A stretch of DNA of 63,573 bases, the filler included, from Actinomycetota bacterium (lineage in GTDB: Bacteria; Actinomycetota; CADDZG01; JAHWKV01; JAOPZY01), in the NCBI GenBank assembly GCA_025963875.1. It is 5 parts of 5 records of this genome, joined end to end, with 100 filler letters (N's around TTAATTAATTAA, not from the genome) between each part and the next. Parts side by side here need not be neighbours in the genome. Positions count along the whole stretch, not along the records: positions 42,876 to 53,543 come from JAOPZY010000241.1; 4 more parts are not named here. One strand, 5' to 3'. Below the pieces are notes generated by a model, which saw only the letters and a program-made list of their open reading frames with translations, was not told the origin of the DNA and made no database searches. A program made the translations under genes and the position numbers. This document shows positions 1-63,573 of the stretch, piece after piece. Numbering within the stretch: position 1 is the first letter of the stretch; each line of letters begins with the position of its first letter.

Positions 1-961
1 CGTGGTGGGTCGCCTGGGCGACTGCCTGCCGCATGAGCGCGGCGGTCCCGATCACACAATCCAGCCGGGTGGAGTTGACCATCTCGAGGATCGTCTGAAT
101 GCCGCGGCCCTCCTCGCCCAGCATCCACGCCAGCGCCCCGGTGAGCTCGATCTCGGCCGAGGCGTTGGAGCGGTTGCCCAGCTTGTCCTTCAGCCGCTGC
201 AGGTGGAACGCGTTGACGCTCCCGTCGGGAGTCACCCGGGGCAGCAGGAAGCACGAGAGGCCCGACGGCGCCTGGGCGAGCACGAGAAACGCGTCGGACA
301 TCGGGGCGGAGCAGAACCACTTGTGGCCGGTCAGCCGGTACTCCCCGCCCGGACCGCCGGCACCCGAAGGCGCGGCTGCCGTCGTGTTGGCGCGCACGTC
401 CGATCCGCCCTGCTTCTCGGTCATCGCCATGCCGCACAGAGCCCCCGCCTTGTCGCTCACCAGGCGGAGCCCGGGTTCGTAGGTTCGCGACCCGAGCGCC
501 GGGACCCAACGCTCGGCCAGTTCGGGCTGGACTCGAAGGGCCGGGACGGACGCGTAGGTCATCGAGATCGGGCAGCCGACGCCGGCGTCGACCTGCGACC
601 AGAGGTAGAAGGCAGCGGCCCGGGCCACGTGGCCCCCGGCCTGCGGCTCGACCCAGGGGGTGGCGTGCATGCCCTCGCCGACCGCCACATCGAGCAGGCG
701 ATGCCAGGCAGGGTGGAACTCGACGGTGTCGATCCGGCGGCCAAACCGGTCGTGCGTGCGGAGCACCGGGGGATGGGCGTTGGCATCGAACCCCCAGGCG
801 ATCGCGTCGGGCGTTCCCGCGAGCCGCCCGATCTCGCTCAGGCGGTCGGCGGCCCAGCCGCCCCCTTCCCGCGCCAGCCCCTCTCGGAGGGCCAGATCGG
901 ACTCGAAGAGGTTGTAGCCCTCGAGGGGAGGCGACTGGTTTGGCACCTCGTCGGTCGGCAT
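1..961 (-). CDS. AidB-like acyl-CoA dehydrogenase (3' end runs off the window)
   Basis: Not in the ORF track; read manually on the minus strand: MPTDEVPNQSPPLEGYNLF...THDRFGRRIDTVEFHPAWH...GMAMTEKQGGSDVRANTT...GHKWFCSAP...RLKDKLGNRSNASAEIE, all typical AidB/ACAD motifs. Confidence 0.9.
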   Translation of the reverse strand, partial: MPTDEVPNQSPPLEGYNLFESDLALREGLAREGGGWAADRLSEIGRLAGTPDAIAWGFDANAHPPVLRTHDRFGRRIDTVEFHPAWHRLLDVAVGEGMHATPWVEPQAGGHVARAAAFYLWSQVDAGVGCPISMTYASVPALRVQPELAERWVPALGSRTYEPGLRLVSDKAGALCGMAMTEKQGGSDVRANTTAAAPSGAGGPGGEYRLTGHKWFCSAPMSDAFLVLAQAPSGLSCFLLPRVTPDGSVNAFHLQRLKDKLGNRSNASAEIELTGALAWMLGEEGRGIQTILEMVNSTRLDCVIGTAALMRQAVAQATHH

Positions 962-995
962 GACGGTCAACGACAGTATGGCCGGGTGGGACGCC

Positions 996-2369
996 TCACG
1001 AGGCCCGCAGGCGCACCACCGCGTCCACACCCCGCCTGCCCACCCGGGAACGGAGTTGGGCCTCGCCGCCGCTCAGGCCGGCAAGCTGACGGACAATCGA
1101 GAGGCCCAGACCGGATCCGCCGTCGCGGCTCCCGCCACCACGCCAGAAGCGTTCGAACGCCCGGGCCAGCTCCTCGCCGCTCAGACCCGGACCCTCGTCG
1201 AGCACGTGGACCTCGACCCACGGACCCTGACGCTCGGTCTGGACCGTCACGATCGCGCCGGGGTGGGACACCTCGAGGGCGTTCGCGAGGTAGTTGTCCA
1301 GGATCTGGTCGACGTGGCCGGGCACCGCCTCCGCGAGCTGGATGCCCGTGGCCGACAGCGCCAGGTCGACCTCCCGCTCCTCGGCGAGCGCGGTCCAGGC
1401 GGCGACACGTTCGCGGACCGCGGCATTGACGTCCAGCGACTCGCGCTCCGGCCCACCGCCTCCGGAGCGCGCCAGGAGCAGCAGCCCGTCCACGATGTGC
1501 GCCAGGCGCTGCGTCTCCCCGATCGCCGCCTCCAGGTCGTCAAGACCTCGGCGCCGGGAGAGCGCCGGCTCCAGGTTCTCCAGCCGGAGCCGCAGGGCGG
1601 TGAGCGGGCTGCGCAGCTCGTGGGAGGCATGCGAGGCAAACTCCGACTGGGACGTCACCAGCTCCTCAAGCCTGGATGCCATCTGGTTGAAGGCGTCCGA
1701 GAGCGACCGCAGCTCAGGCGGGCCCTTCGGCACCCCGGCCCGGGCGGAGAGGTCGCCGGCGGCGAGCCGCCCGGCCACGCCTTCGAGGGATCGCAGCGGG
1801 CGCGTGGTCGAGCGAGCCAGCTTCCACCCGACGACGAAGACCGCCGCGAGCACCACCGCCCCCACCCCCACCAGAAGCACCCAGACCCGATGCGTCTGGC
1901 TGACCAGGGCTGCCGCGGAGTAGGTGATGCGGACGGCACCGTGCACCTGGCCCCCCGAGGCAACCGGAGCCGATGCGTAGGCCAGGTCGTAGCCGAGCGT
2001 AGCCGAGTAGCGGACACCCGCCGGCGACGCTCCTGCGAGGGCCTGGCGGATCTCCGGCCGGTTGGAGAAGTCCTCGGGGGCACCCGACGGGTGGCCCGAG
2101 TCGAACAGCGTGGTGCCGGCGCTGTCCACCACGACGACTCGCCCGCCGACCTGGCGGGCGTAGTCCCCGGCGGGACCGGCGATCGCAGCAGTCTGGCGCT
2201 GCTTGACCGTGTCCTCAACGATCGTCGCGAGGACGGTCGCGTCATGTCCCACCCCGCTGAGCAGGTTGTGCTCGGCGTTGTTGGTGAGCGAGAAGCCCAG
2301 AGGGATCTCCAGCACCAGGAGTACGAAACCGGTGAGCAGAAGGTAGGAGAGGAGGAGCCTGCGGGTCAT
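996..2369 (-). CDS. Membrane sensor histidine kinase (HAMP-HisKA-HATPase)
   Basis: Two TM segments, H-box SHELRSPLT, N-box NYLANAL, DEGPG and GSGLGLSIV. Confidence 0.95.
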   Translation of the reverse strand: MTRRLLLSYLLLTGFVLLVLEIPLGFSLTNNAEHNLLSGVGHDATVLATIVEDTVKQRQTAAIAGPAGDYARQVGGRVVVVDSAGTTLFDSGHPSGAPEDFSNRPEIRQALAGASPAGVRYSATLGYDLAYASAPVASGGQVHGAVRITYSAAALVSQTHRVWVLLVGVGAVVLAAVFVVGWKLARSTTRPLRSLEGVAGRLAAGDLSARAGVPKGPPELRSLSDAFNQMASRLEELVTSQSEFASHASHELRSPLTALRLRLENLEPALSRRRGLDDLEAAIGETQRLAHIVDGLLLLARSGGGGPERESLDVNAAVRERVAAWTALAEEREVDLALSATGIQLAEAVPGHVDQILDNYLANALEVSHPGAIVTVQTERQGPWVEVHVLDEGPGLSGEELARAFERFWRGGGSRDGGSGLGLSIVRQLAGLSGGEAQLRSRVGRRGVDAVVRLRAS

Positions 2370-3034
2370 CAGCCGCCGTTGGGGGAGCCGAGCCGGAAGC
2401 CGACGGCCCGGACCGTCTCGATCCAGCGGGGGTCACCGAGCTTCTTGCGCAACGAGGCGACATGGACGTCGAGCGTCTTGCTCGGGCCGTACCAATGCGA
2501 ATCCCAGACCTCCTCCATGATCCGCGTCCTCGGAAGCGCCGCCCCCGCTTCGTCCATGAGAAGGGCCAGCAGGTCGAACTCCCGGGGGGTGAGCGGCAGC
2601 TCCCGGCCCGCCCGGCTCGCCCGGCGGGAGCGCCGGTCCAGCTCGAGATCCGCCACCCTGAGCACGGCGCGGTGCTCGAGAGGGGCGCCGGTGCGACGAG
2701 TGACCGCTCGGATACGGGCGACCAGCTCCCGGAATCCGAAGGGCTTGACGATGTAGTCGTCGGCCCCCAGCTCGAGGCCGATCACGCGGTCCACCTCCTC
2801 GCCGCGGGCGCTCACCATGATGATCGGCACCTGGGACCGAGCCCGCAACCGCCGGCAGACCTCGTACCCGTCGATATCGGGCAGCCGCAGGTCGAGGATC
2901 ACCACGTCGGCCGCCGGGGCCTCCAGCGCGTCCAGGCCGTTCGCAGCGCGGATCACCTCGAAGCCCTCGCGCTCCAACCCCTTCGCCAGGGGCTCCGCAA
3001 TGCCCACGTCGTCTTCCACCAGGAGGATCTTCAC
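2369..3034 (-). CDS. OmpR/PhoB-family response regulator
   Basis: ILLVEDD, LDLRLPDIDG, GADDYIVKPF, winged-helix end IETVRAVGFR; overlaps the kinase start. Confidence 0.95.
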   Translation of the reverse strand: MKILLVEDDVGIAEPLAKGLEREGFEVIRAANGLDALEAPAADVVILDLRLPDIDGYEVCRRLRARSQVPIIMVSARGEEVDRVIGLELGADDYIVKPFGFRELVARIRAVTRRTGAPLEHRAVLRVADLELDRRSRRASRAGRELPLTPREFDLLALLMDEAGAALPRTRIMEEVWDSHWYGPSKTLDVHVASLRKKLGDPRWIETVRAVGFRLGSPNGG

Positions 3035-3150
3035 GTGCCATTGTGCGCTGCGCGAATCCCGTGTCCGGGGGTCAGGCTTTTGTACTTAGCCCGATATGAG
3101 GCGTAACTGTCCCCCAATTGTCCGGGGTGGATGGCAAAGGTTGGCCAGCA

Positions 3151-3168
3151 CTTAACCAAACCTTTACC
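3151..3168. promoter_or_regulatory. Putative OmpR-type direct-repeat operator
   Basis: CTTAACC and CTTTACC with 11-bp period, in the divergent region between the regulator and the ApbE operon. Confidence 0.45.
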
Positions 3169-3269
3169 GATTGCGTACCGGCCCCTTGCAGGCCGCTCTC
3201 CACACTGGTCCTACCGATCCCAACTCTCTGAAGCCCGCTGAACTCCCCAGAAGCAAGACGGAGGTAACC

Positions 3270-3845
3270 ATGAATCGAAGGTCGGCACTGGCGGCGGTGG
3301 GAGCTGTCGCTGTGACGCTCTCGGCCGCGACCGGTGCGATTGCCGCCAACACAGGCCTGCTCGGAACGGCATCCTCGCCCGGCGCCGTGGGCCAGCTCAG
3401 CCCCATCTCCGGTCCGCAGACCTCCGCAACGACCACGGTGACACTCAGGACCCCGACGCCCTTGGTCGACCCGCTGGCGGCCGCGACGCCTCTCGTCGAC
3501 CCGCTCGGGACATCCGGTGCCCAGCCGTACGCAGCACGGCCCCGCCAGCCGGCCGCCACGGCCGCCCCCGCGAAGACAGCGACGGCGACCGCCGCCCAGG
3601 TGGGACCGGCGCCTGCAGCGACTCCAGTAAGCCAGGCGACCAGCCAGCCGGTGCCCAGTCCCCTGCCGGTGCCCTCGCACCCCGGACCCACGCCGTCCCC
3701 GGTGCCGACCCCCACGACCGCAAAACCCAGCCCCAGCCCCACCCCGACACCTACCCCGACCCCGACGGCGACGCCCTGGAGCGGCCACCACCCAAGCCCG
3801 TCCCCGAGCCCTTCCCCGACCCCGAGCCCGACCAGCGATGACTGA
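3270..3845 (+). CDS. Exported Pro/Thr/Ala-rich hypothetical protein
   Basis: GGAGG RBS at 3260, signal-like MNRRSALAAVGAVAVTLSAA, PT/PS repeats. Confidence 0.7.
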   Translation: MNRRSALAAVGAVAVTLSAATGAIAANTGLLGTASSPGAVGQLSPISGPQTSATTTVTLRTPTPLVDPLAAATPLVDPLGTSGAQPYAARPRQPAATAAPAKTATATAAQVGPAPAATPVSQATSQPVPSPLPVPSHPGPTPSPVPTPTTAKPSPSPTPTPTPTPTATPWSGHHPSPSPSPSPTPSPTSDD

Positions 3846-4440
3846 TCGCGCCAGGATCGGCGTCCGGCGCCGGCGGCCGGCCCTGGGAGCCCGCTTTCTC
3901 GCCGCAGGGATGAGCGCGGCCGCGACCCTCAACCTGGTGACCTGGTTCTCAATCCGTGACCGGGCAGCCGCCCAGAAAGTGCCCGAGCCGTCGCCGACCA
4001 ACGGTGAGACGACGAGCGGCCCATCCTCCACGCCCGCGCCGCAACCCACCTACGCGTACCTTCCGCGTGCGGTCCAGAGCCCGGCAGGAATGCCGGCCGC
4101 GACCCCCACCGCACGACCCAGGACCACGACGACCGGCTCAAGCTCTGTCCCCATGCAGACCTCAGCCGGCTCCGTGGCACCCCGCCCCGCGGCCGCCCAC
4201 CCGGCCGCGGTGGCGGGCACCTCCTCCTCGGCCGGAGTCCCCGCCACGGCCCCGTCGACGCCGGCGTCCACCGCCCCCACGTCCAAAGCCGCGCCGGCTC
4301 CCACGACCGCGCCTGTCCCGGCCCCCGCCACGGTTCCGACAACGGCCCCGGTGCCGGCCCCCACCACGGCTCCTGCTCCTACTCCTGCTCCCTCGCCCTC
4401 TGCGTCGCCGACACCGGTGACCGTCACGCACCACAGCTGA
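3838..4440 (+). CDS. Pro/Thr/Ala-rich membrane-anchored hypothetical protein
   Basis: Overlaps the previous stop; Arg-rich N-terminus, hydrophobic stretch, low-complexity tail. Confidence 0.65.
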   Translation: MTDRARIGVRRRRPALGARFLAAGMSAAATLNLVTWFSIRDRAAAQKVPEPSPTNGETTSGPSSTPAPQPTYAYLPRAVQSPAGMPAATPTARPRTTTTGSSSVPMQTSAGSVAPRPAAAHPAAVAGTSSSAGVPATAPSTPASTAPTSKAAPAPTTAPVPAPATVPTTAPVPAPTTAPAPTPAPSPSASPTPVTVTHHS

Positions 4441-4444
4441 TCGG

Positions 4445-5356
4445 GTGGAAGCCACACGGGAGCTGCTCTTCGCAGCAATGGGGACCGAGGTCCACCTCGT
4501 CGCTGTCGGTGCCCATCCGGATGTGCTGGAGCTCGGACGCCGGCACATCCACGAGCTCGAGGCGCTCTGGAGCCGGTTCCGTGAGGACAGCGAGATCTCC
4601 CGGCTCAACAGCGCGGCCCCGCGGCCGGTCCGGGTCTCCCCCGAGACGATCGAGCTCGTTCGGCGCTCCCTCGAGGGATGGCGGGCCACCTCGGGGGCCT
4701 TCGACCCGACGATCCTGGGCGACCTGGTCGCCCTCGGCTACCACAGCAGCTTCGAACGGCTCGAGGAGGAGTCGCCCCCTCCCCCGTTCCCGCGCCGCCG
4801 AGGAGGCGCGGCGGGTGTCGTTGTGGACCAGCGCAACCAGACCGTCCGTCTTCCGGAAGGCGCGGCAATCGACCCTGGGGGTATCGGCAAGGGCCTTGCC
4901 GCCGACATCGTGGCCGAGAAGATGCTTGAGGCGGGGGCCCGGGGGGTGTGCGTGAACGTCGGTGGCGACCTGAGGGTCGCAGGTCGTCCGCCGACCCCCG
5001 CCGGTTGGACGGTCGGTGTCGACGACCCCTTCGGCGGCCCCCCGTTGACGACCCTCTCCCTGCAGGAGGGCGCGATCGCCACCAGCTCGCGGCTCGGGCG
5101 GACCTGGATGCGCTCGGGGGTCCTCCGCCACCATCTCCTTGAGCCGGCGACCGGGCAGCCGGCCAGCACGCGCCTGGCTGCGGTGACGGTGGTGGCCGGG
5201 AGGGGCTGGTGGGCGGAGGTCCTCGCCAAGGCCATCTTCCTGGCAGGCCCCAGCGGGGGAGTTGCCCTGTTGGAGCAGGCGGGGGCCACCGGGCTGCTGC
5301 TCGACGACAACCGGCGGCTGATCGCCGCCCCGGGCATGGAGGCATTCCTGCGATGA
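4445..5356 (+). CDS. apbE: FAD:protein FMN transferase (ApbE family)
   Basis: AMGT, SRFREDSEISRLN, GAFDPT, DPGGIGKGLAAD, VNVGGDL, IATSS, HHLLEPATG. Confidence 0.93.
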   Translation: MEATRELLFAAMGTEVHLVAVGAHPDVLELGRRHIHELEALWSRFREDSEISRLNSAAPRPVRVSPETIELVRRSLEGWRATSGAFDPTILGDLVALGYHSSFERLEEESPPPPFPRRRGGAAGVVVDQRNQTVRLPEGAAIDPGGIGKGLAADIVAEKMLEAGARGVCVNVGGDLRVAGRPPTPAGWTVGVDDPFGGPPLTTLSLQEGAIATSSRLGRTWMRSGVLRHHLLEPATGQPASTRLAAVTVVAGRGWWAEVLAKAIFLAGPSGGVALLEQAGATGLLLDDNRRLIAAPGMEAFLR

Positions 5357-5925
5357 ACCCCAAGGTCTGGTGGTATCTGGCCCGGGGGGCCGGCATGACG
5401 TCATGGGCGCTCGCTGCGGTGACGCTGATCTGCGGCCTTCTCCTGTCGACCCGCTTCTTCACCAAATGGCCCCGGCCGGCCTGGACCCTCGATATCCACC
5501 GGACGCTCGGTGGCCTGACCGTGGCCTTCGTCGGTGTCCACCTGGTGGGCCTCTTCGCCGATGGCTACGTCCACTTTGGCCCCGCCCAGCTCTTCATCCC
5601 TCTCGCCTCCACGTGGCGCCCGGGCGCTGTGGCGTGGGGCATCGTCGCCCTGTACCTGCTCATCGCCGTCGAAGTGACGTCGCTGTTGCGCCGGCACATG
5701 CGGGCGTCGTGGTGGCGCCGGCTGCACGTGGCCAGCATCGCGGTGTTCCCGCTGGGCACGATCCATGCCTTGACGGCGGGGACCGACGCAGGCCCCCTCT
5801 TCCGTAAGGTTGTCGTCGGGGTGACCGCCCTCGTGGTGTTCCTCTGGGCGCTCCGGCTCATCGCGCCCAGATGGTCCGCTGGGCGTGCCCAGGTACCGCC
5901 CCTCACGAAGGTACCTGCGGCTTGA
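5353..5925 (+). CDS. Ferric reductase-like transmembrane (heme b) protein
   Basis: WYLARGAG, paired His in TM helices (HRTL...GVH; LH...TIH), WRRLH, AGTD; ATGA overlap with apbE. Confidence 0.85.
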   Translation: MNPKVWWYLARGAGMTSWALAAVTLICGLLLSTRFFTKWPRPAWTLDIHRTLGGLTVAFVGVHLVGLFADGYVHFGPAQLFIPLASTWRPGAVAWGIVALYLLIAVEVTSLLRRHMRASWWRRLHVASIAVFPLGTIHALTAGTDAGPLFRKVVVGVTALVVFLWALRLIAPRWSAGRAQVPPLTKVPAA

Positions 5926-6636
5926 AAACGATTACCGGCCGCCCGGTGAGCTCGCCAGCACGTCCGTTCCGGCGCCTGCTCGCCCACATCCATTCCCCGG
6001 GAGCGGAGCGGGGGGCCTGGCAGAGCCTGGCCGAGCACCGCACCCGTTACGCAGCACCCCCGATGCCCAGGGGCAGGCCTTGGGCCGAGCTCATCGACGT
6101 CGTCGACCGCGCCGGCCTCAGGGGCCGTGGCGGGGCGGGGTTCCCGACCGCCGTGAAGATGCGGACGGTGGCCAAGGGCCGGGGCAGGGCGGTCGTGCTC
6201 GCCAATGGGACCGAGGGCGAGCCCGCCAGCTACAAGGACAAGCTCCTGCTCACCCACCAGCCCCACCTGGTCCTCGACGGCGCCCTGCTCGCCGCCGCAG
6301 CGGTGGGGGCCGACCGGGTGGTGATCGGCGTCGAGGAGGCGGCCCCCGAGGCGCTGGGGGCGCTGCGCCGTGCCCTGGCCGAGCGGGCGTCCTCGGAGCC
6401 CGCGGGGATCCCGGTCGAGGTGGTGGCCACGCCCGCCGGCTACGTCAGCGGCGAGGAGAGCGCCCTGGTGAGCTTCGTCAACGGCGGCCCGGCCCTGCCG
6501 ACGACGGCCCCCCGGCCCTTCGAGAGGGGGGTGGGGAGGCGGCCGACGCTGGTCCAGAACGTCGAGACGCTGGCGCACCTGGCCCAGATCGCCCGCAACG
6601 GCGCCGGGTGGTTCCGCCAGTCGGGGAGCCCCGAGG
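5922..6636 (+). CDS. NuoF-like (complex I 51-kDa type) flavoprotein, truncated by contig end
   Basis: GLRGRGGAGFPT, ANGTEGEPASYKD, YVSGEESAL, PTLVQNVETLA; start either TTG 5922 or GTG 5946. Confidence 0.88.
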
Positions 6637-6736
6637 NNNNNNNNNNNNNNNNNNNNNNNNNNNNNNNNNNNNNNNNNNNNTTAATTAATTAANNNNNNNN
6701 NNNNNNNNNNNNNNNNNNNNNNNNNNNNNNNNNNNN
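6637..6736. other. Artificial contig spacer
   Basis: N-run, TTAATTAATTAA, N-run; 100 bp. Confidence 0.99.
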
Positions 6737-7793
6737 GGAGGTCGGGCGGCTGCTCGGCACGCACCTCGCCGGGATGGCCCGTTACGAGAGCGATGACACG
6801 CTGACTGTCTTGGCTACCTGGGCCGCCGAAGGCGAGCACCCATTGGTTCCGGGTCCGTGGCCGCTCGAAGGGGGGGATCTGGCATCGACGATCTGGAGGA
6901 CAGGCCGACCCGTTCGGATAGACGACTACCACGGTGTTCCCGGGCGCATCGCCGCGTTCGTTCGAGAAGAGCTCGGGATCGGCTCCTCGGTGGGCAGCCC
7001 GATCGTCGTCGCGGGGCGGTTGTGGGGCGCTCTGTTCGTCCACTCGAAGCAGACCCGCCAGCCGCTGCCCATGGACACCGAATCGCGTCTCACAGGCTTC
7101 ACAGAGCTCGTCGCCACGGCGATCGCGAACGCCGAGAGCCGCGCCGAACTGAAGGCCTCACGGGCGCGGATCGTCGCCGCCGCCGATGAGACGCGGAGGC
7201 GGCTTGAGCGCGATCTGCACGACGGCATCCAGCAGCGGCTGGTTTCGCTCCAGCTGGAGCTACGCGCGGTGCAGGCGGCGGTGCCGCCGGAGCTCGGCGA
7301 GCTCGAGCGCGACCTGTCGCGCGTCGCCGAGGGGCTGGCGTGCGTCTTCGACGAGCTGCGGGAGATCTCCCGCGGGATTCATCCCGCGATCTTGTCCGAG
7401 GGGGGCCTGGGGCCGGCGCTGAGATCGCTGCGCCGGCGTTCGGCGGTACCGGTCGAGCTCGACCTGCAAGCCGAGGTCCGTCTGCCAGAGCGAGTCGAGG
7501 TCGCGGCGTACTACGTGGTGTCGGAAGCGTTGACCAACGCCGCCAAGCACGCGCACGCATCCGTCGTGAACGTCGAACTCGACACACACGACGCGATCTT
7601 GCAGCTTGCGATCCGCGACGACGGGCTCGGGGGAGCCGACCTCAGCCGCGGGTCGGGACTGCTCGGACTCAGCGATCGCATCGAGGCGCTCGGCGGCACG
7701 CTCGAAGTCAGCAGTCCCACCGGCAGCGGAACCACACTGCTCATCGAGCTTCCGCTCGAAGGCCAGAGCAGCGCAGTGGCGTCAGAGCCGTAG
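6737..7793 (+). CDS. GAF-domain sensor histidine kinase (HisKA_3), 5' truncated
   Basis: GAF (PIVVAGRLWG), ERDLHDGIQQRL, EALTNAAKHA, DDGLGG, GSGLLG. Confidence 0.92.
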
Positions 7794-8443
7794 AGGCGGT
7801 TCCATCTCCCGCCATGCATCGCAGCTCGACGATCCTGACGTCAACGCCCACGCTGAGCAATCGTGGCTGCCTGCCCTACAACTTCTCCTCAGGTGCCTGC
7901 GGGGTGGCTGCCGCTCACGGATGCTGGTAAGGCAAGCTGTTCAACAGCAATGAGTTGGCCTCAGCGCGGCACTCGCTGCGGGGCGAGAAGGACGGGCTGT
8001 GGGTGCCGGGGAGCCCAGTAGGCGCAGGCGAGAGCGGTCGTGATGGCTCTTATTAGCGTCGTCTCTCCACCCGTGGGTCCCAATCCCACAACCATCGGAC
8101 CGGGTCGCCAAGGGACTGATCCCGTTCGGTAGGAACCTGGTCGAGCTTGGCCGGCTCAAGTCAGACGGCGGGCGCTCGATACTTCTCATCGGGAGGCGTG
8201 ATTCGAATCGTCCAGAGCCTTCGTTCGGGGATAGAGGGCCATGGGCAGCGTTGAGCACCTCAGCGAGTACCGCCGCCGGGAGGCGGGCGGCAAGGTGCAG
8301 GAGGGCAGCCCTTCGGCCAGCCCCGAGCGTCGCGCCTCGATGAACGATGCGGTCGCGATCAATCGGGGACGGATCGCGCCGACTGTTAACTCAGTCAAAC
8401 GAAGCGCTAGGGAATCGTGCCCAGCGCCCGTCTCCCATCGGGG

Positions 8444-9070
8444 TTATCGCAACCGAGCGGAACGAGCGGCCTGGAGGCGAGTGGGTATCTCGGCGTTCAC
8501 CTCTTGTGCGAGCTCACACGGGCTGTCGAACGGGTCGAGCGGGGCGATCTGTGTGGCGAGTAATCGAACCAGGGCGCGGAAGGTCTCGCGTGCATCTTCG
8601 TCGAGCGGAGCGAGTAGGTGGGCTTCTGCCGCCCCGAGGCGGTCATTGAGGGTCGCGAGGAGCTCGGCACCGAGTCGTGTGGCGACGACTCGGCGAGCTC
8701 GCCGGTCGGCTGGATCGGGGCGGCGCTCGATCAGGTTCGCCCCTTCGAGGTCATCGAGGAGGTACGTCATGACCGTACGGTCGAGTCCGAGATGCTGGGC
8801 CAAAGCGAGCTGGCTACCAACCGTGCCCTGGCCGGCGGCGGAAAGGACCTGGTAGCCCCGCGGACCGCCGGGAAGGTCAGTCAACGCGGCGCGCGCCGCC
8901 CTGACGTAGGCCCGAAAGAGCATGCCCAGGCCCCATCCGAGGTCGTCTGCCAACGCGTCCTCGCAGCTCGGGGCATCGCCAACTTCGTCACGGAGACCCG
9001 GGCCGTCGTCCACGACCCCATCATACGGCCCCGGCCGATAAGTGTCGCTCCTAGGATGTTCTGTAGACAT
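8444..9070 (-). CDS. MarR-family transcriptional regulator
   Basis: SQLALAQHLGLDRTVMTYLLDDLE...RRPDPADRRAR; start uncertain. Confidence 0.88.
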   Translation of the reverse strand: MSTEHPRSDTYRPGPYDGVVDDGPGLRDEVGDAPSCEDALADDLGWGLGMLFRAYVRAARAALTDLPGGPRGYQVLSAAGQGTVGSQLALAQHLGLDRTVMTYLLDDLEGANLIERRPDPADRRARRVVATRLGAELLATLNDRLGAAEAHLLAPLDEDARETFRALVRLLATQIAPLDPFDSPCELAQEVNAEIPTRLQAARSARLR

Positions 9071-9137
9071 GATGATCTGCATGGGATATAGTCGTGAAAT
9101 ACACAGACCGGGTAATGGGACACGAACGGGAGACGAC

Positions 9138-10256
9138 ATGACCGAGAGCAATCAGGCAGGGAGGCCGACGGTGGTGGTGGTCGGTGGCGGCTACGGTGGT
9201 ATCGCCGTGGCCAAGGCGCTGGACGAGACGAGCGACGTCGTACTCGTCGAGCCGAAGGACGCCTTCATGCACAACATCGCCGCTCTTCGGGCGCTGGTGG
9301 ATCCATCCTGGCTCCCGAGGATCTTCCTGCCCTACGACGGGCTGCTCACCAACGGCCGAGTCGTCCGGGACCGTGCCGCGGTGGTCGACCCGCACCGGGT
9401 AGTGACGGCGTCGGGCCAGGAGATCTCCGCCGACTACGTCGTCCTGGCCACCGGGTCGAGGTACCCGTTCCCCGCCAAGACGGACCTGGTCGACGCCGAC
9501 CACGCCCAGGAGCAGGTCCGCCAAACACATCGGGCATTGGCGCAGGCAGCTCGGGTCCTGCTGGTCGGAGCGGGCCCGGTCGGCATCGAGTTGGCCGGAG
9601 AGATACGTCACGTGTGGCCGGAGAAGTCGATCGTCCTGCTCGACGTCGCCGACGAAGTTCTCGGCGGTCCGTACAAGCCCGAGCTGAAAGCCGAACTCCG
9701 ACGCCAACTGGTCGATTCCCGCGTCGAGCTGATCTTGGGCAGCCCGCTGCGTCAGGCTCCGCCGACCGAGCCGGGGGAGCTGGGAACCTTCACTGTCGCC
9801 ACCCAAGCCGGAACCGAGGTCAGTGCGGACATCTGGTTCCGCTGCTACGGCGTCGTGCCCAACAGCGACTACATCGGAGACGCACTGGTACCTGCTCGCC
9901 GCCCGGACGGATTCATCGAGGTCGGCCCCACCCTCCAGGTGGCCGGGCAGACAACCGTCTTCGCAGTCGGGGATGTCTCGACTGCCGACGCCAAGATGGC
10001 CGGCTTCGCCTCTCGTCAGGCTGCCACGGTGGCAGACAACATCAACGCCCTCGCCCAGGGACGATCCGACCTCACCCACTACGAGCCCTGGGGCGTCGCC
10101 ATCGCCGTGCCCATAGGACCCACCGGCGGAGCGGGTCAGTTCCCCGGACAGGACGATGTCGTCGGGCGCGAGACCATCGCCGAGATGAAGGGCAGAGAGC
10201 TGGGGGTCGGCCGATTGAGCGAGCTCTTCGGACTGGCGGCACTGGCGGCTCGCTGA
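9138..10256 (+). CDS. FAD-dependent pyridine nucleotide oxidoreductase (AMID/FSP1-like)
   Basis: VVVGGGYGG, VLATGS, VGAGPVGIELAGEI, VFAVGD. Confidence 0.88.
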   Translation: MTESNQAGRPTVVVVGGGYGGIAVAKALDETSDVVLVEPKDAFMHNIAALRALVDPSWLPRIFLPYDGLLTNGRVVRDRAAVVDPHRVVTASGQEISADYVVLATGSRYPFPAKTDLVDADHAQEQVRQTHRALAQAARVLLVGAGPVGIELAGEIRHVWPEKSIVLLDVADEVLGGPYKPELKAELRRQLVDSRVELILGSPLRQAPPTEPGELGTFTVATQAGTEVSADIWFRCYGVVPNSDYIGDALVPARRPDGFIEVGPTLQVAGQTTVFAVGDVSTADAKMAGFASRQAATVADNINALAQGRSDLTHYEPWGVAIAVPIGPTGGAGQFPGQDDVVGRETIAEMKGRELGVGRLSELFGLAALAAR

Positions 10257-10351
10257 CCGACCGGACAATTGCTCACCCGGTTATCAATAGCCACGCACGG
10301 AAACCCATACCGTCTCGCAGGCAACACACCTCAGGAAAGAGAGCATATGTC

Positions 10352-11227
10352 ATGAATAATCAACCAACGCAGGACATGCGGGGCAAGACGGTGGTGGTGA
10401 CGGGGGCGAGTGCCGGGATCGGGGCCGCCGCCGCCCGCCAGTTCGCCGACCTGGGCGCCACTGTGGCCGTGGTGGGCCGGTCGGCGCAGAAGACGGCCGC
10501 CGTCGCGGATGCGATCGGAGCCGAGGCTCACCTTGTGGACTACAGCCGCCTGGACGATGTACGCCGTCTTTCCGACGAACTGCTGGCCCGCTACCCCCGT
10601 ATCGACGTCCTGGCCAACAACGCGGGTGGCTTCTTCAAAGGCCGGAACATGAGCGCGGACGGTCACGAGATGACCTTCCAGGTCAATCACCTTGCGCCGT
10701 TCCTGCTGACGAACCTGCTGCGGGACCGGCTCATCGAGGCCCCTGAAGGCGCGCGGGTGATCAACACGGCCAGCAGCGCCTACCGCACGGGGCGCCTCGA
10801 CCTGGACGACCTCGACCGCGCTCTCGGCCGCTATAGCGGCTCGGGCGCCTACGCCGCGACCAAGCTCGCCAACATCCTGTTCACCCGGGAGCTCGCCCGG
10901 CGGATGCAGGGCACTGGCGTGACCACATCCGCCTTCCACCCGGGCAGCGTCGCCAGCGACATAGGGCGGGAAGGCGGTCTGAATCGACTGCTCTTTGGAT
11001 CGCGACTGTCCAAGGCCCTGCTCTCCACCCCCGCACAGGGCGCAGAGCCGCTCGTCCGCCTGGCCACGACCCTGGACACCCAAACGGTCAACGGCCAGTA
11101 CTTCCACCGCTTCAAGCTCGAAGAGCCCAAGAACAAGCAGGCCACTGACCCGCACCTGGCCCAGGAGCTGTGGGAGCGCTCCGCGCAGCTGACCGGCGTG
11201 GCGCACCTCCTCCTGAAGGACGCATGA
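10352..11227 (+). CDS. SDR oxidoreductase (retinol dehydrogenase-like)
   Basis: TGASAGIG, NNAG, VNHLAPFLLT, YAATK, HPGSV. Confidence 0.92.
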   Translation: MNNQPTQDMRGKTVVVTGASAGIGAAAARQFADLGATVAVVGRSAQKTAAVADAIGAEAHLVDYSRLDDVRRLSDELLARYPRIDVLANNAGGFFKGRNMSADGHEMTFQVNHLAPFLLTNLLRDRLIEAPEGARVINTASSAYRTGRLDLDDLDRALGRYSGSGAYAATKLANILFTRELARRMQGTGVTTSAFHPGSVASDIGREGGLNRLLFGSRLSKALLSTPAQGAEPLVRLATTLDTQTVNGQYFHRFKLEEPKNKQATDPHLAQELWERSAQLTGVAHLLLKDA

Positions 11228-11552
11228 CACGCTGACCAAGCCCCTCGCTTTGCGACCGCGCTGAGAGAGCACCGACGGGGCCAAGAGCAGCCCTGTCGGT
11301 GCTCTCTGAAAATCCGCTTGCTGCGAGGTCTTTCCGTAGCGCGAGGCCCGCTCACCATGTTCCGGGAAGTTGCGGACCCATCGCTGGACCGTGCGCAGGA
11401 CAAGGTCGCAAGGCCTCGGACGCAGAGATCGAGATTGAGCTGGACCGTCTGCTCGACATTGATCCCGGATGAATGTTTGGCGGTTTGGGCTCCCTGCGAT
11501 GCTGCGTTAAACCATACGAAATACAAAGCACGCTCTTGCGTGGCCTTAAGAT

Positions 11553-11603
11553 CCTTCTTTGTATGAAAAAGCATGAATATCCTGCTTAAACATACAAAGA
11601 AGG
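11553..11603. repeat. AT-rich palindromic element, copy 1 (copy 2 at 62413-62461)
   Basis: CCTTCTTTGTATG-N25-CATACAAAGAAGG; 49-bp core with the same length and ends as copy 2. Confidence 0.8.
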
Positions 11604-11621
11604 GCTATCAGCGCCCGGCTA

Positions 11622-13430
11622 CTACCCGGACGCGGGGCCCGGCGCTCCGGGCCATGGAGCGAACGGGTTCTTCGGGTTCATCAGCTGGGCCACCTCGGGG
11701 TAGTGACGGGCGATCACCGACGCCATCCCGTTGCTCTCGATCCAGCGGAAGCCCACGGGCGTGTAGACTTGGGGCGTGAAGTCGGTGGTGAAGAAGCGGT
11801 CGCTACGCAGGCGTCGGGACGCCATCAGGATGAAGATGCGGAAGGCGGTGTCCGAGAAGCCGAAGCCCTTCGGGAGCGGCTCGGCGAACATCCCCACCGT
11901 GGCGTCCACCCGGTCGATATCCCCCTCGTAGACGTCCTCGAGCTCCTTGGCCCACGCCGGGTTGTCGCATAGCTCGGAGAACGTCGCGAAGCGGCGCATG
12001 TGGAGGAGCTCCCGGAAGTCGTTGTGCCGGGGGACCCCCCGCTCGCGCGCCCGCAGGATGTCGGTGGCGGCCAGGTCGATCTGGGTGCCGTCGGCTCTCT
12101 TGAACTCCTGAAGGAACCTCGGGAAGTTGTGCAGCCGCAGGGCGCCGGGGTACGAGGTGCCGAAGGAGTACAGGAGGTCCGGCATCGGGATGCCCTCGAG
12201 GACGTCGCGGGCGCCGGGGCCTGCGATGTCGCGGAACGTCTTCTCCGCGATGGTGTCCCGCGTGCCGGCGGTGCGGAACGTGAAGTCGTCCGGGATGAGC
12301 GGGTGCATGCGGTAGACCTGAACGAACTCCTCGGTGAGGGAGTAGGGCGCCCCGTCGTGGTCCTTCTTCGAGCCGGGGATGCCGGTAAGGATCTCGTTGC
12401 GCAGGGGCAGGAGGAGCCTGCGCAACGACGGCGGCACCACGCCGTACCAGTTGATGTGCATGGCGGCCTGCGACGTCGGGTGCGTGATGATGGCCGGCGT
12501 CCACTCGACGGTATGGATCTTCGCGAGCAGGGCAGCGTTGATCAGCCTGGCCCGCGCATAGAGCTGGTCGTCGTCCCAGGAGGGATAGGCCTTCCGGAGC
12601 TCGTCGCAGATCGCGTTGTGCTCCTGCATGAAGAGGCTGTGCAGGATCCCGAGGCCGAGCCACCAGTTGCCCTGGACCCCGGCCAGGTCGATGCCGGGAT
12701 GGGGGGCGCTGGGGTCGACCGGGATCAGGCCCTTGGCGTCGAGGTTGACTTTGCCGTCTTCGCCGCTTCGTAGCAGCTTGCCGAAGTTGGGGTCGCTGCC
12801 GTAGATCTGCGAAGCGTCCCACCAGTGGGTCTCAGTGTTGGTGTAGGTGGGCGGCAGGCCGTCGTCGGCCGAGGTCCGCGACGGATCCCGGCGGGTCCTC
12901 GGGATCGTCATCGGCTTGTAGGGCCACGGGTCGGCGTCCTCGAGCGGCACCACCCAGGGGTCCTCCGGTTCGTTGCTGCCATGGCTCATCCAGTCGTGGA
13001 CCATGAACTGCAGCCAGGCGGGCACCAGGAGGTTGCAGATCGTGGCGGGTTGGAACGTGGTGCGGGTGAGCAGCACCGTGCTCACGGTCCGCGGATTGGG
13101 GGACATGATGCCGGTCCCGGGCTCGGGGTGGGTCATGTCGAGTGGGACGTTGCGACCGAACCTGGCCTCGACCGCGCCCATCCGGGGACTCTGGAGGTCG
13201 TTGTAGGTACCGTCGACGCTGCGGACCTCGAAATCCGCCAGTGCCGGCGGGGCCGGCGTGGGCGATGCCTCCGGGGTATTGGTGTCGACGAGATTCGTTG
13301 CCCGAAGCGTCTCGCGCACTCCCGCCAGCGTGACAATGCCCAACGGGAGCGGAAGCTTGTCCCATCCGTACCTGCGGTCCAGCCGGTTACCGACACCGGA
13401 CAGAACACGGGAAAACAGCGAAGTCCCCAT
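11622..13430 (-). CDS. Heme peroxidase of the peroxidase-cyclooxygenase superfamily, fatty-acid alpha-dioxygenase-like
   Basis: RSVDGTYNDL, WLQFMVHDW, THWWDASQIYG, IHTVEWT, YRMHPLIPD, MASRRLRSDRFFT. Confidence 0.92.
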   Translation of the reverse strand: MGTSLFSRVLSGVGNRLDRRYGWDKLPLPLGIVTLAGVRETLRATNLVDTNTPEASPTPAPPALADFEVRSVDGTYNDLQSPRMGAVEARFGRNVPLDMTHPEPGTGIMSPNPRTVSTVLLTRTTFQPATICNLLVPAWLQFMVHDWMSHGSNEPEDPWVVPLEDADPWPYKPMTIPRTRRDPSRTSADDGLPPTYTNTETHWWDASQIYGSDPNFGKLLRSGEDGKVNLDAKGLIPVDPSAPHPGIDLAGVQGNWWLGLGILHSLFMQEHNAICDELRKAYPSWDDDQLYARARLINAALLAKIHTVEWTPAIITHPTSQAAMHINWYGVVPPSLRRLLLPLRNEILTGIPGSKKDHDGAPYSLTEEFVQVYRMHPLIPDDFTFRTAGTRDTIAEKTFRDIAGPGARDVLEGIPMPDLLYSFGTSYPGALRLHNFPRFLQEFKRADGTQIDLAATDILRARERGVPRHNDFRELLHMRRFATFSELCDNPAWAKELEDVYEGDIDRVDATVGMFAEPLPKGFGFSDTAFRIFILMASRRLRSDRFFTTDFTPQVYTPVGFRWIESNGMASVIARHYPEVAQLMNPKNPFAPWPGAPGPASG

Positions 13431-13564
13431 CACTGCCTCTGTTCTTTCGTAGACCGAACGGCTGAATTGCCGCCACGATAAAGCACTTCAGACGTTGGTT
13501 CAATGTGGTAAGTCAAACGTTCAATAGTTCGAATAGTTCAAGGGACGTGGGGAAGCCCCAGACG

Positions 13565-14623
13565 ATGAGCGCTGTGGAACGGTCCTCCGCGGACTGGGTC
13601 GCCGTCGTGGTCGAGCGGGCCACCGGTGTCGCAGCTCGCCGCATCTCCGTCGAACGGCGGGCGGGCCACGCCTCCGTCCGCACGTACTGGCGTGCCCGAT
13701 GGGACGACGGTGGCCCGGCGTCCGCGCTCGTCATGGTGCTGCCGCCCGACGCGCCACCGGAGGAGATCGGCAAAGGGGGTCCGACCGGCCCCGCTCCCTT
13801 CGTCGACGTGCAGCGCTATCTCGCCCGCATCGGCGTGCGGGTGCCCCGCATCCTGGACTGGAGCCAGAAGGAGGGCTTCGTCGTGCTGGAGGACCTGGGC
13901 GACGAGATGATGGTGTCCCGGCTGGCCGCCGGCGATGCACGAGAGCCGCTCTACCGCGCCGCCGTCGACCAGCTCGCCAGGATGCGCCTGGCGGCGGACG
14001 CGGCGCCCGATCCCGATTGCATCGCCTTTCAGCGGCGTTACGACCACGACGTGTACCGATGGGAGCTGGAGCATTTTCTCGAATGGGTGCTGGCGGCGTG
14101 GAAGGAGGCCGGGATGTCGGCATCGGAGCGACACCTGGTGGACCGGTGCTTCGACGAGATGGCCCGGCGGCTGGCCGGCGAGCCCGCAGGTTTCACCCAC
14201 CGCGACTACCAGTCCCGCAACATCATGGTGCTGGACGGTGGCGAGCAGGCAGTGATCGACTTTCAGGATGCCCTGCTGGGGCCCCGCCAGTACGACCTCG
14301 TCTCGCTCCTGCGGGACAGCTACGTCACGCTCGACCAGCAGTTCATCGGGCGCATGGTCCGTCGTTACCTGGTGGTCACGGCCGGCGGAGGCGGGGCGGA
14401 GATGGACGAGGGGCAGTTCCGGGAAGTCTTCGACCTCCTCACGATCCAGCGCAAGCTCAAGGATGCAGGCCGCTTCGTGTACATCGACCGCGTGAAGGGC
14501 AACCCGGACTTCCTGCGGTTCGTGCCCGTCGCCCTCGGCTACGTCCGCGAAGCCTTCCTCCGGCTGCCCGCGTTGGCGGACCTCCAGGCGGTGCTGTCGC
14601 GCTACGTGCCGGAACTGGCCTAG
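13565..14623 (+). CDS. APH-fold phosphotransferase, AmgK (MurNAc/GlcNAc anomeric kinase)-like
   Basis: GHASVRTYWR, LEDLGD, HRDYQSRNIM, IDFQDALLGPRQYDLVSLLRDSY, QRKLKDAGRF. Confidence 0.82.
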   Translation: MSAVERSSADWVAVVVERATGVAARRISVERRAGHASVRTYWRARWDDGGPASALVMVLPPDAPPEEIGKGGPTGPAPFVDVQRYLARIGVRVPRILDWSQKEGFVVLEDLGDEMMVSRLAAGDAREPLYRAAVDQLARMRLAADAAPDPDCIAFQRRYDHDVYRWELEHFLEWVLAAWKEAGMSASERHLVDRCFDEMARRLAGEPAGFTHRDYQSRNIMVLDGGEQAVIDFQDALLGPRQYDLVSLLRDSYVTLDQQFIGRMVRRYLVVTAGGGGAEMDEGQFREVFDLLTIQRKLKDAGRFVYIDRVKGNPDFLRFVPVALGYVREAFLRLPALADLQAVLSRYVPELA

Positions 14624-14868
14624 TCGATCTCTTCGTCGATGACCCGGCGGCGCCGGCGTGCGGGAGCGACACCGTCGTTGTAGACAGCCTGCCGGTGGAA
14701 GCCGCCCCAGCTGCCCCAGAAGACCATCGACATGACGAGGCCGATCACACCCACGACCATGAGGATCAGACCGACGGTGTGGATGTTGAACCCCGGTGTG
14801 TTGACGTAGACCGCGAAGTCGAGGATCGCCCCGACGGCGATCAGGAAGATGCTCGTTCCGAGACCCAT
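14620..14868 (-). CDS. Small actinobacterial membrane protein (DUF6458-like)
   Basis: MGLGTSIFLIAVGAILDFAV...VGLILMVVGVIGLV; AGGAGG RBS. Confidence 0.8.
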   Translation of the reverse strand: MGLGTSIFLIAVGAILDFAVYVNTPGFNIHTVGLILMVVGVIGLVMSMVFWGSWGGFHRQAVYNDGVAPARRRRRVIDEEID

Positions 14869-14963
14869 CCCACCCTCCTTGATAAGCCAGGTTCTATGGG
14901 CCCTATGTACCCGGGAGCCGCCAGCGTCAACCGTTGTGGTTGCCGGGCGTCTTTTCGGGCGCC

Positions 14964-15686
14964 TTATGGGCGCCGGGAGTCGTCGCTCAGGTCGATGATC
15001 CCCTCGCGGACGGCGACGGCGACCGCCTCGAGTTTCGAATGTGCGCCGAGCTTCGAAAGGATGGACTGGACGTGCTTGCGGACGGTGTTGACCGAGAGGA
15101 AGAGCTGATCCGCCACCGTGGAGTTCTGGGAGCCCTGTGCCAGCAGGTTCAGGACCTCCCGCTCGCGGTCGGTGAGGCTCGAGCCGACTCCCCGGTAGTC
15201 CCGCCGCAGCTTCGGCAGGAGGCGGGCAAGCATGGCCGGTGAGATCAGGGCCTCGCCGGCGTGGGCTGCCCGCACGGCCGAGATCGCCTCGCCCACCGCC
15301 GAATCCTTGGTGATGTAGCCGGAGCAGCCGGCCTCGATGGCTGCGACGAGGATCGCATCGTCGGGGAAGCCGGTGAGCATGACGATCTTGATGTCGGGGT
15401 TCTCCTCGCGGATGAAGCGGGCGGCGTCGGTGCCGAGGCCGTCCGGGAGCCGGTAGTCCATCAGCACCACGTCGGGCAGGTAGCGGCGGGCCTTCAACCG
15501 CGCCTCCGCCACTGACGCCGCGGTGGCGACCACCGTCATGTCGGACTCCTCCTCGAGCACCATGAGCAGGCTCTCCGTGAGGAGCTGGTGATCGTCCACG
15601 ACCATGACCTTGATCTGCGTCCGCGCCTCGGCGGCCTCGCTTTCCGGGAGTTCGTTCAACCGCTTCCTCGCGTTCGTGGTTCGCAC
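14964..15686 (-). CDS. NarL/LuxR-family response regulator
   Basis: VVDDH, PDVVLMDYRLP, LTDREREVL, TVRKHVQSILSKLG. Confidence 0.95.
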   Translation of the reverse strand: MRTTNARKRLNELPESEAAEARTQIKVMVVDDHQLLTESLLMVLEEESDMTVVATAASVAEARLKARRYLPDVVLMDYRLPDGLGTDAARFIREENPDIKIVMLTGFPDDAILVAAIEAGCSGYITKDSAVGEAISAVRAAHAGEALISPAMLARLLPKLRRDYRGVGSSLTDREREVLNLLAQGSQNSTVADQLFLSVNTVRKHVQSILSKLGAHSKLEAVAVAVREGIIDLSDDSRRP

Positions 15687-15727
15687 AGGATAGTCCTTCC
15701 AGTCCTTCCGGTCGTGTCACCGCCAAT

Positions 15728-16435
15728 TCACGAACCTCCCGTATCGACCCCCTCGTCGACCCCGGGCATTCGAGGTACCCACACCTGGACGCTCGTGCCA
15801 CGTCCCGGTTCGCTCTCCACCCGGCACGAGCCACCGATTGCTTCCGCGCGATCCCGCACGAAGCGCAGGCCAAGGCCGCTCCGGCTGGTGCTGAAGCCCT
15901 GCCCGTCGTCCTCGACGCGCAGCGTGAACCCCCGGGCGTCGTCCGAGAGCACGACCGTGACCGTGGAGGCCGCGGCGTGCTTGGCGACGTTGCTCAGCAC
16001 CTCCTGCCCCGCCCGGTAGAGGACAAGGCGGCTCTGCTCACACGGCTGGGTGGAAAAGCCGTCCACGAGGCGCACGGCGATGCCGGCGTCGAGCTCCATC
16101 TGCGCGAGGTAGTCCCCGAGCGCCCGGGCCAGGGTCGTTCCGTCCAGCGCCACCGGGCGCAGCTCGAACGTCAGCCGCCGGAGTCGCTGCACCACCAGCT
16201 TCAGCATCCGCTCCAGCGACTGGCAGGACTCCCGGTCGGCGGGCGAGGTGAGCCTGCGGCCGAGCAGCTGCAGGCGCATGTAGGCGGCGGAAATGGTCTG
16301 GATCGTGTCGTCGTGGATCTCGGCGGCCAGACGCCGGCGTTCCTCCTCCTGCATGTACAACAGGCGCCCGACCACGAAGGCCGGCGGGCTGGGACCCGAC
16401 GTCTCCTCGTCCTGAGTCACGATGGTCGCCTCCAA
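15728..16435 (-). CDS. Cytoplasmic HisKA_3 histidine kinase without a sensor domain
   Basis: EEERRRLAAEIHD, QEVLSNVAKHA, EDDGQGF, GLGL. Confidence 0.9.
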   Translation of the reverse strand: MEATIVTQDEETSGPSPPAFVVGRLLYMQEEERRRLAAEIHDDTIQTISAAYMRLQLLGRRLTSPADRESCQSLERMLKLVVQRLRRLTFELRPVALDGTTLARALGDYLAQMELDAGIAVRLVDGFSTQPCEQSRLVLYRAGQEVLSNVAKHAAASTVTVVLSDDARGFTLRVEDDGQGFSTSRSGLGLRFVRDRAEAIGGSCRVESEPGRGTSVQVWVPRMPGVDEGVDTGGS

Positions 16436-16617
16436 ACGGTTTCGGGGGTTTGCCTGAATAGGAGATTGTCATGATAGAGCACCGTAGGGGTGCGGTTTGG
16501 GGTGGGCAATTGTAACGAAGTTTTGTCGTTTGCTAGGACTGCCACTACCGGCAGGAATGTCCTAGTTGGTCAGCAAATCGGAACTGTGTTTGATTAGTAA
16601 TTCTTAATGGTTTTGTC

Positions 16618-17634
16618 GTGAAAACATCCGCCAACTGGCGGATGTGCTCTCAGCGTTCTGCCACCAAACTTCGCAGCGTGATCGTGGATCCGCGCAATGG
16701 TGCAGGGTGGGAGGCCGTTGACACGGCGAACTCCTGCCGTCCCTTTCGAGCCCTGACCCTTCCGCGCCGGGAGCTTGATTTCCCGGCGGAATACTCGCTC
16801 GGGACGCTGTCGCTCCGCGGCCCGGGCCGGCGCAGGGCTTCGCGCACGGCCCGCCACGGGTGGGGCGCCGGTTGGAGGGAGTTCCGCGAAGCCCGCGGCC
16901 ACGTTCGGGTGCCGGCGGGCAACCAGCTCAAGCTCGAGGCCTGGCAGCCCTGGCCCGACCCGGCCGCCCTCGAACGCCTCGGCCCGATGGACCTGCAGGC
17001 CTTGATCCTGGGGGGCCGTGCCGCCTCGGAGGCCGCCCTGGCTTCCCTTGGCCATCTGAGCGGACTCGAGCTGCTCGACCTGTGGACGGGGCGCGTCGGG
17101 GACGAGGCAATGCCATTCGTCGTCCGCCTCCCGCGCCTGCGGGTCCTCGACCTCTGGGGGACCCGGGTGACCGATGCCGGCCTCCAGTGCCTGCGCCCGT
17201 TCGGGGGCCTCCGCCACCTCACCGTTCCGCGCCGGACCGGCGACGCCGCCATGCAGTGTCTCGGCGAGCTCGTCGGGCTTCGGGAACTGGATCTGTCCGG
17301 CTCGGCGGTGACCGACGCCGGGCTCGGCTTCCTTTCCGGCGCGCATTCGCTGATGGCCCTCACCCTCTGGGACACCCGCGTCACCGACGCCGGCCTCCGG
17401 CACCTTCGGGAGCTTCCGTCATTGGTGGAACTCGACCTCGGCGCCACTGCCATCACCGATCAAGGCCTTGCAGAGCTCGCCGACCTGCCGTTGCGCTGGC
17501 TGTCCCTGCGCGATGCGCTCGTGACCCCGGAGGGCCTCCGGGCGTTGCAGGAGGCGCTCCCCGGATGCCGCGTGGAGCCCGCCGAATCCGAGGGATGCAC
17601 CTGGCGACCGCCAGCCGCGGGGAGACTCGCCTAA
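16618..17634 (+). CDS. Leucine-rich repeat protein
   Basis: Several ~24-aa repeats such as LRVLDLWGTRVTDAGL, LRELDLSGSAVTDAGL, LVELDLGATAITDQGL; start uncertain. Confidence 0.85.
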   Translation: MKTSANWRMCSQRSATKLRSVIVDPRNGAGWEAVDTANSCRPFRALTLPRRELDFPAEYSLGTLSLRGPGRRRASRTARHGWGAGWREFREARGHVRVPAGNQLKLEAWQPWPDPAALERLGPMDLQALILGGRAASEAALASLGHLSGLELLDLWTGRVGDEAMPFVVRLPRLRVLDLWGTRVTDAGLQCLRPFGGLRHLTVPRRTGDAAMQCLGELVGLRELDLSGSAVTDAGLGFLSGAHSLMALTLWDTRVTDAGLRHLRELPSLVELDLGATAITDQGLAELADLPLRWLSLRDALVTPEGLRALQEALPGCRVEPAESEGCTWRPPAAGRLA

Positions 17635-17762
17635 AGCCCCGCCCGGCCCGGCCCCTGGTCCGAAGTTGGGAACGAATCGCGCGTCTACGCGCGCTGGGCT
17701 CCCAACCTCCTCCTCCGGCCCCTAGGAAAACCTCCTCGCTTCGCAGCGGAGGTGAAGGCTGC

Positions 17763-20700
17763 TCAGCCTGCGGCAGCACCCGGTCCGCTCGGGCGCTCGG
17801 CACCGGCGGCCCTGAGCGCCAGCTCGACCCGGGAGGTGACCCCCAGCTTCTCGAGCGCGTGCGACACGTGCGACTGCACCGTGCGTGCCGAGATGCCGAG
17901 CCGGCGGGCGATCTCGGGGTTCGAGATGCCCTCTGCGACCAGCCAGGCCACCCGACGCTCCGCCGGGGTGAGGGAGTCCCAGCGGCCCGTTCTCGTTTTC
18001 GCCGCTCTCGCCGCTCGGGCTGGTTTCGCCGGTTTGGCGGATGCCCCCGATGTCGCCGCTCTCACGGGCCGATCCCTGGGGTCCAACGACTCCCACACCC
18101 GGCGCAGGCGGGTCTCGGCGCGGGTGGCATCGCCCGTCGCATCCATCTCCCGGTAGAGCTCCAGGGCCTCCTCCGCCAGCGGCCGGGCGTCCATGGTCGT
18201 GTCGGCGTCCAGCAGGGCCGCGGCGGCGTCCTCGCAGGCGCGGGCGAGCTCACGCCGGCGCGGGCTGAGGCGGCAGGCGGCGACCGCCTGCAGGGCGACC
18301 CCCATGTCGGCGGACAGCTGCGCCCGGCAACGCAGGGCAGCGCCCTTGACGCTCGCCACACCGGCCGAGACGGCGAGCGCCTCCACGGCGAGCGTCACCT
18401 CCTCCGCCAGGGCCCGCCGGTGGCCCTCGACGGCCATCCGGACGAGATCGGGGCCGATCACCGGGTACTCGGCCGCCACCCCCGCCCGGCTGCAGAGCGA
18501 CCACGCCAGCGCCAGGGTCGTGAGTGCCTCTTCGGGGCGCCCCTCGGCCTCGAGGAGCAGGGCCCGGGCCCACATCATCCAGTCGGGCCGCCACTGCGGT
18601 CCGTTGGTTGCCGCTTCGGTCTCCGCTGCGGTCGCCTCCCGCTCGGCCGTCGCGAGGTCCCCGCGGTGCACGGCGATCAGCGATCGCAGGCTGTGGCCCA
18701 CGAGGGTGCCGCGCCGGATGCCGGTCGTCTCCGCCAGGTCGAGGCCCAGGGCAAGGGCGGCGATGGCGTCGTCCCACTCTCCCGACCAGAAGTAGCCGAC
18801 CGCCGAGATGAACTGGTCGGTGGGATGGCTCCACGCAGCTCCCCGCTCACGGCGGAACATCCTCCAGTGCAGCAGGGTCCCCTGGGCGGCCTCGAGGCTG
18901 TCGAGGTCCATCAGCGTGGCCGCCAGGTTGAGGACCGGCTGGATGGGCTGGGACGGCGCCGTCGCGCCGAGGGCGATGCGCTGGAGAGACTGGCGCGCCA
19001 GGCGGAGCGCCTCCGGGAACTCCCCACGGAGATGCCGCACCACCGCGAGGTTGCCGAGGGCGACGCCGGCGCCGACCTCGTCCCCGAGGTCCTCGGAGGC
19101 TTCCAACGCCCGGTACGCGGTCTCGACGGCTCCGGGGAGGTCCCACGTGATGGCCCGGCACGTGGAGGACCAGGCCCACAGCCGGGCACGTTCGGGCTTG
19201 GTCAGCGACCCCCCGGCGACGGCACGCTCCACCTCCTGGAGCCCCTCCTCGATCCTCCCCTGGCCGATGGCGGCCTCGATCAGGTACTGGCGCAGCCTCC
19301 CGTCGACCGACAGGTCGTGGTCCCGGCCGAGCGCCTCGCGGCAGACGGCCTCCGCATCGGCGGGGTGCCCGGAGCGGAGCTGGTACATGGCGAGGTCGGC
19401 AAGGGCGGTGTCGCGGTGCGGGTCGGTGGCCGGGGCCCGCTCCAGGAACCGCTGCAGCAGCTCGGCCGCCACGGTCGGCGACCGTGTCTCCGCCTGGCGT
19501 GCGGCGGCGCGGAGCCACTCGACCGCAAGGAGGTCGCCCGGGGGTGCCCCCCGGACGATGTGCTCGGCGAGTTCGTCGGCGGTCCGCCCCGAGTCCGTGA
19601 GGACGCGGGCGACGGCGAGGTGCCACCACCCACGGAGGGCGGCCGGCATCTCCTGGTACAGGGCGTCACGGATCAGGTCGTGGCGGAAGGCAAGGTTCGA
19701 GCCGTCCTCCCCCAGGATCCCGGCGCGGACCGACGCCGTCAGGATGGGGGTCAGCGCCGGTACCCGGCGACCCGTTGCCGCTGCAAGGTCGGCGACCGAG
19801 AAGCTGGACCCCAGGATCGACGCCACCTGGAGGGTCTCGAGCGCCTCCTCGGACAGGAACGTGAGCCGTTGCATGATCGCGCTCGTCAGCGACGGCGGGA
19901 GGGGGACGGACCCCACCTCCGCCCTGCCCCCGTGCTCGGTGAGGGCACCCTGGCGCTGCAGCGAGGCGACGAGCTCGGTGGCGAAGAAGGGGTTCCCCCC
20001 GGCCCGCGAGAGCTCCCCCAGCAGCCCCGGCCCGGGCGGCATGCCGACCATGCCCTCCACGAGCTCCGCAACCGATGCCTCGTCGAGGCGGTGCAGGGAC
20101 AGGCGGAGCGCACCGCGGGTGGTGAGCCCGTCGAGAAGCGCCTGCAGATCGGTACCCCTCGGCACCGGCCGGAGGGTGGCGATGAGCACGACGGGCAGCT
20201 TCGAGATCTCACGGCCGAGACGGTTCAGCGCCAGCACCGTCGACGGGTCGGACCACTGCAGGTCCTCGAGGGCAACCAGGACGGGTCCGGCTGCCGAGAG
20301 CTGCTCGACGAAGTCGACGAGCGCGTCCACGATGCGGAACTCCGCCTCGGCGCCACCCGGCAGGACCGTGGTCCGGGGAGCTTGCTCCCTCCCGCCGGTC
20401 GGAAGGTCATCGTCCTCGGTGTCGGGAGTCTCGGCGGCGCCGGCCGGAGGCGGCTGGGTCTCGGCGGTGTCGGCGGCAAGCAGCTTCGTCTCGGCGGTGT
20501 CGCCCGCCAGCATCTGGGCCAGCTCGGTCCTTCGCTCGTCCTCGCCGGCGAACGTGACCCCGGTCCCCCGCCCGCGCCGGCCGATCCCGAGCGATTCGGC
20601 GATGGCACCGAAGGGACGGTGACGCTCCAGTTCCTCGGCGCTCCCGGCGAAGCAGCGGAACCCCATCGCCTCGGCACTGACGAGGGCCTCCTCCAGGAGG

Positions 20701-20867
20701 AAGGTCTTGCCGATCCCCGCCTCGCCCTCGACGAACACAAGCCGCCCGGTGCCGCCCGCCGCCCGGTCCAGCGTCGTCACCAGCTCGCTGAGCTCGGCCG
20801 CCCGTCCGACGAGCGCATGCGGCCGCCTGGGGGTGGCGGGGGCCGGATCCACGAGCTCGTCAGTCAC
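17763..20867 (-). CDS. Large ATP-binding LuxR-family (LAL) regulator, paralog B
   Basis: [29 protein letters not shown]-terminal [25 protein letters not shown] overlap with paralog A. Confidence 0.92.
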
Positions 20868-23800
20868 GCGTCGCTCGCCGGTGGCTTTTCGGGCGGCGGG
20901 ATGCTGCCGCTGCCAAGGGCGTTCCAGCTCGACCTCGCCACGGCCAGCTCGACCCTCGAGGACAGGCCCAGCTTTTCGAGGGCGTGCGAGACGTGGGTCT
21001 GGACGGTGCGGCGGGAGATGAAGAGCCTGCGGGCGATCTCGGGGTTGGAGAGACCCTTGGCGACCATGTCGGCCATCTTGACCTCCGCCTTCGTGAGGCT
21101 CTCCCACCCTGCCGATCCGGAACCGGGCTTCGAGCGGTCGGTGCGGTACTCGACGATCTCCACCTTGACTGCTCCAGTCTGTCCGGGGCCGCGGAGGCGG
21201 CGCAATGCCCGGTGCTCGTCTCGCCGGGCGTCGAGGCTGCGGTAGGCGCCAAGCGCCTCCTCCGCGAGGGGGCGAGCGTCCGTGCACCGACCGGCGGCGA
21301 TGAGGGCCACTGCCGCATCCTCGCAGGCGAGGGCAAGCTCACGCCTGCGCGGGCTCAGCCGGTAGGCAGCCACGGCCTCCAGCAGCGCCGCGGGGTCCGA
21401 GTCGAGGAGGCCCCGGCACCGCAGCGCCGCCCCCTTGACGCTGGCCACCTCGGCAGTCGCGGCAAGGGTCTCCACCGCCCCGGTCACCTGCTCGGCGAGC
21501 AGCCGCTCGCCGCCCGCGATCGCCATGCGGACGAGGTCGGGCCCGAGGACGGGGTACTCCGCCACGACCCCCGCCCCGCTGCACTGTTCCCAGGCCTTGA
21601 TCAGCAGCCGCAGTGCTGCATCCTCCTGTCCCTGCGCCTCCGTCACGAGCGCCCTGGCCCACAGCATCCAGTTCGCGCGCCACTGCGGCCCCGAGGTCTG
21701 CGAGTCCTCCTCCGCCGCGGTGGCCTCCCGATCGGCGGTGGCGACGTCGCCGCGGTGCAGGGCGATCATCGACCGTACCGCGTGGCCCACGACCTCGCCC
21801 TGGCCGACGACGACCTCTTCGGCGAAGTCCATCGCTGAATCGAACTGCGCAATCGCCTCGTCCCACTCACCGGACCAGAACCTTCCGATACATGAGACGA
21901 AGTGGTACGGGGCAAGGTTCCACCGGGCGCCCCGGCGCTCGCGTGCCTCTCTCCCGCGCCGCAGCGCGAGCTGCGCGTCGTCCACGCGGTCGACGTCGAT
22001 GAGGAGCAACGTGTGCATGAGGGTGAGCTGGAGCCGGCGTGCCTCCGGCGAGCGGCTGCGGCGTGCCCCCGCCAGCGCCTCCTCGGCCAGCCGGAGCGCC
22101 TCCGAGAAGTGGCCGCGCAGGTTCTCGAGGGCGGCAAGCCCGGCGCGGGCCACCGTGGACCCGAGGTCGTCCTCGATCTCGCCGCAGACGGCGAGGGCTC
22201 GCTCGGCGGAGGTTGCCGCTCCCTCGAGGTCCCAGATGATCACCCGGCAGGTCGAGGCCCAGGCCCAGAGCCGGCCGCGCTCCCGCTCGGTGAGGGCGGG
22301 CGACTGGACCGCCTCGTCGATGGCGAGCAGGCTCTTGGCCACGCGGCCCTGACCGACATAGATCTGGACGAGGCACAGGCGCAGGGCGCCGTCGACCTTG
22401 GGGTCGTGCTCACGCTCCAGCGTGCTCCGGCAGATCTTCTCGGCCTCGCCGAGATGACCCGACGAGAGGAAGGACGAGGCCAGGTCCGCCAGCGTGGCGT
22501 CGCGCAGCCCTTCCGCTCCCTCCGGGAGGCCGGCCGCAGCCCCGGACAGAAGGATCTCGAGGGCACGTTGCAGCAGGTCGGCGGCGATGGCCGGGGAGCG
22601 GGCCTCGGCCTGCCGTGCCGCGGTGCGGAGCCACGCCACCGCCCCGAGGTCGCCGGGCACCGCGCCGCGGACGACGTGCTCGGCCACGTCTTCGGGGGGC
22701 AGCCCTGCCTCCTCGAGCGCATGGGCCGCCGACTGGTGCAGGGCGTTCCGAACAGGCTGCGCGATCCCGGCGTAGAGCGCCGCGCGGATCAGGTCGTGGT
22801 GGAAGGTGAACATCGATCCCTCGATGTGGAGGATGCCTGCCTGCGCCGCAGCGGTGACGTGCGGCGTCAACGTGGCCGGCGGCCGGTCGCTCACGGTGGC
22901 AAGGTCGGCCATGGAGAACTTCGACCCCAGGATCGAAGCCACCTGCAGGGTGGCCAGCTCCTCTTCGGAGAGGAAGCTCAGGCGCTGGCGGATCGCGCTG
23001 GCGAGCGAGGAGGGCAGGCTTGGCGTTGGTGCATCGATGTCGGCCTTGCCCTGGTGCATGCTGATCGCCCCCTCGCGCTGGAGCGCGGCGACCAGCTCCG
23101 TCGCGAAGAACGGGTTGCCTCCGGCCCGGCGGAGCTCGGTCAACAGTCGTGGCCCGGGCGCAGCGCCAAGGATCGTCTCGACCAGTTGGGCCACACACGC
23201 GTCGGCGAGCTTCCCGAGCGTGCGGCGGTAACCGCCGCCGTCGTCCAACTCGTCAAGCAGGCTCTGCAGCTCGGGGCTGCGCGGGATCGGCCGCATGGTG
23301 GCGATGAGCACCGCGGGAAGCCTCGGGAGCTCGCGGCCGAGGCGGTTGAGCGCCAGAAGGGTGGAGGGATCGGACCACTGCAGGTCCTCAAGCGCTACGA
23401 CGACGGGGCCGCCGGCACAGAGGTGCTCGACGAAGTCGATGAGGGCGTCGACGACGCGGAACTCGCCCTCGGGCTGCGCCCCGGCCAGCATGGCGGCGGC
23501 AGATGTCTGGTTGCTGGCTCCCGCCGCCGCGGGCTCCGCGAGCAGCTGCGCGACTGCGGCCCGCCGTTCGTCGTCCCCAGGGAGGGGCGGCTGGTCGATC
23601 CGACCACGCCGGCCGATCCCGAGCGCCTCGGAGATGGCCCCGAAGGGGCGGTGCCGCTCCAGCTCCTCGGCCCCCCCGGCGAAGCAGCGGAAGCCGAGCG
23701 CCTCGGCCTTGGAGAGCGCCTGCTCGAGCAGGACGGTCTTGCCGATGCCGGCCTCGCCCTCGAGCGTGACGAGACTCCCCTCGCCCTTCGCCGCGCGGGC

Positions 23801-23878
23801 GAGCGTCAGGAGCAGCTCAGCGAGCTCAGCGCTCCGGCCGATGAGCGGCGTTTCAGGGTCTTGTGGCAACCCCAGCAA
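20864..23878 (-). CDS. Large ATP-binding LuxR-family (LAL) regulator, paralog A
   Basis: [21 protein letters not shown], helical repeats, [24 protein letters not shown]. Confidence 0.93.
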
Positions 23879-24140
23879 CCGTTACCCCCTCCTTCGCCCC
23901 CCGTGGCGTTGGACCCCGGCATGCCCTCGCCGCAAGGCGAACGCGGTTGCCTGGTAAGTCTAACGGGTGGGGCCCCCGAGCCATAGTGGCTGCGTTGCGA
24001 TTCCTTTGACAATCCTTGGGCCTGTTTCCGCAGCTAATCCGCCAAATTGCTTAACCGGTCCCCACCCCGCGGGCCTACCTGGGAGCCTGCCACGGCAGTA
24101 TCCTAGGTGCCCTACGGATGATCCAGGGGTGCCGCGACGT

Positions 24141-26315
24141 ATGCAGAATCCCGAAAACAACGATGGGGTGAAGACCAAGGCCTCGACCAAGCATCGCCGG
24201 CTGGCATCGGCGGAGCCGGGGCCGCCCTCGCCTGCCTTGCGGAGGCCACGCGAGCAGCGGTTCCTCAACCGTGAGCTCTCCCGCATCGACTTCAACGACC
24301 GGATCCTGGCCCTGGCCGAGGACCGGTCCCTCCCCGTGCTGGAGCGGGCCAAGTTCCTCGCCATCGTCAGCCAGAACGTCGACGAGCTCTTCCAGGTGCG
24401 CGTCGCCGCCCTGTACGAGCAACTGGCGGTCGACGCGACCACCACCTCGCCCGATGGCCTCTCTCCCCAGGCCCAGCTCTCCGAGATCCGAAAGCGCGTC
24501 GAGGCCCTCGTCGACCGCCGCTCCCGCATCTTCAAGGACACGCTCGTCCCCGACCTCGATGCGGCGGGCATCCGGTACTCGCAGTGGAAGGAGCTCGACG
24601 ACGACGACCGGGCGCACCTCGACCAGGTCTTCGAGCGCCGGATCTTCCCCGTGCTCACGCCGCTGGCCGTCGACCCCGCCCACCCCTTCCCCTACATCTC
24701 CAACCTGTCCCTGAACCTCGCGGTGGTCGTGCGGCAGGGACCGCACATCCCGCCGCTCATGGCGAGGGTCAAGGTCCCCCCGCTGCTGGACCGCTTCATC
24801 GTGCTGCCAGATGGTGAGCGGTTTGTGCCCGTCGAGCAGGTCATCGCCGCCCACCTGGGGTCGCTGTTCCCCGGCATGCAGGTGCAGGCCCAGTACAGCT
24901 TCCGGGTCACCCGGCAGACCGACTTCGACACCGACGACGGCGCCTCGGACCTCCTGGTCGCGGTCGAGTCGGTCATCCGGATGCGCAAGCGCTCCCCGAT
25001 GGTCGTGCGCCTCGAGATCGAGAAGGGGATGTCGGCGTGGGTGCGCGAGCTGCTCGTCCGGGAGCTGGAGCTTGACGACTCGCAGGTCTATCCCATCAAG
25101 GGTCCCCTCGACCTCCAGGGGCTCTGGGCGCTGTACGCCCTCGACCGTCCCGCCCTGAAGGAGGAGCCCTACTCGGGGGTCACGCCCCCCCGTCTCGCCC
25201 CCTCGGCGCCGGGACACGGCGTCGACATCTTCTCGGTGCTGCGCCAGGGCGACGTGCTCGTCCACCATCCCTACGAGTCGTTCGCGGCCTCGGTGGAGGC
25301 GTTCGTCGACCAGGCGGCAGACGACCCGACGGTGCTCGCCATCAAGCAGACCCTGTACCGGACGTCCACCACGGAGAGCCCCATCGTCAAGGCCCTCATC
25401 CGGGCGGCGGAGGGGGGCAAGCAGGTGGTTGCCCTGGTGGAGCTGAAGGCGCGCTTCGACGAGGAGGCCAACATCGCCTGGGCCCGGGCCCTCGAGGAGG
25501 CGGGCGTCCACGTCGTCTACGGGGTCGTTGGGCTGAAGACCCATGCCAAGACATCGCTCGTCGTCCGGCAGGAGGCGGTCGGCATCCGCCTCTACGGCCA
25601 CATCGGGACGGGCAACTACAACCCGGACACCGCCCGCATCTACGAGGACGTCGGCCTGCTCACCGCCAATACCAACCTCGGGTCGGACCTCACCGAACTC
25701 TTCAACTACCTCACCGGCTACAGCCAGCGCCGCGACTACCGCAAGCTCCTCGTGGCGCCGGTCACGCTGCGCCCCCGGCTGCTGGAGCTGATCGCCGGCC
25801 AGGCCCACGAGGGGGGCCGCATCACGATCAAGGTGAACAACCTGGCGGACCCGCAGATCATCGACGCCCTGTACGACGCCTCGCTGGCGGGCTGCCAGAT
25901 GGACCTCATCGTGCGCAGCGTCTGCTGCCTGCGGCCGGGTGTCCCTGGGCTGTCCGAGCGGATCCGGGTGCGCTCCATCGTCGGCCGCTACCTCGAGCAC
26001 TCGCGCATCAACCGGTTCGGGACGCCGGGGGTCGACGCCGTCTACTACATCGGCTCCGCCGACCTCATGGTCCGCAACCTCGACGAGCGGGTCGAGGCGC
26101 TCGTGCCGGTGGCGGAGCCCTCGCTGACCGCCCGCCTCGACGAGATCCTGAGCGTCAACCTCGCCGACGACGTCCTCGCCTGGGAGCTGCAGCCCGACGG
26201 GTCGTGGACCAAGGTGCCCACCCGGGTGGGCGTGAACACGCACAAGCGCCTGCAGGAGCTGGCGGTGGCCCGGGCCAGGGGCCACGAGGTCGAGCCGGTC
26301 GAACTCGTTGGATGA
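24141..26315 (+). CDS. ppk1: Polyphosphate kinase 1
   Basis: FLNRELS, LERAKFLAI, PAHPFPYISNLSLNLAV, HHPYESF, IKQTLYRT, ELKARFDE, KTHAK, HIGTGNYN, YLEHSR; start approximate. Confidence 0.97.
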   Translation: MQNPENNDGVKTKASTKHRRLASAEPGPPSPALRRPREQRFLNRELSRIDFNDRILALAEDRSLPVLERAKFLAIVSQNVDELFQVRVAALYEQLAVDATTTSPDGLSPQAQLSEIRKRVEALVDRRSRIFKDTLVPDLDAAGIRYSQWKELDDDDRAHLDQVFERRIFPVLTPLAVDPAHPFPYISNLSLNLAVVVRQGPHIPPLMARVKVPPLLDRFIVLPDGERFVPVEQVIAAHLGSLFPGMQVQAQYSFRVTRQTDFDTDDGASDLLVAVESVIRMRKRSPMVVRLEIEKGMSAWVRELLVRELELDDSQVYPIKGPLDLQGLWALYALDRPALKEEPYSGVTPPRLAPSAPGHGVDIFSVLRQGDVLVHHPYESFAASVEAFVDQAADDPTVLAIKQTLYRTSTTESPIVKALIRAAEGGKQVVALVELKARFDEEANIAWARALEEAGVHVVYGVVGLKTHAKTSLVVRQEAVGIRLYGHIGTGNYNPDTARIYEDVGLLTANTNLGSDLTELFNYLTGYSQRRDYRKLLVAPVTLRPRLLELIAGQAHEGGRITIKVNNLADPQIIDALYDASLAGCQMDLIVRSVCCLRPGVPGLSERIRVRSIVGRYLEHSRINRFGTPGVDAVYYIGSADLMVRNLDERVEALVPVAEPSLTARLDEILSVNLADDVLAWELQPDGSWTKVPTRVGVNTHKRLQELAVARARGHEVEPVELVG

Positions 26316-27789
26316 GCGGGAGGTGAAGCTGTCGGCCCCGGCGGGGTTCCGGTGGCCGGCGTTCGGCGGCCAGACCGCGCTCACCGCCGTCCCGCTGGAG
26401 CGGCGGCAGTACCAGACCTCCTACGTCGACACGCCCGACCTCCGGCTGGCCCGCTGGGGATGCAGCCTGCGCCACCGCAGCGGCGAGGGCTGGACCCTCA
26501 AGCTCCCCTCCGGTTCGGACGGCCCGATGCTGGTGCGCGGCGAGTACACCTTCGAGGGCGAGGCGGGCCGGCCCCCCGATGCTGCGCTGTGGATCGTCGC
26601 CGCCTACCTGCGGGGAGCCGAAACCAAGCCGGTGGCGCGTCTCAAGACCGTCCGCCACCCGGTGCGGCTCGACGCGGCCGACGGCACGCCCGTGGCCGAG
26701 ATGGTGCTCGACGAGGTCTCGGTCCTCGAGGGGGGCCGGCTGGTGGAGCGCTTCCGGGAGATCGAGGTCGAGCTGTCCGCGGCGACATCGGCCGCGACCC
26801 TCGACGTGATCCTGTCGGAGCTGCGTTCCGCCGGGGCCGTGCCCACCGACCCCGTCCCGAAGTACTCCCGAGCCCTGGGCGCCCGGGCGTGGATGCCTCC
26901 CGAGGTGGTGGTCGGCGACCTCGGGCCGCTCGCGACCGCCGGCCAGCTGGTCCGCCACGCCATCGCCGCCTCGGCCGACCGCTACCTCCGCCAGGAACCG
27001 GGGGTGCGATTGGGGGAGGACCCGGAGGCGGTCCACCAGACGCGGGTGGCCACCCGCCGGCTCCGCTCCGACCTGCGGACCTTCGCGCCCCTGCTCGAGG
27101 ATGCCTCGGCACGCGAGCTTGGCGACAAGCTCCGCTGGCTCGGCGGCCTGCTGGGCGGCGCGAGGGACGCCGACGTGCTGTACGCCAGGCTGAAGAAGCG
27201 GGCCGACTCCCTCCCGGAGGAGGACCGCCCGGCGGGGGCCAAGCTGGCGGCGGAGCTGACCACCGACCAGCACGAGGCCCGGCTCCACCTCCTCGCCGGC
27301 ATGGGGGAGGACCGGTATCTCGCCGTCGTGCAGTCGCTCGTGGATGCCGCCCGGTCTCCCCGGCTGCTGCCCGAGAGTCATCAGCCGGTGGACAGCGTGG
27401 CGCCTGGCCTGTTGCGCAGGCCGTGGCGCAGGCTTCGCAAACAGGTGCGTGCCCTGGACGATCCGCCGGCCGACGAGGCGCTCCACGAGGTGCGGATCGG
27501 CGCGAAGCGGGTGCGCTACGCCGCCGAGGCCGTCGCCCCTGTCCTCGGGCGGAGGACCGCTCGCTTCGCCCGGGCCGCGGCGGAGCTCCAGGAGATCCTG
27601 GGCGAGCACCACGACGCGGTCGTGACCGGCCGGCTGCTGCGCGAGCGCAGCACCGGGGCACCGTCGGAGGTTGCCTTCGCCGCCGGCGAGCTCGCCGGCC
27701 TGGAGCGGGCCGCCGCCGACCGGGCGAGATCGGAGTGGCTCCCCGCGTGGAAGCGTCTCCACAAGGCTGCCCGGGCACTCGACCTTTGA
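26308..27789 (+). CDS. CYTH and CHAD domain protein
   Basis: EREVK, YVDTPDLRL, REIEVEL; CHAD VHQTRVATRRLRS, LHEVRIGAKRVRY, LQEILGEHHD. Confidence 0.93.
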   Translation: MDEREVKLSAPAGFRWPAFGGQTALTAVPLERRQYQTSYVDTPDLRLARWGCSLRHRSGEGWTLKLPSGSDGPMLVRGEYTFEGEAGRPPDAALWIVAAYLRGAETKPVARLKTVRHPVRLDAADGTPVAEMVLDEVSVLEGGRLVERFREIEVELSAATSAATLDVILSELRSAGAVPTDPVPKYSRALGARAWMPPEVVVGDLGPLATAGQLVRHAIAASADRYLRQEPGVRLGEDPEAVHQTRVATRRLRSDLRTFAPLLEDASARELGDKLRWLGGLLGGARDADVLYARLKKRADSLPEEDRPAGAKLAAELTTDQHEARLHLLAGMGEDRYLAVVQSLVDAARSPRLLPESHQPVDSVAPGLLRRPWRRLRKQVRALDDPPADEALHEVRIGAKRVRYAAEAVAPVLGRRTARFARAAAELQEILGEHHDAVVTGRLLRERSTGAPSEVAFAAGELAGLERAAADRARSEWLPAWKRLHKAARALDL

Positions 27790-28346
27790 CGAGGTCCTAC
27801 CTGGTCCGCCATGGTGAGGCCGGGGACCGCCACGCCTGGCACGACGCGGACGAGCTGCGGCCGCTGACCGAGGAGGGCCGCCGCCAGGCGGAGGCGCTGG
27901 TGGTTCTGTTGGCGGACGCCGAGATCGACCGCCTGGTGTCGAGCCCCTACGTCCGGTGCGTCCAGACCCTCGAGCCCCTCGCCGCCGCCCGGGCGATGAA
28001 GGTCGAAACCTCGCCGGTGCTGGCCGAGGGGGCCGGGGGCCGCGGTGCGCTGGAGCTCCTGACCACGGACGAGGCCCTGGTGGCGTGCAGCCACGGGGAC
28101 GTCATCGAGGAGGCCCTCGACCTGCTCGCCGAGGCCGGCGTGCCGCTTGAGGGACGACCCCGAGGCGCCCGTCAAGGCGCCGGATCAACGCCCCGAGGCG
28201 CCCCTCAAGGCGCCGGATCAACGCCCCGAGGCGCCCCTCAAGGCGCCGGATCAACGCGGGCCGAGACGCCCAAAGGTGCGACGTGGGCTCTTGACGTGCG
28301 TGACGGCGTCATTGTGAAGGGGGTCCTCCTGCCGCCGCCCCCCTGA
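27786..28346 (+). CDS. Histidine phosphatase (MutT1 C-terminal / SixA-like)
   Basis: LVRHGEAG, RPLTEEG, SSPYVRCVQT, CSHGDVI; TTGA overlap. Confidence 0.88.
   Translation: MTRSYLVRHGEAGDRHAWHDADELRPLTEEGRRQAEALVVLLADAEIDRLVSSPYVRCVQTLEPLAAARAMKVETSPVLAEGAGGRGALELLTTDEALVACSHGDVIEEALDLLAEAGVPLEGRPRGARQGAGSTPRGAPQGAGSTPRGAPQGAGSTRAETPKGATWALDVRDGVIVKGVLLPPPP
28158..28256 (+). repeat. In-frame 33-bp tandem repeat, three copies
   Basis: CCCCGAGGCGCCC(G/C)TCAAGGCGCCGGATCAACG x3, encoding PRGA(R/P)QGAGST. Confidence 0.95.
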
Positions 28347-28387
28347 GCGGGTGAGACTTTCTTAAGAAAGGGAAATCTTCGGCGTTC

Positions 28388-28431
28388 GTTCACCGTCCGT
28401 TCACACGGTTTGCGGCATCCGTTCACCCGCC
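28388..28431 (+). promoter_or_regulatory. PHO boxes (PhoP-type 11-nt direct repeats)
   Basis: GTTCACC at 28388, GTTCACA at 28399, GTTCACC at 28421, all in 11-nt register. Confidence 0.75.
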
Positions 28432-28448
28432 ACAGGTACCTTCGCCTC

Positions 28449-29396
28449 GTGAGAGTTGCAGTACTCGACCTGGGAAGCAATTCCTTCCGTTTGGTCGTTG
28501 CGGATTGGGACCCTTCCCGGGGGCTCGTTCCGTACGTCCGGAGGAGGGAGCGCCTCAACCTCGGCATGGTTGTCGGCCGGGAGGGGCGGATTCCCGAACC
28601 ACACGCCTCCGCGGCGGTCAAGGCGGTCGGCAAGCTGCGCCGCCGCGCCGAGTTGTCCGGAGCAGACCGGATCGTGGCGGTCGCCACGAGCGCCCTGCGA
28701 GATGCTGGCAATCGGGAGAAGGTGGCGCGCCGCTTGGCTGCGGCGGCAGGAGTACCCGTGCGCATCCTCTCGGGGGACGAAGAAGCGGCTCTCACCTTTG
28801 TCGCAGTGCAGGCCGGGCTGCCGCTACGCGAGGGCCCCCTTCTCGGGGTCGATCTCGGAGGCGGCAGCCTGGAGTTGGCGGTCGGAACCGGCTCCCGCCT
28901 GGACTGGACGTGCAGCCTCGAGCTCGGTGCCTCACGGCTGGTCGGGAGGTTCATCCGCCACGACCCGGTGAGCCAAGCCGAGCGGACGGGGCTCGAGTCA
29001 CACATCGAGGACGTTCTGGACACGCTGGAAGAGCTGCCCGGCGGCTCGTTCTGGCCCACGGCCTGCGTGGCCGCCGGCGGCACGGTCAAGTCGCTCGCCA
29101 GGTTGATGATCGCCTCCGGTGCCGCGACTGGTCCGGTCCATGGGCTCCACCTCCGCACCTGTGACGTCGAGGCGCTCGGTGAGCTGCTCCTCACCAGCCG
29201 CCGGCGCCGCCTGCGCGGCCTGCCGGGCATGGATCGCCACCGGGTGGACGTGCTCGGGGCCGGCACCCTGGTCGTCGCCAGGCTCCTTCGCCGGCTGGGC
29301 CTCGGCGGGATCACGGTCAGCGAGTGGGGGCTTCGGGAGGGCGTCGTCCTCGAAGCCCTCCAGCCGATGGCCCTGCGGCCCGTGGTGGCGTTTTAG
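28449..29396 (+). CDS. ppx: Exopolyphosphatase Ppx/GppA family
   Basis: LDLGSNSFRL, ATSALRDA, LSGDEEA, DLGGGSLE, GLREG. Confidence 0.93.
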   Translation: MRVAVLDLGSNSFRLVVADWDPSRGLVPYVRRRERLNLGMVVGREGRIPEPHASAAVKAVGKLRRRAELSGADRIVAVATSALRDAGNREKVARRLAAAAGVPVRILSGDEEAALTFVAVQAGLPLREGPLLGVDLGGGSLELAVGTGSRLDWTCSLELGASRLVGRFIRHDPVSQAERTGLESHIEDVLDTLEELPGGSFWPTACVAAGGTVKSLARLMIASGAATGPVHGLHLRTCDVEALGELLLTSRRRRLRGLPGMDRHRVDVLGAGTLVVARLLRRLGLGGITVSEWGLREGVVLEALQPMALRPVVAF

Positions 29397-29422
29397 TTCG
29401 ATTTTGTCATTTAATCTCCACG

Positions 29423-30259
29423 ATGATCTCCACTACCGGACTCGTCGGCGTAGCCGCAGGCGTGCCCTATGTGGCGCACCGTCCCGCCGGGGCTCCGCAG
29501 GCGGCCCCGCTCGTGGTCGTGCTGCACCTCATGGACCCTCCCCGCAGCGAGGTGGCGATGGCCGCCGCGCTCCCGCTGGCGGGAGTTCCCACCTGGCGCG
29601 CCTACCTCGGGCTGCCGATGTTCGGCGCCCGCACGCCGGCGGGGGACCCCGAGGCCTTCATACGGCTTGGCTACCAGGACGCCCTCCTGAAGCTGCTGGG
29701 GCCGGTCGTCGAGCAGGCTGCCCAGGAACTGCCCGGCGCCATCGCGGCCCTTCGCCAGCAGCTCCCCGGGGCCGTGGGCCCGCTCGCGCTGGTGGGCGGA
29801 TCGGCGGGAGCCGCGGCGGTCCTCCTCGCCCTGGCCGAGGGCCCGGTCTCCGTGCGGGCCGCGGTGCTCGTCAACGCCGCGGTGCGGGCGGCGGACGTCA
29901 TCGCCGCCGGGGAGCGCATCTTCGAGACCACGTACCGCTGGAGCGACGCAGCACGCCGGCTGGCGGACCGCCTGGACTTCGTCCAACGGGCTCGCGACAT
30001 CGCCTCGCGCCTCCCGCAGCCCGGCATGCTCCTTGTGAACGGCGAGGACGACGACCCGGCCTTTCCGGCCTCCGCCGACGACCTCTACGAGGAGCTCAGC
30101 GCTCGCTGGTGGTCGCCGGCACAGCTGGAGAGGGTTCGCATCCCGGGGCTCGCGCATGCGCTCGCCGAGGAGCCCGGGCTCGACCCGGCCCCCCAGACCC
30201 CCGGCGCGGCCCAGGTGGACGAGGTCGTCGGCGCCTGGCTCACCCGCCGTCTGGCGTAG
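29423..30259 (+). CDS. Alpha/beta hydrolase-like protein
   Basis: GGSAG nucleophile elbow, NGEDD, late His in GLAH. Confidence 0.75.
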   Translation: MISTTGLVGVAAGVPYVAHRPAGAPQAAPLVVVLHLMDPPRSEVAMAAALPLAGVPTWRAYLGLPMFGARTPAGDPEAFIRLGYQDALLKLLGPVVEQAAQELPGAIAALRQQLPGAVGPLALVGGSAGAAAVLLALAEGPVSVRAAVLVNAAVRAADVIAAGERIFETTYRWSDAARRLADRLDFVQRARDIASRLPQPGMLLVNGEDDDPAFPASADDLYEELSARWWSPAQLERVRIPGLAHALAEEPGLDPAPQTPGAAQVDEVVGAWLTRRLA

Positions 30260-30265
30260 TTGAGC

Positions 30266-30781
30266 TCAGTTGAGCTCTCGAGGCAGGGCGAACTCCAGCA
30301 GGTCGGCGGGGTCGGCACCGAGGTCCTTCCATGCGCCCGGGACGGCCAGCGTGGCCATCGCGCCGGTGGGGAACTTGCGCTTCAGCTGCTCCAGGTCGTC
30401 GACGCTGCGGGCGAGGGCCACGGCGAGTTCGTGGATTGCCGGATTGTGGCCGATGAGCATGACCGACGGCGTCGCTTCGTCCACCCTGCGGAGCCGGCGC
30501 AGCAGCTCGCCCATGCCGGCGCCGTAGAGCTCCTCCTCGACGAGGATCTCGACCGGGTCCCGGAACGAGCCGCTGATGAGCCGCAGCGTGTCCATCGTCC
30601 GGCGGGCGGGCGAGCAGAGGACGAGAGCGGGGGAGATGCCGGACCTCTCGATGTGGCCGGCGAGGGCCGAGGCAGCCTTGCGGCCCCGCGGTGCCAGCGG
30701 CCGATCCCGGTCCGCCAGCGCCTGGTCGTCCCAGTCCGACTTGGCGTGTCGCAGGAGGTAGAGAAGCTTAGGGCCGTCCAT
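30266..30781 (-). CDS. sixA: SixA-like phosphohistidine phosphatase
   Basis: LLRHAKSDW, DRPLAPRG, CSPARRT, IGHNP, KFPTG. Confidence 0.9.
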   Translation of the reverse strand: MDGPKLLYLLRHAKSDWDDQALADRDRPLAPRGRKAASALAGHIERSGISPALVLCSPARRTMDTLRLISGSFRDPVEILVEEELYGAGMGELLRRLRRVDEATPSVMLIGHNPAIHELAVALARSVDDLEQLKRKFPTGAMATLAVPGAWKDLGADPADLLEFALPRELN

Positions 30782-30828
30782 CGGGCAAGATGCTACTGGT
30801 TCCTCTCCTGGGAACGGAGTCTTTGAGT

Positions 30829-31245
30829 ATGGGATTTCTTCGGCGAAGGCCGGTGCAGGCCGCAGGAGGTGTGGTGCTGCGGCGGCGCGATGGCGGGCCG
30901 GTCGAGGTGGCGCTGATCCACCGCCCCGCCTACGACGACTGGACGCTGCCCAAGGGCAAGCTCAACCCCGGCGAGACGCACGAGGAGGCGGCGCTGCGGG
31001 AGGTGAAGGAGGAGACCGGGCTCGTCGTCCACCTCGGCGATCCGGCGGGCCAGGTCCACTACCGGGACCGGAAGGGGCGGCCCAAGTCCGTCCGCTACTG
31101 GACGATGCAGCCCGTCGGCTCGACCGAGGAGGAGTTCGCGCCCAACGACGAGGTGGACCGCCTGCGGTGGATTCCCCTCGCGGAGGCGGGGCCGGTCCTC
31201 ACCTACGAACACGACCGGGAGATTCTCGAGTCCCTGAAGCCGTAA
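30829..31245 (+). CDS. Nudix hydrolase (MutT1 N-domain / Ap6A hydrolase-like)
   Basis: AAGGVV, HRPAYDDWTLPKGK, Nudix box GETHEEAALREVKEETG, PNDEVD. Confidence 0.92.
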   Translation: MGFLRRRPVQAAGGVVLRRRDGGPVEVALIHRPAYDDWTLPKGKLNPGETHEEAALREVKEETGLVVHLGDPAGQVHYRDRKGRPKSVRYWTMQPVGSTEEEFAPNDEVDRLRWIPLAEAGPVLTYEHDREILESLKP

Positions 31246-31254
31246 CATGCAGCG

Positions 31255-31512
31255 GTGGACCGCAGCGGGCACGACTTCGGAGCCGACAGCCAGGGCCGGG
31301 AACTGTCCAGGTCTGCCATCGCCGTTCTCGCCGCGGCTCTCCGCAAGGACCAGGACGCCCTTCGTGCGTCGCTGCAGCTCGTCCCCGCCGAGTCGATGGC
31401 GACGACCCTCGCCGTCGTGTCGGCGGCGCTGCTGACCGAGGTCTACGGCTCGGTTGACCTGGCGCTCGGCGCGGTGAGCGCGCTGGGCCTGCGGATGGGC
31501 GGCGAACGGTAA
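31255..31512 (+). CDS. Small hypothetical protein
   Basis: Fills the gap between the Nudix and hydantoinase genes; GC-rich third codon positions. Confidence 0.55.
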   Translation: MDRSGHDFGADSQGRELSRSAIAVLAAALRKDQDALRASLQLVPAESMATTLAVVSAALLTEVYGSVDLALGAVSALGLRMGGER

Positions 31513-33503
31513 CCAGGGTCGGCATTGACGTCGGTGGCACGTTCACCGATGTCGTCGTTGCCATGGCGGACGGCTTCGTCGTCTGCAAGGTGCCCACCAC
31601 CCCGGACGACCAGAGCGAGGGCTTCGACCTCGGCCTGCGGGAGGCCCTGGAGCGGTCAGGAGACCCGGCTCCCTCGTTGATCGCCCACGGCACGACCGTC
31701 GCCACGAATGCCGTGCTCGAGCGCCGTGGGGCCTTGACGGCCCTCGTCACCACCGAGGGGTTCGCCGACCTGCTCGTCATCGGCCGCCAGAACCGGCCGT
31801 CCCTGTACGACCTGTGGGCGGACCGCCCCGAACCCCTGGTCCCCCGGGCGCTCGCCGCCGGGGTGGGGGAGCGGGTGGGACCCTCGGGCGAAGTCCTCAC
31901 GCCCCTCGACGAGGGCGGCGCCCGGGACGTCGTGGCCGCGCTGCTCGATGCGGGGGCCGAGTCGCTCGCGGTGTGCCTGCTGTTCTCCTTCGCCAACCCC
32001 GCGCACGAGCGCAGGATCGCCGCTCTCGCCCGGGACCTCTCGCCGACGGTCCGCGTGTCGTTGTCGTGCGACGTCTCGCCCGAGTTCCGGGAGTACGAGC
32101 GGGCGTCGACCGTCGCCCTCGACGCCTACGTCGGCCCGGTGGTCGAGCGCTACCTCGACCGCATCCGCACCCGCAGCGCCTCCCTCGGCGCCGGCGTCGT
32201 CGTCATGCGCTCGGGCGGCGCCACGATGACGCTGGAGGAGGCGGTGCGCGAGCCCGTCCACACGCTGCTGTCGGGGCCGGCGGCGGGCGTTCGGGGTGCC
32301 GTCCTGGTGGCCGGGGCGGCGGGCATGGACGACCTCGTCACCTTCGACATGGGCGGCACATCCACCGACGTGTGCCTCGTCGAGGGGGGCGAACCGGCCC
32401 TGGCCGCCGAGTCCTCGATCGGCGGCCTGCCGTTCCGCACCCCGGCCGTCGCAGTGCACACCGTCGGCGCCGGCGGTGGCAGCCTGCTGTGGATCGACCC
32501 GGCGGGCGCGCTGCGCGCCGGGCCGGCGAGCGCCGGCGCGGTGCCGGGCCCGGCGTCCTACGGGCGGGGCGGGACCGAGCCCACCGTCACCGACGCCCAC
32601 GTGGTGCTCGGCCACCTCCAGCCCGACGGACTCCTCGCGGGGCGGCTCCCCCTCGACACGTACGCCGCCCGGAAGGCGTTCGACCCGCTGGCCTCCGCCC
32701 TCGGCGCCGGCGTGGAGGAGGTGGCGGCGGCGGGCATCGCCGCGGTGGAGGCGCAGATGGCGAAGGCCATCCGCGTGGTCACGGTGGAGCGGGGTCGCGA
32801 CCCCCGCGACCTCACGCTGGTCGCCTTCGGGGGGGCGGGCCCCATGCACGCGACCGCCATTGCCGCCGGCCTGGAGGTCTCGACGGTCCTGGTCCCGCTG
32901 CCGGCGGGCGTGCTCTCGGCCCTCGGCCTGCTGACGGCCCCCCAGGCCACCGACGTCGCCCTGACCCGCCCGATGCGCGACCCCGACCCCGCGGACGTGG
33001 CGGCGCTGCTTGCCGGTCTCTCGGATCGGGCCTCGGAACTCCTCGCCCGCCAGGGGGCCGAGCGCGCATCGGTCCAGTACCGGATCGACTGCCGCTACGC
33101 CGGGCAGGCGCACGAGGTGCCGGTTGCCGTGGCGGCGGCCCCGGACCTCTCCCGGGTCGCCACGGACTTCGCCGCCGCCCACCGCGCCCGCTACGGCTGG
33201 GACGCCGAGGGGGAGCCCGTCGAGCTGGTGACGTTCCGGGTCCGGGCCGCCGGGCCGGAGCCGCGCCTCCGCCTCCCCGACGTGCTGCCGGGCGGAGGTG
33301 CCCGGCCCCTTCCCGGAACCGCGGGGTACCTTCGTGCCGACCTGGGGGCGGGGGACCGCTTCGCCGGGCCCTGCCTCGTCTGGGGCGACGACGCCACGGT
33401 CGTGGTCGACGAAGGATGGGACGCCGAGGTCGACCGCCACGGCAGCCTCATCCTGCGGGCCCGAGGGGGCACGACGCCCCCGGATACGGGAGTGGCCACC
33501 TGA
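31509..33503 (+). CDS. Hydantoinase/oxoprolinase subunit A
   Basis: RVGIDVGGTFTD (upstream of the first ATG at 31563), HGTTVATNA, LSGPAAGV, FDMGGTSTDV, GAGGGS, PTVTDA. Confidence 0.92.
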   Translation, partial: VTRVGIDVGGTFTDVVVAMADGFVVCKVPTTPDDQSEGFDLGLREALERSGDPAPSLIAHGTTVATNAVLERRGALTALVTTEGFADLLVIGRQNRPSLYDLWADRPEPLVPRALAAGVGERVGPSGEVLTPLDEGGARDVVAALLDAGAESLAVCLLFSFANPAHERRIAALARDLSPTVRVSLSCDVSPEFREYERASTVALDAYVGPVVERYLDRIRTRSASLGAGVVVMRSGGATMTLEEAVREPVHTLLSGPAAGVRGAVLVAGAAGMDDLVTFDMGGTSTDVCLVEGGEPALAAESSIGGLPFRTPAVAVHTVGAGGGSLLWIDPAGALRAGPASAGAVPGPASYGRGGTEPTVTDAHVVLGHLQPDGLLAGRLPLDTYAARKAFDPLASALGAGVEEVAAAGIAAVEAQMAKAIRVVTVERGRDPRDLTLVAFGGAGPMHATAIAAGLEVSTVLVPLPAGVLSALGLLTAPQATDVALTRPMRDPDPADVAALLAGLSDRASELLARQGAERASVQYRIDCRYAGQAHEVPVAVAAAPDLSRVATDFAAAHRARYGWDAEGEPVELVTFRVRAAGPEPRLRLPDVLPGGGARPLPGTAGYLRADLGAGDRFAGPCLVWGDDATVVVDEGWDAEVDRHGSLILRARGGTTPPDTGVAT

Positions 33504-33753
33504 TGGACCCGCTCACGCTGGAGGTCGTCCGCCATTCCCTGGCGGGGATCGCCGAGGAGATGGGGGCGGCGCTTCGGCGGACCGCCCGCTCGCCCAACAT
33601 CACCGAGCGGGAGGACTGCTCCTGCGCCCTCATGACGCCGGCCGGCGAGATGTGCGGCCAGGCCGAGCACATCCCCGTCCACCTCGGCGCGATGCCGGCC
33701 AGCGTGGCCGCGGCGCTGGAGGAGTTCCCCTTCATGGAGGAGGGCCACGCCGT
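33503..33753 (+). CDS. Hydantoinase B/oxoprolinase subunit, truncated by contig end
   Basis: MDPLTLEVV...IAEEMG...RTARSPNITEREDCSCAL...HIPVHLGAM. Confidence 0.9.
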
Positions 33754-33853
33754 NNNNNNNNNNNNNNNNNNNNNNNNNNNNNNNNNNNNNNNNNNNNTTA
33801 ATTAATTAANNNNNNNNNNNNNNNNNNNNNNNNNNNNNNNNNNNNNNNNNNNN
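33754..33853. other. Artificial contig spacer
   Basis: N-run with TTAATTAATTAA. Confidence 0.99.
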
Positions 33854-34232
33854 CGAGATACGTTGCTCCGAGCGCCTGGTGGCCCTGGTCCATGTAGCCG
33901 GCCATGTTGTGCCAGATGGTCCCGGCATTCGCCATCTCCTGGGAGTGCTGACGGGCGACCGACTGCGCCCACGACTGGTCTTGTAGCGGCCCGACACCCG
34001 CCGCCGCCCGCTTGGCGTTCACCCGGGCGAGCATCTCGGCTTCGAGATCGTCGATAGAGGGCTGAGGGGCGGACGCCGGCGCCACGCTGGGAGCGGTGGG
34101 GTCGGGAGGTACCTGTTCCTGCGCCGCGATGAGGTGCGCGGCCAGGGGGTGGGAGGCAAGGGTTCCCGCCTCCAGCACCATGGAGGAGAGGATGAGCAGG
34201 AGGATCGGGCCCGGGGCCCGGAGCCTTCCCAC
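33854..34232 (-). CDS. Secreted CAP/SCP-domain protein, 3' truncated
   Basis: Signal peptide, VNAKRAAAGVGPL, VARQHSQEMA...WHN; AGGAGG RBS. Confidence 0.8.
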
Positions 34233-34774
34233 GTGTCCTCCTTTGCCGGAGCGAGCCCGCGTGATGACACGCGGAATAAGGCAGCGGCTAGACGTCCACC
34301 ACCCCGCCGGGCAACGCTTGCGGGGGGTTGTGATGTGGGACGCTACGTCCGGTAAGTTGCAGCAGTGTCACGCGAGTTATACCGAAACGTGAACGCTGTA
34401 TGAATAAATTGAGTCGATGGCCAAACCAGCTCGCGCATGTCAGACAATTCAGGGCTTAAAGGCAGATCGAATTGCTGACCTTGCGGAGAACTGCCGGTTT
34501 CCCTGCCTCTAGGAGGCAAGGTCCCCCAGAGCCCGAGACCTTCAATCAGAACGAACGCTTTGTTGGAAGAAACGCTTTGGGCTCGTCCGAACTCAAAGCA
34601 CATGGGACCCCACGTAGAGGGCGGAGCTAGACGTTGGATTGACTTCGCACAATTTCTCCGTAATTTGTTCCGGATTTACCGTGTTGTCCGATCGTACGAG
34701 CCCCTGAGCCAGGGGTGACCCGCGGCTGTGGCACCGCTCACGTCTGCAAACGGCGCCTGACTTTGCCTCTCGTC

Positions 34775-34803
34775 TAGACCCGGCCCGGACAAGCTGATAC
34801 GTT
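34775..34803 (+). promoter_or_regulatory. Sigma70-type promoter, copy 1 of a duplicated leader
   Basis: TAGACC-N17-TACGTT with extended TG; same architecture at 38885-38913. Confidence 0.6.
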
Positions 34804-34846
34804 GCCTGCTATTCGAGAACCCTTTTGCGAGGTCCGGGGGGATCTC

Positions 34847-37042
34847 ATGTGTAAGCGTCGCTCCGTCCTCGCTCGCTTCCGCCTTTACGTGGGCGGACCG
34901 GTACTCCTTGTGGCTGCGGTGGCCATCGTCCTCATCGCCGGTCCCGCCGGGGCCCAGGGGGGCTCGGTGAGCGGCAGCGCCTTCGGGATCGCCAGTCCTT
35001 CTGCCACATCGGGCCCGCTGTCTGCGCCGGTGCCGGGAGGAGTGTCCGGCACGGCGAGCGACCCCGCAGCAGGCTTCGGCCCCATCGTGGCTTCCGCCCA
35101 CCTGATCGGGCTGCCGGGGGTCCTGACCATCGACGGCGTCGAGGCGACCACGTCGGGCGTCATCTCTCCCGGAACCCACGACCGGTCTGCCACCGCTGCG
35201 GCGTCCGTGGAGGGCCTGTCGGTGGCCGGCGGGCTCGTGACGGCGGGCCACCTCTCCAGCACGTGCACGTCGAGCGCCGACGGCTCTTCCGGATCGGCCC
35301 TCGTGGAGGGACTCGTGATCGGCGGCATCGCCATCCCGGCCTCGTCCCCCGCCAATACCGTGATCGCCATCCCGAGCGTGCTGCGGGCGGTCGTGAACGA
35401 GCAGACCGTCGACGACGCGCCCGGGAGCACCGGCATCGTGGTCCGGGCAATCGACCTGCAGGTCCTGCCGGACAACCATGGCCGTGCGGCCCTCGAGGTG
35501 GTCCTCGCCGAATCCCGGTGCGGAACCACGGGCTCTCCCGGTGAGGGTGTCCCCCCCGGGTCGCCGGCCAATGGGGTGCACGTCCTGCCTCTCCATCTGA
35601 CGAGGTCCTTGCCGCCCACGCCCGGCGGAGGCTTGGGTTCTCCCCTTCCGGGCGCCGTCACGCCGGCAGGGCCCCCGTCAGAGCCCCCGGGCGTTGCGGC
35701 GCGGGGGCCCTCGACGGCCTCGCCCGTCCAGCCGCAGCAGGGAACTCCAGGGTCCCCCGCCAACGCTGGTGCGCCCATCGTCAGCCCGCAGACCGGCCCC
35801 CCGGGAGCCGAGATCAGGGTGGTCGCCTTGGGGTACGGCTCCTGCGGGGAGGTGGTGGTGTCCTTCAACGGCATCCGAATCGGAGCCGCGCGACCCGACG
35901 CGGCCGGCCGCGTCGACCTGGCCGGCCTGACCATTCCCGGCGACGCCGCTCCCGGCGCCCACCGCGTCGGCACCTCCTGCCTGTCGTCCCAGCTCGGCGG
36001 CACACGGTTGGCAGACTTCGAGGTCACGCACGCCTCGGTGCACCGCAGCGCCTTCGCCACCTCGGTCCCGGAGGCCCGCCAGGTCTCGACCCGGCCCCGG
36101 ACGGTGCTGAACAGCCTCCTCGTCACCGCCGGCCTGGTGCTCCTGATCGTCTTCCCGGCAGATCTCTTCAACGCCACCCTCGACGAGAACTACGACGAGG
36201 TCCGGTCCTGGTTCGGGCTCGGGCCGAGGTCCTCCAAGGCCGAGCGTCCGCTCCGCCAGGCACTGGCCCTCGCTGGATTCATCGCCTTCGGCGGCGTGCT
36301 CTACGGCTTCCTCAGCCCGGACTTCGGCCTGAACCGCTCGTCGCTCGCCCTGGTGCTCGGCCTCAGCGTCGCCCTTGCGCTCATCACGATCGTGTTCCGC
36401 CTGCCGTTCCTGCTCCATTCCAAGCAGCATCACAACGAGTGGGCCCGCCTGAAGGTCCTGCCGGGGACCGCCCTCATGGCGGTTGCGTGCGTCGGCCTGT
36501 CGCGCCTGCTCGGCTTCCAGCCCGGCTACCTCTACGGGCTCATCGCCGGCCTGGAGTTCCGCCGGGAAGCGGACGACACGACGGGGCGCCTCACCTCGCT
36601 GGCGGCGCTGACGATCCTGATCCTCGGCCTCGTCACCTGGGCGGCGCGTGCGCCGGTTGCGGCCGCCGCCGCCCGAGCCGGAGCCGGGTTCTGGGTCGTG
36701 GCAGCCGACGCGTGCCTGGCCGCGATCTTCGTGGCCGGTCTCACAACGCTGGTGTTCTCGCTCATCCCCCTGCGCTTCCTCGAAGGCACCAAGGTGACCA
36801 GATGGAGCCGCAAGGCGTGGGTTGCTCTCTTCGCCGCGGGGCTGTTCGCCTTCGTCCACATCCTGCTGCAGCAGCCCTCAAGCGGCTACGTCGGGCACAC
36901 CCAGTCAAACCAGAAGTGGGTGGTCATCGCCCTGTTCGTCGGGTTCGGCCTCTTCTCGGTCGCGTTCTGGGCATATTTCCGCTTCCGCCCGGCCAGGACC
37001 GATCTCGAGGGGACCGCGGTGGGATCAGGCCGGAGTCGCTAG
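34847..37042 (+). CDS. Large membrane protein: exported beta-rich N-domain (choice-of-anchor P-like), Pro-rich linker, FGLLP-motif membrane domain
   Basis: Signal peptide, PANTVIAIP..VVNEQ, FPADLFNATLDENYD, FQPGYLYGLIAG, FSLIPLRFLEG, many TM segments. Confidence 0.75.
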   Translation: MCKRRSVLARFRLYVGGPVLLVAAVAIVLIAGPAGAQGGSVSGSAFGIASPSATSGPLSAPVPGGVSGTASDPAAGFGPIVASAHLIGLPGVLTIDGVEATTSGVISPGTHDRSATAAASVEGLSVAGGLVTAGHLSSTCTSSADGSSGSALVEGLVIGGIAIPASSPANTVIAIPSVLRAVVNEQTVDDAPGSTGIVVRAIDLQVLPDNHGRAALEVVLAESRCGTTGSPGEGVPPGSPANGVHVLPLHLTRSLPPTPGGGLGSPLPGAVTPAGPPSEPPGVAARGPSTASPVQPQQGTPGSPANAGAPIVSPQTGPPGAEIRVVALGYGSCGEVVVSFNGIRIGAARPDAAGRVDLAGLTIPGDAAPGAHRVGTSCLSSQLGGTRLADFEVTHASVHRSAFATSVPEARQVSTRPRTVLNSLLVTAGLVLLIVFPADLFNATLDENYDEVRSWFGLGPRSSKAERPLRQALALAGFIAFGGVLYGFLSPDFGLNRSSLALVLGLSVALALITIVFRLPFLLHSKQHHNEWARLKVLPGTALMAVACVGLSRLLGFQPGYLYGLIAGLEFRREADDTTGRLTSLAALTILILGLVTWAARAPVAAAAARAGAGFWVVAADACLAAIFVAGLTTLVFSLIPLRFLEGTKVTRWSRKAWVALFAAGLFAFVHILLQQPSSGYVGHTQSNQKWVVIALFVGFGLFSVAFWAYFRFRPARTDLEGTAVGSGRSR

Positions 37043-38769
37043 AGGACGCGCAGGTTGTGGGCCGCCGTCCGCACGACGTCGTCCAGCTTCCCGTGCAGCG
37101 CCTGCTTGGCAAGGCTGAGGGCGAAACCCTCGGCCATGCCGAAGGTGACGTGCGGGGGCAGGGAGATCGCAGACGGGTCGACCACGGCGTCGAGCACGGC
37201 GGGGCCTTCGCAGGAGAGCACGTGGCGCACCGCCTCGTCCACGTCGGCTGGGTCCTCCACGCGCACCCCGGTGGCGCCCATCGCCTCGGCCACCTTCGAG
37301 AAGTCGGGGTTGCGGAACCTCGTTCCGAACGGCTCGATCCCGGCCTCCTCCATCTCGATGTTGACGAACTCGAGCCCCCCGTTGTTCAGGACGATCAGCT
37401 TCACCGGGAGCTCACGCTCCACGATCGTGAGGAGATCCCCGAGCAGCATCGTGAAGCCGCCGTCTCCGCAGAGTGCGATCACCTGCCGGCCCGGGTACGC
37501 GAGCGCAGCCCCCATGGCGTTGGGCATGGCGTTGGCCATCGACGCCCAGCTGAGGGAGCCGAAGAGGCGCCGGCCCTCCTTGGCATCCACGTACCTCGCC
37601 ATCCAGATGCAGGCCGTGCCGGTGTCGGCCGAGAATGCCGCGTCCTCGCTCGCATGCTCGTTGATCGTGGAGACCAGGTACTCGGGCCGGATCGGCTTGG
37701 TCTCGGGCCCGCGCTCGACGTAGTGCCCGATGAGCTCGCGCCACTCCCCCGTCTCCTTCAGCGCCCGGTCCAGGTGGGCGGTGTCAGTCTTTTCCCGGAC
37801 GAGGGGGAGCACCGCCGCGACCGTCTCGGCGACGTGTCCCACGAGGCCCAGGTCGACGTGGGTGCGGCGGCCGATGTGGGCGGGCCACCGGTCCACCTGG
37901 ACCTTCTTGGGCTTGTCCGGAAGGAAGTCGGTGAACGGGAAGTCTGTGCCCAGCATGAGGCACACGCCACATTCGTGCATCGCCTTGTAGGCGCCCCCCC
38001 AGCCGAGCAGCCCGGTCATGCCGGCGGCGTAGGGGTTGCCCCACTCGAGCCACTGCTTGCCCCGGAGGGAGTAGCCGACCGGGGCCTTGAGCTTCTCGGC
38101 CAGAGCGACCACCTCGTGGTGGGCGTCCCGGCAACCGTCGCCTCCGAAGATCGTCACCGTGCCTGCGGCGTCGAGCATCGAAGCGAGGGCCTCCAGGTCG
38201 GGGCCGCTGGGGCGGAGCACCGGGTCATGGTGGCTCACCGCCTGGAACGTGCCGTCGGGGGCCTCGGCGGCGGCAACGTCGCCGGGCACCGCGATCACCG
38301 TCGGCCCGTTGTCGCTCAGCGCGGTGCGGATGGCGGTCTGGACGACGGCCCGGGTCTGGGCGGGGTTCACGAGCCGACCCGTGTAGAGGGAGGCAACCTG
38401 GAACAGGAGGTGGGGGTCGACCTCCTCCAGGGCGCCGGTGTCGATCTTGCTCGTCGGTGTGTCGCCGGCGATGGCGATCACCGGGGCCCCCTCCTTGCGG
38501 GCATCCATCAGCCCGTTGATGAGGTGGGTCGCCCCCGGGCCCGCCGTGCCACAGACGGCGACCGGAGATCGCGTGAGGCTCGCGTCGGCGACCGCCGCGA
38601 ACACGCCCGCCTCCTCGTGGCGCACATGGACGAAGTCGACCTGCCCGTTGCGGCGCAGGGCATCGATCACGGGGTTGAGCGCATCCCCGACGATCCCGTA
38701 GCAGCGCCGCACGCCGGCTCCGGCGAGCATCTCCCACATCGCGTCAGCAACAGTCTTGTGTCTGGCCAT
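37039..38769 (-). CDS. poxB: Pyruvate:quinone oxidoreductase / pyruvate oxidase (ThDP-dependent)
   Basis: GIVGDALNP, VRHEEAG, GPGATHLINGL, SMANAMP, GDGGFTML...NN. Confidence 0.92.
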   Translation of the reverse strand: MARHKTVADAMWEMLAGAGVRRCYGIVGDALNPVIDALRRNGQVDFVHVRHEEAGVFAAVADASLTRSPVAVCGTAGPGATHLINGLMDARKEGAPVIAIAGDTPTSKIDTGALEEVDPHLLFQVASLYTGRLVNPAQTRAVVQTAIRTALSDNGPTVIAVPGDVAAAEAPDGTFQAVSHHDPVLRPSGPDLEALASMLDAAGTVTIFGGDGCRDAHHEVVALAEKLKAPVGYSLRGKQWLEWGNPYAAGMTGLLGWGGAYKAMHECGVCLMLGTDFPFTDFLPDKPKKVQVDRWPAHIGRRTHVDLGLVGHVAETVAAVLPLVREKTDTAHLDRALKETGEWRELIGHYVERGPETKPIRPEYLVSTINEHASEDAAFSADTGTACIWMARYVDAKEGRRLFGSLSWASMANAMPNAMGAALAYPGRQVIALCGDGGFTMLLGDLLTIVERELPVKLIVLNNGGLEFVNIEMEEAGIEPFGTRFRNPDFSKVAEAMGATGVRVEDPADVDEAVRHVLSCEGPAVLDAVVDPSAISLPPHVTFGMAEGFALSLAKQALHGKLDDVVRTAAHNLRVL

Positions 38770-38884
38770 TCGTGAGTTCCTCCGTCCGGGTGCCGAGGGG
38801 TGACCGGGCCGCGTGCCCGGGGCTGGCACTCCTTGGCCGATCTTCGCGCCCGGGGGCTCCAGGGGGAATTTGCCAAATCCCATC

Positions 38885-38913
38885 TCGACCTGGCCGCGCC
38901 AACCTGATACGTT
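38885..38913 (+). promoter_or_regulatory. Sigma70-type promoter, copy 2 of a duplicated leader
   Basis: TCGACC-N17-TACGTT with extended TG. Confidence 0.6.
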
Positions 38914-39016
38914 CGCTGATGTTCGGTAGCGTTTTTCGGGAGGTCCGGGGGATCTCATGCGTGCGCTTCGCTGTGACCTCGCGCGGCTCAACGAACAGAC
39001 GAGGAGGTGAGCTGCA

Positions 39017-40522
39017 TTGGAGCAACTCGAAGCGGTGAACGAGGAACCAGCTGAGGTTTCCACCGAGGAACCTCCGCTGATCGCCGAGCCGGTGCCGGCC
39101 GAAGTCCTGAAGACGCCGATGGAGGGCCTCGAGTCGATCCCGCAGGTCCCGAAGCGGGTGATCATCGTCGGCGGCGGGGTGGCCGGGCTGGTGGCGGCGT
39201 TCGAGCTGCTGCGCCAAGGCCACGAACCCCTCATCCTGGAGGCGCAGAGGCGCGTGGGGGGCCGGATCTACACGCTGCGCGACTTCGCGCCCGGCCTGTA
39301 CGCCGAGGCGGGGGCGATGCGCATCCCCCGGGTGCACGACCTGACGCTGGAGTACTGCCGGCTCTTCGGCCTGGAGCTGCGCCCGTTCGTCATGGGCAAC
39401 CCCAAGAGCCTCGTCTACCTCGAGGGCCAGCGCCTGACCATGGGCGAGGCCGATGCCGAGCCGGGGCGCCTCCCCTTCGACCTTGCCGAGCACGAGCTGG
39501 GTCGCACCTACACCGAGATGTGGGACGAGGCCACGAGGGAGGTGCGCGAGCTGTACGACCGCGTCGGGGAGGCGGCGCTGAGCCAGGTCATCGCCGACTA
39601 CGACCGCTATTCGATCCGGGAGTTCCTGCTGATGCGGGGCTTCTCCGAGGGGGCGATCGAGCTCTACGGCGTCATGAGCTTCCGTGAGGCGAACCTGAAC
39701 GCCGCGGTCATCGAGCAGCTCCGGGAGATCATCGGCCAGGCCTTCTACGACATGCAGGAGGTCGTCGGGGGCATGGACCGGCTGACCGACGCCTTCTACC
39801 AGCCGCTCAAGGCCTACATCCGCTTCGGCGCCCGGGCGGTGGCCTTCGAGCAGGGGGAGGACTCGGTGACCGTCCACTACACCACGAAGTCCGGGACGTT
39901 CTCCGAGACCGGCGACTACGCGGTGTGCACCCTGCCCTTCTCCGTGCTCGGCGACCTCGATGCCACCCCGGAGTGGTCGCACGGCAAACGCAAGGCGATC
40001 CGCGAGCTCAACTACAACGCCTCGACGAAGATCCTGTTCCAGACAAGGACGCGCTTCTGGGAGAGGGAGGACGGCATCGTCGGAGGGACGACGGCCACCG
40101 ACATGCCCATCCGGCGGATGGTGTACCCCTCCCACTCCAACCCCGACGACGCCCGCGGCACGCTGCTGGCCAGCTACACCTGGGGCCAGGACGCGCTGCG
40201 CTGGGAGGCCATGGACCCGGAGACCCGCATCGAGGAGGCGCTCCAGCAGGTGGCGAAGATCCACCCCGAGGTGCTTGACGAGTTCGAGATCGGCACGAGC
40301 CACGCCTGGTACGAGGACCACTACGCCCGGGGAGCCTTCGCACTCTTCGAGCCGGGCCAGGAGTCCCTCCTGCAGGCGGACATCCAGCGTCCGGAGGGCC
40401 GGGTCTACTTCGCCGGCGAGCACTGCTCGCTGTGGCACGCCTGGATCCAGGGGGCACTAGAGTCCGGCATCCGTGCCGCCCGCCAGATCCACGAGGCACC
40501 CGTGCCCGTGGCCGCCCGCTGA
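39017..40522 (+). CDS. Flavin monoamine oxidase / L-amino acid oxidase family
   Basis: GGGVAGL, EAQRRVGGR, EAGAMRIP, GGMDRL, YFAGEHCS, WIQGALESG; GAGGAGG RBS. Confidence 0.93.
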   Translation: MEQLEAVNEEPAEVSTEEPPLIAEPVPAEVLKTPMEGLESIPQVPKRVIIVGGGVAGLVAAFELLRQGHEPLILEAQRRVGGRIYTLRDFAPGLYAEAGAMRIPRVHDLTLEYCRLFGLELRPFVMGNPKSLVYLEGQRLTMGEADAEPGRLPFDLAEHELGRTYTEMWDEATREVRELYDRVGEAALSQVIADYDRYSIREFLLMRGFSEGAIELYGVMSFREANLNAAVIEQLREIIGQAFYDMQEVVGGMDRLTDAFYQPLKAYIRFGARAVAFEQGEDSVTVHYTTKSGTFSETGDYAVCTLPFSVLGDLDATPEWSHGKRKAIRELNYNASTKILFQTRTRFWEREDGIVGGTTATDMPIRRMVYPSHSNPDDARGTLLASYTWGQDALRWEAMDPETRIEEALQQVAKIHPEVLDEFEIGTSHAWYEDHYARGAFALFEPGQESLLQADIQRPEGRVYFAGEHCSLWHAWIQGALESGIRAARQIHEAPVPVAAR

Positions 40523-40556
40523 CCGTGCCGGAGGAGAAGTTGGGAGCCTAGCGCGC

Positions 40557-41210
40557 CTATGCGAGCGATTCACTCCCAACTTCGGACAAGCTAGGGCGCG
40601 TCGGGGCCTGCCACGCGTGCAGTGCTGCCATCGCACCCTCCAGCGCCGCTTCGAGTGGCTCGATCGACTGCATCGTCTGCGTCAGAAGCAGGCCGCCGTG
40701 GAGCGCGGCGAAGATCGACAACGCGAGCGTCTCGGGGACAGCGTCGGCACGTAGTAATCCGGCGGCCTGCATACGGGTCACACCCGCCTGCAGGTATCCG
40801 CGCCAGCGATCCATGTACGCCGCCACCTCGTCCGAGACGGCCGGGTCGCTGGCGATGAGTTCGCTCGCCAAGGCGCCGATCGGGCACCCCCAGTGCGCCT
40901 GCGAGCCATAGTGGGCGACCACGGCTTTGCGCCACCCCTCCCACGCCTCCCACGTGTCGAGCGTGTCGAGGAACGGCCGCTGGGCCTCCAGCACCCGCTC
41001 GCTCTGGAATGATGCGATGGCGGCGACAAGGTCGGTCTTGCCACCGGGGAAGTAATGGAACAGCTGGCTCTTGCTGGTCGCTGTCCCCGCGCGGATGTCG
41101 TCCAGGCTCGTACCGCCAACCCCGTGGGCAAGGATGTGATCGGCGGCGGCCTCGACGATGCGGGCGCGTGTGGCCGCACCTTTCGGGGTGAGCTTCGTGG
41201 TCGAGGACAC
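40557..41210 (-). CDS. TetR-family regulator
   Basis: TRARIVEAAA...TSLDDI...SKSQLFHYFPGGK, GCPIG. Confidence 0.92.
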   Translation of the reverse strand: MSSTTKLTPKGAATRARIVEAAADHILAHGVGGTSLDDIRAGTATSKSQLFHYFPGGKTDLVAAIASFQSERVLEAQRPFLDTLDTWEAWEGWRKAVVAHYGSQAHWGCPIGALASELIASDPAVSDEVAAYMDRWRGYLQAGVTRMQAAGLLRADAVPETLALSIFAALHGGLLLTQTMQSIEPLEAALEGAMAALHAWQAPTRPSLSEVGSESLA

Positions 41211-41228
41211 CTGCGTAGGATAACTTTC

Positions 41229-41277
41229 TGGACCATATAGTCCACAGATGTGCTAGTTTCGTGGACCGCGTGGTCCA
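41229..41277. promoter_or_regulatory. Two TetR-type palindromic operators
   Basis: TGGAC-N6-GTCCA at 41229-41244 and 41262-41277, between the divergent tetR and SDR genes. Confidence 0.75.
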
Positions 41278-41324
41278 TAAAAAGTTGGCCACGAGCACAC
41301 CGACTCCGAAGGGAGACACAGACG

Positions 41325-42104
41325 ATGAGCTCACGACTCCAGGGCAAGGGCGCGCTCGTTACGGGCGCTACCAGCAACATCGGACGCGCCATCGCCGCCG
41401 CGTTCGCCGCCGAGGGCGCGCACGTCGTCGTCAGCGGCCGAAACCAAGACCGTGGCACCGCGGTTGTGGACGAGATCCGTGCTGCGGGGGGACGGGCCGA
41501 TTTCGTCGCGGCGGACCTCGACGGCTCTCCGGAGGTCTCCAACGCCCTCGCGGCGGAGGCCACCCGCGTGCTGGGCGGCCGCATCGACGTGCTCGTCAAC
41601 AGTGCCGGCATCTTCCCCGGTCCGACCACCGCCGCCACCGACGAGGCGACCTTCGACGAGGTCTACGCCGTCAACGTCAAGGCGCCGTTCTTTCTCACCG
41701 CCGCGATCGCTCCGGCGATGGCCGAGCGCGGCAGCGGAGCGATCATCAACCTCGGCTCCTGGATCGCCCGGCTCGGCATCCCGATCGGCTCGCTCTACAG
41801 CTCCACGAAGGGCGCGATCGAGACCCTGACAAGGGCGTGGTCCGCGGAGTTCGGTCCCGCCGGCGTGCGGGTCAACGCGATCTCACCGGGTGTGGTCCGA
41901 ACCCCCGCACCGAGCGAATCCCAGACCTCCGAAAAGCATCCGGCCGAGGTCATGATGCGCGGCACGCCCGCAGGCGGCAGTGGAACGGCCGACGCCATCG
42001 CGCATGCAGCTGTCTACCTCGCCAGCGACGAAGCCGCGTTCGTGCATGGCACCGTGATCGATGTCGATGGTGGTCGCGTGGGGGTCGCCGTCATCGCCGC
42101 CTGA
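41325..42104 (+). CDS. SDR oxidoreductase
   Basis: TGATSNIG, VNSAG, YSSTK, RVNAISPG, VDGG. Confidence 0.92.
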   Translation: MSSRLQGKGALVTGATSNIGRAIAAAFAAEGAHVVVSGRNQDRGTAVVDEIRAAGGRADFVAADLDGSPEVSNALAAEATRVLGGRIDVLVNSAGIFPGPTTAATDEATFDEVYAVNVKAPFFLTAAIAPAMAERGSGAIINLGSWIARLGIPIGSLYSSTKGAIETLTRAWSAEFGPAGVRVNAISPGVVRTPAPSESQTSEKHPAEVMMRGTPAGGSGTADAIAHAAVYLASDEAAFVHGTVIDVDGGRVGVAVIAA

Positions 42105-42144
42105 ACCCGCCTCAGGCTCCGGATGCCGAAGGACGACACCGTGT

Positions 42145-42531
42145 CTACTCTTCGGGCTCCGCCGGCACGTCGTCGATGGTCTTCTCACCGTAGGTGAAAG
42201 ATCCTGTCCCGTGCCATTTCGGATCCAGATTCAATACCGAGTTGAAGTCGGCCAGGTAAGAGCCGATAGCGGGAGGAGGAAACGAAACAAGATACTTGCC
42301 GGAGAGGGAAACGATCATGCTGTCTTGACCAAGGCCGAGGTGACGGATCTGGCCGGTCATATTCGGGATGTCGATCTCTCCGTTCGGGGGAGCGATAGCT
42401 TGGGTAACCTGCGCCTGCCCGTTGACGACGCCAGTGGACGAGTTCACAACACAGGCCAAATGGAGCATGGGCGCCCCCGGCATGCCCTCATTGCCGACGA
42501 GTTCCTTTACGTAATACAAGTCCACCGCCAT
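42145..42531 (-). CDS. DUF1842-like protein
   Basis: PGAPMLHLACVV...VNGQAQVTQAIAPP...W.GTGSFTY; AGGAG RBS; family assignment from memory. Confidence 0.65.
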   Translation of the reverse strand: MAVDLYYVKELVGNEGMPGAPMLHLACVVNSSTGVVNGQAQVTQAIAPPNGEIDIPNMTGQIRHLGLGQDSMIVSLSGKYLVSFPPPAIGSYLADFNSVLNLDPKWHGTGSFTYGEKTIDDVPAEPEE

Positions 42532-42775
42532 GAGGTTATTCTCCTTGGATTAGGGGGTTGTCGGCGCTCTCTTCCGCACTGAGTCACCGTGCCCTCAAAC
42601 ACCGGACCAGTCGAGGCGACGGGAGGAATAACCCGCTTTCGATTGCAAAGGTAGATCGATCGAGTGGGGAAGTCAATACCTTCATAGCGATTCGCGATGA
42701 TCTGTCCCACTAGACCGGATTATCCTGAATCATGAATTCTTCCCGCGCCCAAGGTTGTTGACGTCGCCCAGCGGG

Positions 42776-42875
42776 NNNNNNNNNNNNNNNNNNNNNNNNN
42801 NNNNNNNNNNNNNNNNNNNTTAATTAATTAANNNNNNNNNNNNNNNNNNNNNNNNNNNNNNNNNNNNNNNNNNNN
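42776..42875. other. Artificial contig spacer
   Basis: N-run with TTAATTAATTAA. Confidence 0.99.
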
Positions 42876-42877
42876 TG

Positions 42878-42988
42878 GCCGAGGCGGGCGTGCTGCGAGC
42901 CGTCGCCGGGCGTCCGAGCGGCCATACCGCGCTCCGCCAGCGGGAGCAGGAGCTGGTGACCTTCGTCCGCCACGCCTTAGAGCCATAA
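42878..42988 (+). CDS. 3' end of an unidentified gene
   Basis: Open frame from the contig edge: AEAGVLRAVAGRPSGHTALRQREQELVTFVRHALEP*. Confidence 0.4.
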   Translation, partial: AEAGVLRAVAGRPSGHTALRQREQELVTFVRHALEP

Positions 42989-43042
42989 CGGGAGGGCCTT
43001 CCAAAAGTCTCAGGCCATGCTGGGCCACGCTCAGTGGCCGGC

Positions 43043-43069
43043 TTCAGCCGGGTGGACGGCTGCCGACAG
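43043..43069 (+). promoter_or_regulatory. Sigma28 (FliA/WhiG)-like promoter P1
   Basis: TTCA-N15-GCCGACAG. Confidence 0.5.
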
Positions 43070-43120
43070 GAAGATTCTCACGCTGAGTGACGGATTCATC
43101 CAGATACTTCGACGGAACCG

Positions 43121-43147
43121 TTAAGTCCATCCGGCCGGAGCCGACCT
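43121..43147 (+). promoter_or_regulatory. Sigma28 (FliA/WhiG)-like promoter P2
   Basis: TTAA-N15-GCCGACCT; near-identical architecture at 49970. Confidence 0.7.
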
Positions 43148-43195
43148 CGACTCAACACAACGATCCAACACAATCGAATCACGGATGGAATTTCG

Positions 43196-43238
43196 ACGAG
43201 GGAAGGAGCCCTGGCTCTCTTCCCTCGTTTCTTTTTTT
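43196..43238 (+). terminator. Intrinsic terminator just upstream of the flgB RBS
   Basis: Stem ACGAGGGAAG/CTTCCCTCGT with inner GAGC/GCTC, followed by TTCTTTTTTT. Confidence 0.85.
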
Positions 43239-43255
43239 GCAAGAGGAGGCATCAG

Positions 43256-43612
43256 TTGGACGGTATCGCCGACGTGACGATGCAGACCACCCAGTACGCC
43301 CTCAGCGGGCTCGCCCAGCGTGCGAACGCCCGGGCAAACAACATCGCCAACGTGAACACGCCTCAGTTCCGTGCGAAGGGTGTCTCGTTCGAATCGGCCC
43401 TGACAACGGCCCTGGGCAAGGGAGGCGTGCCGGACACCTCGCAGATCTCGACCTTCGACAAGGGCGGGGCCGCCAACCAGCAGGGCAACGACGTGTCGCT
43501 GGAGACCGAGATGTCCGATAGCATCAAGGACAGCCTGACCTACGAGTCGATGGTCAACGGGTTCAACTACAAGGTCAGCGTCCTGCGCCAGGCGATCGGC
43601 GGCAAGCCGTGA
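43256..43612 (+). CDS. flgB: Flagellar basal-body rod protein FlgB
   Basis: ANNIANVNTPQFRAKGVSFE, GNDVSLETEM; GAGGAGG RBS. Confidence 0.92.
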   Translation: MDGIADVTMQTTQYALSGLAQRANARANNIANVNTPQFRAKGVSFESALTTALGKGGVPDTSQISTFDKGGAANQQGNDVSLETEMSDSIKDSLTYESMVNGFNYKVSVLRQAIGGKP

Positions 43613-44022
43613 GCGTCGGTTTCGACACCTTCGACGTGGGCCGATCGGGGCTCACGCTCTCCAAGACCTGGCTCGACACGATCGCCAACAACATTGCCAA
43701 CGTCAACACCGTCCATCCCGCCGGCCAGCAGCCCTTCCGGGCCTCCTACCTCGTGGCCCAGGAGATCGGGCCGGCTCTGCCGGGCCAGAGCGGGCAGGGG
43801 GTCCGCGCGATTGGGCAGGTGGACGACGGGTCGCCGCCGGCCGTGGTTTCCGCACCGGGCAACCCCCTGGCTGACGCCAACGGCAACCTGACGCAGCCCG
43901 TCGTCGACCTCGGTGTCGAGATGACCAACATGATCATGGCCAACCGCTCGTTCCAGGCGAACGGGCGCACGATCGAGACGGCGCGCGACATGTACACGGC
44001 CGCGTTGCGGATCGGAAGGTGA
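43609..44022 (+). CDS. flgC: Flagellar basal-body rod protein FlgC
   Basis: WLDTIANNIANVNT, PGNPLADANG, VDLGVEMTNMIMANRSFQAN. Confidence 0.93.
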   Translation: MSVGFDTFDVGRSGLTLSKTWLDTIANNIANVNTVHPAGQQPFRASYLVAQEIGPALPGQSGQGVRAIGQVDDGSPPAVVSAPGNPLADANGNLTQPVVDLGVEMTNMIMANRSFQANGRTIETARDMYTAALRIGR

Positions 44023-44026
44023 GCTG

Positions 44027-44341
44027 ATGCAGATCCCACCGCTCGGCGCTGTCGCTCCCGTCCGTTCCCCGTTCCGCGCCAGCGGGGCCTCGTCGCCCCT
44101 GGGCGCCGGCGGTGCCCAGGGCTCCAGCTTCGGCGACATGATCACCAAGGGCCTCCAGTCGGTATCCGCCAGCGAGAACAACGCCGACTCGATGGTGCAG
44201 GGCCTGGCCGCCGGCAAGCCGATCCAGGCCGCCGACGTGATGATCGCCACCTCCAAGGCCGGGCTGTCGGTGCAGATGCTCGTCGCCGTCCGGGACCAGG
44301 CGCTCGGCGCCTACAAAGAGATCATGAACATGCAGGTGTGA
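44027..44341 (+). CDS. fliE: Flagellar hook-basal body protein FliE
   Basis: DVMIATSKAGLSVQMLVAVRDQALGAYKEIMNMQV. Confidence 0.93.
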   Translation: MQIPPLGAVAPVRSPFRASGASSPLGAGGAQGSSFGDMITKGLQSVSASENNADSMVQGLAAGKPIQAADVMIATSKAGLSVQMLVAVRDQALGAYKEIMNMQV

Positions 44342-45657
44342 TGGTGGGGACCCTGCTTGCGGACACTTTGCTCACGTCGCTCGCCTCGATGCCGCGCTAC
44401 CGCGCCTACGGCAGCGTCGCCCGGGTCGTCGGCAACGAGGTCGAGATCCGGGGCCTCGCGGTCCGGGTCGGCGACGTCGTCAGCCTCTCCTGCCCCTCCG
44501 GGACACGCCTCGGCGAGATCGTGGCGCTCAGTGCGGAGGGGGCTCGTGCCCTCCTGCTCGGCGACATCGCCGGGATCGGCCGCGGTGACCGGGTGCGGTT
44601 GCGGCCCGACGGGCTCAGCGTCGTCGTCTCGGACGACCTGCTCGGGCGTGTGCTCGATGGGACTGGCGCCCCGCTCGACGGCCGCCCGGCGCCGTCCGGC
44701 ACACCCGTGCGCGTCGAGGCAGCAGTGCCACCGGCCATGGAGCGGCGCCGCATCAACGAGGCGCTGCCGGTCGGCGTCAGGATGATCGACTCTCTCTGCA
44801 CCATCGCCCGCGGCCAGCGGGTCGGCATCTTCGGGGGCTCGGGCGTCGGCAAGTCCACCCTCCTCGGCATGATGGCCCGCGGCACCGCCGCGGATGTCAC
44901 GGTGATGGGCCTCGTCGGCGAGCGAGGCCGGGAGGTCCGCGAGTTCATCGAGGACGACCTGGGCCCGGAGGCCATGAAGCACTCTGTGGTCGTCGCCGCC
45001 ACCTCGGACCAGCCGCCGCTGGTGCGACTCCGTGGGGCCTTCGTCGCTACACGGATCGCCGAGTACTTCGCCGACCGCGGGCTGGACGTGCTGCTCGTGG
45101 TCGACTCGCTCACCCGCCTGGCGATGGCCCAGCGTGAGGTCGGGCTGGCGGCCGGAGAGCCGCCGACGGCCCGCGGCTACACGCCCTCGGTCTTCTCGCT
45201 CCTCCCGCGACTGCTCGAGCGCGCCGGTCCCCGCCCGCTGGGGACCATCACCGCGGTCTACACGGTCCTCGTCGAGGGAGACGACATGAACGAACCCATC
45301 GCCGACGCCGCACGATCGATCCTCGACGGCCACCTCGTGCTCTCACGCCGGCTTGCCGACCACGGCCACTTCCCGGCCCTCGACCCGCTGGGGTCGCTCA
45401 GCCGGCTGGCGCCGCGGGTGACGAGCCCCGACCATCGGGCGAACGCCGGTGCCCTCCGGCGCGCCATCGCCGCGGCCGCAGAAGTCCGGGACCTCGTGGA
45501 GGTGGGGGCCTACGTCCCCGGGACCAACCGGATGGCCGACCTCGGACTCGCCGCCGCCGACGACATCAATGCCTTCCTGCAGCAGGACATGTTCGACAGC
45601 GCCCCCTTTGACGACACCACCCGCCGCCTCGCGCAGCTCGCGGAGCGGTTGGTATGA
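44338..45657 (+). CDS. fliI: Flagellar export ATPase FliI
   Basis: GQRVGIFGGSGVGKSTLL, GERGREVREF, DSLTRLAMAQRE, VLVEGDDMNEPIAD. Confidence 0.96.
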   Translation: MMVGTLLADTLLTSLASMPRYRAYGSVARVVGNEVEIRGLAVRVGDVVSLSCPSGTRLGEIVALSAEGARALLLGDIAGIGRGDRVRLRPDGLSVVVSDDLLGRVLDGTGAPLDGRPAPSGTPVRVEAAVPPAMERRRINEALPVGVRMIDSLCTIARGQRVGIFGGSGVGKSTLLGMMARGTAADVTVMGLVGERGREVREFIEDDLGPEAMKHSVVVAATSDQPPLVRLRGAFVATRIAEYFADRGLDVLLVVDSLTRLAMAQREVGLAAGEPPTARGYTPSVFSLLPRLLERAGPRPLGTITAVYTVLVEGDDMNEPIADAARSILDGHLVLSRRLADHGHFPALDPLGSLSRLAPRVTSPDHRANAGALRRAIAAAAEVRDLVEVGAYVPGTNRMADLGLAAADDINAFLQQDMFDSAPFDDTTRRLAQLAERLV

Positions 45658-46085
45658 GCGCCCGCAACCCGCTCCGGCGCCTCCTTCGCCTCCGGCAGAT
45701 CCGTGAGGACCAGGCGCGCGCCGCGCTGGCGGGAGCCTCCCGGGTCTCCGGAGCTGCCGCCGAACTGCTGGAGGTCCGCACCGAGGAGTACGAGTCGCGC
45801 CCGGGCCTGCCCGAGATGCTCAGCCCCGCCGAGCTGCGGGGCCTGATGTTGCAGGGTGTCCGTTCGCACGAGCTCATGAGCGCCGCCGCCGAGGTCTACG
45901 ACCGAGCCCTCGGCCAGACCGAGGTGGCCCGGCGGGGATGGTCGGCCGCGTCCTCCGAGCTCCGCAGCGCCGAGAAGCTCGACCAGCGCAGGCGCCGGGA
46001 GGCGGATCGCACGGCCCAGGCCGCAGCCGAGCGGGCGCTCGACGAGCTGGTGCTCACCCTGAGGAATCTCCGGCGATGGATCTGA
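45654..46085 (+). CDS. fliJ: Flagellar export chaperone FliJ-like
   Basis: Coiled-coil LRRLLRLRQIREDQA...ALDE directly after fliI. Confidence 0.75.
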   Translation: MSARNPLRRLLRLRQIREDQARAALAGASRVSGAAAELLEVRTEEYESRPGLPEMLSPAELRGLMLQGVRSHELMSAAAEVYDRALGQTEVARRGWSAASSELRSAEKLDQRRRREADRTAQAAAERALDELVLTLRNLRRWI

Positions 46086-46780
46086 CCGCGGTGGCGGACG
46101 CGTCCGCACGAGTTTCTGAGATCAGCCAGCGGGTGGCGTCGCCCTGGTCGTTCGCCTCGGTGCTGAGCCAGGTGTCGCAGGGAGCACCCCTGGACGGGGT
46201 CCAGGCGCAGCCCGACGCCGCCGCCCCCACCTCGGCGGGCAACGATCTCACGTCCTACCTCTTCGGCCAGCGGGTAGGCGCCAGCGCTGCCGGAGGCACG
46301 ACCCGTGGCACGTACGGTGCCGCATCCGTTACGTCGTCCGCCACCGGCAGGACGGCCGCACCGGCCGGCTGGGCCGACGCCCTTCCCGCAGCCGGCCAAC
46401 CGTACGCCGGTGCCATCGATGCCGCAGCCACGAAGGCGGGCATCGACCCCCGGCTGCTCGCCGCCATCACCCAGGCCGAGTCGGGTTTCAACCCCAATGC
46501 CCTCTCCAGTGCCGGGGCGATCGGCCTCACCCAGCTCATGCCGGGCACGGCAGCGGGCCTGGGTGTCAACCCGACCGATCCTGCCGCCAACCTCGACGGG
46601 GGCGCCCGCTACATCGCGGGACAGCTCGACAGCTTCGGCCGCGTCGACCTCGCCCTGGCCGCCTACAACGCCGGCCCTGGAGCAGTCCGCCAGGCCGGTG
46701 GGGTGCCCGATTACCCCGAGACGCAGGCGTACGTCCGCCGCGTCCTTGGCTACTACCAGCAACTTGGAGGAACCCTGTGA
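46076..46780 (+). CDS. Lytic transglycosylase (SLT domain)
   Basis: QAESGFNPNALSSAGAIGLTQLMP, ALAAYNAGPG, ETQAYV. Confidence 0.92.
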   Translation: MDLTAVADASARVSEISQRVASPWSFASVLSQVSQGAPLDGVQAQPDAAAPTSAGNDLTSYLFGQRVGASAAGGTTRGTYGAASVTSSATGRTAAPAGWADALPAAGQPYAGAIDAAATKAGIDPRLLAAITQAESGFNPNALSSAGAIGLTQLMPGTAAGLGVNPTDPAANLDGGARYIAGQLDSFGRVDLALAAYNAGPGAVRQAGGVPDYPETQAYVRRVLGYYQQLGGTL

Positions 46781-48210
46781 GCCTGACCCTCTGCCCGCTT
46801 CCCGCCGCCCCGACCATCCCCGGCGCTCCCCACGCCGCGGCGGCGCCCACCGGTGGCGTCGTGCCCGCCGTGCCCGGACTGGGCACGCCGCTCGTAGCTG
46901 CGACCGAACCGGCGCTGGGTGCCGCAGGGGTGTTCCAGGCGGCGCTGGCCGTGGCGCTGGGGTTGTCCACACCCGGCGTGCCGGTGCCCACCGTGCCCGT
47001 ATCCGGCGTGCCGGTTCCAGGCCTCGTGCCAGGCGTGCCGGTCCCAGGCGTTGCTGTCCCAGGCGTTGCTGTCCCGGTCGTTGCTGTCTCGGTCGCGCCG
47101 GGTGTCCCGGTCGTCCCGGTCCCCGGCGTTGCCGTCCCGGTATTGCCGGTCCCGGTCGTTGCCGTCCCGGTATTGCCGGTCCCGGTTGTACCGGTCCCCG
47201 GCGTTGCCGTCTCGGTCGCGCCGGGCGTCCCGGGCGTCCCGGTCCCCGGCGTTGCCGTCCCGGTATTGCCGGCCCCGGTCGCTCCGGTCCCGGTCGTTGC
47301 CGTTCCGGGCGCCCCCGTGCCCGGTGCCCAGGACCCCGAGGCAGCGGTAACAACGGCACCGCAGGGCGCCGGCCCCAAGGCTCCCAAGGGCCCGAAGGAT
47401 TCCGTTGCAAAGCATCCCGCCGCGGCGGCTGCGGTGACCGCACCGCTCACCGGAGCCGTCCCAGGGAACCCCACCGCGACCCTACCGACGACCCCCGGGC
47501 CAACGTCGAGCGCCACTGGCCCGGCCACGGCCCCCATCGCCGCTGCAGACCCCGGCAAGGGCGCGGCTCCGGCCGCCTCGCCGGCCACGGTCCCCCCGGT
47601 GGTCTCGAAGGGACACCCCCAGGCGTCCACGCCGGGATCGGTGCCGGCGGCCACCGGAGCGTCCGCCGAGGTGCCCGCAGCGTCGGATGAGAAAGCCCCC
47701 GTCCGGGCGGCCGGCGGCCCTGCTCCGGCGAAGGCAGGCCCCGAGCGGACCGATGCGGGGTCTCCGCCCGCCGGCTCCGTCCAGGTGCACACGCCCGGCA
47801 CGACCACCGCGAACACCGCCCCCACCGCTTCCGCCGACCCTGGCCCAAGCGCTCTCGCCCGCCGGGTCATGGAGGCGGTCGCCCAGGTGCGCGACGCTCC
47901 TCCGCCCAACCACATCGTCGTGGACGTGCCCGAGCTCGACGGCATGCGGATGCGGGTCTCGCTCTCGGGATCCACCGTCCACCTCGCCTTCATCGGCGAG
48001 TCCCGCAACCCCGCACAGGGCCGGGGGGTCGGCACGCTCATCCAGGACGTGGCCAGCGGGTTGTCGGATAAAGGGTTGCAGCTCGGCGACGTCTCGACGG
48101 GCGACCGGCAGGCCACCGGGGACCAGAGCCGGGAACCGGCTACCTGGAGGCAGCCGGGCGGTGTCCCCGCCAGCCGCGCCCGATCCCGTCCCGCGGGTCT
48201 CAGGATCTAA
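46777..48210 (+). CDS. fliK: Flagellar hook-length control protein FliK-like
   Basis: Position between SLT and flgD; long low-complexity region followed by a compact C-domain (IVVDVPELDGMRMRVSL...GLQLGDVS); GGAGG RBS and GTGA overlap. Confidence 0.6.
   Translation: MSLTLCPLPAAPTIPGAPHAAAAPTGGVVPAVPGLGTPLVAATEPALGAAGVFQAALAVALGLSTPGVPVPTVPVSGVPVPGLVPGVPVPGVAVPGVAVPVVAVSVAPGVPVVPVPGVAVPVLPVPVVAVPVLPVPVVPVPGVAVSVAPGVPGVPVPGVAVPVLPAPVAPVPVVAVPGAPVPGAQDPEAAVTTAPQGAGPKAPKGPKDSVAKHPAAAAAVTAPLTGAVPGNPTATLPTTPGPTSSATGPATAPIAAADPGKGAAPAASPATVPPVVSKGHPQASTPGSVPAATGASAEVPAASDEKAPVRAAGGPAPAKAGPERTDAGSPPAGSVQVHTPGTTTANTAPTASADPGPSALARRVMEAVAQVRDAPPPNHIVVDVPELDGMRMRVSLSGSTVHLAFIGESRNPAQGRGVGTLIQDVASGLSDKGLQLGDVSTGDRQATGDQSREPATWRQPGGVPASRARSRPAGLRI
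46975..47330 (+). repeat. Degenerate 15-bp (pentapeptide) tandem repeat in fliK
   Basis: Units VPGVP, VPGVA, VPVVA, VPVLP, VSVAP. Confidence 0.85.
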
Positions 48211-48236
48211 CCAATCTCCGGAAAGGAGGTGCAGCA

Positions 48237-48656
48237 ATGATCGGACCAGTCAGTGGGAGCTCGCCGAGCGCCCAGCCGACAACGGGCATCGGGGGAATGG
48301 ACGGCAACTCGTTCCTCAACCTGATGATCGCCCAACTCAAGTACCAGAACCCCTTCCAGCCCATGGATGCCTCGGCCATGATGCAGCAGACCTCGTCCCT
48401 CACCAGCGTGCAGACGCTCCAGGGCCTGTCCGCCCTCCAGAAGGAGATCCTCGGCATGCAGGAGGCGTCGACGGCCACCGGCTTCATCGGCAAGCAGGTG
48501 ACGGCGACCGATGCCACCGGCGCCACCCTGTCGGGCGTCGTCAGCGGCGTCACCTACACCGCGACGGGACCCCTGCTGAAGGTAGCGGGGAGCGACGTCC
48601 CGATTGCAGACATCTCGCAGGCATCGAACGCGCCCGGGAACGGAACCCTGGCCTAA
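48237..48656 (+). CDS. flgD: Flagellar hook capping protein FlgD
   Basis: FLNLMIAQLKYQNPFQPMD, FIGKQVT. Confidence 0.93.
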   Translation: MIGPVSGSSPSAQPTTGIGGMDGNSFLNLMIAQLKYQNPFQPMDASAMMQQTSSLTSVQTLQGLSALQKEILGMQEASTATGFIGKQVTATDATGATLSGVVSGVTYTATGPLLKVAGSDVPIADISQASNAPGNGTLA

Positions 48657-48694
48657 CCCCTCACGGAAGAGATTCAAAGCTAGGAGCTTCAAAG

Positions 48695-49903
48695 ATGATG
48701 CGCTCAATGTTTTCCGGTGTCGCGGGGCTGCGTTCCCACCAGACGATGATGGACGTGGTCGGCAACAACATCGCCAACGTCAACACGGCCGGGTACAAGG
48801 CCTCGGAGGTCACCTTCCAGGAGGCCCTCACGCAGGTGCTCCGTGGCCCGGCGGCAGGCATCAACCCGCTGCAGCTCGGCCTCGGCGTGAAGGTGGCCGC
48901 CATCGACCCCATCTTCACCCAGGGCGCCAGCCAGGTGACGGGGCGTGCCACCGACCTGGCCATCCAAGGCGATGGCTTCTTCGTCGTCCAGCATGGGACT
49001 GCCCAGATCTACACCCGGGCCGGCGCCTTCAGCTTCGACAACGGGGGAAGCCTCGTGACGTCGGACGGCTCCAAGGTCATGGGCTGGGTGGCGGACGCCA
49101 CCGGCAAGGTGGACACGAACACCGCCCTCGCCCCGGTCTCCGTCCCAACCGGCCAGGTGCTTCCGTCCAAGACCACGTCCACCGTCGAGATCGGCGGTAA
49201 CCTCGCGGCGGACGTGGCGGTCGGGACGACGGTGAACAAGTCGATCAGCGTCTACGACTCCATCGGCAAAGTGCACACGCTCGCCGTCGCGTTCACCAAG
49301 ACGGCGGACAACGCCTGGAGTGCCGCGGCCACGCTGGACGGCTCCGCCACGACGTTGACCCCGGCGAGCCTCACGTTCGGGACGAACGGCCTGCTCACCT
49401 CCGCCGGAACCCTGGCGGTGTCGGGATTCACGCCACCCGGTGCCGACCCCATGGCCTTCAACGTCAGCCTCGCGGGAGCTACCCCGCTGGTGCAGTACGG
49501 CGGCGGTTCCACCATCCAGATCATCAGCCAGGACGGCATGCCCATCGGCAACCTCCAGGGAGTCAAGGTGTCCGATGACGGCACCATCACCGGCCAGTTC
49601 TCCAACGGCCTGACCTCCGTGCTGGGACAGATCGCCACGGCGACGTTCGCCAACCCGGCTGGGCTGGTGCGGATCGGCAACTCGGAGTTCACCTCCTCGG
49701 TCGGCTCGGGGCTGGCGCTGACCGGCACGCCCGGGAGCGGGAACCGTGGGGCGCTGTCCGCAGGCGCCCTCGAGATGTCCAACGTGGACCTCGCTCAGGA
49801 GTTCACGAACATGATCATCGCCCAGCGTGGCTTCCAGGCCAACTCACGCGTGATCACCGTCTCGGACGAGATGCTGAACGACCTCGTGAGCCTCAAGCGG
49901 TAG
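48695..49903 (+). CDS. flgE: Flagellar hook protein FlgE
   Basis: MMRSMFSGVAGL...GNNIANVNTAGYK, DLAIQGDGFF, YTRAG, LEMSNVDLAQEFTNMIIAQRGFQAN. Confidence 0.96.
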   Translation: MMRSMFSGVAGLRSHQTMMDVVGNNIANVNTAGYKASEVTFQEALTQVLRGPAAGINPLQLGLGVKVAAIDPIFTQGASQVTGRATDLAIQGDGFFVVQHGTAQIYTRAGAFSFDNGGSLVTSDGSKVMGWVADATGKVDTNTALAPVSVPTGQVLPSKTTSTVEIGGNLAADVAVGTTVNKSISVYDSIGKVHTLAVAFTKTADNAWSAAATLDGSATTLTPASLTFGTNGLLTSAGTLAVSGFTPPGADPMAFNVSLAGATPLVQYGGGSTIQIISQDGMPIGNLQGVKVSDDGTITGQFSNGLTSVLGQIATATFANPAGLVRIGNSEFTSSVGSGLALTGTPGSGNRGALSAGALEMSNVDLAQEFTNMIIAQRGFQANSRVITVSDEMLNDLVSLKR

Positions 49904-49921
49904 CAGCTCGATCTTCTGACA

Positions 49922-49952
49922 CCGGAGGGGCCGCGGGGCCGGGCCCCTCCGG
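49922..49952 (+). terminator. GC-rich hairpin after flgE
   Basis: CCGGAGGGGCC...GGCCCCTCCGG without a U tail. Confidence 0.5.
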
Positions 49953-49969
49953 CCGGGTCCGGTGTGCTC

Positions 49970-49996
49970 TTAAGTCAGGGGCCGTTCGTCCGACCT
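49970..49996 (+). promoter_or_regulatory. Sigma28-like promoter for flbD-motAB
   Basis: TTAA-N15-TCCGACCT; shares TTAAGTC and CCGACCT with 43121-43147. Confidence 0.7.
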
Positions 49997-50007
49997 TGCT
50001 AATCAAC

Positions 50008-50063
50008 GAGCGGCACGGAAGCTGCTCTGCCCAGCCAGACCAACAAACCGCACAAGGAGGTGC
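50008..50063 (+). promoter_or_regulatory. Two CsrA-type GGA-loop hairpins, the second over the RBS
   Basis: GAGCGGC-ACGGAA-GCTGCTC and GCAC-AAGGAG-GTGC. Confidence 0.65.
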
Positions 50064-50067
50064 TCGC

Positions 50068-50418
50068 TTGATTCTTGTCCACCGGCTCCGCGGCGAGCCC
50101 ATGTTCATCAACGAAGACCTGATCGAGTCGATTGAAGCGACGCCGGACACGGTCCTCACCCTGGTGGACGGGCGCAAGATTGTCGTCGCCGACCCGCCCC
50201 AGATGATCGTCGACCGGGCACGCGTGTACCGGGCCTCGGTGCTCGCAGCCACCGACGAACTGCGCTCGCGCAGCGAGGGCGGCGAGGTCCTGCAGTTCCC
50301 CGTCGCCGGCGCAGGAGCGAATTCCGGAGCGAATTCCGGAGCGAATTCTGACCCGAAGGCCGAGTCGAAGGCCGGTTCCCGGGCCTCCGTGCGGCGCCCG
50401 GTCGGGGGGGATCGCTGA
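50068..50418 (+). CDS. flbD: Flagellar FlbD-family protein
   Basis: MILVHRLRGEPMFINEDLIESIEATPDTVLTLVDGRKIVV; 12-bp GANS x3 repeat at 50314-50349. Confidence 0.9.
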   Translation: MILVHRLRGEPMFINEDLIESIEATPDTVLTLVDGRKIVVADPPQMIVDRARVYRASVLAATDELRSRSEGGEVLQFPVAGAGANSGANSGANSDPKAESKAGSRASVRRPVGGDR

Positions 50419-51218
50419 TGGCTCCCGTCGCCATCGGCATGTTCCTGGCACTGGGGGCACTCCTCTTTGCCGCGGTCCTCGAGAAGATCAACATGATGGC
50501 CCTGATCGCCCCCTCGCCGATGATCCTGGTGTTCGTCGGCAGCCTGGGCGCCACCTTCATCGCCTACAAGACCAAGGAGTGGAAGCGCATCCCGAAGGTG
50601 CTCGGCGTGGCGCTGAAGGGCAAGGTCCCCGACCCCGACGAGCTGGTCACCACGTTCGCCCACTTCGCCGACGTCGCCCGCAAGGAGGGCATGCTGGCCC
50701 TGGAGAGCGAGATCGGCAAGCTCGAGGACCCCTTCCTCAAGACCGGTTTGCAGCTTGTCATCGATGGCGTCGACGGCGAGCAGGTCCGGGAGGTCCTGGA
50801 GGTCGAGATCGAGTCGCTGACCCACCGCCACCACGACATGGCACAGTTCTTCCTCACCCTGGGCGGGTTCGCCCCCACCTTCGGGCTCATGGGCACCATC
50901 GTGGGGCTCATCGGCGTCCTGCGCGACCTGTCCGACCCGACCAAGCTCGGCAAGGGGATGGCGCTGGGGCTGCTCGGCACGCTCTGGGGCGTCATCGCTG
51001 CCAACCTCTTCTTCATGCCGATCGGCACGAAGCTGAACCGCCTGCACGACGCGGAGGTCGCCGTGCGCCGCATCGCCATCGAGGGCGTCCTCGGTATCCG
51101 TGAGGGCATGGCCAGCCGCATCCTGGTGGAGCGGCTGGAGGCACGCCTCAGCCCGGAACTGCGCAAGGGACACACCGGCCGGGCCGGCAAGTCGGCAGCT
51201 CCGCCGGTGGCCGCCTGA
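50418..51218 (+). CDS. motA: Flagellar stator MotA
   Basis: ARKEGMLALE, GLQLVIDG, APTFGLMGTIVGLI, GTLWG, ANLFFMPIGTKL. Confidence 0.95.
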   Translation: MAPVAIGMFLALGALLFAAVLEKINMMALIAPSPMILVFVGSLGATFIAYKTKEWKRIPKVLGVALKGKVPDPDELVTTFAHFADVARKEGMLALESEIGKLEDPFLKTGLQLVIDGVDGEQVREVLEVEIESLTHRHHDMAQFFLTLGGFAPTFGLMGTIVGLIGVLRDLSDPTKLGKGMALGLLGTLWGVIAANLFFMPIGTKLNRLHDAEVAVRRIAIEGVLGIREGMASRILVERLEARLSPELRKGHTGRAGKSAAPPVAA

Positions 51219-52108
51219 TGTCCGGTGGCGGCGGGGCCGACTCGCGCTGGCTGATCACGTACGGGGACCTCGTGACCCTGCTGATGGCGTTCTTCATTGC
51301 CCTCTACGGCATCTCGCATTCGGACCAGAAGAAGTTCCAGGAGTTCCTGAAGGGCCTGGGACCGTTCGGCAACGCTGCGGCCGCGAACACCGGCATCCTC
51401 AAGGGTGGCCCGAGCATCGTCGGTGCTGGCACCGGCGTCGGCAACGCCAAGTCCGGGTCGGCAGCCGTCGGGGGGTCCGGCGTCTCGGCCACGGGCTCGT
51501 CTGCCGGCTCGGCCGGCGGCGCGGGTACTGGCTCGGCCATCAGCGCCGTCACCAGGGCGGCCCTCGCCGGTGCCTCCAGCGGGGCCACGACCGCGGTCCT
51601 CAGCGGGGGTATCACCCCGGGCGTCCATGCCGGGCAGTCGGACCTGGCAGCGGTGGCCTACCACATCCAGCAGGGCCTGCAGGCACAGGGCTTCGGCAGC
51701 GCGGTCACCTTCACCGTCGAAAGTCGTGGGCTCGTCGCGACCATCGCCACCGACCACGTCCTGTTCGACTCGGGCTCGCCGCACATCAGCCCCTCGGGCG
51801 AGCGGATCATCGGCGCCATCGGGAGCACGCTCGCGCGGCTCTCGAACCCGGTGCTGATCGAGGGCCACACCGACAACGTCCCGCTCAACAGCAACGGCTA
51901 CACCAACTGGAACCTCTCGACCGACCGCGCGGTGGCAGTCCTGCAGATCCTCCAGAGCGGTTACGCCATCACCCCGACCAGGCTCTCGGCCGCCGGCTAC
52001 GGCGAATTCCACCCGGCAGCCTCCGACGCGACGCCCGAGGGCCGGGCCGCCAACCGGCGGGTCGAGATCGTGATCCTCACCGATCCATCCACCCCCGCCG
52101 CACCCTAA
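51218..52108 (+). CDS. motB: Flagellar stator MotB
   Basis: WLITYGDLVTLLMAFF, IEGHTDN, NWNLSTDRA, NRRVEI. Confidence 0.95.
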   Translation: MSGGGGADSRWLITYGDLVTLLMAFFIALYGISHSDQKKFQEFLKGLGPFGNAAAANTGILKGGPSIVGAGTGVGNAKSGSAAVGGSGVSATGSSAGSAGGAGTGSAISAVTRAALAGASSGATTAVLSGGITPGVHAGQSDLAAVAYHIQQGLQAQGFGSAVTFTVESRGLVATIATDHVLFDSGSPHISPSGERIIGAIGSTLARLSNPVLIEGHTDNVPLNSNGYTNWNLSTDRAVAVLQILQSGYAITPTRLSAAGYGEFHPAASDATPEGRAANRRVEIVILTDPSTPAAP

Positions 52109-52132
52109 CGACCAGGAAAGACAGGAGTCACC

Positions 52133-52603
52133 ATGGCAAAAGACAAAGCCGCCGCCCAGGAGGGGGACGTCAAGAAAAAGGGCAAGGGCAAGATCATCAT
52201 CATCCTCGTGGTCGTGCTGGTCGCCGGGATCGGGGCGAAGTTCACCGTCCTTTCGGGCGGCAAGGCCAGCGGCAAGGCGACGGCGACCCCCGCCCCGACG
52301 CCAACGCCGGGGGTGGTGATCGACCTGGGCACCATGACGATCAACCTCGCAGATCCGGGGCGCTACGCCCTCGTGGGCCTCGCGGTCGAGCTTGGCCCGA
52401 CCGGGACCGCCGAGAAATTCACGCCCGAGATGCCCTTGCTGAAAGACGCGACGGTCCGCAAGCTCGCCGGTTGGACCGCAGCGAGGCTGCTGTCGACGAC
52501 CGGCCAGGAAGACGTGCGGACCCAGCTCACCGACCAGGCCCAGCAGCTCTTCGGAAAGGATTCGGTCGTCAAGGTACTGCTCACCGAGCTCATCGTGCAG
52601 TAG
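52133..52603 (+). CDS. fliL: Flagellar basal body-associated protein FliL
   Basis: Lys-rich N-terminus with TM, TINLAD, C-terminal VLLTELIVQ. Confidence 0.9.
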   Translation: MAKDKAAAQEGDVKKKGKGKIIIILVVVLVAGIGAKFTVLSGGKASGKATATPAPTPTPGVVIDLGTMTINLADPGRYALVGLAVELGPTGTAEKFTPEMPLLKDATVRKLAGWTAARLLSTTGQEDVRTQLTDQAQQLFGKDSVVKVLLTELIVQ

Positions 52604-52633
52604 ACGGGCGTCCCACTTCGTAGCCGGTTCCCC

Positions 52634-52660
52634 TTGACTAGGCGACGTCGCGGCCGACTA
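52634..52660 (+). promoter_or_regulatory. Sigma28-like promoter upstream of fliM
   Basis: TTGA-N15-GCCGACTA. Confidence 0.5.
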
Positions 52661-52704
52661 CCCCAAATGAAGGCCGTGATGCCCGAGCTTGGGAGGCGAC
52701 ACCG

Positions 52705-53543
52705 TTGGAGACCGGAATTCTGGAGGCAGGCGGGGCTGCGCCCGGCCAGGCCCATCCCGCCACGGTCACGCGCGCCGACGATCGTCCGTGGTTCGAGCTC
52801 CGCCGCTCCGACGTCCTGACGCCGGAGCAGGTCGGCATCATCCGGGAGCTCCACCGGGGTTTCTCGCGCGAGGTCGGCCGCCGGGCCGGGAACGCGCTCC
52901 GCACCCTGGTACAGGTGTCGGCGACCGACGCCCAGCAGCGCCCCTACCGCTCCTTCGCCACCCGCATCGCGGTGCCGTGCATCGTCGCCCCCGTCAGTCT
53001 CGACCCGCTCCCCGGGGCCCTCGTCATCGCGATGCCCGGGCAGGCGGCGTTGTGCCTCGTGGACCGCCTGATGGGCGGCGACGGCCGAGCCTGTCCCGCG
53101 CGCGTCCCCACGGACCTGGAGATGCTGCTGATCGCCGACTTCCTCCAGCCCCTCCTCGTGCCGCTCACCGAGGCGTTCGAACCCGTGGTGGCCATCCGGC
53201 CCTCCCTCACCGCCATCGAGACCAACCCCGCCCTGCTCCGGGTCATCCCGGCGGCCGACATGACGTTGGTGCTGCCACTGGTCCTCACCTTCCCGGGCGC
53301 ACCCATGCCGGACGCCGTCCTCAGTCTCTGCTACCCCGTCACGACGCTGCGAGCGGCGTTCGAGCTGCTCGATCCCGGCGCAGGGCAGGAGCCACCTGTG
53401 GAGCTTCCCTTCGCCGCAGGGATGAGCTCCCAGCTCTCGCACGTGGATGTCGATCTCTCCGTGCACCTCAAGCCCTCACCCATCCCCGCCGGCGACATCG
53501 TCGGCCTCCGGATCGGCGACGTGCTCCGCCTCGACCACAAGAC
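52705..53543 (+). CDS. fliM: Flagellar motor switch protein FliM (divergent, truncated by contig end)
   Basis: FELRRSDVLTPEQ..., VDRLMGGDG, PTDLE, IETNP, LCYP, LRIGDVLRLDH. Confidence 0.85.
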
Positions 53544-53643
53544 NNNNNNNNNNNNNNNNNNNNNNNNNNNNNNNNNNNNNNNNNNNNTTAATTAATTAAN
53601 NNNNNNNNNNNNNNNNNNNNNNNNNNNNNNNNNNNNNNNNNNN
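53544..53643. other. Artificial contig spacer
   Basis: N-run with TTAATTAATTAA. Confidence 0.99.
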
Positions 53644-53838
53644 GAGGGCATCGAGTTCCGCGTCATCAACATTGCGGCCAACGGTCCAGTCGTGTTGACC
53701 GAGCGGGTGGACGTCTTCAGGCTCTCTGACAAGTCGTTCGAGCTGCCCGTCATGGGGGCCTTCGAGGTCAGCGACGGCAAAATCAAGGCCTGGCGGGACT
53801 ATTTCGACATGAACCAATTCACCAGCCAGATGAAATAA
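53644..53838 (+). CDS. Limonene-1,2-epoxide hydrolase family protein, C-terminal part
   Basis: Manual read: GPVVLTERVDVF...LPVMGAFEVSDGKIKAWRDYFD. Confidence 0.85.
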   Translation, partial: EGIEFRVINIAANGPVVLTERVDVFRLSDKSFELPVMGAFEVSDGKIKAWRDYFDMNQFTSQMK

Positions 53839-54042
53839 GGCTGGACCCGCTCGGCGTTCCGGAGGTCCGCAGAATCGATATGCGTACTTTGCCCGATCCG
53901 GTGGGCCATCGAGTAAAAACGCCATAACGATGCCCGGAGCCGGCGTTATGGGCGCCCCCGCTCGTCGTTCTGGCACGAGGGACCTCGGTAGCTGGGCGAG
54001 CGCATCGCGGGCAATCTGGCGCGTCCGGGGGTTGCGACCACG

Positions 54043-54858
54043 TCAGTGGTGGTGGCCCTGGCGGCCGAGGGTCTCCACGGGGGTCGCGCCGGGGCGGGTC
54101 CACTGCGGCACGGGCCGGCTGGTCGGGCCCCAGGTGGCGACGCCGTCGGCGTCCGAGCGCCAGTACCAGCAGATCGGCGAGCCATGCCCACCGACCGGCG
54201 AGCCGGCCTGAGGGGCCTCGGGCCAGCCCTCGGGGTTGTCCTCCCACGCCTCGCGGCGGCCGTAGGGCGTCATGTCGAGCAGGCCGAGGGACCCGTTGAC
54301 CGGCTCGTTGCCCCGGCCGGTCGTGGAGTAGGTGAGGAACACGCGGTCGCCGTCGCGCAGGAAACAGACGATGTGCCCCATTTCTCCGCCGACCGGCGCC
54401 TCCACGCCCCACACCGAGTACCAGGGCTGGGTGTAACCCATGAACTCGACGTAGGGAGCCACCTCGTCCCACGGGCCCGAGGTCAGGACGGCGAACGAGA
54501 CACCGCGGGCGTTGAGGTAGACGGCGTCCTTCACGTACCAGGCCGTGGTGGTGCAGCCCTCGCACTGCCCCTGGTACGGCGCGCCGTCGTACCACATGTG
54601 CTGGTAGACCACGAGCTCGTCGCGACCCTGGAACAGGTCGACGAACGGGACCGGCCCGTCAACGCCGGTGACCTCGACCGCGCCGTCGAGCTCGACCATC
54701 GGCAGCCGCCGTCGGGCCGCGGCGATCGCGTCGCCCTCATGGGTGTGCGCCTTCTCGCGGACCAGCAGCTCCTCGCGCGCCGCCTGCCAGGTGGCCAGGT
54801 CGACGACGGGCGGCTTGCCGGGGAGGTTGCTGCTCGCGTCGCCGGGCGTGGTCGTCAT
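54043..54858 (-). CDS. DUF899 family (thioredoxin-like) protein
   Basis: WQAAREELLVREKAHT...RRRLPMV, DLFQGR, QCEGC, FLTYSTTGRG, LDMTPYGRRE; GGAGG RBS. Confidence 0.9.
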   Translation of the reverse strand: MTTTPGDASSNLPGKPPVVDLATWQAAREELLVREKAHTHEGDAIAAARRRLPMVELDGAVEVTGVDGPVPFVDLFQGRDELVVYQHMWYDGAPYQGQCEGCTTTAWYVKDAVYLNARGVSFAVLTSGPWDEVAPYVEFMGYTQPWYSVWGVEAPVGGEMGHIVCFLRDGDRVFLTYSTTGRGNEPVNGSLGLLDMTPYGRREAWEDNPEGWPEAPQAGSPVGGHGSPICWYWRSDADGVATWGPTSRPVPQWTRPGATPVETLGRQGHHH

Positions 54859-54918
54859 GGTGTCCTCCGTTGTCTCGTCTCGTGCGCTCGCGGGCTCCCT
54901 GCGGCGCCTGTCAACTGA

Positions 54919-54945
54919 GACGACTCACAGTACCGAAACTCATCG
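54919..54945 (-). promoter_or_regulatory. SigG/ECF56-like promoter of the DUF899 gene
   Basis: CGATGA-N18-GTC on the minus strand (GCGATGAGTTT core). Confidence 0.5.
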
Positions 54946-55137
54946 CGATCCGAGTGCCAGGTTTACCTTCCGCGCCACAGGCCGCGCGCCGAGCGCACCG
55001 ACACCCACTCCTGCGTGAGATCGCCGGATGGCTGGATCGCGGTCGCACGCCAGATGCGACAGAGCCGCCTGCGCCATAACTGCCGAGATGCGTGGAAGCC
55101 GGCACGCCGAGAACGAGCAGAACGCGCGTACAGATCG

Positions 55138-56547
55138 CTAGTGCACCCCCGCATAAGTCCCACGCGTATTCGCGTCGGATCCCTGCGATCCTCGCACGGT
55201 GCCGTTGTTCACGGCATGAACCGCCCCCGGCGCCGGGGACCCGGCTCCTAGACGGCTCGCCTGCGAGCGACTCCCGGGTCTCCCCGGGCGGCCCGGTGCC
55301 GGGCAGGACCTGCGCTCGTCGTAGAGATGACGGCGCCGGTCACGCCGTGCTGGGACAGTCCCAGCCCGACGGTGCGTGACGCGTGCGGGTGCACGCATGG
55401 ATCCGCCGCCTCGGGCGGCGATGTTTCGGGCACCGACGAGATCCCGGTGGCCCGTGTGCCCGCAGTGCGGGCAGGAGAAGGAGCGTCCCCTGGGCTTGGG
55501 GACGGCCTTCTGGCACTCCGGGCAGGTGGACGACGTCCCCCGCTCGTTCACGAGCACCACCTCGATCCCCGCCAGCTCCGCCTTGTCGGACAGGCACGCC
55601 AGCAGATGCGTGCGCCGCCAGTTGCGAAGCCGCAGGCTCTGGTGGCGGCCGCAGTCCCTGGTGGTGATGCCCTTGGGATCGCCGACGACCACGGTGCCCA
55701 CCCTGTGCTCCACCAGCCACGACACCACAGCCTTGGCCGCCTCGTGCTGGCCCTGGCGGACCCTGCGGCGGTGACGGGCCTCGGCCCTGCGCCGGGATGC
55801 CCGATGGCGCCGCCATCGGCGGCTGCCCCTCTCGCCCTTGGAGGGTGCCTTTCCCGCCGCCTTCCGGGAGCGGCGCTTGGTGTCCTCCAGATGCAGGCGT
55901 TCCTCGGCTCGGATGGCCCGGCCCGAGACCAGGAGACCCTCGTCGCCGGCCATCACAGCGTAGGGATGGATGATGCCGAGGTCGACACCGGCGGTCATGG
56001 CCGGATCCAGGTCGTGCACCTCCACCGCCACCTCGGCCGTGACGTCGAGGTAGAGCCTCCCCGCCTCGGCGACGAGGGTGAGCGAGCGGAGCGACTCAAC
56101 CGGGTAGGGGATCGCCCGACCCAGACGCACCCACAACTCGGGAGCGCCCCGGGCCACGCCGAGGCGGACCCGGGACCCGTCAAAGGAGAAGCAACCGAAG
56201 CGGAAGCGCGCGGGGACCAGGCCCCGCTTGCGGCGGGGGAAGCCCGCCCGAAGCCCTGCCTTCTGGCGCTTGGCGGCCTCGAAGAAGGCGATGGAATAGT
56301 TCTTCAGGACGTTCTCGGCGCAGTGCCGGGACAGCTCCCCAAAGGCCGTGCCCGTGAGCTCCCGGCACAGGGCCGAGAAGTTGGCCACCTCGGGGCGGTG
56401 CTGCTCCCGGAGCTGGCGGTTGCAGTCGATCACCCAGGCCCACACGTCCCCGGCGGAGCGCAGCAGGCCGAAGCACCGACGGCGCTGGGCAGGCGTGGTC
56501 CGCAGGGCGACCCTGGCGGTGCGGTGAACCGTGCGAATGAAACACAT
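55138..56547 (-). CDS. tnpB: RNA-guided endonuclease TnpB (no tnpA nearby)
   Basis: GFPRRK, RuvC-I AGVDLG, VVGD, VNERGTSSTCPEC...CPHC zinc finger, RuvC-III HRDLVGARNI. Confidence 0.95.
   Translation of the reverse strand: MCFIRTVHRTARVALRTTPAQRRRCFGLLRSAGDVWAWVIDCNRQLREQHRPEVANFSALCRELTGTAFGELSRHCAENVLKNYSIAFFEAAKRQKAGLRAGFPRRKRGLVPARFRFGCFSFDGSRVRLGVARGAPELWVRLGRAIPYPVESLRSLTLVAEAGRLYLDVTAEVAVEVHDLDPAMTAGVDLGIIHPYAVMAGDEGLLVSGRAIRAEERLHLEDTKRRSRKAAGKAPSKGERGSRRWRRHRASRRRAEARHRRRVRQGQHEAAKAVVSWLVEHRVGTVVVGDPKGITTRDCGRHQSLRLRNWRRTHLLACLSDKAELAGIEVVLVNERGTSSTCPECQKAVPKPRGRSFSCPHCGHTGHRDLVGARNIAARGGGSMRAPARVTHRRAGTVPARRDRRRHLYDERRSCPAPGRPGRPGSRSQASRLGAGSPAPGAVHAVNNGTVRGSQGSDANTRGTYAGVH
55141..55320 (-). 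ncRNA. Predicted omegaRNA scaffold overlapping the 3' end of tnpB
   Basis: Hairpins at 55162-55175, 55200-55216, 55225-55238, 55255-55268, 55273-55288 and 55292-55303, under a non-conserved C-terminal tail. Confidence 0.65.
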
Positions 56548-56552
56548 GTTCG
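56539..56552 (-). promoter_or_regulatory. LexA (SOS) box over the tnpB start codon
   Basis: CGAAC-ATGT-GTTTC matches Gram-positive CGAACRNRYGTTYC. Confidence 0.7.
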
Positions 56553-56554
56553 CA

Positions 56555-56576
56555 AGGATAGCGAGAGGTGCCGACA
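56555..56576 (-). promoter_or_regulatory. PafBC-dependent (RecA-NDp) promoter motif
   Basis: TGTCGG-cacctctcgc(N10)-TATCCT, ending 7 nt before the ATG. Confidence 0.75.
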
Positions 56577-56689
56577 GAAAACGGGCCGTTTTCGAGACCG
56601 GACGAAGAAAGCTTGAAAGACAGGCGACCCTTCTCATCTCGAAGATATGGAGGGCCAAATCAACTGACTGTTATTAATGCGAGGCAGCG

Positions 56690-57807
56690 CTAGGCCGTTC
56701 GGCGCCGGATCCACCCGATGGTCGCAGCCCCGCAGAGCAGCGCAAGGAGCACGTAGGCCGCGGCCTCGACGCCCTGGAAGTGCCAGAAGCGGCTGGCCGG
56801 CTGGTAGCTGACCCCGAGCTGATAGCCGTGCTGGGTCAGCCAGGTCGGGAAGGTGTCGCTGGGTCCTCCTGAGCCAGGTACCGGAGCAGCCCGGGCAGGA
56901 CCTCCGGTGGGCAGCCCGGGGTCGAAGTTGGCCTGCTTGAGCAGGTCGGTGATCTGCGGGGAGGTCAGATGGTGCCCGGAGGCGTCCTGGGTCCAGCGGG
57001 CGACCTCCCAGGCGGTCTGGGGCGCAACCGTCCCGACGCTGGCGGTGCCGTTCGAGAACTCGATCGCGAGCGGGGTGCGCGCCGCACCGGTCGCGGCGAG
57101 ATGGGTGACGGGCGTTTCGATGAGCGGCCGGAGCCCAAACATCGAGAGGAGGACCACGGCGAGCCACAGCACTGCGGTGGCCGCCATCGCCGGGACCGTG
57201 CGACGGATGAGCGTCCCGGCAAGGGCCCCGAGCATGAAGGCGAACAGCGTCCTGGCCGCAAAGACGATGCCGGAGACCTCGTAAGCCTGGGCCGGGTTCA
57301 TCCTTCCCATGATCGACAGCCACGGCCCGTACCACCAGGTGAAGAGGAGGGAGAACCCGATCGCCAGGACGGTCAGGACCGTCGCCAGGATCACCAGCTT
57401 TGCAACGATCCAGCGCACGCGGCTGCGGCCCTGTGTCCATGCGAAGCGGTAGGTGCCCGACTCCAGCTCCCGGGCCACCAGGGGGGCGCCCACGAACAAA
57501 CCGAGGAGCCCTGGGAGCAGCATCAGGAACGTCGGCAGCGTCTCTGCCGGGCCTCGGTAGTGCTGCTGGAAGAGATCGAGCTGCACATGGCAGGCGCCCG
57601 AGAAGAGATCGCCACAGGTCGCGAGCCCGTACCGGTGGAAGGCATGATGCATGGCGAGACCGTTGATCACGAGGAACGCTCCGAGGCCCCCGAGCACCAG
57701 GAGGGCGCCGCCGAGTGCGAAGCGGTGCTGGCGCCAGGTGACCCAGGGAAGCCCGCGCAGGACCCCCCGCCGTGCGGGACGACCGGTGAACTCAAGGGTG
57801 GTGACGC

Positions 57808-57811
<4 letters not shown>
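56690..57811 (-). CDS. ABC transporter permease
   Basis: WVTWRQHR, GAPLVARELESGTYRFAWTQ, YQPASRFWHFQ, multiple TM segments. Confidence 0.9.
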
Positions 57812-58712
<901 letters not shown>

Positions 58713-58716
<4 letters not shown>

Positions 58717-59183
58717 GAGGCGGCCGCCGTATGGCCCGCCCCGCGTTCACGGGGTGCTTTTCCCAGTGATGGCTGCTGCGTGCGGTCGTTCAGGGCGCTG
58801 GTGAACAGGGCGGTGATCCCCTCGGGGTCGAGCCCGGCCTCGAGCGCGGTGTCGAGCCAGCGGGCCAGCCCTTTCTGGAGGGTCTGCTGATCCCGCAGGG
58901 GAACGACCTCGAGCGTTCCCTCGACGAAGGTGCCCTGCCCGGGCCGGCCGGCGACGAGGCCCTTGTGCTCCAGCTCGCGGTAAGCCTTGAGCACGGTGTT
59001 CGGGTTGATTGCCAATGCAGCCACAACCTCCTTGACGGTGGGAAGCCGGTCGCCGGGCTCCAGGTAGCCAAGGCGGAGCGCATGCTGCACCTGACGGACG
59101 ATCTGCTGGTAGGTCGGCACCCCCGAACCCGGGTCGAGCCGAAAGACGATCGAAGCTCCATCCACTGCTTTATCTATCACCAT
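58713..59183 (-). CDS. GntR (YtrA subfamily) regulator
   Basis: VPTYQQIV, GDRLPTVKE, INPNTVLKAYRELE, GQGTFV. Confidence 0.92.
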
Positions 59184-59370
59184 AGTTAAATGGTTGCATA
59201 GATCGTGCCCGAGGTCAATGGGGTTGCCAGGGAGGCGGGGAACTCTCTTCAGCCCGAATCCGGGTCGGCCTCTGGTCCTCCTCCTCCGGCCCTCGGGGGA
59301 GCCGCAGGCCGGACCTCGGAAGTGTGGCTCTGGGCACGCCGCGCCGTCGAGATTCGGGGGGCTTCGGGAC

Positions 59371-60078
59371 TCAGTCCGGAGGCTCCGAGGGGCGGAGCAG
59401 CCACCGGTAGCCGATGCCGGGGTCGGTGACGACGATGCGGGGCCGTCGCGGGTCCTCCTCGATCTTGCGCCGAAGCTGGCTGACGAACACGCGCAGCACA
59501 TCGACGTCACCTTCATAGCCATTCCCCCACACCCGGTCGAGGAGCCAGCCGTGCGTGAGGAGCTTGCCCGGGTGCTGAGCGAGCGCCTCGACCAGCGACC
59601 ACTCCGTCTTCGTCAGGTGGATCTCCGCGCCGCCACGGGCGATGGTGTGGCTGGAGAGGTCGATCGAGAGATCGCCGTCGTTGAAACGGAACGGCCCGGG
59701 TGTTCCCTGGCCCCCCGTCCGGCGCAGAAGCGCCCGCACCCGGGCCATCAGCTCGTCGACGCCAAAGGGCTTCGTCAGGTAGTCGTCTGCGCCCAGATCC
59801 AGCGCCGCCACCTTGTCGGCCTCGTCCTCACGGACGGACAGCACGAGGATGGGGACCGCGCTCCACGCGCGGAGGTGCCGGCATACCGCCAGACCGTCGA
59901 GCTCGGGCAGGTTGAGGTCGAGGATCACGAGGTCGGGGTCGAAGGTCCGGGCGGCACCGATGGCCTCCTCTCCGTCGGCGGCAACCTCGACGGCGAAGCC
60001 CCGGGACGAAAGGGCACGACGGACCGCCTTGCGGATGGCCTCCTCGTCATCGACGACCAGGACCTTGCCCTTTTTCAC
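59371..60078 (-). CDS. KdpE-like response regulator
   Basis: VVDDE, DKVAALDLGADDYLTKPF, LRRKIEEDPRRP..TDPGIGYR. Confidence 0.9.
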   Translation of the reverse strand: MKKGKVLVVDDEEAIRKAVRRALSSRGFAVEVAADGEEAIGAARTFDPDLVILDLNLPELDGLAVCRHLRAWSAVPILVLSVREDEADKVAALDLGADDYLTKPFGVDELMARVRALLRRTGGQGTPGPFRFNDGDLSIDLSSHTIARGGAEIHLTKTEWSLVEALAQHPGKLLTHGWLLDRVWGNGYEGDVDVLRVFVSQLRRKIEEDPRRPRIVVTDPGIGYRWLLRPSEPPD

Positions 60079-61520
60079 GCGGACAGGCTTCCCCCGGTGA
60101 GGCTCCCCACCGCCAGCGGCAGTGAGAAGCGGAAGGTCGCGCCACCGCCCACTGTCTCGTCCACCCAGATCGCGCCGCTCATAAGGGCGAGGAACCCCTT
60201 GCAGATCGCCAGCCCAAGGCCCGTGCCGACGTGCGAGTTGCGTCGGTCGACTTGGTAGAAGGCGACGAAGAGGTCCCTGCGGAGCTCCGGGGCTACCCCC
60301 CTGCCGTGGTCGATGACGGCAACGACCACCGTTGCGTCGTCGGGATCGCGGTGCGCCTCGACCTCGATGCCACGGGTGCCGGACTCGGTGGCCGCCTTGG
60401 CCGCGTTCTCCAGGAGGTTGGCGACGACCCGGTCAAGGAACAGCGGGTCCGCACGCACCCCAGCGGCGTCGTCGTCGACGTTCAGCGAGATTGACAAGCC
60501 GGGCCACCGCCGCAACGCCCGGTCGACGCACTCGGACAGCACCTCGCCGAGGTCGACACCCTGCACCCTGGCCCGCAGGATGCCCCCCTCGATGCGCGAC
60601 ATGTCCAGCAGGTTGGCGATCATCGACGCCAGCCGGTCGGTCTCATCGTTGACGCTCTCCAGGGCCTCCCGCAGGTCGTCCGGGCTGTGCTCGGCGTCCT
60701 CGCCAAGCAGGTCGGTCACCGACGCCTTGATGGCCGCCAGCGGGCTGCGCAGGTCGTGGGAGACTGCCGCCAGCAGCGACCGCCGCAGATGGTCCGTCTC
60801 CCGGTACACCTGGGCCTCCATGGCCGCCTTCGAGAGCCGGTCCCGCTCGGCCACCACGGCGAGCTGGTCCGAAAAGGCCCGGAGCACCCGGCCCTCCGCA
60901 TCGCTCAACGGAGGCCGTTCCCCGCGAAGGGTCAACCGGCCGAGTGAGCGACCCCCCACTGACAGTGCCATCTCCATACCGGGGTCCCCGAGAGGGCCCG
61001 AGGCCTCGTCCAGCGCAAGGGTCACTGACGAGAAGCCAAACAGAGCGCCCACCCGGGCCAGGACGGCGTCGTAGCTCCCGTCACCTGCCCCCAGGGCAAC
61101 CAGCAGGGCGCTCAGCTCCTGCAGCCCGGCGAGCCCGGCCTCCCGGGCCTCGGCCGCCTCGGCCCGTTCGCTGGCCCGGGCCAGCGCCGCAGAGATCAGG
61201 ATCGAAAGCCCGAGGAACACGAACAGCACCACGATGTCCTCGCCGCTGCCGATGATGAAGCTGTTGTAGGGCGGGAGGAAGAAGAAGTTGAACGTGAGGA
61301 AACTGAGCAGCGACGCAAGAATGCCCGGCCCCAGGCCCCCGATGGCCGCCGCAGCCACCACGATGACGAGGTAGCCGAACCCCTTGCTGAGGGGGGCGAG
61401 GCCGTTGCGGAACGGCAGGAGGGCGGCCGTCAGCGCCGCGGTGCCCACCGTGGCAACCAGGTAACCGGCGAGGCGCCGGCGTGGCCGTCGGATGGTCAAC
61501 CGCGCAAGCCGCGGCGGCAT
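60075..61520 (-). CDS. KdpD-like sensor kinase (4-TM DUF4118-like domain, HisKA, HATPase)
   Basis: FNFFFLPPY, SHDLRSPLAAI, NLLENAAK, GTGLGLAICK; start uncertain (61520-61631). Confidence 0.88.
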   Translation of the reverse strand: MPPRLARLTIRRPRRRLAGYLVATVGTAALTAALLPFRNGLAPLSKGFGYLVIVVAAAAIGGLGPGILASLLSFLTFNFFFLPPYNSFIIGSGEDIVVLFVFLGLSILISAALARASERAEAAEAREAGLAGLQELSALLVALGAGDGSYDAVLARVGALFGFSSVTLALDEASGPLGDPGMEMALSVGGRSLGRLTLRGERPPLSDAEGRVLRAFSDQLAVVAERDRLSKAAMEAQVYRETDHLRRSLLAAVSHDLRSPLAAIKASVTDLLGEDAEHSPDDLREALESVNDETDRLASMIANLLDMSRIEGGILRARVQGVDLGEVLSECVDRALRRWPGLSISLNVDDDAAGVRADPLFLDRVVANLLENAAKAATESGTRGIEVEAHRDPDDATVVVAVIDHGRGVAPELRRDLFVAFYQVDRRNSHVGTGLGLAICKGFLALMSGAIWVDETVGGGATFRFSLPLAVGSLTGGSLSA

Positions 61521-61700
61521 CCTGCCGCGGGTCCCCGTGATCGTTCCGGCGACGAAGGCCATCTCGCGATCAAGTCTGGCACGTCGCCGGCCAATACCAA
61601 CGCGTCCCGTAGCCCCAAGAACGCTTTCCATACGAAATCCATAGGCAGGCCCCCTAGCCTTGAGGAGCAGACATAACGTGGCGACCGAAAGGGGCTCGCA

Positions 61701-62039
61701 ATGGCGTCGTCGGAAGGCATGGATATCGTGCGCACACCGGCTCGCACGGTCGTGATCATCGGAGTGGACCCGTGCGTTGACATCCGGGCGATTGCTGGCG
61801 CCGTGGCCAGCCAACGCGGCGAGCTGCTCGTCCTGGCCACCGGCTGGCCCCTTACGGCCGTGCAGCAACGCGTGATGCACGACGCGTCGGACGCTGCCGC
61901 GGATCTGCGCCTCCCGTTCGAAGCACGTCTGGTCTACAGCGAGGCCGAGGTCGAGGACCATCTGCTGCCGGACGACACCGTGGTCATGCCGGGCCGGGTC
62001 GAGAACGCCGTCCCGCGGCCGGTGCCAAGCTTCGCGTAG
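61701..62039 (+). CDS. Hypothetical protein
   Basis: 112-aa ORF with GC-rich third positions, divergent from the kinase. Confidence 0.5.
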   Translation: MASSEGMDIVRTPARTVVIIGVDPCVDIRAIAGAVASQRGELLVLATGWPLTAVQQRVMHDASDAAADLRLPFEARLVYSEAEVEDHLLPDDTVVMPGRVENAVPRPVPSFA

Positions 62040-62133
62040 GCCGGCAGCGTCGCTCACCACCTTCGGCATCGGCACGCGCCTTGCAATGAGCCACGTGACC
62101 CTGGGCGTCCGTCGAGCAGGGGCATAGGAGCCG

Positions 62134-62300
62134 GTGCCGAGCCACCACCCCGGCGATCGAATCGACGACTATGAGGTCAAGGACCTGCTTGGTGCCGGTG
62201 GCTGGGCGGAGGTCTTCCGGGCAATCGACACCAGAACCGGGGAGACCGTGGTTCTTAAGTGCCCGAACTCACAGCTCTTCGCCGACCCCGCTGCGTTTTC
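62134..62300 (+). pseudogene. Ser/Thr protein kinase N-lobe fragment
   Basis: YEVKDLLGAGGWAEVFRA...VVLK with no HRD/DFG motifs after it; AGGAG RBS. Confidence 0.75.
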
Positions 62301-62412
62301 CAGTTCTGCGTGGGTGGCAGCGTCGAGCGGGCGATGGGGGCACTCATCACTCACGGTGATCAGCAGGGAGGCGAGGCCACCCACTACTGGCAACTTGGCT
62401 GGCGATGCGGAG

Positions 62413-62461
62413 CTTCTTTGTGTGAATAGCTATGATAATGATAGTTAATTACACAAAGAAG
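62413..62461. repeat. AT-rich palindromic element, copy 2
   Basis: CTTCTTTGTGTG...TACACAAAGAAG, 49 bp. Confidence 0.8.
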
Positions 62462-62629
62462 ATTGCTATGAGGCTACATACCTTCGTGTCGGAGGATCAA
62501 TCGCCTTCGACGCCCCGGCTTGGCGTCGAGTTTGACCACGATGAGTGAGCAGGTGATGCACCCAGCGGAACGGTCAGGGCCGGGTCTGAGCCAGCCGAGC
62601 CCAGAGATCCGTCTCTTCGTGTTGGTTGG

Positions 62630-62690
62630 TGCGGCCCGAGTACAAAGCCGTTCTGCGACGGGACCCACGAGAAGGCGAACTTCGCTGCGG
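62630..62690 (+). pseudogene. CDGSH iron-sulfur domain relic
   Basis: Frame reads WCGPSTKPFCDGTHEKANFAA; first Cys of the motif and an in-frame start are missing. Confidence 0.55.
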
Positions 62691-62791
62691 TGAACAAAGC
62701 TCATGTCCGATTTCGCTGTGGATCCCCCTCCCAGGTCTGGCGACCTGGGCCGCCAACCCCAGCCCGCGAACCCCGACTAGAATCGGTGCCG

Positions 62792-63573
62792 GTGAGCGAT
62801 CAGGCAACGGACGAGAGCCGGCAGATCTGGGACTCGCTCGCGTCCGGCTGGGACAAGGAACGGGCGTTCATCAACGAAATCGAAGGGCACGTCACCGGGC
62901 GGATGCACGAGGCCATGGGCGTAGTACCCGGCGACACCATCCTCGAGCTGTGTGCCGGCCCGGGCGAGGTCGGTCTCCGACTTGCCGAGCAGCATCCCGA
63001 GGTGCAGGTGCTCCTCACCGACTTTGCACCGGGCATGGTGCACGCGGCTGCCAACGAGGCCAACAGGCGCGGATTGACGAACGCGGAGTGCCGACCGATG
63101 GATGCACAGGACATCGATCTGCCCGATGGATCGGTGGACGGCGTGCTCTGCCGGTACGGACTCATGCTCGTCCCGGACATCGCGAAGGCGTTCTCCGAGG
63201 TCCGGCGCGTGCTGCGGCCCGGACGCGTCCTCGCGTACACGACGTGGACGCCACCCGAGACCAATCCGTGGATGATGATCTTCGGCGCAGCGATGATCCA
63301 GCGCGGCCACTTCGTGCCGCCCGATGAGGGTGGCATCATGCCCCTCGGGAATGTGGATGAGAACAGTGCCGTGGCGCGGGCCGCAGGTTTCGAGAGCGTG
63401 CACGCCGAGACCATCGACCTCCCGGTTCACTATCCGAGCTTCCAGCGGTACTGGGAGCTGAACACCGAGATCGCCGGTCCGCTCGCGGTGATCATGAAGA
63501 CGCTGCCCGAAAACGAGCGAGAGGCGGTGCGCTCCCAGGTCGAGGAGTACGCGGCTGCCTTCCGGACGGGCGA
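62792..63573 (+). CDS. Class I SAM-dependent methyltransferase (runs off the window)
   Basis: Manual read: ILELCAGPGE, TDFAPGM, MDAQDIDLPDGSVDGVLCRYGLM, RVLRPG. Confidence 0.9.
   Translation, partial: MSDQATDESRQIWDSLASGWDKERAFINEIEGHVTGRMHEAMGVVPGDTILELCAGPGEVGLRLAEQHPEVQVLLTDFAPGMVHAAANEANRRGLTNAECRPMDAQDIDLPDGSVDGVLCRYGLMLVPDIAKAFSEVRRVLRPGRVLAYTTWTPPETNPWMMIFGAAMIQRGHFVPPDEGGIMPLGNVDENSAVARAAGFESVHAETIDLPVHYPSFQRYWELNTEIAGPLAVIMKTLPENEREAVRSQVEEYAAAFRTG

Follow-up and report, generated by a model that had tools for sequence, protein, structure and literature searches.

In the flhDC leader of Escherichia coli, CsrA binds two sites near the 5'-end and blocks RNase E, and in the pgaA leader of the same organism it remodels a hairpin and so changes Rho-dependent termination, which it promotes (PMC7652899, portion available). 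The hag leader of Bacillus subtilis is part of the partner switch between CsrA, FliW and flagellin, and this switch is described as a control of flagellin in the available portions of both PMC7652899 and PMC2587704; the latter, a Kineococcus genome paper, predicts in that portion a site for flagellin only. The E. coli MotR RNA originates in motA's 5' UTR, and read-through of its terminator gives the message of the full operon (PMC10578931, portion available). We found no report of flgB as a CsrA target among the result listings of a literature search, and opposition of CsrA to an intrinsic terminator is not named among the CsrA mechanisms in the available portions of PMC7652899 and PMC2587704.

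Here we describe the region upstream of flgB in the genome of an uncultured soil actinobacterium. An earlier note on this DNA had proposed a small RNA that titrates CsrA, or else a CsrA-responsive attenuator, and our results partly support this interpretation. Judged from sequence and its conservation, the best-fitting reading is a CsrA-responsive cis element, in which the binding of CsrA is predicted: for positions 43121-43255, the promoter and 5' leader of flgB-flgC-fliE-fliI-fliJ, we give a probability of roughly 45% to a leader that is bound by CsrA and possibly acts as an attenuator.

The locus resembles flhDC in that two CsrA-type sites, which are candidates here, lie in a 5' leader atop flagellar assembly, where positive control would be possible, but the organism, the promoter type and the sequence are different and the second site here overlaps a terminator-like hairpin. 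In common with the hag system, the genome has fliW and csrA, which are adjacent, and the flagellin leader of this organism has a GGA loop and a GGA in its ribosome binding site (RBS), whereas the leader under study precedes early rod genes and not flagellin. With MotR it has in common one sigma-28 promoter that gives a short terminated RNA and an operon message by read-through (both predicted here); MotR, however, is gammaproteobacterial and acts by base pairing. The likeness to pgaA lies in the proposed competition of CsrA with an RNA hairpin, which would alter termination, but the terminator here would be intrinsic and CsrA would oppose termination. Finally, the region is GGA-rich with a terminator-like end, in this resembling CsrB, RsmY and RsmZ, but it has far fewer motifs, none of them in loops, matches no such family in Rfam and is not an independent gene. 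CsrA-type sites in a flagellar leader are of a known kind; here the candidate sites are joined to a hairpin that resembles a terminator. Should early flagellar leaders in Actinomycetota be docking places of CsrA as well, the partner switch would reach the basal-body genes and this genus would show a version of it with the docking site merged into a terminator.

Source of the DNA and organisation of the flgB region

The window, that is, the whole stretch of DNA that was analysed (63,573 nucleotides), consists of five contigs of one MAG with runs of N between them and a 12-base linker. The MAG has 273 contigs and 3.84 Mb and is 94.6% complete. The leader region corresponds to bases 168-363 of contig C237, which occupies positions 42876-53543 of the window, and all the annotated features given below lie on the plus strand. 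C237 begins inside a TetR-family regulator gene, the 5' part of which is missing; its last 37 codons (42877-42988, stop codon at 42986-42988) align to the end of the full gene in the same-genus genome G001, whose product scored 57.9 bits with TetR_N. A tetR gene was also found upstream of flgB in all four relatives with enough upstream DNA. The flgB gene has a TTG start codon at 43256, preceded by the RBS GAGGAGG at 43243-43249 (43243-43258 for both elements), and the AGGAGG box and the TTG were invariant in the six aligned sequences. It is followed by flgC, fliE, fliI and fliJ, which with flgB are the first genes of the operon (43256-46085), as identified with Pfam: Flg_bb_rod in FlgB (21.2 bits), Flg_bbr_C and Flg_bb_rod domains in FlgC, FliE (83.9 bits), ATP-synt_ab (285.5 bits) and T3SS_ATPase_C in the export ATPase FliI, and a weak FliJ match (23.1 bits) under its own Pfam cut-off.

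FlgB was found in two of 61 related genomes, this one (G000) and G001; the 61 include 16 unpublished genomes, all of them negative, and relatives from within the family were therefore of no help. FlgB searches of public genomes and metagenomes added five more close loci (69-81% identity), three of them with a full upstream region and one, L128, with a partial one, and the conservation alignment was made with five full upstream regions. The five leaders are closely related, with FlgB identities of 75-81%, so the arrangement that they share may come from simple inheritance. When the 272-nt intergenic DNA was compared with the 61 related genomes, G001 was matched with an E value of 7.5e-11 and the other matches were at chance level (E at least 0.0045). 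The DNA after the tetR stop codon is unconserved, with about 100 nt present only in this species, and conservation begins slightly upstream of the promoter that we call P2. After P2 come a short A/C-rich segment, an invariant CACGGA, a hairpin and a T-rich tail (5-9 T in 11), and then a variable spacer of up to 50 nt and the invariant RBS and TTG. The element was found in one genus, and this, together with the uncultured state of the organism, sets the practical limits of the system.

Promoters upstream of flgB

P2 (43121-43147) is a sigma-28 (FliA/WhiG)-type promoter made up of TTAAG at 43121-43125, a spacer of 14 nt and GCCGACCT at 43140-43147; we take the pattern TTAAG-N14-GCCGA to resemble the sigma-28 consensus. 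Its GCCGACC box was present in the five upstream regions and its TTAAG in four of them (TTAAC in L127), and the 14-nt spacer varied among the five while both boxes were kept, as is expected of a real promoter. When both strands of the genome (7.7 Mb in all) were scanned for TTAAG-N14-GCCGA as a strict pattern, it occurred three times, and the three sites, all correctly oriented, precede flgB, fliF (contig C231) and the flagellin gene (contig C210). The promoters and leaders of fliF and flagellin were kept in G001, and a similar promoter was located about 95-108 nt upstream of flgB in many other Actinomycetota. We thus consider it very probable that the flgB operon is transcribed from P2, as one of three promoters of one type that are shared by early and late flagellar genes. 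A FliA/WhiG sigma factor gene was identified on contig C170 of the genome (TIGR02479, 281 bits against a cut-off of 189.6), as well as a second sigma factor (151 bits) on a flagellar contig.

P1 is a weaker sigma-28-like match at about 43046-43072, with TTCAG, 14 nt and GCCGACAG. It is confined to this species, lying within the approximately 100 nt that are absent from the four relatives, and no support for it was found in the conservation of these four; three soil runs yielded DNA contigs that carry it, differing by a T>C change at 43053. The earlier note had placed sigma28-like promoters at 43043 and 43121: the second of them is conserved and belongs to a genome-wide flagellar pattern, but the first is weaker and species-specific.

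A promoter pattern scan of positions 42877-44400 found no sigma-70-like site. The gap between the T-tract that follows the hairpin and the flgB RBS is only about 4 nt, and the spacer between hairpin and RBS in the relatives (30-50 nt) is variable and not conserved. Without room for a promoter in this gap, without a conserved spacer in the relatives and without another promoter pattern, the flgB transcripts must cross the hairpin. As the space between the hairpin and flgB is too small for an additional promoter, the region is a cis leader and not a separate small RNA gene.

Hairpin and T-tract of the leader

The terminator-like hairpin (43196-43228) has its 5' arm at 43196-43209, its loop at 43210-43213 and its 3' arm at 43214-43228, with 14 pairs, one bulge and a 4-nt loop, and is followed by a T-tract with 9 T of 10 (43229-43238). 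This is the form of an intrinsic terminator, a stable G+C-rich hairpin directly followed by a U-tract. An 87-nt RNA (approximately 43155-43241) ending in the hairpin gave a folding energy of -29.1 kcal/mol (z -3.74), and one of 200 shuffles was as good; a simple pattern scanner did not list the hairpin because it allowed no bulge. The hairpin with its T-tract a few nucleotides ahead of the flgB RBS is thus present as had been claimed, and so are the two GGA motifs said to lie in its 5' arm, AGGGA and AAGGA, both of which are conserved. With up to three mismatches allowed, the genome contains a single copy of the hairpin arm.

The hairpin was kept in the five full leaders and in the partial leader L128. 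The T-tracts of the relatives are weaker, with 5-7 T among the first 11 bases after the stem and interruptions by G or C, and termination in these organisms may be poor given such tracts. A run of 23 consecutive columns of the alignment, extending from one base ahead of the hairpin through the 5' arm and the loop to the fourth base of the 3' arm, was invariant, whereas about 5 of the remaining 12-13 columns of the 3' arm varied, mostly as C/T opposite G. By hand arithmetic, and with columns that are not independent, the chance of all five varying columns falling in 13 of 36 is about 0.003. The invariance of the 5' side against the drift of the 3' arm points to a constraint on the sequence of the purine-rich arm beyond that of pairing. 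Folding and covariation across the flgB upstream regions of relatives, which the earlier note had proposed as a check, upheld the hairpin but not its covariation, for none of the 18 pairs in the genus leaders showed a compensatory double change.

These observations bear on the possibility that this is an ordinary leader in which CsrA has no role, the hairpin being the terminator or insulator of tetR or a message-stabilising structure that P2 transcripts read through at a fixed rate, and the GGA motifs a by-product of a purine-rich stem and a strong RBS. The position of tetR, which is co-directional with flgB and ends 105-210 nt before the hairpin in the five genomes, agrees with it, as do the weak T-tracts of the relatives and the lack of compensatory change, but P2 lies upstream of the hairpin in the same five genomes, so every flgB transcript crosses the hairpin, and the invariance of the 5' side beside a drifting 3' arm also speaks against it. 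The genome makes use of canonical terminators, since 48 of its 244 T-rich sites had a hairpin of -15 kcal/mol or lower ending within 4 nt; terminator pattern scans of two stretches of 20 kb were uninformative, with 7 and 3 sites found where 5.9 and 6.5 were expected. Taking these points with those on the GGA motifs given below, we regard an ordinary leader as a rather doubtful explanation of the locus. The two other explanations discussed below, an RNA of the MotR kind and a stand-alone sponge for CsrA, rank lower than a tetR terminator or stabilising structure.

ANGGA motifs and the CsrA system

The six ANGGA motifs reported in the earlier note (43090, 43112, 43181, 43185, 43199 and 43203) were found at exactly those positions. 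Dinucleotide shuffles of 43043-43238 had a mean of 1.55 motifs (sd 1.18) and reached six or more in 5 of 2000 cases, and of the 38,956 fixed 196-nt windows of the genome five reached six motifs, a density that is exceptional for this genome and speaks against an ordinary leader, although purine-rich leaders and RBSs hold GGA anyway. With sliding windows, 17 regions of the genome reached six motifs, and the five inspected all overlapped long open frames. Motif density was rejected as a means of finding sponges, the top region (contig C78, 11 motifs) being a coding repeat of Ala, Lys and Glu.

Three of the six motifs were kept in the four relatives with a full leader, namely ACGGA at 43181 and the AGGGA and AAGGA of the 5' arm. 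The other three are species-specific: ACGGA at 43090, which falls in the approximately 100 nt unique to this species, ACGGA at 43112, and ATGGA at 43185, which is adjacent to the first candidate site and occurs in none of the four relatives. The earlier interpretation had been made to depend on conservation of the GGA motifs, and this holds for one half of them but not for the half that occurs in this species only. The sole ATG of the leader (43185) is also absent from the relatives, and a leader peptide was discarded for this reason.

Two of the conserved motifs are candidate CsrA sites. Site 1 (43180-43186) is CACGGA(T/C), the ACGGA of which is invariant in the five leaders amid variable flanks and is not in any hairpin in the relatives; such a conserved island argues against an ordinary leader. 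Site 2 (43203-43207) is the AAGGA inside the 5' arm of the hairpin, kept in the five leaders. The distance from the GGA at 43183 to that at 43205 is 22 nt (21 nt in L125, counted by eye), and all five leaders have two GGA sites, ACGGA and AAGGA, within the reach of one dimer. Before the 3' arm is made, the nascent RNA contains AGGG, AAGGAG and CCCU in succession, a 4-bp stem with site 2 in its loop; this small loop was no better than shuffles (z -0.27 to -0.28), a result that would suit an ordinary leader. In the stable fold no ANGGA is in a hairpin loop and two are inside the stem. The TGA-CGGAT-TCA loop in which the earlier note had seen one of the motifs is closed by a mere 3-bp stem and proves nothing.

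The genes for CsrA, FliW and a FliA-type sigma factor, which the earlier note had left to be looked for in the genome, are all present. A profile search of the genome gave 88.9 bits for CsrA and 110.6 bits for FliW, and the two genes adjoin at the end of the fliF-fliG-fliH...flgK-flgL-fliW-csrA operon; csrA was also found in G001. The fliF leader contains two adjacent hairpins with GGA in their loops, and the flagellin leader contains a hairpin with an AAGGAA loop and the RBS AAGGAGG, both arrangements being kept in G001. That GGA motifs are found in loops at both of the other operons with the same type of promoter is a further point against a leader free of CsrA.

Titration of CsrA by an independent small RNA of the CsrB, RsmY or RsmZ kind would explain the six ANGGA motifs in 196 nt, the promoter and the terminator-like end in a genome with csrA, but we hold it to be highly improbable. 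Half of the motifs are not conserved, the P2 transcript would carry four ANGGA here and three in the relatives, and the stable fold places none of them in a loop; FliW, encoded beside csrA, is available as a protein antagonist; and flgB depends on transcription through the element, which is not an independent unit. A search of Rfam 15 at E values of up to 10 gave no match to a Csr or Rsm family, the only match being to RAGATH-10 on the other strand (13.7 bits against a threshold of 41.2). This part of the earlier proposal was not sustained.

Twin GGA-loop leaders of flgB in other Actinomycetota

We also analysed 150 more distant flgB loci with enough upstream DNA, of which the named ones are nearly all actinobacterial; these loci supplied the strongest external indication that a role of CsrA is plausible. 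Tandem hairpins with GGA loops were found within 170 nt upstream of flgB in 72 of these 150 loci; in control windows taken from them, the test was positive in 38 of 1668. In the 58 distinct twin-hairpin sequences, the A-x-G-G-A of loop 2 was invariant and that of loop 1 nearly so, and the letters following GGA varied; as far as can be judged from sequences, this pattern is more in line with a factor that recognises A-N-GGA than with pairing between the loops. A covariance model of the twin hairpins built in this study (R1) found one strong copy in each of five complete genomes, always in the flgB leader, with scores of 53-60 bits and next best hits of at most 27 bits, and csrA is encoded in the five genomes. 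Hits of R1 in G064 and G065 (25-27 bits) appeared on reading to be in coding sequence and were treated as chance. In a scan of the phylum with R1, 0 of 151 genomes had a hit at E values of up to 1e-5, under stricter filters, with 38 candidates per genome and a set that included no known positive, so that this result carries no weight as to distribution. The twin-hairpin leader has no family in Rfam 15, and no published description of it was found among the result listings of a literature search.

Paired cells made up 81.9% of the alignment when the 58 twin-hairpin leaders were compared, and 81.1% in shuffles, 63 of 500 of which were as high; the stems are too conserved, and the two registers of hairpin 2 were not separated by MAFFT. 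Slid controls of the same alignment had at most 41.4% of the cells paired. The twin-hairpin structure rests on conserved self-complementarity, with covariation not above the controls.

The leader under study resembles the twin GGA-loop leaders in being placed ahead of flgB and behind a promoter of the sigma-28 type, in the presence of csrA in the genome, and in having two A-N-GGA motifs at a similar distance (about 21 nt there and 21-22 nt here, counted by eye). It differs from them in that the two small stable hairpins are missing and R1 does not match: the best hit of the model to this leader had 4.0 bits (E 7.7) and covered only CACGGATGG, model positions 31-39, and the leaders of L045, L125, L126 and L127 gave no matches. 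This failure of the twin-hairpin model is one more observation that an ordinary leader would explain. Moreover, site 1 is unpaired here and site 2 is in a long hairpin with a T-tract, whereas the canonical leaders are without a T-tract hairpin.

Proposed action of the leader

For a leader bound by CsrA, we regard attenuation as the most likely action. P2 would start transcription near 43155, and the leader of about 100 nt would offer two A-N-GGA motifs, ACGGA at 43181 and AAGGA at 43203, to the CsrA dimer encoded in the genome, which is predicted to bind both of them as the RNA is being made. If CsrA is absent, the complete hairpin would form and many transcripts would stop near 43236-43239, giving an RNA of about 85 nt; with CsrA on the 5' arm the polymerase would probably continue into flgB. 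The anatomy would equally suit repression of flgB translation via the RBS, or a stabilising effect on the message as at E. coli flhDC.

Alternatively, the active product could be the short RNA of some 85 nt, if premature termination yielded an RNA that acts in trans by base pairing while read-through feeds the operon, as in the design of MotR. The layout agrees with that of MotR, with a flagellar operon preceded by a sigma-28-type promoter, a short leader and a terminator-like hairpin, and the conserved and unpaired A/C-rich 5' segment might serve as a pairing seed, but with an element known from one genus only we find such a role very unlikely.

Returning to the CsrA-responsive attenuator, we consider unlikely the bolder proposal that CsrA is an antiterminator at an intrinsic terminator, which by holding ACGGA and the AAGGAG of the 5' arm would let the transcript enter the rod and export genes. 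Under this proposal, free CsrA, abundant before hook completion, would favour the early genes and repress flagellin, and both effects would be reversed by the FliW that is set free once the hook is complete. If true, this would amount to a switch between early and late genes that works on RNA and needs no sigma factor cascade.

RNA-library contigs and the tandem duplication

One contig of an RNA library was identical to the window from 43227 to 43694, a span that takes in the T-tract and flgB as well as 86 nt at the start of flgC. At its upstream end it had 15 letters that did not fit the window, 12 of which look to us like the end of a sequencing adapter. Given these non-fitting, adapter-like letters, the upstream end of the contig is where a fragment ended, at the hairpin's 3' foot. 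The contig is consistent with read-through followed by a stop of the reverse transcription or by a cut, and contaminating DNA is a possible source of it. Runs X1-X19 show the organism to be widespread. Among the assembled contigs of RNA run X20 there was none over 43140-43226, a result that carries no weight either way.

Between P2 and site 1, the duplication of CAACACAA pointed out in the earlier note proved to be real: it is a 13-nt tandem pair (43148-43160 and 43161-43173) with copies that are 85% alike, and the relatives have one copy only of the duplicated segment.

Flagellar leaders with GGA-bearing hairpins

The flgB leaders of many flagellated Actinomycetota carried a twin hairpin at their 5' end, with A-N-GGA, the candidate CsrA docking motif, in both loops; alignment A6 comprised 58 different sequences of this kind, drawn from loci L046-L181. 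In the five complete genomes checked, this twin hairpin was present as one copy per genome and was accompanied by csrA in all of them, and no family corresponding to it was found in Rfam 15.

Two further leaders of the source genome were preceded by the same promoter type as that of the flgB operon, namely a sigma-28 (FliA/WhiG)-type promoter. The leader of the fliF operon (contig C231, locus L205, positions 2472-2590) was predicted to fold into two neighbouring hairpins whose loops contain GGA, and a near-identical fliF leader was found in a genome of the same genus (G001). The leader of the flagellin gene, on the minus strand of contig C210 (locus L035, positions 255-375), contained a hairpin with an AAGGAA loop as well as an AAGGAGG ribosome-binding site, an arrangement that, as judged from its sequence, is classic for CsrA targets; it was also conserved in G001.

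The densest ANGGA region of the source genome, with 11 motifs in 200 nt, was localised in contig C78 (positions 3151-3563) and was rejected as an RNA element, since it codes for a protein of Ala/Lys/Glu repeats.

Gene order and distribution of the flagellar genes

The order of the flagellar genes in the source genome is unusual. The flgB, flgC and fliE genes were followed directly by fliI and fliJ (window positions 43256-46085), and a separate contig carried fliF, fliG and fliH in a single string with flgK, flgL, fliW and csrA (L205, positions 2584-9293), which places early and late genes in a common operon. Downstream of fliJ, an open frame of 477 residues (window positions 46777-48210), rich in Pro/Val/Gly/Ala repeats, may encode a hook-length or scaffold protein, according to its sequence. 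In a tally of 61 related genomes, unpublished ones included, FlgB was detected only in the source genome and one genome of the same genus, so that the occurrence of flagella in this lineage looks patchy.

The window itself is made up of contigs C234, C235, C236, C237 and C240, joined at positions 6637-6736, 33754-33853, 42776-42875 and 53544-53643 by N-runs that are separated by a 12-base linker; genes flanking a joint need not be adjacent in the genome.

Predicted pairings around the flgB leader

In the predicted fold, the stretch that contains the first promoter-like site (43040-43060) formed about 17 bp with the second promoter's spacer (43127-43146). This pairing was confined to the source species and could form only in RNA arriving from the tetR gene. 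Within 43229-43249, the purine-rich ribosome-binding site was complementary to the T-tract, and the read-through RNA was predicted to fold with these two paired, which may reflect mere pyrimidine-purine complementarity.

Follow-up and report, generated by a model that had tools for sequence, protein, structure and literature searches.

The locus studied here lies in a 63,573-nt stretch of DNA (the window) from a soil Actinomycetota MAG of 3.84 Mb with 69% GC. A TnpB element occupies positions 55136..56693 on the minus strand and comprises 1,552 bp; 6 further letters (CTAGCG) can be assigned to one end as well as to the other. Its limits were drawn from the ends of three copies in the genome, which are 88-89% identical, are inserted at unrelated sites and have intact inverted-repeat ends. 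The terminal inverted repeats, one at each end, are imperfect and ~22 bp long, and CTAG is found at both ends. The left repeat (56670..56693, minus strand), identified in the three copies by matching the left end against the reverse-complemented right end, starts with CTAG, the TAG of which doubles as the stop codon of an upstream ABC-2 permease gene. A 60-nt block at this repeat is 95% identical across all three copies. The right repeat (55138..55161) reads CTAGTGCACC... on the plus strand and overlaps the tnpB stop codon. Contigs from three soil runs carry the empty-site allele, joining 55135 to 56688 and skipping 1,552 b, with 6 letters ambiguous. tnpB is the sole gene within the element, as an earlier sequence-only reading had indicated by calling the TnpB solo.

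The tnpB coding sequence (55138..56547, minus strand) encodes a protein of 469 aa. Over residues 13-379 it scored 140.2 bits with the NCBIfam model guided_TnpB (NF040570; cut-off, 100), and it matched the Pfam families Cas12f1-like_TNB (PF07282, 73.4 bits) and OrfB_IS605 (PF01385, 37.2 bits). The RuvC residues D189, E335 and D369 are intact (GVD189LG, VNE335RGTS, HRD369), and zinc-ribbon motifs are present as CPEC at 342 and CPHC at 359. The ATG at 56545..56547 (minus strand) is the conserved start. Copy comparison and the start-codon distances at host motifs also place a predicted leaderless transcription start at 56547. Two in-frame starts farther upstream, ATG at 56637 (-90) and TTG at 56658, were rejected: this ATG is out of frame in the copy on contig C26, and the peptide in between is frameshifted between the copies on C240 and C117. 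No Shine-Dalgarno-like run was present in the -25..-1 region of tnpB. The most conserved 3' block of the element (55255..55434, minus strand), with 95-98% identity in the three copies, overlaps the 3' end of the ORF and is a candidate omega RNA (guide-RNA) scaffold. A search of positions 50000-63573 against Rfam at the gathering score matched no family.

We asked to which class of elements this one belongs and whether it is mobile. IS200/IS605 elements of the TnpB-only IS1341 type have hairpin-bearing ends that lack terminal inverted repeats and are mobilised by a Y1 TnpA, whereas here inverted repeats are present and no match to Y1 TnpA (PF01797) was found in the genome, which is 94.6% complete. 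The sequence-only reading had proposed homing after transposon excision, and the IS605-style picture of TnpA-driven excision has to be adapted because of the terminal inverted repeats, the CTAG ends and the lack of a Y1 TnpA match. IS630-like elements have terminal inverted repeats and insert at CTAG with duplication of TA; here the repeats are present and each end has CTAG, and the 6 ambiguous letters would fit with or without a TA duplication. IS630-type DDE_3 genes occur elsewhere in the genome; a genome-wide search with a strict terminal-repeat pattern returned no additional element and no IS630-type partner sharing the repeat. The same reading had also suggested a domesticated stress or defence role, in which TnpB would not be selfish but would be kept by the host for its damage response, to carry out guided cleavage or repression, for instance. 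That the gene is wired like host repair genes (see below) would suit such a role, as would the absence of a partner transposase from the element and of a detectable Y1 TnpA from the genome. However, the element exists in three diverged copies, and its presence is polymorphic, the empty-site allele having a precise junction; both findings point to mobility rather than to domestication. The intact RuvC residues also speak against domestication, and the IS630-type DDE_3 genes could act in trans, although no shared repeat was found. We therefore regard domestication as very improbable and treat tnpB as the gene of a mobile element.

Upstream of and across the tnpB start, the minus strand reads, in order, TGTCGG, cacctctcgc, TATCCT, tgcgaac, ATG and tgtttc. 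TGTCGG (56571..56576, minus strand) is a PafBC-type -26 element; counted from the A of ATG as the presumed transcription start, its GTC occupies roughly -28 to -26. The -10 hexamer TATCCT (TANNNT; 56555..56560, minus strand) follows 10 nt past the -26 element and lies 7 nt ahead of ATG. Thus, both the exact TGTCGG-N10-TANNNT motif (56576-56555) and the leaderless-distance ATG reported by the sequence-only reading were recovered. A promoter scan of 55000-56800 found 0 sigma-70-type -35/-10 pairs. The flank past TGTCGG is TACCC/CACC (TGTCGGTACCC), as opposed to the TG of the mycobacterial PafBC form, TGTCRGTG.

The pattern TGTCRG-N10-TANNNT occurs once in the window against 0.08 expected matches, and one match or more arose in 8 of 100 shuffles. 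Genome-wide (3.84 Mb, both strands) there are 31 matches, most of which share the form ggcc.ttttcTGTCGGtaccc.tc..TAnnnT. Host genes downstream of this module are recA, radA, rmuC, comM, a dnaN-like gene and rpsF. A PafBC-type matrix was trained on 12 non-TnpB host sites, including recA, radA, comM and rmuC, the training sites for this matrix and for the LexA matrix below being chosen by motif and gene context. It returned 27 genome sites of at least 20 bits, among which the tnpB site ranked 9 with 42.1 bits, above recA (41.1 bits). Furthermore, 15 motif matches in the host genome scoring at least 15 bits have a start codon 6-10 nt past the -10 hexamer. PafBC-type promoters were also found at other TnpB lineages of this genome, namely family 2 (five places), C6 and C40; on C167, C147 and C186, the TnpB genes are cut off by contig ends, which puts their 5' ends outside the promoter survey.

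We next looked for the two regulators, and both were found. lexA lies on contig C182 (TIGR00498, 207 bits) and, in profile searches, has the domains LexA_DNA_bind and Peptidase_S24. Tandem WYL genes on C215 correspond to a pafB-like gene (WYL+WCX) and pafC (HTH_PafC+WYL+WCX); Pfam identified them, and NCBIfam gave neither ORF a name. A recA gene is also present. We assume that the activator acting on PafBC-type promoters is PafBC, but the genome encodes two more WYL proteins. The tnpB promoter thus shows the sequence features of a PafBC-dependent (RecA-NDp) promoter: a -26 TGTCRG with GTC, the appropriate -10 spacing, no -35 element, pafB/pafC in the genome and a module shared with repair genes. 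In silico, this supports a predicted PafBC-type promoter of tnpB that is among the best matches of the genome.

A candidate LexA (SOS) box, GCGAAC-ATGT-GTTTCA (GCGAACATGTGTTTCA; 56538..56553, minus strand), spans the predicted transcription start and the start codon. It extends from 1 nt past the -10 hexamer to 9 nt beyond the predicted start, so the proposed CGAAC-ATGT-GTTTC across ATG was borne out as part of a 16-mer. The LexA palindrome of the Gram-positive/actinobacterial type is GAAC-N4-GTTC, extended TCGAAC-N4-GTTCGA. The core of the tnpB box has one mismatch, GTTT rather than GTTC, and is followed by CA rather than GA. The bare pattern CGAAC-N4-GTTY is not rare, with 1 match in the window against 0.74 expected and at least one in 47 of 100 shuffles. 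Support for the box therefore comes from its matrix rank, the perfect palindromes of its relatives and the homologues. Counting mismatches to TCGAAC-N4-GTTCGA was uninformative in the host genome with its 69% GC (367 sites with 2 mismatches), and a LexA matrix trained on 13 non-TnpB host sites was used instead. The tnpB box scored 16.6 bits and ranked 24 among 3.84 M positions; it falls in the lexA/recA range of the host's own boxes (lexA, 17.8 bits; recA, 18.9 bits) and overlaps core elements of the promoter. Of the 27 strong PafBC-type sites, those of recA and the three tnpB copies were the only ones accompanied by a LexA site scoring 16 bits or more (window, -70..+72). In recA, this box lies 35 nt upstream of TGTCGG.

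The altered half-site raises the question of whether the promoter of this copy is controlled by PafBC alone, in that its LexA box has decayed from GTTC to GTTT and expression is damage-induced but not LexA-gated. The lower score compared with the paralogous copies (21.6 and 17.2 bits) and the frequency of the bare pattern, which is no rarer than chance in the window, would agree with such decay. However, the candidate operator of the host lexA likewise ends in GTTT, no more than 23 positions in 3.84 Mb score higher than the tnpB box, and the box core CGAACATGTGTT is intact.

The comparison with close relatives bears on the same question. In nine aligned relatives, the far left-end sequence was unalignable in four, TGTCGG..TCGCTATC was retained in eight, and the LexA-box core was invariant in all nine. 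A perfect GAAC-N4-GTTC was found in 7/9, this copy being one of the two without GTTC; the paralogous copies have the perfect form as well. LexA control may therefore be weakened here; with the poorest box in its subclade, this copy offers less certainty for control by LexA than for control by PafBC. Accordingly, wiring to both DNA-damage regulons, as put forward from the sequence alone, was partly supported, better in its PafBC half than in its LexA half. Control by PafBC alone nevertheless appears unlikely to us, even when the sister clade described below is considered. The -26/-10 module and the LexA box together form what is, by in silico comparison, a conserved footprint amid diverged left-end sequence.

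Such a footprint could also belong to the transposition machinery, as a binding site for transposase or TnpB whose likeness to damage motifs is incidental. The block sits in the left end of a mobile element, where cis-acting sites are expected, and the three copies are recent relatives. In contrast, the same extended module stands ahead of the non-mobile genes recA, radA, comM and rmuC, and the terminal repeats that a transposase would bind are ~100 nt farther out. In addition, the homologues vary the order and spacing of the LexA box and the -26 element, yet promoter-like distances to the start persist. A transposition site is thus a far-fetched reading of the footprint, which we take to be regulatory.

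To extend the analysis beyond close relatives, we scanned upstream of homologous tnpB genes. Scanning the genome contigs with the single TnpB protein gave only 3 loci, and 4 of 61 related genomes (G000 included) had a match. From 80 metagenomic loci, 77 homologues were counted; L129, L134 and L147 were dropped for having less than 60 nt ahead of their predicted start. In 45/77 homologues, the 114-nt 5' window contained a LexA box scoring 16 bits or more, whereas 135,423 b of these loci, taken as control, contained 1. PafBC-type spacing of -26, -10 and start occurred in 11/77, compared with 0 in 270,846 strand-bases of control, and both signals in 5/77. De-replication at 90% left LexA boxes in 38/67, PafBC geometry in 10/67 and neither signal in 24/67; these homologue counts share kinship and are not independent. 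Indeed, about two gains or changes on the protein tree explain the presence of LexA boxes. A sister clade on this tree has TGTCRG without any LexA box in 18/25 rows, an arrangement in keeping with control by PafBC alone. Where a LexA box is present among the homologues, three offsets occur: over ATG, over the -10 hexamer and upstream of the -26 element. In silico, it appears that LexA and/or PafBC-type signals recur across the TnpB clade in various arrangements.

What was observed directly is the motifs with their rank in the genome, the degree to which they are conserved, and genes for both regulators. Among public sequencing runs, none from RNA was listed as containing the element. Taken together, the observed features make it likely, in our judgement, that the 1,552-bp TnpB-only element carries in its left end a leaderless, DNA-damage-responsive promoter that is activated by PafBC and repressed by LexA. 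As this promoter lacks a -35 element, RNA polymerase would be expected to depend there on PafBC as the activator supplied by the host. PafBC, switched on by single-stranded DNA, would bind the -26 TGTCGG ('sigma adaptation'), and transcription directed by TATCCT would begin with the first base of the start codon. Bound to the box that spans this start, a LexA dimer would add repression until RecA-stimulated cleavage of LexA. The transcript would yield TnpB and, probably, the guide RNA from the conserved 3' end. With PafBC activation and LexA repression combined, the nuclease-guide complex would appear mainly while recombinational repair is induced. With this timing, a guided double-strand break could be repaired from an element-bearing copy, which would benefit the element, and the cost to an undamaged cell would be lowest. 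Judging from the PafBC-type promoter and the LexA site in the left end, the cell thus probably produces the cutter mostly in response to DNA damage.

TnpB, from which Cas12 is descended, serves as a tool for genome editing. In nature, it is believed to cut the donor site that the transposon has left, so that recombination restores the transposon. To our knowledge, there is hardly any description of the timing and mode of tnpB expression in the hosts. A damage-responsive promoter built into the element would provide a simple rule, in that production of the nuclease would go together with active recombinational repair, and this rule would tie transposon retention to the stress state of the host. 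The control regions described here are predicted to be compact (~40 bp), leaderless, damage-inducible promoter/operator modules, and they suggest that PafBC-type regulons extend well beyond mycobacteria. A broader scenario, which we offer tentatively and hold to be possible rather than probable, is that whole TnpB lineages across soil Actinomycetota have joined both host damage regulons. Guided breaks would then be made only during induced RecA-dependent repair, and guide-directed restoration of the element would owe its success to this timing. The breaks could also feed back on PafBC and RecA as sensors of single-stranded DNA, which would turn the elements into conditional amplifiers of the damage response.

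Dual control of recA by LexA and PafBC is known from Actinobacteria. In the host studied here, recA likewise parallels tnpB in combining a LexA box and a PafBC-type promoter in one control region. tnpB differs in that the box lies over the PafBC promoter's own transcription start and the start codon, and in that a transposon gene is controlled. Our literature search found no description of LexA control or dual control of tnpB. M. tuberculosis has several resolvase/'transposase' pairs, the 'transposases' of which we take to be TnpB homologues of IS607-type elements. The supplement of the study concerned labels Rv0605/06, Rv0921/22, Rv2792c, Rv2885c/86c, Rv2978c/79c and Rv3827c/28c 'PafBC_candidate' (PMC8151990). 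These mobile-element genes are mitomycin C-induced and are assigned to the PafBC regulon, with a motif such as TGTCGGTG..TAGGAA just upstream of the resolvase gene; the main text merely counts 'nine transposases and a resolvase' (PMC8151990). The sequence-only reading knew of no description of dual control of tnpB; for control of TnpB-bearing elements by PafBC, the M. tuberculosis pairs are a precedent. In the M. tuberculosis pairs, the promoter stands ahead of a serine-recombinase gene with the transposase downstream, whereas the element described here is TnpB-only with inverted-repeat ends. Moreover, a LexA box is not among the features given in the consulted parts of that source, whereas the tnpB element carries one.

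Coupling of a TnpB-bearing insertion sequence to DNA damage is also seen with ISDra2 of Deinococcus radiodurans, the transposition of which is triggered by irradiation (PMC2806898). There, in another phylum, the coupling is through genome fragmentation, as far as that source was available, whereas the coupling proposed here is transcriptional and runs through the damage regulators of the host. The terms SOS, LexA, DNA damage and stress are absent from a 2026 OMEGA review (PMC13565253). The same review describes TnpB genes inside elements that have inverted repeats and a DDE transposase, IS630 being an example. The present element resembles these in its terminal inverted repeats and in CTAG/TA at both ends, and differs in having no transposase gene. 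Finally, mycobacterial PafBC promoters lack a -35 element and are read by sigma adaptation through a -26 element, the GTC of which is recognised (PMC8635444, PMC6789036). The tnpB promoter shares with these RecA-NDp promoters the missing -35, the -26 GTC and a -10 hexamer ten nt on, and its host has the recA module and pafBC. In contrast to them, it belongs to an uncultured soil Actinomycetota lineage and lies inside a mobile element, where it would drive a leaderless tnpB.

The solo tnpB gene lies on contig C240 (positions 53644-63573), one of the five contigs joined in the window by pairs of 44-N runs (joins at 6637-6736, 33754-33853, 42776-42875 and 53544-53643). Its start region reads, on the minus strand, TGTCGG (-26 element, 56576-56571), cacctctcgc, TATCCT (-10, 56560-56555), tgcgaac, ATG and tgtttc, exactly as the sequence-only reading had it. 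The pattern TGTCRG-N10-TANNNT matched once in the window against 0.08 matches expected, and 31 times in the host genome, a metagenome-assembled genome of 3.84 Mb (273 contigs, 69% G+C, 94.6% complete); the majority of these matches have the longer consensus ggcc.ttttcTGTCGGtaccc.tc..TAnnnT. Among the genes behind them are recA, radA, rmuC, comM, a dnaN-like gene and rpsF, and gene content of this kind is known for the PafBC regulon. A position matrix was trained on 12 such host sites, none of which lies upstream of a TnpB gene. Genome-wide it gave 35 sites scoring over 12 bits, 27 of them at 20 bits or more, with the tnpB site at 42.1 bits (rank 9) and recA lower, at 41.1 bits. A simple scan of 55000-56800 found no sigma-70-type -35/-10 pair. 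According to an excerpt of PMC8635444, PafBC promoters have no -35 and a -26 element with a GTC triplet read by PafB; with the ATG taken as transcription start, the tnpB GTC would occupy about -28 to -26.

The ATG at 56547-56545 opens a 469-aa ORF (56547-55138, minus strand) whose product matches Pfam OrfB_IS605 and Cas12f1-like_TNB, scores 140.2 bits against NCBIfam guided_TnpB (cut-off 100) and has the RuvC residues D189, E335 and D369 as well as two CxxC pairs. With the -10 only 7 nt away from the ATG, this layout is most naturally read as giving a leaderless transcript; 15 of the listed host motif matches that also reach 15 bits have their start codon 6-10 nt past the -10. No purine-rich ribosome site was found 5' of the tnpB ATG, and homologue alignments to the product begin at residues 5-9. 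Another ATG lies 90 nt 5' of the start, in frame in C240 and in the copy on contig C117 and out of frame in the copy on contig C26, and the peptide between the two ATGs is frameshifted between C240 and C117. A coding stretch upstream of the tnpB ATG was therefore ruled out.

For the LexA box across the start codon, 0.74 matches to CGAAC-N4-GTTY are expected in the window, so the bare pattern is not beyond chance; GAAC-N4-GTTC occurs 54 times in the host genome. A matrix was therefore built from 13 non-TnpB host sites, comprising four perfect TCGAAC-N4-GTTCGA sites, the recA site, the candidate box of lexA (GCGAACAAATGTTTGC) and others that sit before UvrD-type helicase, DnaB and similar genes. 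The box scored 16.6 bits in the C240 copy (rank 24 of 3.84 M positions), 17.2 bits in C117 (rank 23) and 21.6 bits in C26 (rank about 12), with lexA's own box at 17.8 bits and that of recA at 18.9 bits. A LexA site scoring 16 bits or more within -70..+72 accompanied just four of the 27 strong PafBC-type promoters, those of recA and of the three tnpB copies. On C40, a fourth TnpB relative combines a weaker PafBC-type site with a LexA box of 21.2 bits.

Both regulators on which the proposed control depends were found in the host genome: lexA, and a pafB-like gene (Pfam WYL+WCX) followed by pafC (HTH_PafC+WYL+WCX). The pafB-like gene, whose predicted start codon is uncertain, has a 21.3-bit LexA-type box, TCAAACGCATGTTCGA, at its 5' end or just within it (C215:5865-5880; locus L068:2866-2881), so that the activator operon may itself be LexA-controlled. 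The recA gene, outside the window (C8:68-2236, minus strand), combines a LexA box with a PafBC-type promoter in its upstream region. It is a 722-aa open frame whose Pfam RecA match falls into two pieces, 1-198 and 193-262, flanking an insert of about 1 kb, the pattern as expected for an intein.

The tnpB start region was then aligned in nine close relatives: the three host copies, a pair in a same-genus genome and four on metagenome contigs (63-86% protein identity). CGAACATGTGTT was unchanged in 9/9 and TGTCGG..TCGCTATC was retained in 8/9, and sequence farther upstream cannot be aligned in 4/9. The codons directly past ATGTGTT vary freely among the relatives, which points to constraint acting on DNA rather than on protein across this stretch. 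Seven relatives have C as the base 3' of GTT and one has G; the C240 copy has T there and thus carries a derived, weaker LexA half-site.

The three host copies are 88-89% identical in nucleotide sequence, and their similarity runs from CCTAG, where an ABC-2 permease gene has just ended with its stop codon, to the tnpB stop codon. Contigs from three soil runs (two studies) connect 55135 straight to 56688 without 1,552 b, with short sides of 24 letters in two contigs and 100 in one, and 6 letters, CTAGCG, that could belong to either. An empty-site allele lacking exactly the 1,552-bp element therefore exists, which makes the element polymorphic for presence and absence. The target CTAG at this junction shares bases with the stop codon of the permease gene upstream, and the element terminates in imperfect inverted repeats, about 22 bp long, that both start with CTAG. 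The 94.6% complete genome gave no match to a Y1 transposase (PF01797); IS630-type DDE_3 genes are on other contigs, and searches found the terminal repeat nowhere outside the element copies, these DDE_3 loci included. The element is of the TnpB-only, inverted-repeat kind and not of the hairpin-ended IS605 kind; TnpB within inverted-repeat/DDE elements is already known, according to an excerpt of PMC13565253. Identity among the copies is highest at the outer left end (95%), in the promoter block and in a 3' block at 55255-55434 (95-98%), a candidate guide-RNA scaffold. A decayed left end of the same family (C147:10583-10652) has TGTCGG and TATCCT at a longer spacing, then ACGAACATGTGTTCCC, and adjoins a TnpB gene of a second family on the opposite strand.

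This second family (N-terminus MASFRSFQY.., HTH_OrfB_IS605) has a PafBC-type promoter at five host places (C8:29693, C52:444, C100:55, C115:32864 and C137:10282). Several of its copies have been reduced to short remnants, and neighbour genes could be transcribed from the orphan promoters of these. A third TnpB gene, on C6, has a 28-bit PafBC-type site and starts 6 nt past the -10, and a LexA box, CAGAACATGTGTTCGC, lies 10 nt 5' of the start of a 589-aa weak TnpB relative (C222:2479-4274; guided_TnpB 31 bits, TNB domain E = 0.0024). Three more host TnpB genes run off contig ends. Separately, PafBC-type promoters precede a five-copy gene family (C96:13914, C105:24570, C114:30388, C174:1247 and C181:3389), with the start codon 7 nt past the -10 in the two intact ORFs scanned. 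Both showed MTES_1575 restriction-endonuclease-like similarity below the Pfam cut-off, and the C174 ORF additionally matches AbiEi_4.

A metagenome scan gave 316 relatives, of which the best 80 (50-86% identity) were retained; the 77 loci with at least 60 nt upstream were counted, with a test window of 114 nt at each predicted start and the remainder of the same loci as control. Among these best 80 of 316, a LexA box of at least 16 bits was present in 45/77 windows (43 at 20 bits or more; control, 1 in 135,423 b). The canonical TGTCRG-N10-TANNNT was present in 5/77 and TGTCRG with a -10 (NANNNT) and a start 5-9 nt on in 11/77, both against 0 in 270,846 control strand-bases, and TGTCRG anywhere in 24/77 (about 5 expected from 157 per 270,846 control strand-bases). 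LexA box and PafBC geometry occurred together in 5/77, again of the best 80 of 316. Clustering the windows at 90% left 67 groups, 24 of them without either signal; LexA alone was present in 33, PafBC geometry alone in 5 and the two together in 5.

Four layouts were seen. In the element of the window, the LexA box lies across the ATG of a PafBC-type promoter. In the second, found in C40, a same-genus genome and three contigs, it lies immediately 5' of the -26 element, as it does in the unpublished genome G042, on which the conclusion does not depend. The largest group has a putative TTGACG-type -35 17 nt 5' of the LexA box and the ATG 1 nt past it, and we infer that the left half of the box could be used as the -10 of this promoter. 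A sister group without LexA box has TTGTCGGTG, with a -10-like hexamer 6 nt 5' of the start. When mapped onto a FastTree tree of 78 proteins, the presence of a LexA box required only 2 changes, with the box throughout a 45-row clade, and that of TGTCRG required 7; the dual state fell in two subclades with layouts unlike each other. The homologue counts are not very independent, and the data do not show 45 separate LexA gains. The right reading is that a predicted LexA operator was kept across a deep clade while the surrounding promoter was rebuilt. PafBC-type elements, as recognized by motif, turn up in several branches of the TnpB clade.

In an undamaged cell, the tnpB promoter would be silent, having no -35 and LexA lying across the start. 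Upon damage, single-stranded DNA would activate PafBC, which would adapt the SigA holoenzyme to the -26 element, RecA-stimulated cleavage would clear LexA from the start, and a leaderless transcript would be made, whose conserved 3' end is probably also the source of guide RNA. The element would likely gain guided breaks timed to available recombinational repair, at low cost otherwise. The sequence data show the motifs with their ranks and conservation, the regulator genes and the presence/absence polymorphism; LexA and PafBC binding, damage induction and this benefit are what we infer. For the C240 copy, the PafBC half of the dual control is well supported by sequence and the LexA half moderately supported.

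According to excerpts of PMC8151990, mitomycin C causes an M. tuberculosis recA mutant to over-express nine transposases and a resolvase; the supplement lists Rv0605/06, Rv0921/22, Rv2792c, Rv2885c/86c, Rv2978c/79c and Rv3827c/28c as 'PafBC_candidate', with motif matches adjoining resolvase genes. Literature searches found no description of LexA or dual control of tnpB. We take the 'transposases' among the M. tuberculosis candidates to be TnpB homologues of IS607-type elements. SOS, LexA, DNA damage and stress go unmentioned in the excerpted text of a 2026 review on TnpB systems (PMC13565253). The kinds of control predicted here are known ones, placed on a TnpB element, with a putative LexA operator that spans a broad clade. 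The nearest biological parallel is ISDra2 in Deinococcus, whose transposition is triggered by irradiation, as stated in an excerpt of PMC2806898.
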